A stretch of 42,370 nt of DNA from Amoebophrya sp. A120 (taxonomy: Eukaryota; Protista; Dinoflagellata). Both the position numbers and the translations under genes were made by a program. Positions 1 through 42,370 of the stretch are shown piece after piece. Every line of letters begins with the position of its first letter. Positions within the stretch are counted from its first letter, which is position 1. The notes beneath the pieces were generated by a model. The model did not search any database, was not told the DNA's origin, and saw only the letters and a list, made by a program, of their open reading frames with translations. The stretch lies in the NCBI GenBank assembly GCA_905178155.1, contig CAJINV010000038.1, positions 17,278 through 59,647 of the forward strand, in the 5' to 3' direction.

Positions 1-347
1 TTCTAATCACCCTAAATTTATGAGAAATCCGATCAACCATCGTTGATCATCACTAGCTTACAGTGTGGGTTTAGAATGAACTTCATTTTTGGTTCATTTG
101 TATGAACATGCTGATTTCACATTGGATCAAAATTTGAACGACAAATTTAGAGCCTGATTTCAATGAACATTCAATTTAGGTCGTAGGGAATTTGCTTGGC
201 TTATGATCCTGGTGGATTTCATATCTTGCCTAACAGTTCTTGAGTAGTTAACGAAGCCCTGTATTATGCGTGTCATTTGTGCTTTCTAGATAGTGCAGTG
301 AATCGAACATCAGGTCTGAGTCCTGCACGGGCGTGTCCTGCAAAAGG

Positions 348-3300
348 ATGGCGTTTCATGAAAAGCTGGCCTTTTGGAAAGGAAAGGCGGAACAATCTGA
401 CGCGCCCGGCGACACACGGCCACCACCTGCAGTTGCAAAGCCCCGCGCGGCGGCAGCTGTTTCAGCAAATCCGCCCAACATCAGACCGCCGATGCTTGGG
501 CCCCGTGCGCCGGCTGCCTCAGCTAATCCACTCCGCCCGCGCGACGGGCCGGCTCCCATTGTGGGAGAGTTCGCAGTTTTCATGCCGGGGCGACATTGCG
601 CGGCTTCACCAACCTCTTCCGCGTCCGTCGCGCTGCCGGGTTTGGCTGGTGACGCTGTCGCAGTAGAAGGGGAGCAACATGGAGAAGGTACTAGAAGTGG
701 CCGTAGCTCGTCTTTTTACAACAAACCATTCTTGGACGAGCTGTGCGATGACAATGAAGAAGGTTCTTCCGCACGAAACGAGTGCGAGCGCGACACTGCA
801 GCGCGAGCAGCGTCTTATCATTGCACTCAGGCGTCTATTTATATAATATTTATTACTCAACGAGGCTGCACTATCAACATGATAAGTACTACTCATCACC
901 AGCATCGCCTGTAATCATGATATTCTAGGTCATTTCCCGCACGACCAAGAGGAGCTGCCGCGTACTGCGGTCGGAGCCGAAGGCGTAGGGAGTACAGAAG
1001 AGCCGGCCGCAGAGGTCGTCGTGACGATCTACCGCAAGCGTGACGATGTGCGCTTTTCTCTTTCGACGGGCGAATCCTTGTCAATCAGCACCACCGCAGA
1101 ATCAGGGCGGGCAAGGTTCGTCTGTAAAAGTGCCGCCGACGCATGTGCGGACGTCGTCCGTCGACACGAATTGCGGTCCGACACGGTTGTATCCAATGCA
1201 AAAATGTCTGAGTCTGGAAGAATGCAACTTGTGATGCTGCATTTGGATGTCTAAAAAATTTGCGTTGCATGACCCGCAAAAGGAATCTAATTTTTGCTAC
1301 GCGGAGAGGGTATTTGTCATGCGGAATAGGCTTAGGCATCAAGAACCCCTATAAAAAAAATGTGATGCTAGGGCATGCATCACAGACATCATGGCTCATG
1401 CAAACCATGCATAACAGGTCTCAGGATCTTCCAGACCCAGAGATTTCTGCATTTGATACACGGCGCTTGAGGACAATGCGTTTAACGCTGCTGGAGGACC
1501 ACGAGGCGCCAGCAGCGAAGTGGAGGTATCGCATTTGACGTCGATGTCCGCTCTTCAAAAGAATCTTCGTACTACGTTTCGTGATGGTTGAAAACGCTTA
1601 TCAGAAAACTAGGACGTACACTAATTTGAGGGACGAAGAATAAGCGCTGTTGATGTTGTATTATTTTCTTGCTGCATAAAGGCGGGTGGCTGTTGTCGAG
1701 CGAACGTGTCGTCGAGGTTTTGATACTTGACTTTCGGGGTGTGGTCCAAAAAAATGTCGCATTTTGACGAAATAGACCACCCGGAAATGAGCACCACAGC
1801 AGTGGTCCTCTGACCGTCAAATGTAAAAACATGTACTTATCGTGCCTACCTTCTTATATTCGAAAAAAAATGATGAAGAAGCAGTTGTAAGGGTCAGACG
1901 ATAATAAGCATCTCTGCGTCCTCGCACACTGGCACTCTACCGACGGAAGTTTTATATTTCGAACAAACAGGTTATGCTTGGCGATAAGGCGGTGGGAGTG
2001 CAGGCGTCTGCGGCCGGGCAAGCCGGGAGCTTTGCGAGTGTAGGAGGAGCTACCCGCCCACTTGCAGTTGGGAGAAGTACTATTGCGGTTCCGGCACAGA
2101 AAGCGACAAAAGGTGTCGACGCCCCCACAGGAGACGGAATTGCAATGCGCAAGCGATCTACTTCGTCCTTGAAACTACATGAGGCAGGAGCAAACAAAGC
2201 AAGTACAGCTGAGCAACATGATTGGAATCTACCGGAATGTTGCGAAGGCGGTGCTGACTACAGCTCGTCTCTCCAGGAGCCGAAGGCTAACCGGTCTGCC
2301 GAGCGAGGTGAAGACGTCTCTCCGCCAACTTTCGTATCAAATGCAAAAATGTCTGGGTCTGGAAGAGTCGGAGTTTGTCATGCACATTTTGCATGACCCG
2401 GGAGTTCTGTGATGCAGGTCCTAGCATCACGCATTTCATGAGGGCTTCTTCTTGATGCTTATCACGCATGACAAATGCCCTCTCCGCGTGCCAAGAACTG
2501 GACCCACCTTGCTGCTCATGCAACACAGATACTTTTAGAATCCACAGACAGCATTACAAGTTTCACCCTTCCAGACCCAGACATTTTTGCATTTGATATT
2601 TTGAAGAGATCTGCAACTACAAGTTTGGAAACGATAGCTGGAAGCACTCCTGTGCCCTGCCGATAGCAAACCCGGATGAATACGAAACGCTCAAAGCGAA
2701 GGTGATTTACCATCGAACGGGACGCCAAGCAGCTGGGCTTCTGCCGACCGAAAGTGGAGTAGATTCCCGGGGCCTACAAATCACTGGCGACCGCTTGAGC
2801 TCTGCTTCTTCGCCCAGCGACTTGCATTCGCGAGGGAGCCTGATAGAAGGCGACGCTGTACTCTCCACGGCTGCCGCAGACTCCTTCCGCATGGCGCGCG
2901 ACCGCGACCCAGGCGCAGATGCGGCCATTACGCCAAGAGCAAGACGGCCAACTCCTGTGCCGTCGTTGCTGGGAGGAGCAGCAAAGAAGGGAGGGGAAGG
3001 CGAAGCATCCGTGTGCAACACGCCCGTGGAGACGCAAACGCTGCCAGATAGCGATCCCGAGTTGTCTCCGCTTTCTCGAGAGGTCCCAGGGCGGGACGTC
3101 GCGCTCTGCAGTAGCAGGACTATCTGCACGACCGAAGCCAATCTTAACAGATCAGATGCGGATAGCACAGCCCGTGGCTGTGGAAATGTCACACAATCAC
3201 CAGCAGGACTCTCTATTTTCCTCGATTCGCCGTTCGTGCCAGGTTGCGCTCCCCGATCGGCTCCGTCGGCACTGGGGGCGAGCGAGTTTCCGTCCCCGGT

Positions 3301-4660
3301 GTCTGTTGCCAGCTTCCCGACGACTGGACCCCCGGGGGACGTCGACCACCGTGGTGTTATCATTACCGAGGAGCAGCGCCGGGCGCACCTAAAGTCTCGG
3401 CTTCAGCCCGCCATTCTTCAATCACCATATTTCCCGACGCGCCAACGTGATTCGAAGGACTCCGACTCATCTTTCAATGAAAATTCGCACAGAAACGATG
3501 CGGAGTCGACACTACAGCCCCGAAGTACTTCCGAATGGCCTATGTGGAAGCTACGGAAGTCAGAGTATGAATTTGCGTTCGATAATATGCGCACGACTCT
3601 TTATCCAGATGCGCAGCGAATTTTCTTCGGCGACGAAGACAAGAGAGACTTTGATCTGGACAACGAAGCAAGCATGCTTACGCTAGTGGTTGGCTATCGG
3701 GAAAGGAAGGCGACAAAGTTACAGCAGGGTAACGCAGCCGAAAACGACGACCAGTGTCATGGCAAAGAAGCAGATGGCTGTGCAGGAGCGCCAACCGCCT
3801 CTCAGCCTGACTTTGCGCCGTCTTCGTTTGGTAGGCCGGCAGAAGGGGCAAAAACTTCCACGGTCGGAGAACCGGAGGAGGCCGAGCCCGGCAAAATCAT
3901 GAAGCGGGCCAGGAGGGCTAAGGTCGTTAACAAACTTGCTTGCGCGCCGAGGCGGGCGCCGAGCTACGCCAATGCATGAATCCCCAAGACTTGCAACCGG
4001 CTAACCCCTCGACTCCGACGGACGGACCCGGTTCGTTCGGGCAAGTCCAGACGAATGGGGCGCACCCAGCACAGAGCAGCCAAACCAGGCTACGGATGCG
4101 CTGCCGTAAAAGATACAACTCTGGCCATTTTTGCAGGCTTGCTGAAGTGCGGCGCCTGTGTGACGAAGATGACCGCGCCGCTGTTTGTATAGCAAGGCGG
4201 TCTCTCTTTCTGGCTCGTCCGCGTCCTCCTCTATCAAATTATTGTTGCTCAGCCACATAAGTAACCTTGTGTGACGTTGAACCTAAGCAATCCAGTTTCG
4301 CGTAAGTACGAATAATCGCGATCCATCGCAATTCTCAAAGAATCATGGGGAAGGGGTTGCAGGTCTTGGGGTTTTCATTTTCATCATGACCCGCGCTCTG
4401 CTCCATCGTCTTCACCTAAGCAAGACGCGCCCCCGCAGGTGGAAGACAGCGCCGCTGCGGAAGAAAGCCAGTCACCATCTGGGAGCGCTCAGGCTCTTGA
4501 GAACCCCTACGGTCTGGAGGAGTCGCTGTCTCCATGTCCATCCCCGTTGAAGAACCCGTGCCGTAATAAATCCTGGGAGGGCCGCCGCGTGACACCTTCT
4601 GACGACGTGGCGTCGCGTGGAAGCCCAGGCGCAAAACGGTACAAGTCTACTCAGCAGTAG
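348..4660 (+). CDS. Gene 1, multi-exon hypothetical low-complexity protein. Approximate exons: 348-~762, 929-1185, 1463-1525, 1971-2333, 2603-3965, 4398-4660
   Basis: ORFs 333-914, 1021-, 1974-, 2702-3979 and 4439-4660 join in frame after removing IR-bounded elements (277, 269 and 432 nt) and a GT-AG intron at 1526-1970 (phase 0). The first donor is uncertain. No recognisable domain. Confidence 0.6.
1190..1458 (+). mobile_element. Introner/MITE family A, copy 1
   Basis: TIR TATCCAATGCAAAAATGTCTGAGTCTGGAAG ... CTTCCAGACCCAGAGATTTCTGCATTTGATA. Direct repeat ACACGG at 1181-1186 and 1458-1463. Removing 277 nt gives ...RSDT|ALEDNAF... Confidence 0.9.
2335..2598 (-). mobile_element. Introner/MITE family A, copy 2 (reverse orientation)
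   Basis: Near-perfect ~31-bp TIR. Interior is the reverse complement of copies 1 and 3. TSD TTTCG/TTTTG. Removing 269 nt joins ORF 1974 (SPPTF) to the frame of ORF 2702 (EEICNYKF...VIYHRTG). Confidence 0.92.
3966..4390. mobile_element. IR-bounded intron-like element (separate family)
   Basis: IR ATGAATCCCCAAGACTTGCAACC (3976-3998) vs GGTTGCAGGTCTTGGGGTTTTCAT (4355-4378). Flanking direct repeat CCGAGCT/CCGCGCT (3959-3965, 4391-4397). Removing 432 nt bypasses the stop at 3979 and joins the frame of ORF 4439-4660. Confidence 0.7.
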
Positions 4661-5355
4661 GTCCTAGCATCGCCGCGATGCGGGGGCGATAAGATGTAGT
4701 TCGAGCAATCCATTCGAACACGCGTACCAGCGGGGCAAGCTAAATACCGAAGTTTAGCACGTAGAAGATTTACATGCACTACTTTATGCAGCCCTTTTTG
4801 GATTTTGAACGAACCTATTCAAACCAAATGCAACGTCATTGTTTTTGTTTTCAAAGATGGAGACTCATGCAAAGGACACGACCAGCACCGAGTTAGTTTC
4901 GTAGAAACAACAAAGCATCTCGAACTGAAAGGCGTGCGATGGGAGTAGGTACCAGTAAACGTATTTTGCAGGTGGATATGCATTTCAGTCAGGGGTCAGA
5001 AGAACAAAATGCAGAGCAATACAGTAAAGAGAATCAAACAAGACCGTCGCTCTCCACGTCCTCGCTGTTGTTCAGAGCGACCTAGAAGTATGTGTCAAAA
5101 ATCCATGAGTGTGGTTTTCTACTTCAAGCCCGCACCAAAGAAATAGGTTTGCTTCATTTGCGAGCGAGGTTTCAAACCGGCATGCCCATTCATTGTTAGC
5201 GAGGAATGCACAGAAGAAAGACATTTGATGTGCCTCCTGTGTCTACTTTGAAAGTAGACACTCGTCTGCTAATAGATACTTTTATTCCCAGCAGCAAGGC
5301 ACGGAAGATACAGTAATACTTACCAACATCACCTGCAAAAAGAAAATAGTACAAC

Positions 5356-5583
5356 ATGAAGCCTATGATCACGTGTCTGCTCCTCGTCGGAGTGGCAGAT
5401 GTTTACATTTTCGGTGCAACGCCGCCCGGTGGTCCGAAACTCAGATTGGCAGTGGATGAAGACGATTCCTTCGTGGCTGTTTACGAAAAATTCGTCTCTC
5501 CCGCCGAGGCCACTCACGTCGCGAAACTGGCAGATAAGATGGGTTGGAAAACATGGCCGCAATAAACACAGCGATGAAGACAA
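5356..5583 (+). pseudogene. Short signal-peptide ORF with weak resemblance to a prolyl-4-hydroxylase N-terminus (fragment or exon)
   Basis: Hydrophobic start MKPMITCLLLVGVA and VAVYEKFVSPAEATHV, similar to the P4H 'vyenFLSpeEcdhl' motif. Ends in a stop with no catalytic half nearby. Confidence 0.25.
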
Positions 5584-5830
5584 AGTACTAAATTTTGCTT
5601 TTATTTGGCTGTATTCTCATCTTATGATTTTGATTTCATCTTCGACATAATTCCAAATCCAATCGAGAACGCAATATGCAGGAGATAAGAAAGAGTGTCC
5701 AGATGAACAACAATCATGTTGACATATAAAAATTATTTCACTCCTAGGTACATCCAGAGTGCGAGCGCGAAGCCGAGTTTCCGGCACTCTTTCAGTCGTT
5801 GCATGTATCGGCTTGCATTTTTCTGTGCAG

Positions 5831-8800
5831 GTTGTACAACTACAGTAGCCGGAGCGGATGAAGTCGCTGTCGCGCGTGGGAATCTACGCGGGACGAGTGT
5901 CGGATCAACACTAGCGGCGCCGAGCTCCGAAAACACGACCTCCACTACTTTAGACGGCACGAATACGGCACCGAGCGGCGCGCCAGCAAGCAGTGTTACA
6001 GATGATGCCGATGCGGAACAAGAAATTCAGAGCTTCCAGGAAGTGAACAGTAGGTTCATTCCCGAAGAAGTAGACATCGCGAGGACCAGTCGAGGTCCAG
6101 GGCAGGATTTGCACTTTGTTATCGACTATCAAATGCAAAAATGTCTGGGTCTGGAAGAGTGCAACTTGTGATGCTGCATTTGGATTCCAAAAAAATCTGT
6201 ATTGCATGAGTACCAAAGGGAATGTAATTTATTTTTGCTACGCGGAGAGGGCATTTGTCATGCGGAATAGGCATCACGAAGCTCTCAGAGAATCTGTGAT
6301 GCTAGGGCATGCATCACGGGCATCAGGGCTCATGCAAAACGTGCATGACAAGTGTCAGAATCTTCCAGACCCAGACATTTTTACAGTTGATATCGACCCC
6401 GAATCACGACGTGTTGATCAGGGACGGAGCAGCACGCGACTTCCCAAAGATGCTGACCTGCACGAGGTTGACGTCGAGGTGGAGCACAAGGACGATCACG
6501 CAGATGATCCAACTGGTCTTTTTGACAGTCCTGATGAAATAGGATCAGACGAGGTCGTAGCGTCATCTTTTGTTCAAGAGGAAGTAGATGAAGAAAACCA
6601 GAGTGTTGAGGTCGGACAAAGAGAACGAACTAGTACAGAAGAAGCCGCGCCGAGGGCCTCGAGGTCATCTTCACACTCAGGAGGTCGAGGAGGTGGTCGC
6701 AGATCCTCATCCAGATCTTCCCCTAAGCTTGCAGAAAAGGCGGGCAGCCGCGCCAAGCAGCGCAGCAGTGGTGGGCGCAGCAAAAGTCCGTCTACATCTT
6801 CTTCGTCCAGCAAGCGGGACAGGAAAGCTCCTCCTTCTTCTTCGTCCAGCAAGCGGGACAGGAAAGCGCCTCCTTCCACCAAGAAGGCGAGCGGCTTGAA
6901 GAAAGGCGAAGAGTTATACCAAGATGAGGATGTGTGGGACACGCGAGGAACACAAGAGGCGGACAACAAGCTCGGGAGCAAACAAAGCCACCATAATTAC
7001 GATGCTCCTGGCCAGGAGGAGCAGGACGACCAGGACGCCGAGGTGGAGGCCGCCCCAGCGGCCGAGGTCTTCGTGAATCCGCCGGTCAAGCAGCCAACAA
7101 GTGGGCTGCGCGAGAAGCACCTGAACGCAGCCTCGCTCTTTCTCTTGCAGCCGACGGAGCGCGGCGCGTTTACGAACCTCAACTCGATGGACCCGTACGT
7201 CGCCCACCAGCGCTCCGATGTCGGGAAATTGCGGTGCCGTAAGACAGATTCGCTCGCGCACGTTGCCATGAAGATCCAACAAATCTACTTCACGGTGGTG
7301 TGGGAAAGTTTCTCCGGCGAGGGCAACGACGGCTTGTGGACGGAGCGGACGACCCACCCGGACGTGTTTAACTTCATGGACTTCCGCCTGGAATTTTCCA
7401 CCGTGCTGCATCGGTGTCTGGAGGTCGTGGCGGAAAAGGGCTGGTTCGCGGCTGTGGACGCCTTCGGGGACGCGCTCGGAGAAGTGGAGCAGGTCAACAC
7501 AGGCCGCTCGTTGCCAGGCACCCCGGGTTCGTCGAACCGGAAGGTCCAGAAAAGGGGCTTAAAAGGAACGACCGTGGACAATAGCGACGGGAAAAAGTAC
7601 AAGTTTCGCGACCGAGGCGACCGCGACATATCGATTGCAAGGATGTCTGTGTGCGCGGAGCAGTGCAGAGGTTTTTCATGCATGTTTTGGCTCGCAGGGG
7701 TGGGGTTTCGGATTGGGGTGGTGAAGATTCTCTACTGGAATGCGTGCGAAAGCATGGCGCATGTCGCTCAGGCCTTTTGCCTGCGGCGCACAAGAAGTTC
7801 GCCAAAAAAGATAATTTGCGTTGCAACACGTAAGTACTTGCGAGTTCTCTTGGCCGTCATGCAACGCAAATTTTCACTTTTGTAATAAATTCTAATTTGT
7901 TTTTGGATAATTAGATATTTGTGTAGTCCAGCTCCAGGCCCAGAGCTTGCCTCAAGTCCTACCGCACCTTCCAGACCCAGGCACATAATTTGCAATGCAT
8001 AAGCGGTTGTCGTGTACGATTCCGGGTACTTCCGCAAGATGTCGAAATGCCACCTCGTGCAGAACGAGTACTCGCGACTGAAGTTGTTCATCGGGCTCAG
8101 CAAGTGGGGGAACTGGATGGGCAGTACCAGCGACCCGACCTCTATTAAGAGGAAAAATCACCCCTCCCCATATCGAAAAGGTATGATGTTTCCAAAAATT
8201 TCTGTTGCTGATTTGAGACCACAAATCGCGTCTCTCTTGCAAGAAGGCAACTCCACAAGCTCCGCAGCATTGTGCAGGCGGTTTGTGATGCTGATGGGCC
8301 TACAGCTCGGACGTTCACGTTTCTCATGCTAGACGCCTAGGCCAAAACCTCTCTACTTAGGCTCAGCATGGGCCTGCATTTCTCTCCAGCAAGAAAGAGC
8401 CGATTTGTGTACGCAAGTCCTGCATTAGCGACTTCGTTGTCGTGATATGGGGAGGGAGCATTCTTCCTTTTGATGACCTCGTTTCTCGAGGCTCCGGAGG
8501 ATCCCCCGGAGCTCGAGCGCAGCTCATACGCGACTGTCAGCCGGGCGGGCGACCCCGTGTTTCACCCGGAGCTGGCGAGGAAAACAGACGGAGATATTGA
8601 TACTAACGAAGACCAGCAAAACCAACTAACTGCAAAAGAGAGGAGAAGCCGGAGCATTAGGCAGGGACAGAGCGTCCGTGGCCGTGATCCGTTTAGATCA
8701 GGGACGGACGTGCCGGAGCACACAGGGACGGGCAGCAGCTTTTTCGAAAGGGAGGATGATCGCGACGACGAGCAAGATGAGGAGGTTGAGAGCGATAGCG

Positions 8801-11800
8801 CGGAGGACGACTTCGTTCTTGGTGGTGGAGCAAAAACGCGCAAAAGGAGAAGAAAAAGATCGCCGGAAGTTGAAGTAGAAGAGCAGAGGTCCTTTTTGGA
8901 AGTGCAGGAAAAGCAGAAAATTATTGCGGAGGGTATTGACAGGTTGAAAACAATCCAGCACGACTTCGAGCACCTGTGCGGGTACCAGCACTGGTGGCGT
9001 GACGAGTTTCCGAACTTGTACAATCCACTGATTGCATTCTACACGCACGTCGTAGTGGAAGACAAAGAGCTCACAGAGCGGGACCCGGGGCCCAACCTGT
9101 TCGAGGGGTTCTACCACCTGTTGCGCATGCACCTCAAGCAAATGCTGGCGCGGCAGCGGCTCAAGCGCGCCGCTCTGTACGCGGAGGACGTCGTGGCGGT
9201 GCTCGCGGACTTGCCCGAGGTGTTTCAGGAGCAGCAGTACTTGTTGTGGAGCGAAGTGTCGAAAAAACGGCAGATCTTCGACCGCGCGCGGATCGTGGCC
9301 CAGAAGGCCTTCATGAAGTCGGACCCCATGTTCACGCGGGCGATGAAGGCGAGTCAGGAGTCCTACGGGTGCACAGACGGGAACTCGGTGTCGCAGTGCC
9401 TGAAGACCTGGGCCAACTTCCCCGACATCGCCGTGAAGCAGCAATCCGAGTTTGCCGCGAAGATGACCGTGATGTTCCGGCGCAAGGTATCCTGAGGAAA
9501 AGCGGGCCCCACACCCCAGAGTCAAGATGGGAACAATTGCGGGAGAGTAGAGGTCCAAAACTTCAATTTCTTTTGGCAGTCACGCATGAAGACAACTTCG
9601 GCTCTGCAGTGTAGTCATATGTGCAAGCTACTCCAGCCGCATTTTTACCAATCAGCGCTACCATCCTGATTAGCTCGTCGTGGTCACAGATTTCGAAGCA
9701 CCATCTTCAGAAAATGCCTCTCATGTTGGAGCCGCATGAGATGAAACATCCTGAGCATGCAAATGTGAATGACAGCTCTGGAGGGATCGTGGGGAGGTTT
9801 TTCCACAGGATGTAAGGAGCTGGAATTCGGCATCATCCAGAGCGGGCTCCGGCTTCCTGACCTGTTTGCGGACCTGAAAATGGCGCTCGCCCGGTTTATC
9901 AACTTCCAGATCGTCGTGTACTTCGACGCCTTGCGCGTGCATCTCGACCTGCCCAGCAATGAGTTTCCGGACCTGATCCAGCCCCCGCAGGGGAAGAATT
10001 TCGGAGTCGGCAACGCCGCCGCGCCGGGGGGCGGCGCGCCCCTGGCCGACTACGTCCGCGTGACGCCCCCGCGGGAGTTGCTGCAGCTGTCGGGGAAGTA
10101 CGCGGGCGCGGAGGGCACCTTGAGAGCGTGGACGCGGACGGCGCACGTGCAGGAGGTGACAGAAAAGTTCCACGGGCCCGGCTGTTTTAAGGACTGGTGC
10201 TTGTCGGTGTACGTGCGGGACCACCAGCGCATCTCGAAGGTAGCGATTGGTCAAAGCTCGTGGCAAACACAGCGGGGCAAGAACAAGAATGACGCAGCAC
10301 CGCAGGACCACGATGCGCGCCCGACCGTGGCTCTCTGGGAGGTCGGCTGTGCGTCCTCGGTCCCCCGCGACTACTTTCTCCTTACAGTCGAGGGGAGCTC
10401 GACGGACCTGTTTCTGGACCACGAGCACGGCGCGTCGACCAGCGCTGCGGCCTCCTCCGCATCTTCTTTCATGCAAGAGGAATTGGTGCCAGATGAAGGT
10501 TTGTCCTCTTCGCCTGCTCCGACGATGGATTCCTCTGTGACGGTCGGCGCGTCAGACGAAATCGAGAGCGGGGAAGATGAACAAGTTGTAGAGGAGAACA
10601 GCCTCGTCCACACGACCAGGAATACACCGGGAGAAGATCATACGGGTGAGAGGGCTACTGGCACGCCCGGCGCCGGTCACGAGGGCCGGAGTTTCCAAGA
10701 GCGAAGATTCCAACTGCTGCCATCAGCGGCAGGGGAAGAGCAAGAGGAAGACGATCTTCGGGTCGGATCGCGATCACAGTCGGCTCCTAGGAGTACGAGA
10801 ACATCGTCAGAGCAGCACGCGCTGCCGCAGGGGTCACCAGGAGACGCAAGCAACGCATTTTCGATGCTGGAGGAGCCGAGGCCTCTACTTTCTACCGACG
10901 CAGATCGTCACCACGACGAGCCCGACGAGTCAAAGAGTACGAGCGACGCTTCAACAATGTCATCCCCACACGCTAGCAGCTCCTTCACGCAGGTCTTCAA
11001 AGGCCTTGGCAACATGCTCAGTTGGGACCGAGGAGAGAGCGAGGCGCTCAACCAGCAGGACAGATGGGTCGACTGGCTGAAAAAGTCCAAACTTCATCCC
11101 GGGGCGCCACTCACAGGCGACGCCTCTCAGCCTGTGTGGACCACAACAAATATGAAAATTCGAAAGGGCGACGACGTTTTTCTGAAGCAAGGATCGGGAG
11201 AGAACAAAGGTACTCTACGTACCTTTTCTCATCTCAGACAGAAGCAAGAAGACTGAACACAAGAGCAATAAATAAAAGACAAGCCTCGGGGCGAGCCCTG
11301 CTGGGCTCGCCTGGGCTTGGGGTTGTCGGTTGCGGCCGGTAAGTCGGTGACTGAGTAAACTGCAAGGAGACAGGGAGAGGGGGCCCGATGTCAGTGGGGG
11401 CGTTGTGAGTGCGCGTTCGCGCGCCGGCTTTATTCGACAACCCCACTCCAGCTTGCGGCCTGCTTGCCCCGCTCCGGCCTGCCAGGCCGACTCTAGCCTC
11501 TGCCTACCGGCTGCCGCTGACCTGCCGGCTGGCTGCCGCTAGCCCGCCGGCTGCCGCGCGCTAGCCCCGGCTGGCTGGCCTCTGCCTGCCGGCTGCCGCT
11601 GGCTGGCCTCTGCCTGCCGGCTGCCGCTGGCCTCTGCCTTCCGGCTGCCGCTAGCCTCTTCCTGCCGCTAGCCTCGCTCTCTCTGCGCGCCTGCCGGCTG
11701 CCGCTAGGCGGCCTGTGCCTTCCGGCTACCGCGAGACAGCATCTGCCTGCCGGCATCCGCTAGATGGCTCCAGCCTGCCGGCCGCCGCTAGATAGCCTCA

Positions 11801-14800
11801 GCCTGCCGGCTGCCGCTGGCCCCCGCCTGCCCGCTGCCGCTTGCTGGCCTCTGCCTGCCGGCTGGCTGCCGCTCGCCCCTGCCTGCCGCTGGCCTCCGCC
11901 TGCCGCTGGCCTCCGCCTGCCGCTGGCCCCTTCCTGCCGCCCGCTGGCCCCGGCTTGCCGGCTGCCTGCCGCTGGCCTCTGCCTGCCGCTGGCCCGCCCC
12001 TTCCTGCCGCTGGCCTCTGCCTGCCGCTGGCCTCTTCCTGCCGCTGGCCTCGGCCTGGCCTGCCGCTGGGGCTTGGCGGCCTCTGCCTGCCGCTGGCCTC
12101 TTCCTGCCGCCGGCCTCATCCTGCCGCTGGCCTCTGCCTGCCCTGCCGCCAGACTCACTCTGCCTGCCGGCTGCCGCTAGCCTCTTCCTGCCGGCTGCCG
12201 CTAGCCTCCGCCTGCCGGCTGCCGCTGGCCTCTGCCTGCCGCTAGCCTCTGCCTGCGCTGCCGGCTGCCGCTGGCCTCTTCCTGCCGGCTGCCGCTAGCC
12301 TCTGCCTGCCGGACGCCGCCCCTGGCCTCTGCCTGCCGGGTGCCGCTCCTGGCCTCTGCCTGCCGGCTGCCGCTCCTGGCCTCTGCCTGCCGGCCGCCTG
12401 CGTGCCGCTAGCCTCTACCTGCCGGCTGCCGCGGGCCTCTTCCTGCCGCCAGCCTCTTCCTGCCGTTGGCCTCTGCCTGCCGCTGGCCCCTACCTGCCGC
12501 TAGCCTCTTCCTGCCGCTAGCCTCTCCCTGCCGCTAGCCTTTGCCTGCCGGCCAACGCTCGCCTCTTCGTTCCTGCCGGCTGCCGCTAGCCTCCGCCCCC
12601 CGGCTGCCGCACCGCTTGCCGCCGGCTGCCGCTAGCCTCTCTCCGGGCCGGCTACCGCTCGCCTCTGCCTGCTGGCTGCCGCTGGCCTCTGCCTGCCGGC
12701 TGCCGCACCGCGCGCCGCCGGCTGGCGCTAGCTGCCCCTGCCTCCCTTCCGGCTGCCGCACCGCGGGCCGGGGGCTGCCGCTGGCGTCGCTCTGGGCCGG
12801 CCGCGCGCTAGCCGATTGGCCGGCCCGGCCGCCGCTAGATAATCCCCGGCCAATGTTAGCCTGCCGGCTGCCGCTGGCCGTCCAGCCGCGGCTAGCCTTC
12901 CGGTTGCCGCTGACCAGCCTGCCGACCGGCCACTGCTAGCCTTCCGGCTGTTGCTGGCCTACCGGCCGCCGCTAGCCTGCCGGCTGCTTTGCGCATCGCG
13001 TGGGGGCTCTCTTGTTGTGGTCCCTGGCTGCCGCTCTGCTCACGGCAGGGACGACCTGCAATAGTTAGCTTCTTGCGCCCTGTCCCTTGACGAAATCGCG
13101 CGGGCCGCTCTACGGGCCCTCTTAAGCATCCCCTTAAAGATCTCCTTAAAGATTCCCTTAAGAATGCCCTTAAAGATGCCCCTTAAAGATTTCCCCTTAA
13201 AGAAATCGCCTTAAAACCTTTCGGCCTCCCTGAATCCCCATGCTACGGGCTTCTGGGTGCCAAAACCTTGCGCCAACGCACACAGAAAAACGCGTCATAC
13301 CGTCGGCGCAAAAATGAACCCCCATGGCCTCATCGATTCCGCCCCCCCCTTTTTTTAAGGAGTTTCTTAAGGGGAAGTCTCAAGGGGAGTTCTTAAGGCG
13401 TTTTGTTCATAGGAATAAGTAGAGGGAATGTGATGTTGCACAACCACAAGCGCTAAGTCAAAGATAAATCTGGCCTCAGTGTCTGTAGAAATATGATCCA
13501 GGGAAGAATCTTCAGACTTAAGTATATGATTATTTCTTGCAGCTTTTATTTCCTGCAGGTGTCACCGAGGACATGTGCCGCGCAAAGGTGGAACAGATGG
13601 ACAGTAAGACGAAGGAACTGAAATTGATTCTGTACGAATCCTACACGCGAAGCGACCTCGGACAGATCGCCGAAAGCAAACGTCCAAAACTTGTTTACCG
13701 AATCGGGACCGGCACGGCGATCGACCCGCTGGATTCTGCCTACGTGGCCTTGAACCCCGAACCATCCGGCGTGCAGACGCAGAGCGGCTCGTCTCTTGTG
13801 GCTTTCAGTTACCACGAGCCAGCCGGCGGGATTGCCTTTCGAGTGCAACAGAAGACGGTGCGAGGGGACAAGGGCGTACGCAAGCAGCAAACCGTGCTGA
13901 TTCCCTGGGTTGCCGAGTGGGCCACGCCTGAGTCGCGCGACCGCCTGTGCCTGCTTCTCGTGCGGCAGAAAAAAAACACCGACGTGCCCGCAGTAGGTGT
14001 GTGCGACGAGAAATCGGGTAGCAAATCGAATCAGGTAGGTGCGCGAGTTGTGTTTGCCCTAAAGGAACAAGGGAGCGACAACTCAAAATTTTGCGCGACC
14101 ATACCGGGATCGGGAAGCGCGAGTCGTTGCGTCTGGTGGACGGCGCAACCAAACCCGCCCTGTGCGAAGTTCCTCGGGGCCACAATAATCACGGGAGAGC
14201 ACTACAGCCAGGACGTTTACCCGGCGGCGTACCTGACGTTGCGCACCGCGCACGGGAAGAGCGCCGATCATCTGCAGGGAGACATCACCAAGGTGGAGAT
14301 TACTCCGGCGAGCGGCACTACCGAGACAAAGCAAGTGCATGTACAGGGTGTGGGTCTTTACCGCGCACAGCTGCGCGTAGGGCTGGGCGGAAGCCTGTCG
14401 TGGTCACAGAAGACTCGGCAGCAAAGCGCAAAATGTCGCACCGGACTGGCGCACGTGGGCGCCCTTGCGATAGAGGGGGCGGACGACCTCGAGCCTGCGC
14501 GCCTCGGCGCGGGGGCGGACCACGCGGCGGCTGCGCAGGAAGTACACTGGAATCCCGCGTTCGATAGCACGCAGCGTTGGAAGCACTGGAGAGGGATGAT
14601 CACGGAGGTGCGGCGGCCCGAGCACGAAACTATTACGGAGTTCGCGCAAACGGCGATCGAGTTCTCGCACGCATTTGGGAAGTACGAACTGATGCTGGGG
14701 CTGAGCGGCGCCCCCGCGCAGAACTTTGGTTTCGGTCTGCAGTTTCGGATCGCCTCGGAGAGGTGGCGGGACATCACTCTGAAAGTAGTGGCGGGCCTGC

Positions 14801-17800
14801 AGGCGGCTGCCAAGCGAAAGCGCACTGCGGTGCAGCATGATCAGCACGGCGCAGGAGAGCAGCACGGGGACGACCACGACGGTGGTCATGATCACTACGC
14901 CTCGGTCGGGTATCCCAGAGAAAAAAGCTGGCAGGTCATATGTGTATATGCAAAAAAAAATACACAAAAAAAATATTAAAAGTTGAATAAAAAAAACATG
15001 TATTGCATATCCTTATCCGAAGCAGCATGCTATGGGGCGGCCCATGACAAGTTTTTCTGTGTATTTTTTTATTTTTGCAATTGGACTCTGTAAGACCTAC
15101 CTCCTCCTCCTTGCTGTGGACTCCGTAAGACCTACATTACAAAAAAAAAACAGACATGTAGGAGGTGGATGGGATTGAAAGATGCATGAAAGCAAGCGCG
15201 TGTAAAGAAAAGAAAAGGAATCGCGAAATGGGTTCTACGAGTTGCTTTGGGTAGTTTTGTTGGTCACTGCAAAAATGGAATCGCAAGTCGTTTGTGCGTC
15301 AAGCCCTCCGCTCGATGCTGCCAGTCAGCTGCTGGATGACGGTGCCGGACCTGCTCGCTGCTGCGCGCGACGTTGGTGTGGATGGTCAACATGGATCGCC
15401 AGCTCCCCCTCTTGCAAGACCGTTCTCGCCTCCATCTCAGTGAGGTCGTGGATAGGGTTTGGCGGGTGACTCCCGTTGCGCGATGATCCTGCCGTTTCTG
15501 ATTACACGTCCCCGGCACACTCGGGTAGTAGGTCGGGTTGGTCGTTTTCCATCGTCGTTCGCTTGGACCCTGGGGTTTCCTTTAAGGCGTTCGGCAGGTC
15601 TTGCGGCCTCGCGCTTCAAGGTGTGTTGCCCTGAGATCGCGTGGTTTTCGGACTACTGCGGATCTGCACCTTGCTGCCCGTTGTGCTTCTTGACTCGTGG
15701 TTTTCCTCCTTCCTTGCTTTGCTCCTCCTGTGGTGCTTGGTCCCCAGAGTTCCGGGGCCTTGGTTCTCTGGGTTACCTGGGTCGAGATGGCTGCGCGGTT
15801 CGATTCTTCCTATGCCCCTGCCCCTCTGGTCTGTGCCGCTGCAGTCGGAGGTGTGCGTTTTCATTCGTCAGCCAGCCTCTTAGAGCTGAAGCTATATGAC
15901 GTTTGCGTTGGGGAGATTATCAACGGTCCCTCAGGGCATTGCCCCGTTGCTCGCTCTTGGTGGGAGGTGGTTGAGCTTGCTTCGGGAAGAGTAGCCGGAG
16001 TTGAATTGGCTTCTTGCCTTTTCATTTGGGTCTGGTCGACTATAGGTTCCACCCTCGTTTCTCACCTCCAGGGGCCCTGGGCACCTCGCCATTGATGTTT
16101 CACTTGGTGGAAGATGACAGGGTTCTACGAGCTATTATGGGTGTCTATTGTCTTTTATTTTTGCATTACAAATATGCCCTGCCAGACCCAGCTTTTTTCT
16201 CTGGGATATCGGAACGAACGTACTTGGCGGGGAAAGGCTCCTACCGACCTCGTACCGGATCGCCGAGGGCCACATGCACGGCCGCAACAACTTTCGTCCG
16301 GATTCCTGGGATTCCGAGGGCGTCGAGATGTACTTCCTGTATCACGAAGCCTTTCAAAAGACACTTGATGCCATTGTGATGGGATTTCAGCTCTACGAGT
16401 TCAGCGCTCTATGAGAGTACACAGCTCCCCCCCTGTCGCTGCCTCGGAATTTGAAGAGGATGGACTTGGACTTGTGAAGGCAGGGGCATCAAGGGTGAGA
16501 GTTTAGCTTGTTCTGCATTTTTTACGAACGAGCATAAAGATCCACGCCCACCGATATCGATGAATAGTTACTAGTACTCATAAATATATCTGCATGATTC
16601 TGCTCTATATTGAGGGGGGCTTCCCAACCTCAACATCAACTTGCCAATGTGAATCTAGCCACGCAGTAGAGAAAATCAAAGGCAAGAATGATGTGGTCGG
16701 TACTTTATGGTATGTGCCTTGTTCCTGTTCGCGCACGACAACTCTTGCTGAGGAGTCGAGGGGAGGAGCTGTTCCATGTAATATGTGAATCACGCCGACG
16801 GGATCATCCAGGAACACCACTTGGTTGACGCCCTCGAGGAGTTAGGTGGGGAGGGGGAGCGGAACGAGCTTGCGTCGCACATACTGGATCATGCTCTGCA
16901 CGGGAACGAGCAGCTGGGCGCGATTTTGGGCCAGATTGCGCACTTCCACCACATTTACAGCAATGTGGGTTCCCTTGCAATGAATGCGGCGATCATTGGC
17001 ATCGGAGCCATGGTCTACCACGGAATGGACATGACGGCTTTCTTCACGGCCGGTTGGACGTTTTGGTCTGACGCGGTGTACACAAAGCTGGTGGGCGTTG
17101 CAGCGTTTTCGGTGAACCGCGGTGGAATGGGGGCGATGGGATTTCTTGCGGGCGCAAAAATGCTATGTGCGAAAATCACTGTTCTTGGACACGGTGTTTT
17201 CGGATTCGGTTTCATAGCGACTGTGACGACAGCAGTTGGTTTTGCGCTGCTGTTTAGCGATGCGCTTTACACGTTTGTTCCCGTTCCGCCGGCCTCGCAC
17301 TTCCTGGTGGCGCAGCGGATGGAAGTCCGGAAAAAGCGCGACCGCGCGTACGTATTTGCGGCGCTGCCTGTCGCCCGACCGCTCCTGAAAACCCACTTGG
17401 GTCTGACCAATGGCGGGATGGGGCGTGGAAGTACCGGCGCATCCCGAGATGTGGACCAGCGCGGCCAAGCAATGTGGTCCGGGGCGAAATGGCTGCGCGG
17501 TCCGGTTGGAACGTTTTCTGCGACGCAGTCCTACGGTTTGTGGAAGCCCCTCGGCATCTCTCGTGATGAGGACGCGGATTTACTGAAGGGCGGTAGGAGC
17601 GACGGGGACGGGGTCGCCGTCGCCACTGCGGACCTCGTGGGGAACCTGATTGTTTCGCGATGCACCGAAGCCGGGAGTGGTGCAGCCTGTCGCAGTTTCG
17701 GGACTTTTCTCCCCGTATCGAATGCAAATATGTCTGCGTCTGGAAGCCGAGGCTCGCAGATGTCTGTAATGCAGGTTTTGCATGAGCATGGGACCGATGG

Positions 17801-20800
17801 CCCAGGCCCAGGGCGTCCCTGCAGGTACCAGCGTCACAAGTTCTGCAAGAGCTCTGCAATGCCTATGTATTCTGCATGAGAAACCCACTCTCAGGGCGGC
17901 CAAAAGCAAAAATGAAATGCATGGCCGAGTTTTGTGTAGTTGGCAGAGAGCCTCACAAGTTTGCACCTTATTTCCAGACACGCACATGTTTGCAATGCAT
18001 ACCCCGCGGCTGCCGCGGAGGTCCTGAGCGCCGCAGAGGCGGACGCCGCAAACGCCGCACAGGTCGACCTGAACGAAGATTCGGCGATCGCGCCCTCGCA
18101 GCGAAAAGCCGGAAAGAGGACCGTGTTTACTTCACCGCACACGGACCTCCTCGGTAGCGCAAATAATGTGTGGACCATGAGGTTTGTGAAAATGGCCCCC
18201 AGTCACAAAGACCGCTGGCCCGACCTTGCTTACTTTCCGTACTATCAGGAGATCCCCGACCTCAGCGCTACTGTCACGGTGGACAAGGAAAAGCCAAAGC
18301 CTCCTGCTGCGCAGACAGCGAAGTTTTTACCCCACGGCTACGTCTATAACATTGCGCCGGAGTCCTGGGCCGGGCAGGTACTGGACAGCGCACTCGCAGG
18401 ACAAAACCGCTTTGCGCGCATCGTGTACTCGGTCGAGCGCGAATTGAACCGCCTCCTGTATCTGATGATTTCGATGTTCCCGAACGAGATCCGGCTGTCA
18501 CAGGCAGGAAGTCGGGCGTTCGAGTCTCAAACGGACAAGGCGCGGTCTGATTTGCAGGATTCCCTTAACGAGAGGGCTCTAGGAGTGGAAGATGTCCTGC
18601 AGCCCCGAAACGCCTTCGTGAAGCAGATGCCGGCTCTAGTAAACGGCCGGACGTGCCTTTCTGTAGTTGGTGGAGACGAGAACGACGCAACAGCGGAGCG
18701 CTCGTCTAGAAACAGTGACCTAGGAGTATCCTGTGTAAAGACGTCCTCGCCCCATGGTCAAGATGGGAAATCTGCTGGACAAATCAACAAGCTTTGGTTG
18801 TTCCGCGTGACATGTTTAGCTAGTTCAGCAGCGTCACAGATCTAGCGCATCATAGTCAGACTGGTTGGAGCGTGACAAATGCAAATCCCGAAAAACGGCG
18901 ACAAAATGCTTCTCATGGGGCTCCGTACGAGAAAGAAATATTTTCAGCGTGCAGATTTGCATCAAAAAAATGATTTGCGTTACAGCTATGGGGTGGGGAC
19001 GTTTTTACATAGGATAAGGAGCGGACAACCACGACCCTGAAAGCGGTGGGCGGCTGCTGGTGCCGGTTGATGTTTTGCACAACGACAAGGACAAAATGGC
19101 CTGGCTCGGAACGATGGGCGTGATCGGATTCAACAAACTTTTCAGCCGAAAGGTGGGGAGGACCTTTGGTTTCGAAGCTGACCCTTCGAGTTGTGTAGAT
19201 TCGGAGATACGGGCCGCCGAACAAACGGGCACCGCCATCATGGGCAGCCTATTTTTTCGCGGACCGTGGCGGTCGCACGGCGTTCTGAGCGTCGAGGCCT
19301 CGACCGAGGACCGTTTCGCGGTCCGGAGGTGGGCGTTTGCGGCGTCGGAATCGGCTGCTCGGCCACCGGTCGTCGGCTCGTCTCCCTCTTCGGTCAGTGC
19401 GTCGGCAAGCAGTTCTTGGGACGTCAAAAAGGTGAGTATTCGCTGCGACCAACTGGTGCAATTGGATCAGCAGTACCTTCGGCCCTATTTCGAGGCGCGG
19501 TTCACTTCGAAAAAGGGGTTGTTTGGCTACTTCCTGCGGTTTCTGTCTGTGCGAAGCTGGGCCAGCGGAACGGTGGACCAGTTGCACATGTACAGACCGC
19601 CGCCGCTATGTGCATGCAGGAAGGCGGCCTCTGCCTCCTTCCTGCAGACCGCGCGGGAGGGCCAGGCGCTGGCAGTCGGGGAGAAAGAGAAACTTGAACA
19701 GAAGAAGCAGCAGTTGCAACCAGGCCCGATAGCTATGGCGGCGGGGTTAGTAGGTTCGGTGGGTGCTGGGATCGCTATGAACGCCGTGAACCGGTTCTCC
19801 GGGGACCTGAGCATGGCCTGTGGGGGCGAGGTGCCGTGGCGTGGCAAGGGTAGCGTTGGTGCGAACACGAGGAAACCGGACGACCTGAAAAACGCTGACG
19901 GCAATCACGGCGGGGGCACGCTAGAAAGCGGGAGCCTAGAGGAGGAAGCGGCATTAGTCCATTACTGGTTGGTATGCATTGCAAATGCGTCTCGGTCTGG
20001 AAACTGGTCGTGATACAGGTTGGACAATCATGAGAATCATGCCTGACTTTTTGGCAGCCGAGCATGACAAGTTTATTATTGAGTTTCTACGCTTAGGCTT
20101 ACCTTCTCTTCGGAGCGGGTAACGTGGCGTAAGTTGCTATTTCCAGGGGACGAGAAGGTGCCTTTTCTGCATGGCAAACGCAAAGGCAAAGTGCGTTTTT
20201 GCATGACAAAAAAGTGGGGTGCTTGGGTGACGTGCATGACAGCCTTCGGAGTCATGCTGGCCGAGCATGACAAGCCTTGCACTCTTCCAGACCCAGCCAT
20301 ATTTGCAGGGGATAGCTCGAGGAGGCGCTGACGCTTCTTGGCCCCGTGTTTCTTCTGCCGTTCGAGATTCGCAACGCCGTGACGGCGGTCCTTACGCCAA
20401 AGAGCGGCTCGCTGGAAGAGAGCTCCTTCAAACCGGACAAACCGTACGCGGAAAGGGTGGTCTGTTCCATGGAGAACCCAGCCGCGTGGCGCAGCGAGGA
20501 CGCCAAGGTATCGTACACCTTCAGAACCGACGGGGGGCAAAGCCAAAAGGAAGAAGAGGTCACGCTGTCCTATCCGGCGCTGGACTGCGTGCATGCCAAG
20601 ATGGCAGCGGAGCTGCAGGCAAACAAATACCTGGCGAACACCTTCAACCTTGGCAATGCGGCGGCCATCCATCTGCGCGAAACCACGCTGCAGCTTCCCG
20701 GACTCCCGCAGTCCACGGAGCGAACCGGGACGTGGCGGTGGCCCCAGTGCGAAGAGGCGAGTGATCTGATCAGCTTCGGATTCTTCGAGAACCGGGGGAA

Positions 20801-21038
20801 CAAGCTGGAAATCAGCACCGGGATGCAGGCCTGGGTGGATGCTACCTCTGTGCTGTGGCCCAGTGCGGCGGACTTTGTCCGGTATCTGAAGCAGAACGCC
20901 GACCGCTGCTCGGCCAACCGACTTCTGAACGCGTTTCCCTACAACGCCGCCGGATCGGTGTGCGTGGAGTCCGATTCGCACGCATGCATGAAGGACGATA
21001 TTGAGGAGGCAGACGAAGCGGCCGCGCACCTCCGGTAG
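5831..21038 (+). CDS. Gene 2, giant (~3,000 aa) hypothetical protein, probably secreted or membrane-associated. Approximate exons: 5831-6126, 6398-7628, ~8001-8161, 8458-9486, 9817-11209, 13559-14910, 16214-~16409, ~16785-17715, 18007-18726, 19022-19971, 20316-21038
   Basis: Eleven ORF segments become one frame when nine IR-bounded elements and one canonical GT-AG intron (11210-13558, phase 1) are removed. Acceptor TGTGCAG at 5830; true start is upstream and unresolved. Gly-rich hydrophobic segments at ~16960-17290 and ~19730-19790. Confidence 0.75.
6127..6392 (+). mobile_element. Introner/MITE family A, copy 3
   Basis: Same TIR and interior as 1190-1458. Perfect TSD TCGAC (6122-6126, 6393-6397). 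Removing 271 nt gives HFVID|PESRRVD. Confidence 0.93.
6797..6875 (+). repeat. 39-bp coding tandem duplication (SSSSSKRDRKAPP x2)
   Basis: TCTTCTTCGTCCAGCAAGCGGGACAGGAAAGC occurs twice, 39 nt apart. Confidence 0.85.
7629..8001. mobile_element. Introner family A/B, diverged copy
   Basis: Ends TATCGATTGCAAGGATGTCTG ... CTTCCAGACCCAGGCACATAATTTGCAATGCATA. Contains a stop (7883-7885). Removing 372 or 378 nt joins ORF 6116 to AVVVYDSGYF (ORF 8012). Confidence 0.8.
8162..8456. mobile_element. IR-bounded intron-like element
   Basis: Perfect 13-bp IR CCCTCCCCATATC / GATATGGGGAGGG. Removing ~296 nt joins KRKNH to AFFLLMTSFLE (ORF 8470). Confidence 0.7.
9488..9812 (+). mobile_element. Introner family C, copy 1 (also readable as a GT-AG intron, 9487-9816)
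   Basis: TIR TATCCTGAGGAAAA / TTTTCCACAGGATG. TSD CAAGG/TAAGG. Removing 330 nt gives MFRRK|ELEFGII. Shares GTCAAGATGGGAA with 18727-19016. Confidence 0.88.
11460..12990. repeat. GC-rich scrambled minisatellite (GCCTCTGCCTGCC / GGCTGCCGCT(A/G) units)
   Basis: ~1.5 kb of reiterated 9-22 nt motifs, almost no A on the + strand. Confidence 0.95.
13117..13400. repeat. Inverted CCTTAA(A)G motif arrays (foldback-like)
   Basis: About 8 copies of (C)CTTAA at 13117-13217 face about 4 copies of TTAAGG-like motifs at 13352-13400. Confidence 0.7.
14911..16208. mobile_element. Long (1298-nt) introner with cargo, family A-related
   Basis: ~45-bp TIR TATCCCAGAGAAAAAAGCTGG(GTCTGG)CAGG.CATAT.TGTA.ATGCAAAAA. 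TSD TCGGG/TCGGA. Removing 1303 nt gives HYASV|GTNVLGGERL. Confidence 0.9.
16410..16783. mobile_element. Degenerate IR-bounded intron-like element
   Basis: TAT.......ACAGCTCCCCCC at the left vs GGGGAGGAGCTGT.......ATA at the right. Removing 373-379 nt (1 mod 3) joins ORF 16148 to ORF 16785. Confidence 0.65.
17716..18001. mobile_element. Introner family A/B copy
   Basis: TIR TATCGAATGCAAATATGTCTGCGTCTGGAA / TTCCAGACACGCACATGTTTGCAATGCATA. Perfect TSD CCCCG. Removing 291 nt gives GTFLP|AAAAEVL. Confidence 0.92.
18727..19016 (+). mobile_element. Introner family C, copy 2
   Basis: TIR TATCCTGTGTAAAGACGTCC / GGACGTTTTTACATAGGATA. Perfect TSD AGGAG. Removing 295 nt gives NSDLG|ADNHDPES. Confidence 0.92.
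19973..20314. mobile_element. Introner family A/B copy (also readable as a GT-AG intron, 19972-20315)
   Basis: TATGCATTGCAAATGCGTCTCGGTCTGGAA ... TTCCAGACCCAGCCATATTTGCAGGGGATA. Degenerate TSD GTTGG/GCTCG. Removing 344 or 347 nt joins VHYWL to (L)EEALTLLGP. Confidence 0.85.
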
Positions 21039-21750
21039 CCAAGACATTCTGTACGACACTGTTTAATACTACAATATTGATTTTTCGTCAAAGCGGCGCG
21101 GCTTGCGATGTCAATCAGTACGAAGGACCTACTGTTGCTGTTGTGTTGAACTGCCGAAACGATCGATGTTGCGGGTAGTGTGCCTGTCAGTCCTGCAGGG
21201 CCGCTGGTAGAATGAAGTAACACGGCGCCGACGAATGAATCCAGAAGGCACGAGGTATTCATCGCGACTCAACGGCTGGTCGTTCTCATTCGACTTTCGA
21301 GATCCCTGGCAGGAAAAAGAACAGATCTAGACCTGCAGAAAAAGTCCACCCGTGCGTGCTGTCTATACAGGCGAGGACCCTGTACAGTGTGCCCCGGCAT
21401 CGAGGGTCAGAAACGGAACGGAAAACGCAAGCTGCTGCTCTGCTGCTTCACCATCCTCCAATCGAAGAGCTTCTTACTTACTCAACGCAACGCCATGGTT
21501 GTTGAGTCAGGCCTCTTGCCGTTACCTGTTGCTTCTCGCCTGCAAGTCCGCTCCCGTGTGAAGATGAAGGAAGTCCACGCCAATTCAAGTTTGATCAACT
21601 TCTGCGGGCGCCAACAGTAGTTGCGGTACATGCGAATGGGGCAAGGGAGGAATTCATCACAGACACAGGAGCCACGCTGACACCAGATTATTTGACCAAA
21701 ATGAACACGCAGCTCGGGAAAGTAAAAAAAAGGAGAAACACAAAAAAAAT

Positions 21751-22439
21751 AAAGTAAAAACACAAAAAAAAGCAACCTTCTAGTTCGATTACAGCAAAAC
21801 TTTAACTGGCAACTTTCTTTTCACAAAAACAGCTTCACGCAGTGACAACGTAAAAATCTCTTCCTTTGAAAAAACCGTTTACCTCGAGCTCTCTCGTGCA
21901 ACTTTCAACGATCAAACTTTTACAAGCAAGCAGCTCTTCAACTTTTGGACTTTCACCAACGAAAACAACTTTTAGAAAGGTTTACTTTTAGCAATAAAAC
22001 TTTTTCGCGTTCGTTCTACCAGTCCGTTCTGTTTTTCTCAAGAAAGAGCTCAAAGTGGCTCCTTCTAACTGGTATTTTTATTGAAGTAGCGATATTAAAA
22101 GTAAAAACACAAAAAAAAAAACAACCTTCTAGTTCGACTACAGCAAAACTTTAATGGCAACCATCTTCTCACAAAAACAGCTTCACGCAGTGACAACGTA
22201 AAAATCTCTTCCTTTGAAAAAACCGTTTACCTCGAGCTCTCTCGTTCAACTTTCAACGATCAAACTTTTACAAGCAAGCAGCTCTTCAACTTTTGGACTT
22301 TCACCAACGAAAATAACTTTTAGAAAGGTTTACTTTTAGCAACAAAACTTTTTCGCGTTCGTTCTACCAGTCCGTTCTGTTTTTCTCAAGAAAGAGCTCA
22401 AAGTGGCTCCTTCTAACTGGTATTTTTATTGAAATAGCG
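21751..22439. repeat. ~347-bp AT-rich tandem duplication (2 copies)
   Basis: 21751-22090 and 22098-22439 are near identical, from AAAGTAAAAACAC...CCTTCTAGTTCGA to TATTTTTATTGAA.TAGCG. Confidence 0.93.
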
Positions 22440-22899
22440 CTTGAAACACACGAGAGAAGAAAACCTTCACCCGGATTCCGTGTATCCAATATGAACAAAC
22501 AAACACGCAGCTCGGACAACTCGGAGGCGTAGCTAGTTGTTCAGGTGTTCTACTGGATGTAAATCTTCGGCGTTTAGCTTGCCGTCTGCCTTTCGAAAAT
22601 GCCGAAGTTTAGCACGTGCGCGTAGCATTGCTATCATCCTAATTACAACGACTCACACTTCCGAGCAGAGCCACAAGCATGCTGCAGAAGATATTGATCC
22701 CAATAAGAGTAGTACGCCGCGTGGCTAGAAAAACAGCGGCGGTTGGATTTGAACAGTTGTCTTGCCCTCATTCACGTTGTTCGCCCAGACAATCATGAAA
22801 AAACAAAGATGCGAGTGCTCAGCTTAAGTAGAACAGCGCCCCTATTTTTGTTGATAGCATTGCACAACGTGAACGTGGCGGCCCTCTACTTTTTTTTTT

Positions 22900-24005
22900 G
22901 GTAAAACAAGGAATCAATTTAAGTTCATGGAATCAAGTTAATTGGAATCAAGTTAAACCTGGAGTCAGGTTATATGGAATCAAGTTAAACCTGGAATCAA
23001 GTTAGAGGGAATCAAGTTACTCTCTGGAATCAAGTTGAATGGAATCAAATAAACCGCCACAACTTCATCCCCATCAATCCTTCGCCTCGCAATGCCTCGC
23101 CGACCTTGGAAGAATCTGCTGCTCTTTTTGTGCTTTGTGATGGCCATACCCTCGTGCCTAAAGTTCTCCTAACTGTTTTTCAAACGCGGCCACGTTTATC
23201 AAACATGCCTGGCTTTTCTTGCTCTGGTGGATAGAGACGTGGCGAATAATGTTAGAGCTAAGCTCCTCCTCCTTCGCGCGCCCGTCGTGTTTTGCGGCCC
23301 TCTTTCGAAAGTTGTCGGGGCTTTCGCCTTCCGAAGTTCCCGGGATTCGTTCCATGTGTTTCTCCTTCCTTCGCAAGGTGTGTTTCTCTGGGGATTCCCT
23401 TTTCATTTCGCCGTCCCTCGGAAGATCCATCCGTCCCTCTCGGAGTTCCATGCCCGTTTCGCCTTCTCTCGGAAGAGTCACTGCTCTCGGGATTCCGCCT
23501 CCACTTCGCCTTCCTGGGGATGGTGTCAGTCTCGGGGGATTCCGTTTCGCCTTCCAGCAGGTGTCTCAGGGGACTCCATTTCGCCCTCCTGTGGAAGGTG
23601 TCTTTGGGGATTGGCAGGGCTCTCCTCTCTGGGAGTTCCATCTTGTCTTCCCGATTTCCGGGGTTTCCGCCTGCGGCACTAAGGGGCCGAAGCTTTACCT
23701 CAGGCGTTTGGCGTTTGCCTTCGCCTTGGGGAGATCCGGGCTTTTTACCTTCGGAAGCGCCGAAGCTTTCACCTTCGGAGGCTTCGAAGCTTCTCTGGCT
23801 TCGGCAGCCCCGGGCGTCTCGCCTTCGGAAGCTCTGGCGGGTCTCTCCCCGGCGTAAGGTCCGCAGCTTGATTTCCTCTCGGGGGTGTCGGAGTTGTTTA
23901 CTTCCTGGCCGGCGCGAAGCTTTCGCCACCGACTCCCGATTGAATGGCCCGAGCTTATTTACACCTCCTGCGCGACGGGGGCTTTTCGGGGTTTTTCTGT
24001 GCCCG
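22900..24005 (+). mobile_element. Truncated copy of the GGAATCAAGTT-array element (left end plus interior)
   Basis: Starts GGTAAAACAAGGAATCAA, has about 9 GGAATCAAGTT units, then is colinear with 37672-38775. No right-end array. Confidence 0.85.
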
Positions 24006-24467
24006 TGCTCTATTGCGATCGGGAGTGGGTGTTCGAGCTTTATTTGCGATCCACAGGCAAAGCGCACAGACTGCGAATTCATGCACGGCTTTGACCGAAG
24101 AGGCTTTTGATTTTGCCTAGAAAAGTTTTCTAAGAAAACGACATATATTTTTGAATCGCCAGCATATCCACCATATTCACTAATATCAAAGCTGCATCAG
24201 TAATTATGAGTCACAGCTTTTACATCAAGAGTCAGGGACAAACTACTGTCGCGAACCGAGATCTTCAACACTCACTGACAGATTTCCTTTGTACTCACGA
24301 CTATGATCGCATGACACAACCGAGTAGATCGCTACAGTTTTACTTTTAGAGAACGGACGAACGACATCGAAAAAATCGATTGCCATCGACTTTCGAATTC
24401 GAACACGGTGATAGGACAATAGGAACAAGAAAAAAGGCACCAGCAGAGAGGCAGAGAGTATGAGTAC

Positions 24468-27400
24468 TTGCAACTCGTGTTTCGATATCGGCGATGGGAC
24501 AAGAAACCATTTCTTTGCAATGAAAATCGACAAGAACCGTTGCACTTTTTCATTTTTCTAGATCTACGAGCTCGAACCAACTCCCACACCGACCCGGTAG
24601 TAAATCTCGCGTGGTTTGTTTCCCTGCATACAAACAGTCGGCTAATCGTCTTCCACACGCTACTTATCCAACTGGAACACGCTTGGCAGCGACACCTGGA
24701 GAAAGTGATTTCTGCACATTCAACAGGACGGCACGGCAGCAACAATACCCTGGAGGTTGTCTGGTTAAGGACCGGACATCCTGAGACAAGTGCGGGAAGG
24801 CAGGAAAACAACAGCACGCTCTCAGGAAGCAAATCCCAGGGAGGTACAAGCGCCAGCGCAACGCCTGGATTTTCGACCACGCCGGGGTCGTTTTCGACCA
24901 CGCCCGGATCGTTTTCCACCACGCCCGGGTTTACCTCAAGTGTGTCTTCGGCCGCATCTGTATCGGGGTGCACTAGCTCCGTTTGCGCAGGAGGGCGAAA
25001 CACGCCGTTTGTTCCGGTAGATTCGAACAACAACAGGAGACCTTCAAGCAGTGGCGCAACGCCCACACTTGTAAACGCAGCTGTTTCTTCTGGCACCACG
25101 ATGAGCAGTTGTGCAACATCAACTTTGAAAAAGCCGGCGGACGTCGTCGCCGCAGCTCCTTCGCAAAAGTCACTAAAAAGCGCAGGAGGCAGTTCTGGAG
25201 GTGCCAAGAAAGGGAATGACAGTTCTTCCGCATCGTCCTCCTCCTCAGATAGTTCGAACTCCAGCGACGACTCTTCCTCGGACGAGGAGAGCAAGAAAAA
25301 ACAAAACGCAGCGGCGACGAAGCCGGAGACCGGACTGGAGAAGGTCACTGCGACTAATTCTGTGTCCGCTCCCTCCGGTATTACTAAGGAAGCCGGTCTA
25401 GTAGCAGCTGCACCTAGAGCAGGAGATTGCGTTGAGACCAGTGGTACGAGCACGGCGAAGAAGAAAAAAGGAAAGGGAAAAGCCGCTGGAAAGCGCGCCG
25501 GTGCAGCCGCCAAAAAAGTTGCAGACACCGCGGAAGATGAAAGTGCGAAGGGTACTACTCAACAACCTGGCACGACGACTACAGCAAGTGCAAGTGGCGG
25601 GGACAAGAAACAAGTTTCTTCTGTACCGGCAGATGAAGCCGATGCTCAAGAACAAGACAAGCCGAAAAGAAAGGGAAGAGGAAAAGCGAAGAAAAACAAA
25701 GCTGACGTCGACAAAAAAGTAGAGAGTGCTGAAGTAAAAGCTGGCGCCACGACGACACAGACTCCTGGGGTAGAAGTCGGAGTAGTTTCTTCATCTTCTT
25801 CTACAACTACTAGCAACAAGCGGCCAGCAGCACCGAGTGGTCCGGATCATGAGCGCAATGTGGATATTAAAAACGACCAGGAGAATCACGCGATAAAGAG
25901 GGCCAACACGAACTCCGATCTATCCACTGTCGCAGCTGGTGTAACCTCATCATTGAAACAGAATGCAGCCGCAGCGCAGGCCCTGTCTTTGGAGCAGGTA
26001 CAACTAGCGGATGCGAAGAAGATATTCAACGACCCAAGCACCAGCGCAGCCGTCGTGGGTTCTTCTTCTAAACAAGTAGACAAGATGAAGCCAGCTAATC
26101 GGTCGTCTTCCGAAAAGTCGAGCAGTTCCTCTAAGTCCGGCTCATCTTCGTCCTCTTCATCGAGTAGCAAAAGTAGCTCCTCCGGCTCCGACTCCGACTC
26201 CGACAGCTCGACGTCCTCGCGGGACTCGCACGGCAACCCGAATGTGGACCCGGCGCTGCAGGAGGACGATGACGTGTCCGATGTGGAATCAGAGAAGGAA
26301 GATGACGCGGGGGAGCAGGAGGCCAAGAAAAAGCTCCTGGAAGGCTTGCGGCAGACCCACCCGGTGTTCACGCGAATACTAGACGACACGCCGGAGAAGC
26401 GAGCGTTGTTTGCGCAGCAGGAGATGAAGCGGCAATCCTCGGAGTTTAAGAAGGACCTGGAGCAGAAAAAGCTTTTGTGCCGACGCTCTCTGGAACACCG
26501 GGCGAGGACCAACGTGCAGAATATACAAAAGAGCACAGCTTTGAAACACCCAATAGCTTTCGACGACTTGAGCCTTATCTTGCAGCAGGTACTGATGTCG
26601 TGAAATTTGCGTTTGTTGTTTGGTGTTGTAGCTGTGTGCTGAAAGAAGTAGAGGTGTTCGTTGCTGCAGCTAGTACCTGTGTCGACGTCATATGCTAATC
26701 TATATACTATAGGGGCAAGATATGTATTTGTTCCTCCCAAAGCTTCTGAAGGTTTGACCTTCTGAAGACCTTCTGACGCTCAAAACTTGATTTTTGGGCT
26801 TCAGAAGGTAAAAAAATATAGTCGTCTACTTTTCATGTTAAAAAACGCAGAATTAGCTCGCGCAAATCAAATTCTGGCTCATTTTTTACAACCTTCAGAA
26901 GGTCCAACCTTCTGAAGGTTTTTTTTCACCTTCTGAAGAATTTTCTCGATTTTTCGACAAAAAAACCTTCAGAAGGCAAAAAAATGACTTTGAAAAACCT
27001 TCAGAAGGTAGGCATTCTTCTGAAGGTTTGGTTCGTTTCATGAAATTGCAAACCTTCAGAAGGTTGCGAGTTTTTACAGGCAAAAAATGAACAAAAATCG
27101 AAACACCTACAAAAACCTTCAGAAGACTAAAAATCTTCTGAAGGTTTTTCACAAATTGTCTCGTTTTTAAAAAAGTGCAAAAATTAAAATTCGCCCACCT
27201 TCAGAAGAATTTGACTTCCCATTCTTCTGAAGGTGAACCTTCTGAAGACTCTCCAGAAGATATTGCACAAATTGGCTTTTTTGATGTGCGCGAAACTGTT
27301 TACTCGACTAAAAAAGGCCTCTTTTGTGACAGCCATTGTTCAAAAAATGAAACAAACCTTCAGAAGCTCTTCAGAAGCTTCGTCGCTGTTTGCATTTTGA

Positions 27401-30400
27401 ATGCGCAGTTGCTTTTTTTTCCAGCGCAGACGACAAAAATGCAAAGCACTACAGTCCGCTTTTTTTTCATGGCTCGGAGCCTCCCGCTCCGATAGAATAG
27501 CTCAGCGGAAAATTTTCGCTGCTCTTGTTGGGGAAAGATTTTCGCTCTCGGGCCTTCGGCCGCGTCCGACCGACGCAGCTACTCGACGAGGAACCGCTAC
27601 GCCGCATCAGTCTGGCGATGGAAAGGCAACAAATTGGAAAAAAAAAGTGAAAGAAGTAAGATGCTCTCGATGAGATCTCAGTGAGATTTCAGTGAGTCTC
27701 GCTCTAGAAAAAGTGAGATCTCAGCGAGATCTTACTTCCTAAGAAGTCTCACGGTCCGAATCAACTCTCCGAGAGGGCCCAAAAGTAAAACTTTGAAAAA
27801 AGTAAGATCTCGCTGAGATCTCACTTTCTGAGACATCGCACTTTTGGGCCGCCAAGTGAGATTTTGAAAAAAGTGAGAGCTCCCTGAGATTTTCTGAGAA
27901 GTCTCACCTTTGGGCCGCCCGAAAGTGAGATTTTTAAAAAAGTTGTGAGATCTCACTCCTTTTCCGGTGCGGCAGTGAGCACGTTCTTTTTTCTTTCATA
28001 ACCAACGGGAAGAACAAACACAATGCTTGCCCCGCGACGCAGTCGCGGGGAGTGGTTCTTAAGTACAAGTATGCAAATGCATGATGATGATTCAAATGTA
28101 AATGAGCAAAGCTACAGCGACTATTACTCAATCAGGTTTTCGACAACGAGGGCAACAAGGTGGCCAAAAGTATCCGGCAGTTTGAGGATCCGGCCAAGAA
28201 GGTCCAGAGCCTGACGATCGGGGTGACGAACGGTCGCTCCAAGGGCGGCGTGCTGTGTAAGGACAACGAGCTCATCGTGGACATGGAGAAGGTGAGACGG
28301 GCGGCGAAGAGTAGAAGTGGCACTGGTGCTGGTAGTTCTTCGAGTTACGCCAGTAGTTCGACGCTGCACCGCTTTGGCGCCCCAGCGGCTCCGCAGCAGC
28401 TGAAGTTTGTGGGCGGCAAGCTGGTGATTCCGAAAGAGCCCTCGGGTTTGAAAAGGCAAAAGCGAGGGGAAAAGCAAGCGCTGAAGAAAGCAAACAACGC
28501 GTTGCCGAACAGTGGCGAGTTTGTGAATTTGAACGAAAGCGAAGAAGTGTTGGCGAAAGTGCTCGCATTTTTCAAGTGCGACAAATTCGTCACGAATGGC
28601 AGCACCTGCTTCCAAAAGATCTCCTTCAAGAACAAGCCGCGGGAGCGAAATTTGTGCAAAGCGATTTGGATGATAGAGGAGGAAAACAAGTACGGAATCA
28701 AACACCCGAGGAACCGCGCGACGGTGAAAACAGCAACGTCGGGAACGAAAGAGGAGAGTAGTGCAACCGCTTCGACGAGCGCGCAGACAGCCACGCCTGG
28801 GTTCGATAGCAATGTCGCCTCTTCCTCCCCTCCCGGGGGCGCGGGAATGAATCATGACGCACAGCAACAAGGTGATCTTCCAACGAGCGCCGCGAGCTCA
28901 TTCTCGGCTCCTGCTTACCTGGACAAGGATTTCGAGGCAGCGCAGAAAAAATTGCAGAAGTTGAAGATGCGGGAGAAGAAGTGCAATGACGTTTTCGACA
29001 AGTACCGGCCGCTGAGCAACACGATTACCGAACTCAACAAATTTGTCTGTCCAACACACATCCAAGAGGAGCTGGGCCCGCAGAAGCTGGCGGAGGAACG
29101 GTTTCTACTCGATTACAAGACCACGGGGTGCGTCATCCAGGATGAGGTCTTGCTTCAGGACGTCTACCAGGCGGAGCGGCCGAACCAGCTAAGTTACACC
29201 AGTATCGTGGTCCACAAAAACGCGAAGACCGAGATCCACACGGATAGGGGGAACGTAGGGCTTAGCGAGATCTGCTGTTGTGGGGATTACGAGGGCGGCG
29301 GTTTTTTTGAGTACGATCCGAGTTTGACTTTAGAAGATTTGAAGAATCAGCCTGGAGAAAGGACGGATAAGCTGCCCCCCGTTCACAAGCCCGTGGACGG
29401 GCGGATTGTTCCGCTCGAGGTGAAAAAGGAGGTGGCGCTGGACCAGAACGAACGAAGAATAAAAGTATCGGTGTAGCGAAAACGATGATCCGCGTCGCAC
29501 AGGAAATCATCCGAAGCGATTTCCGTGCCGCGATGTGCTACGCGAAAAGAGACATCAGTCAAGTCTACCAGCGCGAGGCCGTTGCGGTCGATGAGAAACC
29601 GAGCTTCCTGTCGGATTTCATCCAGAGTATGTACGATAAATTTCCGCACGCAAAGGACCGAAAAACTGCTATGGGGTGCGTCGATGACACCGATCTGGAA
29701 ATCGCTTTCCGAAAAATCGACGCGGGACCCAGATTGCCGGTGGTTACAGCGATGATTGCAGAACATTTCGAGATAATGGCAGAGGTGACAAAAACTTTCT
29801 TGGCGGTCAGAAAATGCGAAGCAATCGTGATAAGCCATGACGACTCCCAGGATGCCGCGACCGAGTGCAACGAGCTGGCCACCGCGATCCAGCAAAGCCT
29901 TCGAATTTTCGGGAAAACGATAAGGATAGTTAAAAGCGCCAAACTCTTCGGATTCCCAATTGCTTGCCAAGTAGGAAGTATCTACCGCTCCGCCTGCCGC
30001 CAACACCTCTGCTTCGCATTAGCTATCACCCGAGAGGTTTTCCGGTTACTGGGCAACAAACCGACGCTGGAAGACTTCAATCAAGTCCCAGGGTGGGCTA
30101 CAACGAGCAGAGTGCGTCACCTCCTCGTGGTGCTGAAATACTACGACGAACCTCTGTTCAACGAGATAACGAACGAAATAGCAGTGCGCTTGATGCAATT
30201 CTACGGAGTCACATCAAAAAACCTGAGCCGGTTCGTTCGGGGTTTCGCAGAGGCCGAAGGGGAGCCGATTTCTGCCGGGGACATCTTCTTCGCAGGGGTG
30301 ATGGGAATAAAAAATTGGAAAGAAAGATACGACAGGACGATCCGGAGGGCGGCCACGAGCGAGCTGATCGCGTTGAACGAGACGCGCTACGACTTCCTCC

Positions 30401-33079
30401 TACAAGCGGCGTGCTGGGGCTTATCGGGCACCGAAAAAGAGGATAGGTTAAGACTTCTGACGAGCGACGAGATGAAGTTTGCGCTCCCCCACAGAATCAG
30501 CTATGATCTACTTCGCGCTAATTCGACCATGCGGAAAGAAGGTGTGACGATCCAGCACGAGAACGAGTCCGATTCCGACGAGCCCGCGACCGACACCCGG
30601 GGAGACGACGTGTTCTACCGGGGCAGGAACAATACTGCCTACCTGAAGACGAGTTCAGGGAGGCGCTTCGCAGCAAATATAATGCTGCCGGACGCCAATC
30701 TCATGAAGCCTTCAGTTGCCGCCAACGCAGCTTACGCGAAAAACGTGGCGGAACTAGTACTTCGATATGGGGATCTCCTCACCGGTAGGACGACATGGAT
30801 ATTTTCCCTGTCACTAGCTGCGGTAAAAAAGAACCCGGCTACGGCGCACGAGATTTATGCCGCTGCCGCAGACGTCGCTAAGAAGAAGCAAGGCTCAGAG
30901 AGACCCGGGCCTCGCTTCCGTATTTCTTCGACGAGCCCGATTTGGAACCAGCGAGAGTGGGCGACTGTGCCACTGGTCTCTTCGAGTGTTGCCGATTTTT
31001 GCTACATTAACCCGAAAGAATGGGACTCCATCGATCCTGCCGCGAACGACACATCCGAAAACGTTTTTGATTTGTTCGAAGACGCCGAGTTATTAACGGA
31101 GAAAGAAGACGACGCCCCCGAGGCGGTAGGAATCGCGATAAACCAAAGAAAAAAAGGAGTTGCGTCCAGGTTCGAAAGCCTCCTCGCCCGCGAAGGATAT
31201 CTTGAGACGGACGAGGCCCCACAAGCCGGCGCCCCAGCCCCGGCGTGACGCCGACCAGGACTTTACGAGAGCTTTCTCTTTGTGTCACTACCGAACTTTG
31301 AGTACGACAAGACCTGTATTTCCGAGCTGTAAACGAGTACGAGAGCCCACTACACTAACGGAGCCACGCTGCACTACGAGCTTTTCTTTGCTGACGTGAT
31401 TTGAGTACGACCTGACCCGCATTTTCGAGCGGAGAACAACGAGCTGGAACATCGAGACCTTATTCCCCGACAGGACGACTTACGAAAGGCTTTTCACATG
31501 ATAGAACAGGACAGTTTTCCTTTGCTGTACTACGAACTCTTATTTGCTGAACTGACTTGTGTACGACCAGACCCGGATATGCGAGCTGAAAACTACAATC
31601 TGGAAGATCGAGTCCAGGACAATTTTCCTTTGCTGTACTACGAACTCTTATTTGCTGAACTGACTTGTGTACGACCAGACCCGGATATGCGAGCTGAAAA
31701 CTACAATCTGGGAGATCGAGTCCTTATTCCTCGCCAAGCCAATCTACGCCAGCCATTCATGTATTGCTTCTCGAAGCGCTTTTTCTTTTTGTATCGTCTT
31801 TCGAGACATTACGTCTTTCGGTCCCATCGATATCATTGTGCGTATAGGTAGTGCTTTTCGAAGCGCCGTTTCACTTTGTATCGTCTTTCGAGACATTACG
31901 ACCTTCGGTCTCATCGGTTTCATTGAAAATCTAGGTATTCATTTGGGCCTTAGGGCTTCTACCGGACTGTTCCCGCGCATGCGAGACATGACCGTGCCAC
32001 AAAGACTGCTAGGCCCCTGGAAGGACAAGGTGCGCACTTTCAAAGTTCGGAGTAAAACGCAAAAGGTAGGCGGACTGATAGAGCCGGCGCGGTATGTGGT
32101 GCTAGGCAGGGAGTACGACATCAAGCACAAAATGCGGCGGATCAACGGCAAGTTCCCCCACGCTACGATGCCGTTCTCCGGATGCCGGTTCTGCGTCGTG
32201 TTCTTCACGCACCAAACCTTCACGCAGTGCTACATGGGCGAGGGGAAAAAGGGGAGCGAGGAGATGCTGAAGAGGCAATTGGCCTGCATGAAGAACTCCT
32301 TCGGATTCTCCCTGCCGGGGGAGGTTGACTGCTGGCGCGCGAGCGCGCAGGCGTCCTGGGACAAGCAGAATGCGCTAACAAAGAAAAGAGCTGCGTTCTG
32401 GGACAGCACGCTTGAGAGGAAGGAGAAGAAACATCACAAGACCATCAGCGACAGAATGGCCCACCTGAAGCGCCTCGGCGAGCCGAAAACGTGGGAAGAA
32501 GTGAAAGACATCGTCGCGGAAGAGGAGGAACACAAAAGGATCAGGAAGCAAGCGTACCACAAAGTGCAAGGTTACCTCTACCGGAAGCGAAAGAGGGCAG
32601 AGGACGTCGCCTTACTGGATCGGGATGCCGCGAAGGCCCTGGAAGCCGGGGCGGATCTGAAGGAAATCAACAAAAAGAAAAAAACCAAGAAGAACCCTAC
32701 GAAGTCGAAGGAGTTCCAGCGAAGGGTGCAAAAGCTGATCGAAGAGGAGACGGCGAACTCCACAGTGCTCCGATACCTGGCGGCGAAGAAGAAAGGTTTA
32801 CTGGCTGGAGGGGGTGCTGGAGCAGCATCTACTTCAGGCGGAGGCATCAACACATCAAGCAAAGCGGTAGGGCAGCAACAGCCCACGACTAACGAATTGA
32901 GATCTTCGCAGCCTTCGAAGCACCAGGCAAATGCATCTGCGGATGCAGGGCGCGAACGAGGTCGCAGCGTTGCACCAAAGAAGCGCGGTCGACCGTCGAA
33001 AGCTGACGCAGAGGGTAAGGGTGATGGCGATGAGGCAAAAAGGGTTAAGGGAGAGGGTTTGGGTTCTTCGGGTAAGTAG
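24468..33079 (+). CDS. Gene 3: TET/JBP-like 2OG-Fe(II) dioxygenase with Ser/Lys-rich disordered N-terminus and C-terminal AT-hook. Approximate exons: (24727)-26588, 28136-29464, ~31934-33079
   Basis: YTSIVVHKNAKTEIHTDRGNVGLSEICCCGDYEGG (HxD at 29237-29245), INGKFPHATMPFSGCRFCVVFF (H 32159, R 32186) and PKKRGRPSK (32975-33001). Phase-0 GT-AG intron at 26589-28135. Start codon unresolved. Confidence 0.7.
24861..24932 (+). repeat. Coding 21-bp tandem repeat (TPG(S)FST)n
   Basis: TPGFSTTPGSFSTTPGSFSTTPGF in ORF 24468. Confidence 0.8.
26740..27380. repeat. CTTC(A/T)GAAG quasi-palindrome array with terminal IR (foldback/MITE-like), intronic
   Basis: About 18 copies in both orientations in an AT-rich background. 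Ends AAGCTTCTGAAG / CTTCAGAAGCTT. Confidence 0.85.
27650..27957. repeat. (A)GTGAGATCTCA motif array, intronic
   Basis: More than 10 copies of TGAGAT(CTC) / (G)TCTCAC around the palindrome GAGATCTC. Confidence 0.8.
29485..31248 (+). CDS. 587-aa nested ORF, possible highly diverged hAT-like (DDE) transposase
   Basis: Intronless ORF in a different frame from the host. AIVISHDDSQD (cf. hAT SlxxDEStD), CRQH (CxxH) and TVPLVSSSVADF (cf. PvtSasvERsF). The motif match is by eye and weak. Confidence 0.5.
   Translation: MIRVAQEIIRSDFRAAMCYAKRDISQVYQREAVAVDEKPSFLSDFIQSMYDKFPHAKDRKTAMGCVDDTDLEIAFRKIDAGPRLPVVTAMIAEHFEIMAEVTKTFLAVRKCEAIVISHDDSQDAATECNELATAIQQSLRIFGKTIRIVKSAKLFGFPIACQVGSIYRSACRQHLCFALAITREVFRLLGNKPTLEDFNQVPGWATTSRVRHLLVVLKYYDEPLFNEITNEIAVRLMQFYGVTSKNLSRFVRGFAEAEGEPISAGDIFFAGVMGIKNWKERYDRTIRRAATSELIALNETRYDFLLQAACWGLSGTEKEDRLRLLTSDEMKFALPHRISYDLLRANSTMRKEGVTIQHENESDSDEPATDTRGDDVFYRGRNNTAYLKTSSGRRFAANIMLPDANLMKPSVAANAAYAKNVAELVLRYGDLLTGRTTWIFSLSLAAVKKNPATAHEIYAAAADVAKKKQGSERPGPRFRISSTSPIWNQREWATVPLVSSSVADFCYINPKEWDSIDPAANDTSENVFDLFEDAELLTEKEDDAPEAVGIAINQRKKGVASRFESLLAREGYLETDEAPQAGAPAPA
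31255..31925. repeat. Sub-terminal tandem repeats of the insertion
   Basis: Near-identical 108-bp pair (31507-31614, 31615-31722) plus two diverged upstream units. ~87-bp pair at 31761-31838 and 31848-31925. Confidence 0.9.
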
Positions 33080-34180
33080 GTTCAGTCTCTTCATCAGCTT
33101 TGCGAATTGAATATCGTCGATCGCGATGAAACTTTTCCAAAAGCCGAGGACCACTTCTTGTTCTTTCGAAGAAAACCGACAAATTCGTTCGAAAAATATT
33201 ATAAATATTGATTTAGATACCTAAGCTAACAAGTTGACCAGTGAGAGCAGGCGTTCCACCCTTTTTACAATAAGATTTATGCCTCACGAAAAATGCGCGG
33301 TACGGGTACCAAGAATGCGACAAATCGATAGACATAGAACTACTAAAGCGACAAAATATAACCAGCGACAAAGAGCTTCTTTTGAGCTAAGGGTCTCCTG
33401 ATGTCCCTTTTTAATCTTGGACATTCGAGCACCTGTCTGCCAGAGACAAGATGCGCATTCCAGAAGAGGTCCCTCATTTTGATGCGTCTTGCTTCCGATT
33501 TCGTTTTCTCTTTATGCTTTTCAATGGACTAGGGAAAACCAAAACGAAAATACGACTAAAAGTATATTGGAAACAGAGCTGCAAGAAACGAGACGCTTCG
33601 AAAGTAGGAGCCGGATGACCAACATCATCTTACTTTTCAGGCGCAGGAGGCAGATGAAACGTGTAGAAGTTGTTCGGTCCGCGATCTATCTTCCTTAGTC
33701 GAAGCTGATTAAAAAGTGAAATGGATTTTTGGGCTTTGTTGGATCAGAGCAAGAACGAACACACTCCACATGGATATTCAGTTGGCAGAAGAAAGTATTA
33801 GAGCTCATCAAGATCATGAGGGATCTTGATGTCTGACTCTGAACGTGAATCCGCAAGATAAATACAAAACGAAAACGCTTTTTTTCATATTTCTTTTCAG
33901 AACAGCGATGCTGAACGCGCCAAGAAAAACCTTGACACGTACCAGAAACAGAAAGCAAAATTAGTATACGTAGACGAGTGATGAAGGGCATGTACTAGAT
34001 TCTCTTCGTTCTCACAGACGACTTCTTTTCAAGTCGGTCCAAATTTTGTCTGGACTAGTAGTTGAACTTCTTCGGCTGTTTTTGATAAATCAACTTTTTT
34101 GATATTTTCTTGTTGCCGCTTTCGCGAAACCGAAACGTAACAAATTTTCTTTGGGCTTTTTTCTTTAACAAAAACGCTTA

Positions 34181-36796
34181 ATGTCAACACCAACACGAAC
34201 GAGGGAAAAAATGTCATCGTTGAGCCGGTTCTTCCTCCTTTTTCTTATGTGCAGCAGTGGGGGGGAGAACGAGAACGGCATGTGCCCGACTGCTTACAGC
34301 GATCAAAGTACTCTCGTCTACTCCTCGTTGGTGTTGACAATAAACTGTGCTTTTAGACTCGCAGCTTTTTCCGGCCGGACGAGCGTGCTGGTCGGTGCAG
34401 CGTTTGTGCAGTCAACCTACTTATCATCAACACCTCCTGGAGACGAGTTTTCATTGCCCTCGCTCACAACCAGATCACCTATCACCACAAAGGCGTTCGA
34501 TGAAGACGAAGAAGTTGCCGACGAGCGTCCGGAAGTATCTTCGCTCGCACCTCCTGCTGCTCTGCAAGACTTTGATGTTGATAGCGGTAGAACTACAACC
34601 ACCATCACCAACGAAACAGCTTTTACATCAGATCTACGCAGCCCCACGTCCGAGGATATTCCGGGAGGAAGTGGTGACTTTCAGATACAATGGATCAGTT
34701 CGTCAACAACCAGTGGAGACCAAGTCGTGGAAGGCGAAGGTCAGGACGTTGGACTCGTCGCAGTGCCAGGTTCTGAAGGCAAACCAGAAGACGTGTCTTG
34801 TCTCTCGTCACCCAATAGGACGCGAACAAAAAGCAAGTCGTCCACTGGCGCCGCTTCGTCCACAACGACTCTGCGCTACAGCTCAAGCAGCAACAGTGGC
34901 GGAAGTGCGGCGAGCAGTGGCAGAAGCGGGAGGCCAAGTAACACAGTGCTGGTCCTTGCAGGAGATGCGGCTGGCGCAAGCGCATCAAGCACTCAAGCGA
35001 GCACGGTTGTCTTTCCTTCGCGTCCGTTTCTGTCTGAAATGCTGGCGACTGAAGGGGGTTCTTGTACGAGTAAATCATACGACGCTCCGCACTTGTTTGA
35101 CCGGGCCACGACGCCTGGAGGTGATTCGCGTGTTTCGAAACTCCAACAGAAGTCAAACCGATTTTGTTCCGACGGTGTGGAGGCGTCAGAAGAATTTTCA
35201 CCATCGCCGAGCCGACTCGACCCACACACTTTCGGCAGTGCGGAAAGCGGAAGCAGCTCGACGGGCCGGCACGGGGGCGACGAGAGGCAGTTTCTGTGGG
35301 AAGCGATAGATCTAGATAATCCAGATGTCCGCACGTCTACTCCGTCTCCAGCGACGAAAAGCGATACCGATATGCCTGAGCACAGAAATGACTGGCGAAT
35401 AAAAGCACAGCCATCGGGTGGAAGATACAGCAGCACAGATTCGAAGAAACTGTCACAATTTGCAAGAAGTAGAACCGGAACCACGAACTTACACGAGCGG
35501 ATAAAGAGGACGCAAGCCGACCTTGTCGCCTTTGAACGCTCCATTCCGTCGCTGAAGCACTCTCCGAAAGCGCAACCACTGCAATTCATGGCGCTTGAAA
35601 AGAAAGAGGGGACATCAAAAATGGAAGCTCCTTCTGCCAGCAAGCTTTCGAAACGCCGACTGAAGCTGCATCAGGGGCAAGCAAGTATCGAAGTTAATGA
35701 GGACCGACTACGCCGGGAGAAAGTGAAGCACTTTCTTGTACGTCTACGTGCAGAGGCTATAATGGCCTCCGGCATCGCCCGCGGCGACGATCATGGTGTT
35801 TCGGGAGCAGCAGCTACTGATATGCTTACTCGACTCGGAGAGGACCATCGTGATCATACAATGCATAGCCATCGGGATCAAACTTCGCCCAGAAGCAGTT
35901 TTCTGGAAAATAACTCGGACGCGGCCTACCTACCTGTCTCGCTTTTTTCTGAAGATGAAGTTGAAGGGGAAGAGCCAATTCAAATAAAAGAACAGACACC
36001 TCTCGACAAGGAAAAAGAGCGTTTGTCATTTATTTTGCCAAAAACTTCTTGTTCTAAAGGAGCATCATCTTCAACATCTCCACCCCGTGCTGCGGACGAT
36101 GAGAAAAGGACATCCGCCTGCCGGAAGCACCACCAGCGAGAAGCCGGCGTGGCACTAGCAGTTGGCACCAAAAAGGGTAAGAACATGACTCGGCAATCCT
36201 CTGGGGGCTCTAGCAAAACTTCTCCTGCCGCGTCTGCTGCGAGTTTTTCATCTTCTTGCACAGACCGGAACGCCATCCACCGCCACAACCTATTTCACGA
36301 ATTGAAGCGGGACTTTTTCAAAACACAGGAATTGCGCGCCGAGCAGCGATATTACCGAAACAGTTGGGGGGAACAAGAAGTAGAGAAACCTTTTGTGAAG
36401 AGTGGATTCCACGAGCAGCTTCTGTCAACACCGCTGCAGTGGCCGCTCTTTTTTCCGGCATCTAGTAGCTCGTCGTGCACTTCTACTTCTGAAGATGAAG
36501 CGTTATTTGAGGACTGCAGCGATGCTACTGGTAGTGAAAAAGATTCCTCCGCCGCCGCGCCTGCGATCAGTATGGGTGCGGATAGCCCGTGGTCTGCAGC
36601 TTCCGCGGAAGAAGCACCCTGGATCCCTCCTGCGGGTCCGGGGTTGGCTGAAATGTTTCGCTGCGTCAAGCTTCCGGGGCGACGCCGTCCGGGTGCGCTG
36701 CCGTTTCGGGGAAGGCAAGGTAATTGGGGTGATGGAACATCTTCGGCAAGCGCTACACGACTTGCGCATAGTCTTTCAACCAAACTGTCGTTGTAA
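34181..36796 (+). CDS. Gene 4, hypothetical Ser-rich protein (871-aa ORF), possible signal peptide
   Basis: Long uninterrupted ORF. MSSLSRFFLLFLMC hydrophobic start at 34211. AFVQ (34400) and SFLE (35897) motifs. Possible GT donor near 36720. Confidence 0.65.
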   Translation: MSTPTRTREKMSSLSRFFLLFLMCSSGGENENGMCPTAYSDQSTLVYSSLVLTINCAFRLAAFSGRTSVLVGAAFVQSTYLSSTPPGDEFSLPSLTTRSPITTKAFDEDEEVADERPEVSSLAPPAALQDFDVDSGRTTTTITNETAFTSDLRSPTSEDIPGGSGDFQIQWISSSTTSGDQVVEGEGQDVGLVAVPGSEGKPEDVSCLSSPNRTRTKSKSSTGAASSTTTLRYSSSSNSGGSAASSGRSGRPSNTVLVLAGDAAGASASSTQASTVVFPSRPFLSEMLATEGGSCTSKSYDAPHLFDRATTPGGDSRVSKLQQKSNRFCSDGVEASEEFSPSPSRLDPHTFGSAESGSSSTGRHGGDERQFLWEAIDLDNPDVRTSTPSPATKSDTDMPEHRNDWRIKAQPSGGRYSSTDSKKLSQFARSRTGTTNLHERIKRTQADLVAFERSIPSLKHSPKAQPLQFMALEKKEGTSKMEAPSASKLSKRRLKLHQGQASIEVNEDRLRREKVKHFLVRLRAEAIMASGIARGDDHGVSGAAATDMLTRLGEDHRDHTMHSHRDQTSPRSSFLENNSDAAYLPVSLFSEDEVEGEEPIQIKEQTPLDKEKERLSFILPKTSCSKGASSSTSPPRAADDEKRTSACRKHHQREAGVALAVGTKKGKNMTRQSSGGSSKTSPAASAASFSSSCTDRNAIHRHNLFHELKRDFFKTQELRAEQRYYRNSWGEQEVEKPFVKSGFHEQLLSTPLQWPLFFPASSSSSCTSTSEDEALFEDCSDATGSEKDSSAAAPAISMGADSPWSAASAEEAPWIPPAGPGLAEMFRCVKLPGRRRPGALPFRGRQGNWGDGTSSASATRLAHSLSTKLSL

Positions 36797-37671
36797 AAAA
36801 AGACTTGAGACTTAATGCTTGTAATCTTGGCGCAACGTGTGCGTGAGCTTGCTAGCTCTCGGCTTTTATACAACACGCATATTATTAAATTCAATTGTTG
36901 CACTTGCAGCAGCAGCTTACAATGTAGCGCCTGTACTTCTACTTACATAGAGCAGTTTCATTTTTACTCGTGCACTTTGGGCGGTCTCTATTTTTGCATA
37001 ATCGCACGACCCGATCTCATAGAAGCATCAATCTTCCGAAGGTGAGCATAAACTCAAAGAAGCCTACTAACTAAATAGTATACACTTACACGTCAAGCGT
37101 CAAGGACCACCGGCCACGAAACAAGCTTTGCCTGCTGCACATTGTTCTAATATCACACTACACACACATGATACACACCCCACCTTCTAGAGTGATAGTT
37201 CCTGTGAGCGATTGGATGCGAAATGAGATCCACAGACCTGGATCCCCGATGGAAGATCTCGATCGCAGAGCAGGATCCGAATGAGATCATTTTCACCCTG
37301 ATGATCCCATTAGTAGTGACCGATGGATATCAATTGATACGTGCAGATGATCCCAGATTATACCGAGCCCTCAAATGCTCCATGCCAAAAATTACACGAA
37401 TGTGGTCTTTGAACTGTGTCCGATGAGGGAAAATGAATGCAGGTCTCGATAGAAATTAGGCCTTCTTCACCTTCCAGAAGTATCGATCTCCACCTGTCGT
37501 TTTCGACAACTCTTAGGAATGGTTTTCTTGTTGCCCTCCGACAACCGCCCAGGTGAGAGTTGCATGCTAAGTCTAGATTAGTACACCCTGAAAGATTATC
37601 AACGACTTGTTTACAACATTATTTCGAGTTTGCAGTCTTCAAGCATAAACATTTGAGCGAAGAAAAAAAAT

Positions 37672-39263
37672 GGTAAAACAAGGAATCAAGTTGAGGTCAT
37701 GGAATCAAGTTAACTGGAATCAAGTTAGACCTGGAATCAGGTTATATAGAATCAAGTTAAACCCGGAATCAAGTTACATGGAATCAAGTTACTACCTGGA
37801 ATCAAGTGGAATGGAATCAAGTAAACCACCACAACTTCATCCCCATCAGTCCTTCGCCTCGCAATGCCTCCTCTTGGAAGAATCTATCTGCTGCGCTTTT
37901 TGTGTTTTGTGACTGCCACACCCTCGCGCCTAAAGTTCTTCGCTTTTTTTTTTTTCAAAGGCGGCCACGTTTATCAAAGGTGTCTGGCTTTTCTTCCTCT
38001 GGTCGATAGAGACGAGGCGAGTAATGTTATAGCTAAGCTTTGCGCGCCCGTTTTGTTTTACGGCTCTTTGCCGAAAGTTTTCAAGGCTTTCGCCTTGCGA
38101 AGTTCCCGGGATTCCATTTGTGTCTCCTTCCCTCGGAAGGGGTGTGTCTCTGGGAATTCCGTCTTCATTTCGCCTTCCCTCGGGAGACCCATTGCTCATG
38201 GGACTCCGTTTCCACTTCGCATTCCTGGGGATGGTGTCAGTCTCGGGGGATTCCGTTTTTCCTTCCTGCGGAAGGTGTCTCGGGGGCCGCCATTTCGCCG
38301 CCCTTGCCCTCTGGTAGGTCTCTCCAGGGATTCTATTTCGCCTCCTTCGGAAGGTATCTTGGGCGATTGGCAGGGATCTCATCTCTGGCAGTTCCATCTT
38401 GTCTTCCCGATGTTCGGGGTTTCCGCCTGCAGCACTAAGGGGCCGCGGCTTCGCCTCAGGTGTTTGGCATGCCATTTGCCAACTTTGGCCCCTTCGCCTT
38501 GGGGAGATTCGGGGCGTTTACCTTCGGAAGCGCCGAAGCGTTCACCTTCGGAGGCTTCGAAGCTTCTTTGGCTTCGACAGCCTCGGATGTGTCGCCTTCG
38601 GAAGCTTTGGCGGGTCTCCCCCTGGCGGAAGGCCCGCTGCTTGATTGCCTCTCGGGGGAGTCTGTTATTTCCTGGCTGGCGCGAAGCTTTCGCCATCGAC
38701 TCCAGATTGATGAATGGCCCGAGCTTATTGACACCTCCTGCGCGACGTGGGCGGTTCGGGGTTTTTCTGTGCCCGGGCTCGCCGAGGCGTTTTGGATTCG
38801 GCTTCGGAGCGCGCAAGTTTGCCGCTGTCCGGGGCTGAGCGCGTGCGCTTACCGCTTTTGCGCCGGGGGCCCCGGGTTTTTTCTTTTGTGTCCCGGGGCC
38901 TCGTCACATCTACGCCCCGGGGCCCCGGAACATACATGGCCCGTCGGAAGGCAGGCCAGCCTTCGGTAAAGGTAGGAAGGCGGGGGGCCCGAAGCACAGG
39001 CTGGCGCGTGCATGGTGAATAACGTTTGGCGGAGGAGATAACGGGACCCGCGCAGTGCTTCTGGGGGAAACGGGAAACGGGACACGCAACGTGCTCCCAC
39101 GTAACGGGATTCCGGGGATCAACTTGATTCCACGCAACTTGATTCCAGGACCCAACCTGATTCCAGTCAACTTGATTCCAGAGTCCAACTTGATTCCATT
39201 TAACTTGATTCCAGTTACCAACTTGATTCCAACAATTTGACCAACTTGATTCCTTGGGCGTCC
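37672..39263 (+). mobile_element. Complete ~1.6-kb foldback-like element with inverted GGAATCAAGTT terminal arrays
   Basis: About 9 GGAATCAAGTT at 37682-37822 and about 8 AACTTGATTCC at 39121-39254. A-run on the left and T-run on the right. Interior homologous to 23050-24005 and rich in CTTCGGAAG/CTTCGAAG. Confidence 0.88.
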
Positions 39264-40703
39264 TTTTTTTTTCATTTACTATGCCAGGCCTATCGGGAAG
39301 TGACTACGATTGCGACAGGAATTTTAGAAAATCTTTTTGCGAGCGGGGTGTTTGATTGAACGGCGCGCGGACATGCGAAAGATATCTGTCGTGCCTCGTT
39401 GACTACATGGACAAGTTTCAATTTGTAGTTGCTTCCGATGGTCCAGATCTCTGTGATGAAATCATAAAAGTTGCAGGTAAGTGCTTTTTGCAGTTTCGCA
39501 GTTAAAGAGCCGCTCAAAGAAAAATGGGTCCGCTTTGTTCGAAATTGCTTTTCGTTTTCTCCCCTACTTCTGCCTTGCCTCTATCATGTTGATCGGTCTC
39601 TTCACTCTCAACACTCAGTCTCATGGAAGTGCTTTATTGCAAATTAGGTGAACCCTTGTGACGCGTTGGGCCGCAAAGTACTCTTTCGTCTATTTTCGAC
39701 TCATTAGACGATGGCACGCACGACCACGTTCTTCGTTCAATGGAAGAGAGTGTTGCCAGTGCGCTCGCGCATTTTGGATCTTTGACGTAGTTGTCCAAAT
39801 TTCGGTGTGAAAATATTTTGCATCCGTCTCTGTCTCTCGTGTACAACCGTGTGTTTAGTTAACATAAGTTTGAGTACTGGGTTTCCAATTATGTGCTCTT
39901 GGGTCTTTCTGGTCTGATGCATTTCGGTACGCCATCTATGGAAATGATCGAGCCCGCTGCTGGAGGATCTTGTGTTCCCACACTGAGTCTGTGAAGAAAC
40001 AAAAAATCTGTCATACACATTTTTCGTGAAAATAGTTTTTTCTTGTTTTTTACACAACGAGAAATTGATGCGAGAAAAGATGAATCTGTGATGCACGAAA
40101 TCGAATTGGACAATTTCTGTACACACACCAAATGAAGACAGTCTTTTGTGGGTATCTCAATGAATGCGACCGTGCGAAACTCAAGCTGAGTTTTAATATC
40201 TCTATTTCTTGTTCGAGTCGTCGGTCCAACATTGGTGGAGAACCTGACTGTTTATTCCCATTCCCGTAAATGACTTCTCACCCCATCGGAAACAGTAGCA
40301 CTAGTTTTCGTCTTCTTGTCTTCCTTTGTAGGTGTCGTAGATCATTTTCGGTTTACAAAGCAAGTCATTGCATTTTCATACGTTTGTAATGCGAATTGAA
40401 AACTAATCCTTTCCTTCGGTAACATCCATGAAAGACTTGGGCCAGCTACGAAGTTACTTTTTGAAACATTAAGAAGATTTTTTTGCCCACCAGTCGGTGA
40501 CTATTTCGGTACAGAGTCGCAATTTCTCATGCGTTTTTTGTGCCAAATGCTTTTTTTTTTGAAAAATTGAAGTAGAAATGCAGCATGAAATGCTGCCAAA
40601 TTTGCTTTTTTCGACCTGTTTCATATCTACATAAGCATTTTAAATTTTAAAATTAGCCCTGATAACAACATAGAATTGGCCAAGTAACAAATTTTAAAAA
40701 TAG

Positions 40704-41015
40704 CCCTGTGTCGATTCCGCCTCTAACAAGTGGGGGAAAAATAATTTCAACAACAAAAACAACAGCAAAAGCAAGGGCGGTAAGAACAAAAAAGGTGGCG
40801 GTAAGAAGTGGAAGAACGATCACAACCACGGTGGGAAGGGCAGTAAGTACTGCGCCTTCCACGGCCGGAACAATTCCCACACCACCGCTGAATGCAAAGC
40901 TTTGGGCAGCGATCCCGCCAGGGCGATCAACAAATTGGTGGTGCAGCAGCAGAGCGACAAGCGCTACCAGTCCCTGATCGCTAAACAGACCGCCAAAAAC
41001 CAAGGGGAACGATAA
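40704..41015 (+). pseudogene. Gag-like remnant with C-x2-H-x5-H-x4-C zinc knuckle (LTR retroelement fragment)
   Basis: Stop-to-stop frame missing from the ORF track: ...KGGKNKKGGGKKWKNDHNHGGKGSKYCAFHGRNNSHTTAECKAL... (knuckle 40851-40895). No ATG and no pol downstream. Confidence 0.6.
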
Positions 41016-41439
41016 CAAAAATTCCGACCCGACTACCAGTTCCAGCAACGCGGGCGGCGCCATCGTGCCCGCCACTTCTACTACCGTCCTACCCAGCATG
41101 GAATCTGCTCGACTATCTATGGAATCTGATCGTGCCCGCCACTTCTATCGTCTATCTATGGAAATGATCGAGCCCGCTGCTGGAGGATCTGGTCGAACAA
41201 AATTGACGCAAGAACCCAAGTCCAATCTACAAACATGTGCGAGTTCGGTAAGATCCCGGGGAACTGCTCCAGCGGCCAGAAAGCCGGCAGCACTCAGGCT
41301 CCTGTAATAATCCAGCGTGTTGCTCGTTGGCTTCGCGAATTTTCAAGCTTTTATTTTTATTCAGCTTGAAAAACCGCGAAACTTCAGAATTTTATTTTTA
41401 TTTGCACCAAAAACCCAACCCATCGAAGACGAATCAGAA

Positions 41440-41968
41440 TTCCACGCGTGAGCACATTCTTGTGGGCCTCACCGTAGCCCGAACCCGAAGTGTCAGAATT
41501 CCAGCAGTCAATCTCCGGAATTCTGACGCTTGCCGGCCGACAAGTGTCAGAATCCGGGAGATTGATCTCCAGGATTCTGACGTTTGCCGCTGGCAAGGTC
41601 GGAGACGCGAACACACTCTTGTGGGCCACGCCGTGGCCCGAACCGGAAGTGTCAGAATTCCAGCAGTCAATCTCCGAAATTCTGACACTTGCCGGCCGGC
41701 AAGTGTCAGAATCCGAGAGATTGATCTCCAGGATTCTGACATTTGCCGCTGGCAAGGTCGGAGACGCGAACACACTCTTGTGGGCTACGCTGTGGCCCGA
41801 ACCGGAAGTGTCAGAATTCCAGCAGTCAATCTCCGGAATTCTGACACAATCCTGGAGATTGATCTCCAGGATTCTGGAGATTGATCTCCAGGATTCTGAC
41901 ATCTGCCGCTGGCAAGGTCGGAGACGCGAACACACTCTTGTGGGCCACACCTTGGCCCGAACCCGGCT
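41440..41968. repeat. 159-bp satellite (~3.3 copies) made of hairpins
   Basis: CTTGTGGGC at 41459, 41618, 41777 and 41937. Internal IRs GTCAGAATTCC...GGAATTCTGAC and GTCAGAATCC.GGAGA-TTGA-TCTCCAGGATTCTGAC. Confidence 0.95.
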
Positions 41969-41971
41969 CTT

Positions 41972-42370
41972 GAGCTGCCAACACCGGCAGCCGGTTTTGC
42001 CTTTGACGGGACGTCCCGTCAAGGGTCAAATCGTCTCCAGAGCTGTCAGCACGGGTAGTCGGTTTTGCCCTTGACGGGACGTCCCGTCAAGGGTCAAAAC
42101 GTCCTCGGAGCTGCTGGCACGGGTGGGCGGTTTTGCCCTTGATGGGACGTCCCGTCAAGGGTCAAATCGTCTCCGGAGCGGCCAGGACTCGTGGACGGTT
42201 TTGCCCTTGACGGGACGTCCCGTCAAGGGTTAAATCGTCCCCGGAGCTTCCAAACCACCTGTGCAGTTTTGCCTTTGACGGGACGTCCCGTCAAGGTTTC
42301 AATCGTCTCCGGAGCTGCCAACACCGGCAGCCGGTTTTGCCCTTGACGGGACGTCCCGTCAAGAGTCAAA
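41972..42370. repeat. 68-bp palindromic satellite (6 copies, runs off the window)
   Basis: GGTTTTGCCCTTGACGGGACGTCCCGTCAAGGGTCAAA at 41993, 42061, 42129, 42197, 42265 and 42333. Confidence 0.95.

What the first reader, a model, noticed from the sequence alone, without database searches (positions are those of the whole stretch)
1190..20314. Dense system of transposon-derived non-canonical introns (introners) that reconstitute two genes
Seen: at least 12 IR-bounded elements of 264-1298 nt lie where one ORF ends and the next begins. For the nine TATC/TATG-ended copies with clear TIRs, removing the element plus one ~5-bp duplication (TCGAC, CCCCG and AGGAG perfect; TTTCG/TTTTG, CAAGG/TAAGG and TCGGG/TCGGA near perfect) gives the length needed to restore the frame: 277, 269, 271, 378, 330, 1303, 291, 295 and 347 nt. 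Only two can be read as GT-AG; others read GT-CG, GT-TT, GT-GA/GA-AG or have no GT. Known: IR/DR-bounded invasive non-canonical introns are reported in Amoebophrya. Inference: precise removal is guided by the TIR stem and TSD rather than by spliceosomal dinucleotides.
Basis: partly seen in the sequence, partly recalled or inferred. Interest (0 to 1): 0.85.

Follow-up and report, generated by a model that had tools for sequence, protein, structure and literature searches.

The report
Hairpin transposon introns with fixed ruler
Eleven small hairpin-ended transposons sit inside two genes of the marine parasite Amoebophrya, and several are missing from RNA-like assemblies; this odd intron class is already published, but the cut likely falls at fixed distances from the hairpin, which would make its unknown splicing mechanism testable.

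Summary
Largely confirmed, and a known system. Eleven elements (264-1298 nt) with TAT-started terminal inverted repeats interrupt two genes. Removing each plus 5 nt gives stop-free frames of 3013 and 686 aa. RNA-like contigs of one sample skip 4 of the 9 gene-2 elements directly, 2 more by length and 1 in a paralogue-like contig. A deposited Amoebophrya A120 protein is 100% identical across another junction. These are the A120 introner elements of Farhat 2021.

Refinement: the three junctions whose cut can be placed all fit one register, 1 nt before and 4 nt after the repeat pair, including two sites where the duplication has decayed to 1 of 5 matches. So the TSD likely does not guide splicing; it makes new insertions silent. 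In related contigs 155 of 210 elements have a perfect 5-bp TSD, 3 of 169 can be read GT-AG, both orientations occur (33:27), and the first T is invariant at the 5' end (226 of 226). A wobble test for selection on the RNA stem failed. The scan noted a similar intron in another genome (e1-7695377).

The parts
931..3979 (+). Gene 1, coding part from exon 2 on (686 aa open frame; first exon probably 348 to about 830, donor not fixed); no Pfam family
   Evidence: open frame after removing 1189-1462, 1526-1970, 2334-2602; no unique cover in RNA-like run X1
1190..1458 (.). TIR element, 269 nt, main family; flanks GGTTG/CACGG (1 of 5); predicted intron 1189-1462 (GT-CG)
   Evidence: splicing not tested on RNA
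1526..1970 (+). Predicted GT-AG intron without a paired TIR (not counted as an element)
   Evidence: frame, no end-to-end pairing, no interior hits in 128 loci
2335..2598 (.). TIR element, 264 nt, 30 of 30 arm match, inverted relative to 1190 and 6127; TSD TTTCG/TTTTG; predicted intron 2334-2602 (GT-TT)
   Evidence: splicing not tested on RNA
5553..21038 (+). Gene 2: 12 exons, 3013 aa, Amoebophrya family protein without Pfam match; start codon inferred
   Evidence: collinear with A120 paralogue P0001 (32-39% identity in three blocks) and AT5 homologue P0003 (24%)
5585..5747 (+). Canonical GT-AG intron, 163 nt
   Evidence: joint in an X1 contig
6127..6392 (.). TIR element, 266 nt, TSD TCGAC perfect; intron 271 nt; none of 8 equivalent registers is GT-AG (CT-GA at -1/+4)
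   Evidence: X1 contig joins 6119 to 6391 with 0 other letters; X4 contig runs out of the element into the exon
7629..8001 (.). Diverged TIR element, 373 nt, flanks CGACA/AGCGG (1 of 5); intron 7628-8005 (AT-CG)
   Evidence: indirect: X1 record 354 to 7627 leaves 102 letters; X1 376 nt against X4 754 nt from the same start 7354, difference 378
8143..8475 (.). TIR element, 333 nt, TSD ACCTC perfect; intron 338 nt (CT-CT at -1/+4)
   Evidence: indirect: X1 record maps 8475-9138 and has 58 further letters, starting at the first position predicted for a 338-nt skip
9488..9812 (.). TIR element, 325 nt, TSD CAAGG/TAAGG; intron 9487-9816, the only one readable as GT-AG
   Evidence: 330-nt joint seen only in a paralogue-like X1 contig (12 and 31 other letters); gap-free protein alignment with P0001 across the junction
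11210..13558 (+). Canonical GT-AG intron, 2349 nt, holding a GC-rich tandem array
   Evidence: frame; loose end at 13558 in X1-X3 resembles the end of the upstream exon
14911..16208 (.). Long TIR element, 1298 nt, arms about 60 nt, with a nested fragment of another element; TSD TCGGG/TCGGA; predicted intron 14910-16212 (GT-GG)
   Evidence: no contig listed across it; P0001 alignment runs through with a gap
16410..16783 (.). Diverged TIR element, 374 nt, flanks CGCTC/TGTGA (1 of 5); intron 16409-16787 (CT-TG), unique register -1/+4
   Evidence: joint 16408 to 16788, both = 0, 154 letters on the short side, 0 other letters, in X1, X2, X3; arm register
17716..18001 (.). TIR element, 286 nt, TSD CCCCG perfect; intron 291 nt (GT-CC at -1/+4)
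   Evidence: deposited A120 protein CAD7974985.1 (91 aa, partial) is 100% identical across the junction; no contig listed across it
18727..19016 (.). TIR element, 290 nt, TSD AGGAG perfect; intron 295 nt (GT-GA at -1/+4)
   Evidence: joint 18721 to 19017, both = 5, in X1, X2, X3
19973..20314 (.). TIR element, 342 nt, flanks GTTGG/GCTCG (3 of 5); intron 19972-20318 (GT-TC), register -1/+4 or 0/+5 only
   Evidence: joint 19971 to 20319, both = 1, in X1, X2, X3; gap-free alignment with P0001 right at the junction

Best explanation
These are short non-coding DNA transposons with TAT-started inverted ends and 5-bp target duplications that sit in coding sequence and are missing from RNA-like contigs, likely because the paired ends form an RNA stem that a modified spliceosome would cut at fixed distances, 1 nt before and 4 nt after it. 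Shown: the elements, the multi-copy families, the 5-bp TSD, both orientations, restored frames, skipped forms of element + 5 nt. Inferred: (1) MITE-like insertion by a transposase not seen here; (2) the arms pair in the pre-mRNA and bring the ends together; (3) the intron is N + element + NNNN, so the mRNA keeps four bases of the left TSD copy and one of the right; 1 + 4 equals the TSD length, so a new insertion is silent whatever the target or orientation, and the TSD may later decay; (4) the first T of the TIR is intron position +2 and likely stands in for the U of a GU donor in a spliceosome reported to lack U1 snRNA. My odds: spliced introners 0.95, fixed register 0.7, spliceosome as the enzyme about 0.55.
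For: Joints: 271 nt, 379, 295, 347 nt, by length 378 and 338 nt, and 330 nt in a paralogue-like contig. All 7 are compatible with -1/+4; the 3 informative ones allow only -1 (16409), -1 by inference (7628), and -1 or 0 (19972). X1 has no depth in 10 of 30 bins (all within gene 1 and the spacer) where X4 has depth in 30 of 30, and X1 also skips a GT-AG intron, so it behaves as RNA. One 3013-aa frame, broken by retaining any 1 of 9 elements; homologue alignment runs through 8 of 9 element junctions in order. Related contigs: perfect TSD in 155 of 210 at 5 nt, 1 at 4 nt, 0 at 6 nt; removal of element + 5 leaves 300 nt or more open on both sides at 33 of 153 junctions, against 3-5 of 153 for + 3, 4, 6, 7 and 6 of 153 on the opposite strand; the -1 base is A/C/G/T 53/40/42/34; GT-AG readable in 3 of 169; orientation 33:27. 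The 5'-terminal T is kept in 226 of 226 oriented elements while the 3'-terminal base deviates in 10; 4 of those 10 look like mis-paired calls, leaving 6 against 0, or 8 against 0 with the window's two. All nine commonest A120 non-canonical sites in Farhat Table S4 have T as second base. Predicted end-to-end pairing of 12.7-25 pairs in 10 of 10 elements folded, 0 in 2 control introns. U1 snRNA not detected in A120 (PMC7789003 passages).
Against: Only 3 junctions place the cut, one of them indirectly, all in one gene and one sample; the RNA status of X1-X3 is the tool's guess and these are contigs, not reads. Chance agreement of three registers is about 1 in 18 given the first. G-U wobbles are not in excess over A-C mismatches in the sense strand (142 against 189, p = 0.01 the wrong way), so selection on the RNA stem is not shown. 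At 16410 the outer 11 positions are not predicted to pair. Eight of the nine Table S4 sites also end in A-N, which fits strand-blind tabulation of -1/+4 but equally a mirror register -4/+1. Farhat's Fig. 3 legend calls the splice sites variable relative to the hairpin. No joint was listed for 14910 or 17715, and none of gene 1 is covered. Nothing here tests which enzyme cuts.
Confidence: 0.7

Rival explanations
1. Same introns and same ruler, but removed without the spliceosome by a structure-specific nuclease and ligase, or a separate machine, as proposed for euglenid nonconventional introns.
For: Both orientations, no AG, random -1 base. Euglenid nonconventional introns have a similar offset stem (+4..+6 paired with -8..-6) and leave as circles without lariat form (review PMC11282704 section 6); here +2 pairs with -5. 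U1 snRNA was not detected.
Against: The one invariant, strand-asymmetric base is U at +2, the position of the U in GU donors. Nearly all spliceosomal proteins and U2, U4, U5, U6 are reported in A120. Canonical and element introns share gene 2.
Confidence: 0.3
2. One reading: the TSD helps guide the cut, and the register floats inside the direct repeat.
For: Skips always equal element + 5 nt; 4 of 7 joints lie in repeats where several registers are equivalent; Farhat describes variable borders.
Against: 16410-16783 and 7629-8001 keep 1 of 5 TSD matches and still lose exactly element + 5 nt.
Confidence: 0.12
3. The skips are reverse-transcriptase template switches across hairpins flanked by short direct repeats (artefact type recalled, not from a call), and the genes are broken.
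For: Strong hairpins plus direct repeats are the usual substrate; all data here are cDNA-type contigs at best.
Against: The 16408 to 16788 joint has no direct repeat (both = 0). A 3013-aa frame needing nine removals, collinear with two homologues, would not persist. Frames are restored genome-wide only at + 5.
Confidence: 0.03
4. The skipped contigs are DNA: empty alleles or paralogues, or DNA-level excision.
For: X1-X3 are RNA only by guess; one 330-nt joint comes from a paralogue-like contig.
Against: X1 lacks gene 1 and the spacer and also skips a GT-AG intron; the listed X4 pieces run into or through the elements (7354-8107, 8337-9138, 6368-6826, 9475-9927). Joined contigs at 6119, 16408, 18721 and 19971 have 0 other letters against the window exons.
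Confidence: 0.04

Closest known systems
Introner elements (IEs) in non-canonical introns of Amoebophrya sp. A120 (Farhat et al. 2021, PMC7789003; seen: abstract, passages, sections 16 and 25, supplement legends and Table S4 rows; figures not visible)
   Same: IR starts TAT, then seven variable bases, then AAA; 3-5 nt direct repeats (5 bp in the Fig. S19 legend); about 240 nt; non-canonical ends; no transposase inside; a deposited A120 protein is identical across one junction here.
   Different: [quoted passage not shown] Here the placeable junctions fit one register, TSD decay is tolerated and U+2 is invariant. The deposited model for gene 2 that I found is a 91-aa fragment; the elements rebuild 3013 aa.
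Euglenid nonconventional introns (review PMC11282704, section 6 read)
   Same: TIR stem joins the ends, fixed offset between stem and junctions, TSD-like repeats, non-canonical borders, likely MITE origin.
   Different: Offset (+4 with -6 against +2 with -5 here); pyrimidine|purine border consensus not seen here; circular products known there, untested here.
Introner-like elements of Polarella and Symbiodinium (Roy et al. preprint 10.1101/2020.10.14.339549, passages) and of Micromonas (review PMC11282704, passages)
   Same: DNA transposons that create introns; some classes have a 5-nt TSD, work in both orientations, and take the donor from the last TSD base plus the first element base (class 12).
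   Different: Those recruit G-started donors and AG acceptors from the TSD or the element, so they need particular target sequences. Here the target is unconstrained.
Fritillaria borealis non-canonical TIR/TSD introns (review PMC11282704, section 6)
   Same: MITE-derived, non-canonical, thought to be removed by an adapted spliceosome.
   Different: Specific AG-AC and AG-AT ends and a TAC target; no such consensus here.

Membership tests
Amoebophrya A120 introner elements | Terminal inverted repeat at both intron ends, starting TAT + 7 nt + A run | tested here: met
   11 of 11 start TAT and end ATA (9) or ATG (2); an A-rich run near positions 11-15 in the main families, weak in the diverged 7629 and 16410 copies
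Amoebophrya A120 introner elements | Direct repeat of 3-5 nt at the borders | tested here: met
   4 or 5 of 5 matches in 7 of 11 window elements; 155 of 210 perfect in related contigs; decayed in 3 window elements
Amoebophrya A120 introner elements | Repeated in the genome as families | tested here: met
   interiors of 8 of 11 hit 2-86 of 128 loci; 7629, 16410, 17716 hit none; 62-68 X4 contigs leave the element ends into other flanks
Amoebophrya A120 introner elements | Removed from the transcript with non-GT-AG ends | tested here: met
   4 of 9 gene-2 elements skipped directly, none readable as GT-AG; RNA status of the runs is a guess; gene 1 not covered
Amoebophrya A120 introner elements | Host is Amoebophrya A120 or a near-identical strain | tested here: met
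   CAD7974985.1, named Amoebophrya sp. A120, 100% identical over 91 aa
MITE (non-autonomous TIR DNA transposon) | TIR, fixed-length TSD, short, no transposase ORF | tested here: met
   the 1298-nt element has stops in all six frames
MITE (non-autonomous TIR DNA transposon) | Cognate autonomous element with the same TIR | tested here: inconclusive
   none among 6 elements over 600 nt in 128 loci, several of them mis-paired calls; flanks were at most 1500 nt; no genome held
Canonical U2 spliceosomal intron | GT/GC-AG ends | tested here: not met
   GT-AG readable in 1 of 11 and 3 of 169; G[TCA]-AG in 12 of 169
Canonical U2 spliceosomal intron | Lariat intermediate | not testable with these tools
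   no raw reads of this strain laid; X6 and X7 gave 61 and 2 partial reads on TIR ends only
Euglenid-type nonconventional intron | End-pairing stem at fixed offset from the junctions | tested here: inconclusive
   stem predicted in 10 of 10 folded; fixed offset rests on 3 junctions; wobble test negative
Euglenid-type nonconventional intron | Excised as full-length circles | not testable with these tools
   contigs only; no such joint among those listed

The most novel reading that the evidence does not exclude
Amoebophrya A120 splices by a structural ruler: any TAT-ended hairpin is cut out 1 nt before and 4 nt after the stem, reading only the U at intron +2. The ruler equals the 5-bp duplication of the resident transposons, so every insertion, in either orientation and at any target, is born as a perfect intron. 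The apparent chaos of A120 splice sites (NT-NN) would collapse to one rule.
Probability: 0.6. Interest if true: 0.7.

Novelty: already known. Interest (0 to 1): 0.42.

Why it matters
The intron class is published for this strain, so the locus itself is a further example. The splicing mechanism is still open. A fixed -1/+4 register with an invariant U+2 and no need for the TSD gives exact predictions for minigenes, lariat or circle searches and re-annotation; here it rebuilds a 3013-aa gene for which I found only a 91-aa deposited fragment. It would also explain why these transposons spread through coding sequence at little cost.

Tried and rejected
No whole genome is held. No listed holder is on record as RNA. 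Gene 1 has no unique cover in X1, and bins 14610-15153 and 17874-18145 have none in X1-X3; holes prove nothing. The joint and piece tables were cut (190 joints and 17092 pieces not shown), which is why 7628 and 8142 rest on lengths. Three homologue searches found nothing, so the 274 against 277 question and a protein check of the 7628 register stay open. Pfam: 0 families for 19 window peptides and for P0001 and P0003; PDB: 0 for the ORF at 5356; the protein atlas gave no answer. G at -1 in 7 of 11 window elements (p = 0.008 post hoc) suggested selection for GT donors; rejected, as related contigs show 42 of 169 and no rise in older copies (26 of 102 against 18 of 76). G-U excess test negative. 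TSD mismatch positions and directions did not tell which copy is exonic. The 12th element (1527) was rejected. Rows dropped: one search kept 186 of 210 elements (TSD 3 of 5 or better), 169 oriented, 153 junctions in loci of 1500 nt or more; one search oriented 226 of 238. Detection required TAT/CAT and ATA/ATG ends, and the search word was an exact TIR, so the set leans to young copies. Roy 2023 (Curr Biol) is not held; its preprint has no mention of Amoebophrya.


Full report
Observation. The window holds 11 elements of 264-1298 nt between 1190 and 20314 whose ends are inverted repeats starting TAT and ending ATA or ATG. A strict scan gave 9 arm pairs against 0-3 in 20 shuffles and none beyond 21400. 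Three elements (1190, 2335, 6127) are one family at 77-82% identity over their length, 2335 inverted. The likely twelfth, at 1527, has no partner arm and is an ordinary GT-AG intron. Only 1 of 11 can be read GT-AG.

Genes. Removing nine elements plus 5 nt each and two GT-AG introns (5585-5747, 11210-13558) gives one 3013-aa frame from 5553 to 21038; retaining any one element gives a stop. Gene 1 gives 686 open codons from 931 to 3979; its first exon is not fixed. A search of protein representatives with one exon returned 3 hits: a 3589-aa A120 paralogue, a 91-aa A120 partial protein, and a 631-aa AT5 protein. The partial protein is 100% identical across the junction of 17716-18001, so the deposited annotation already splices that element and the window is A120 or nearly so. 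The paralogue aligns in order through 8 of 9 element junctions, without a gap right at 9486 and 19971. No Pfam family was found; the function of the protein is not known, and a long hydrophobic stretch near aa 1965-2070 suggests a membrane protein (inference).

Transcript evidence. Runs X1-X3 (one sample, RNA by the tool's guess, contigs) behave as RNA: X1 has no depth in 10 of 30 bins where X4 has depth in all 30, and it skips a GT-AG intron. Direct joints with no other letters: 6119 to 6391 (271 nt, X1); 16408 to 16788 (379 nt), 18721 to 19017 (295 nt), 19971 to 20319 (347 nt) in 3 of 3 runs. By length: an X1 record of 376 nt and an X4 record of 754 nt start at 7354, the X1 piece stops at 7627 and leaves 102 letters, which is 8006-8107 (378 nt skipped); another X1 record starts at 8475 with 58 letters left, as a 338-nt skip predicts. 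The 330-nt joint comes from a paralogue-like contig and could be an empty site. No joint was listed for 14910 or 17715, and gene 1 is not covered.

Where the cut falls. With a perfect TSD the cut cannot be placed. Three sites have decayed repeats. At 16410-16783 the arms align without gaps and the joint is unique: 1 nt before the left arm, 4 nt after the right. At 19973 only -1/+4 or 0/+5 fit. At 7629 the contig lengths give -1/+4. The other four joints allow it. So the intron reads N + element + NNNN, and the mRNA keeps four bases of the left repeat and one of the right. The repeat is not needed for precision; it makes a fresh insertion silent because 1 + 4 = 5. This rests on three sites in one gene.

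Population of elements. Of 210 elements, 155 have a perfect adjacent repeat of 5 nt, 1 of 4 nt, 0 of 6 nt. Oriented by a 5-mer coding model trained on window exons (169 elements), the -1 base is unbiased, AG at +3/+4 occurs in 9, GT-AG is readable in 3, and the main family lies 33:27 with or against the gene; removing element + 5 leaves long open frames at 33 of 153 junctions against 3-5 for other lengths and 6 on the opposite strand. With detection symmetric between the ends, the first T is kept at the 5' end in 226 of 226 while the last base deviates in 10; 4 of these look mis-paired, leaving 6 against 0, 8 against 0 with the window. A transposase sees both ends alike, so this asymmetry points to an RNA-level need for U at intron +2, or for a U-A or U-G closing pair. 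Against the stem model, G-U wobbles are fewer than A-C mismatches (142 against 189). Folding predicts 12.7-25 end-to-end pairs in 10 of 10 elements folded and none in two ordinary introns, but the outer 11 positions of 16410 are open.

Mechanism. Most likely a MITE-like element inserts with a 5-bp duplication (inferred; no transposase seen). In the pre-mRNA the arms pair, and a spliceosome reported to lack U1 snRNA (PMC7789003) would dock N-U-A-U as a donor-like end and cut 4 nt past the stem in place of AG recognition. The main rival is a nuclease-ligase route like that suspected for euglenid nonconventional introns, which have a similar offset stem and leave as circles (PMC11282704 section 6). 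Reverse-transcriptase switching and empty DNA alleles fit poorly, chiefly because of the repeat-free joint at 16408.

Comparison and novelty. Farhat et al. 2021 describe exactly this class in A120: IR motifs TAT + 7 + AAA, 3-5 nt direct repeats, 29,850 repeated introns, unknown mechanism. Their Fig. [quoted passage not shown] All nine commonest A120 non-canonical sites in Table S4 have T second; eight also end A-N, expected if junctions were listed without regard to gene strand but also if a mirror register exists. I found no statement of a fixed register in searches or in the passages read of PMC12130899, PMC11282704, PMC12005148, PMC12787238 and the Roy preprint; figures, supplementary figures S19-S23, the Gozashti datasets and Roy 2023 were not visible and may hold it. 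Polarella and Symbiodinium introners differ in needing G-started donors and AG from the target. An earlier scan note reports a similar intron in another genome (not checked).

Verdict. Real, already known as a system in this strain; interest 0.42 for the testable ruler.

Noticed in passing
window 15383-16154: The interior of the 1298-nt element matches a 2.4-kb contig in X1-X3 (31 differences over 646 nt) that goes on unlike the window at both ends; the minus strand reads as a broken ORF. Likely a fragment of another, transcribed mobile element nested in the introner.
   Followed up: partly
window 11500-13000: GC-rich degenerate tandem array (periods 17, 24, 28) inside the 2349-nt GT-AG intron, followed by CCTTAA-type arrays at 13129-13398.
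   Followed up: no
window 5356-5565: Short ORF (69 aa) with a hydrophobic start, ending in a stop just at the start of gene 2; a diverged copy is in X1 and X4 contigs. No Pfam or PDB hit.
   Followed up: partly
window 21400-42370: No TIR element was found here; the long ORFs at 24423-26603, 28106-29476, 29371-31248, 31664-33079 and 34169-36796 look uninterrupted and have no Pfam match. The ORFs at 28106 and 29371 overlap in different frames.
   Followed up: partly
window 22899-23889 and 37671-39231: Two copies (88-92% in blocks) of a repeat that starts with a GGAATCAAGTT array; the second has the array inverted at 39089-39231, like a long-TIR element of about 1.5 kb.
   Followed up: no
window 21751-22439, 31507-31723, 41447-42370: Tandem duplications of 348, 108, 159 and 68 nt units, the last two with internal palindromes.
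   Followed up: no
loci L001-L128: Within TIR stems read in gene orientation, A-C mismatches outnumber G-U pairs (189 against 142), strongest at positions 4-12; unexplained, possibly subfamily orientation or strand-biased mutation.
   Followed up: partly
window 9109-11209 and 13558-13668: Diverged contigs with high depth figures in X1-X3 show at least one close paralogue of gene 2 with the same exon order.
   Followed up: no
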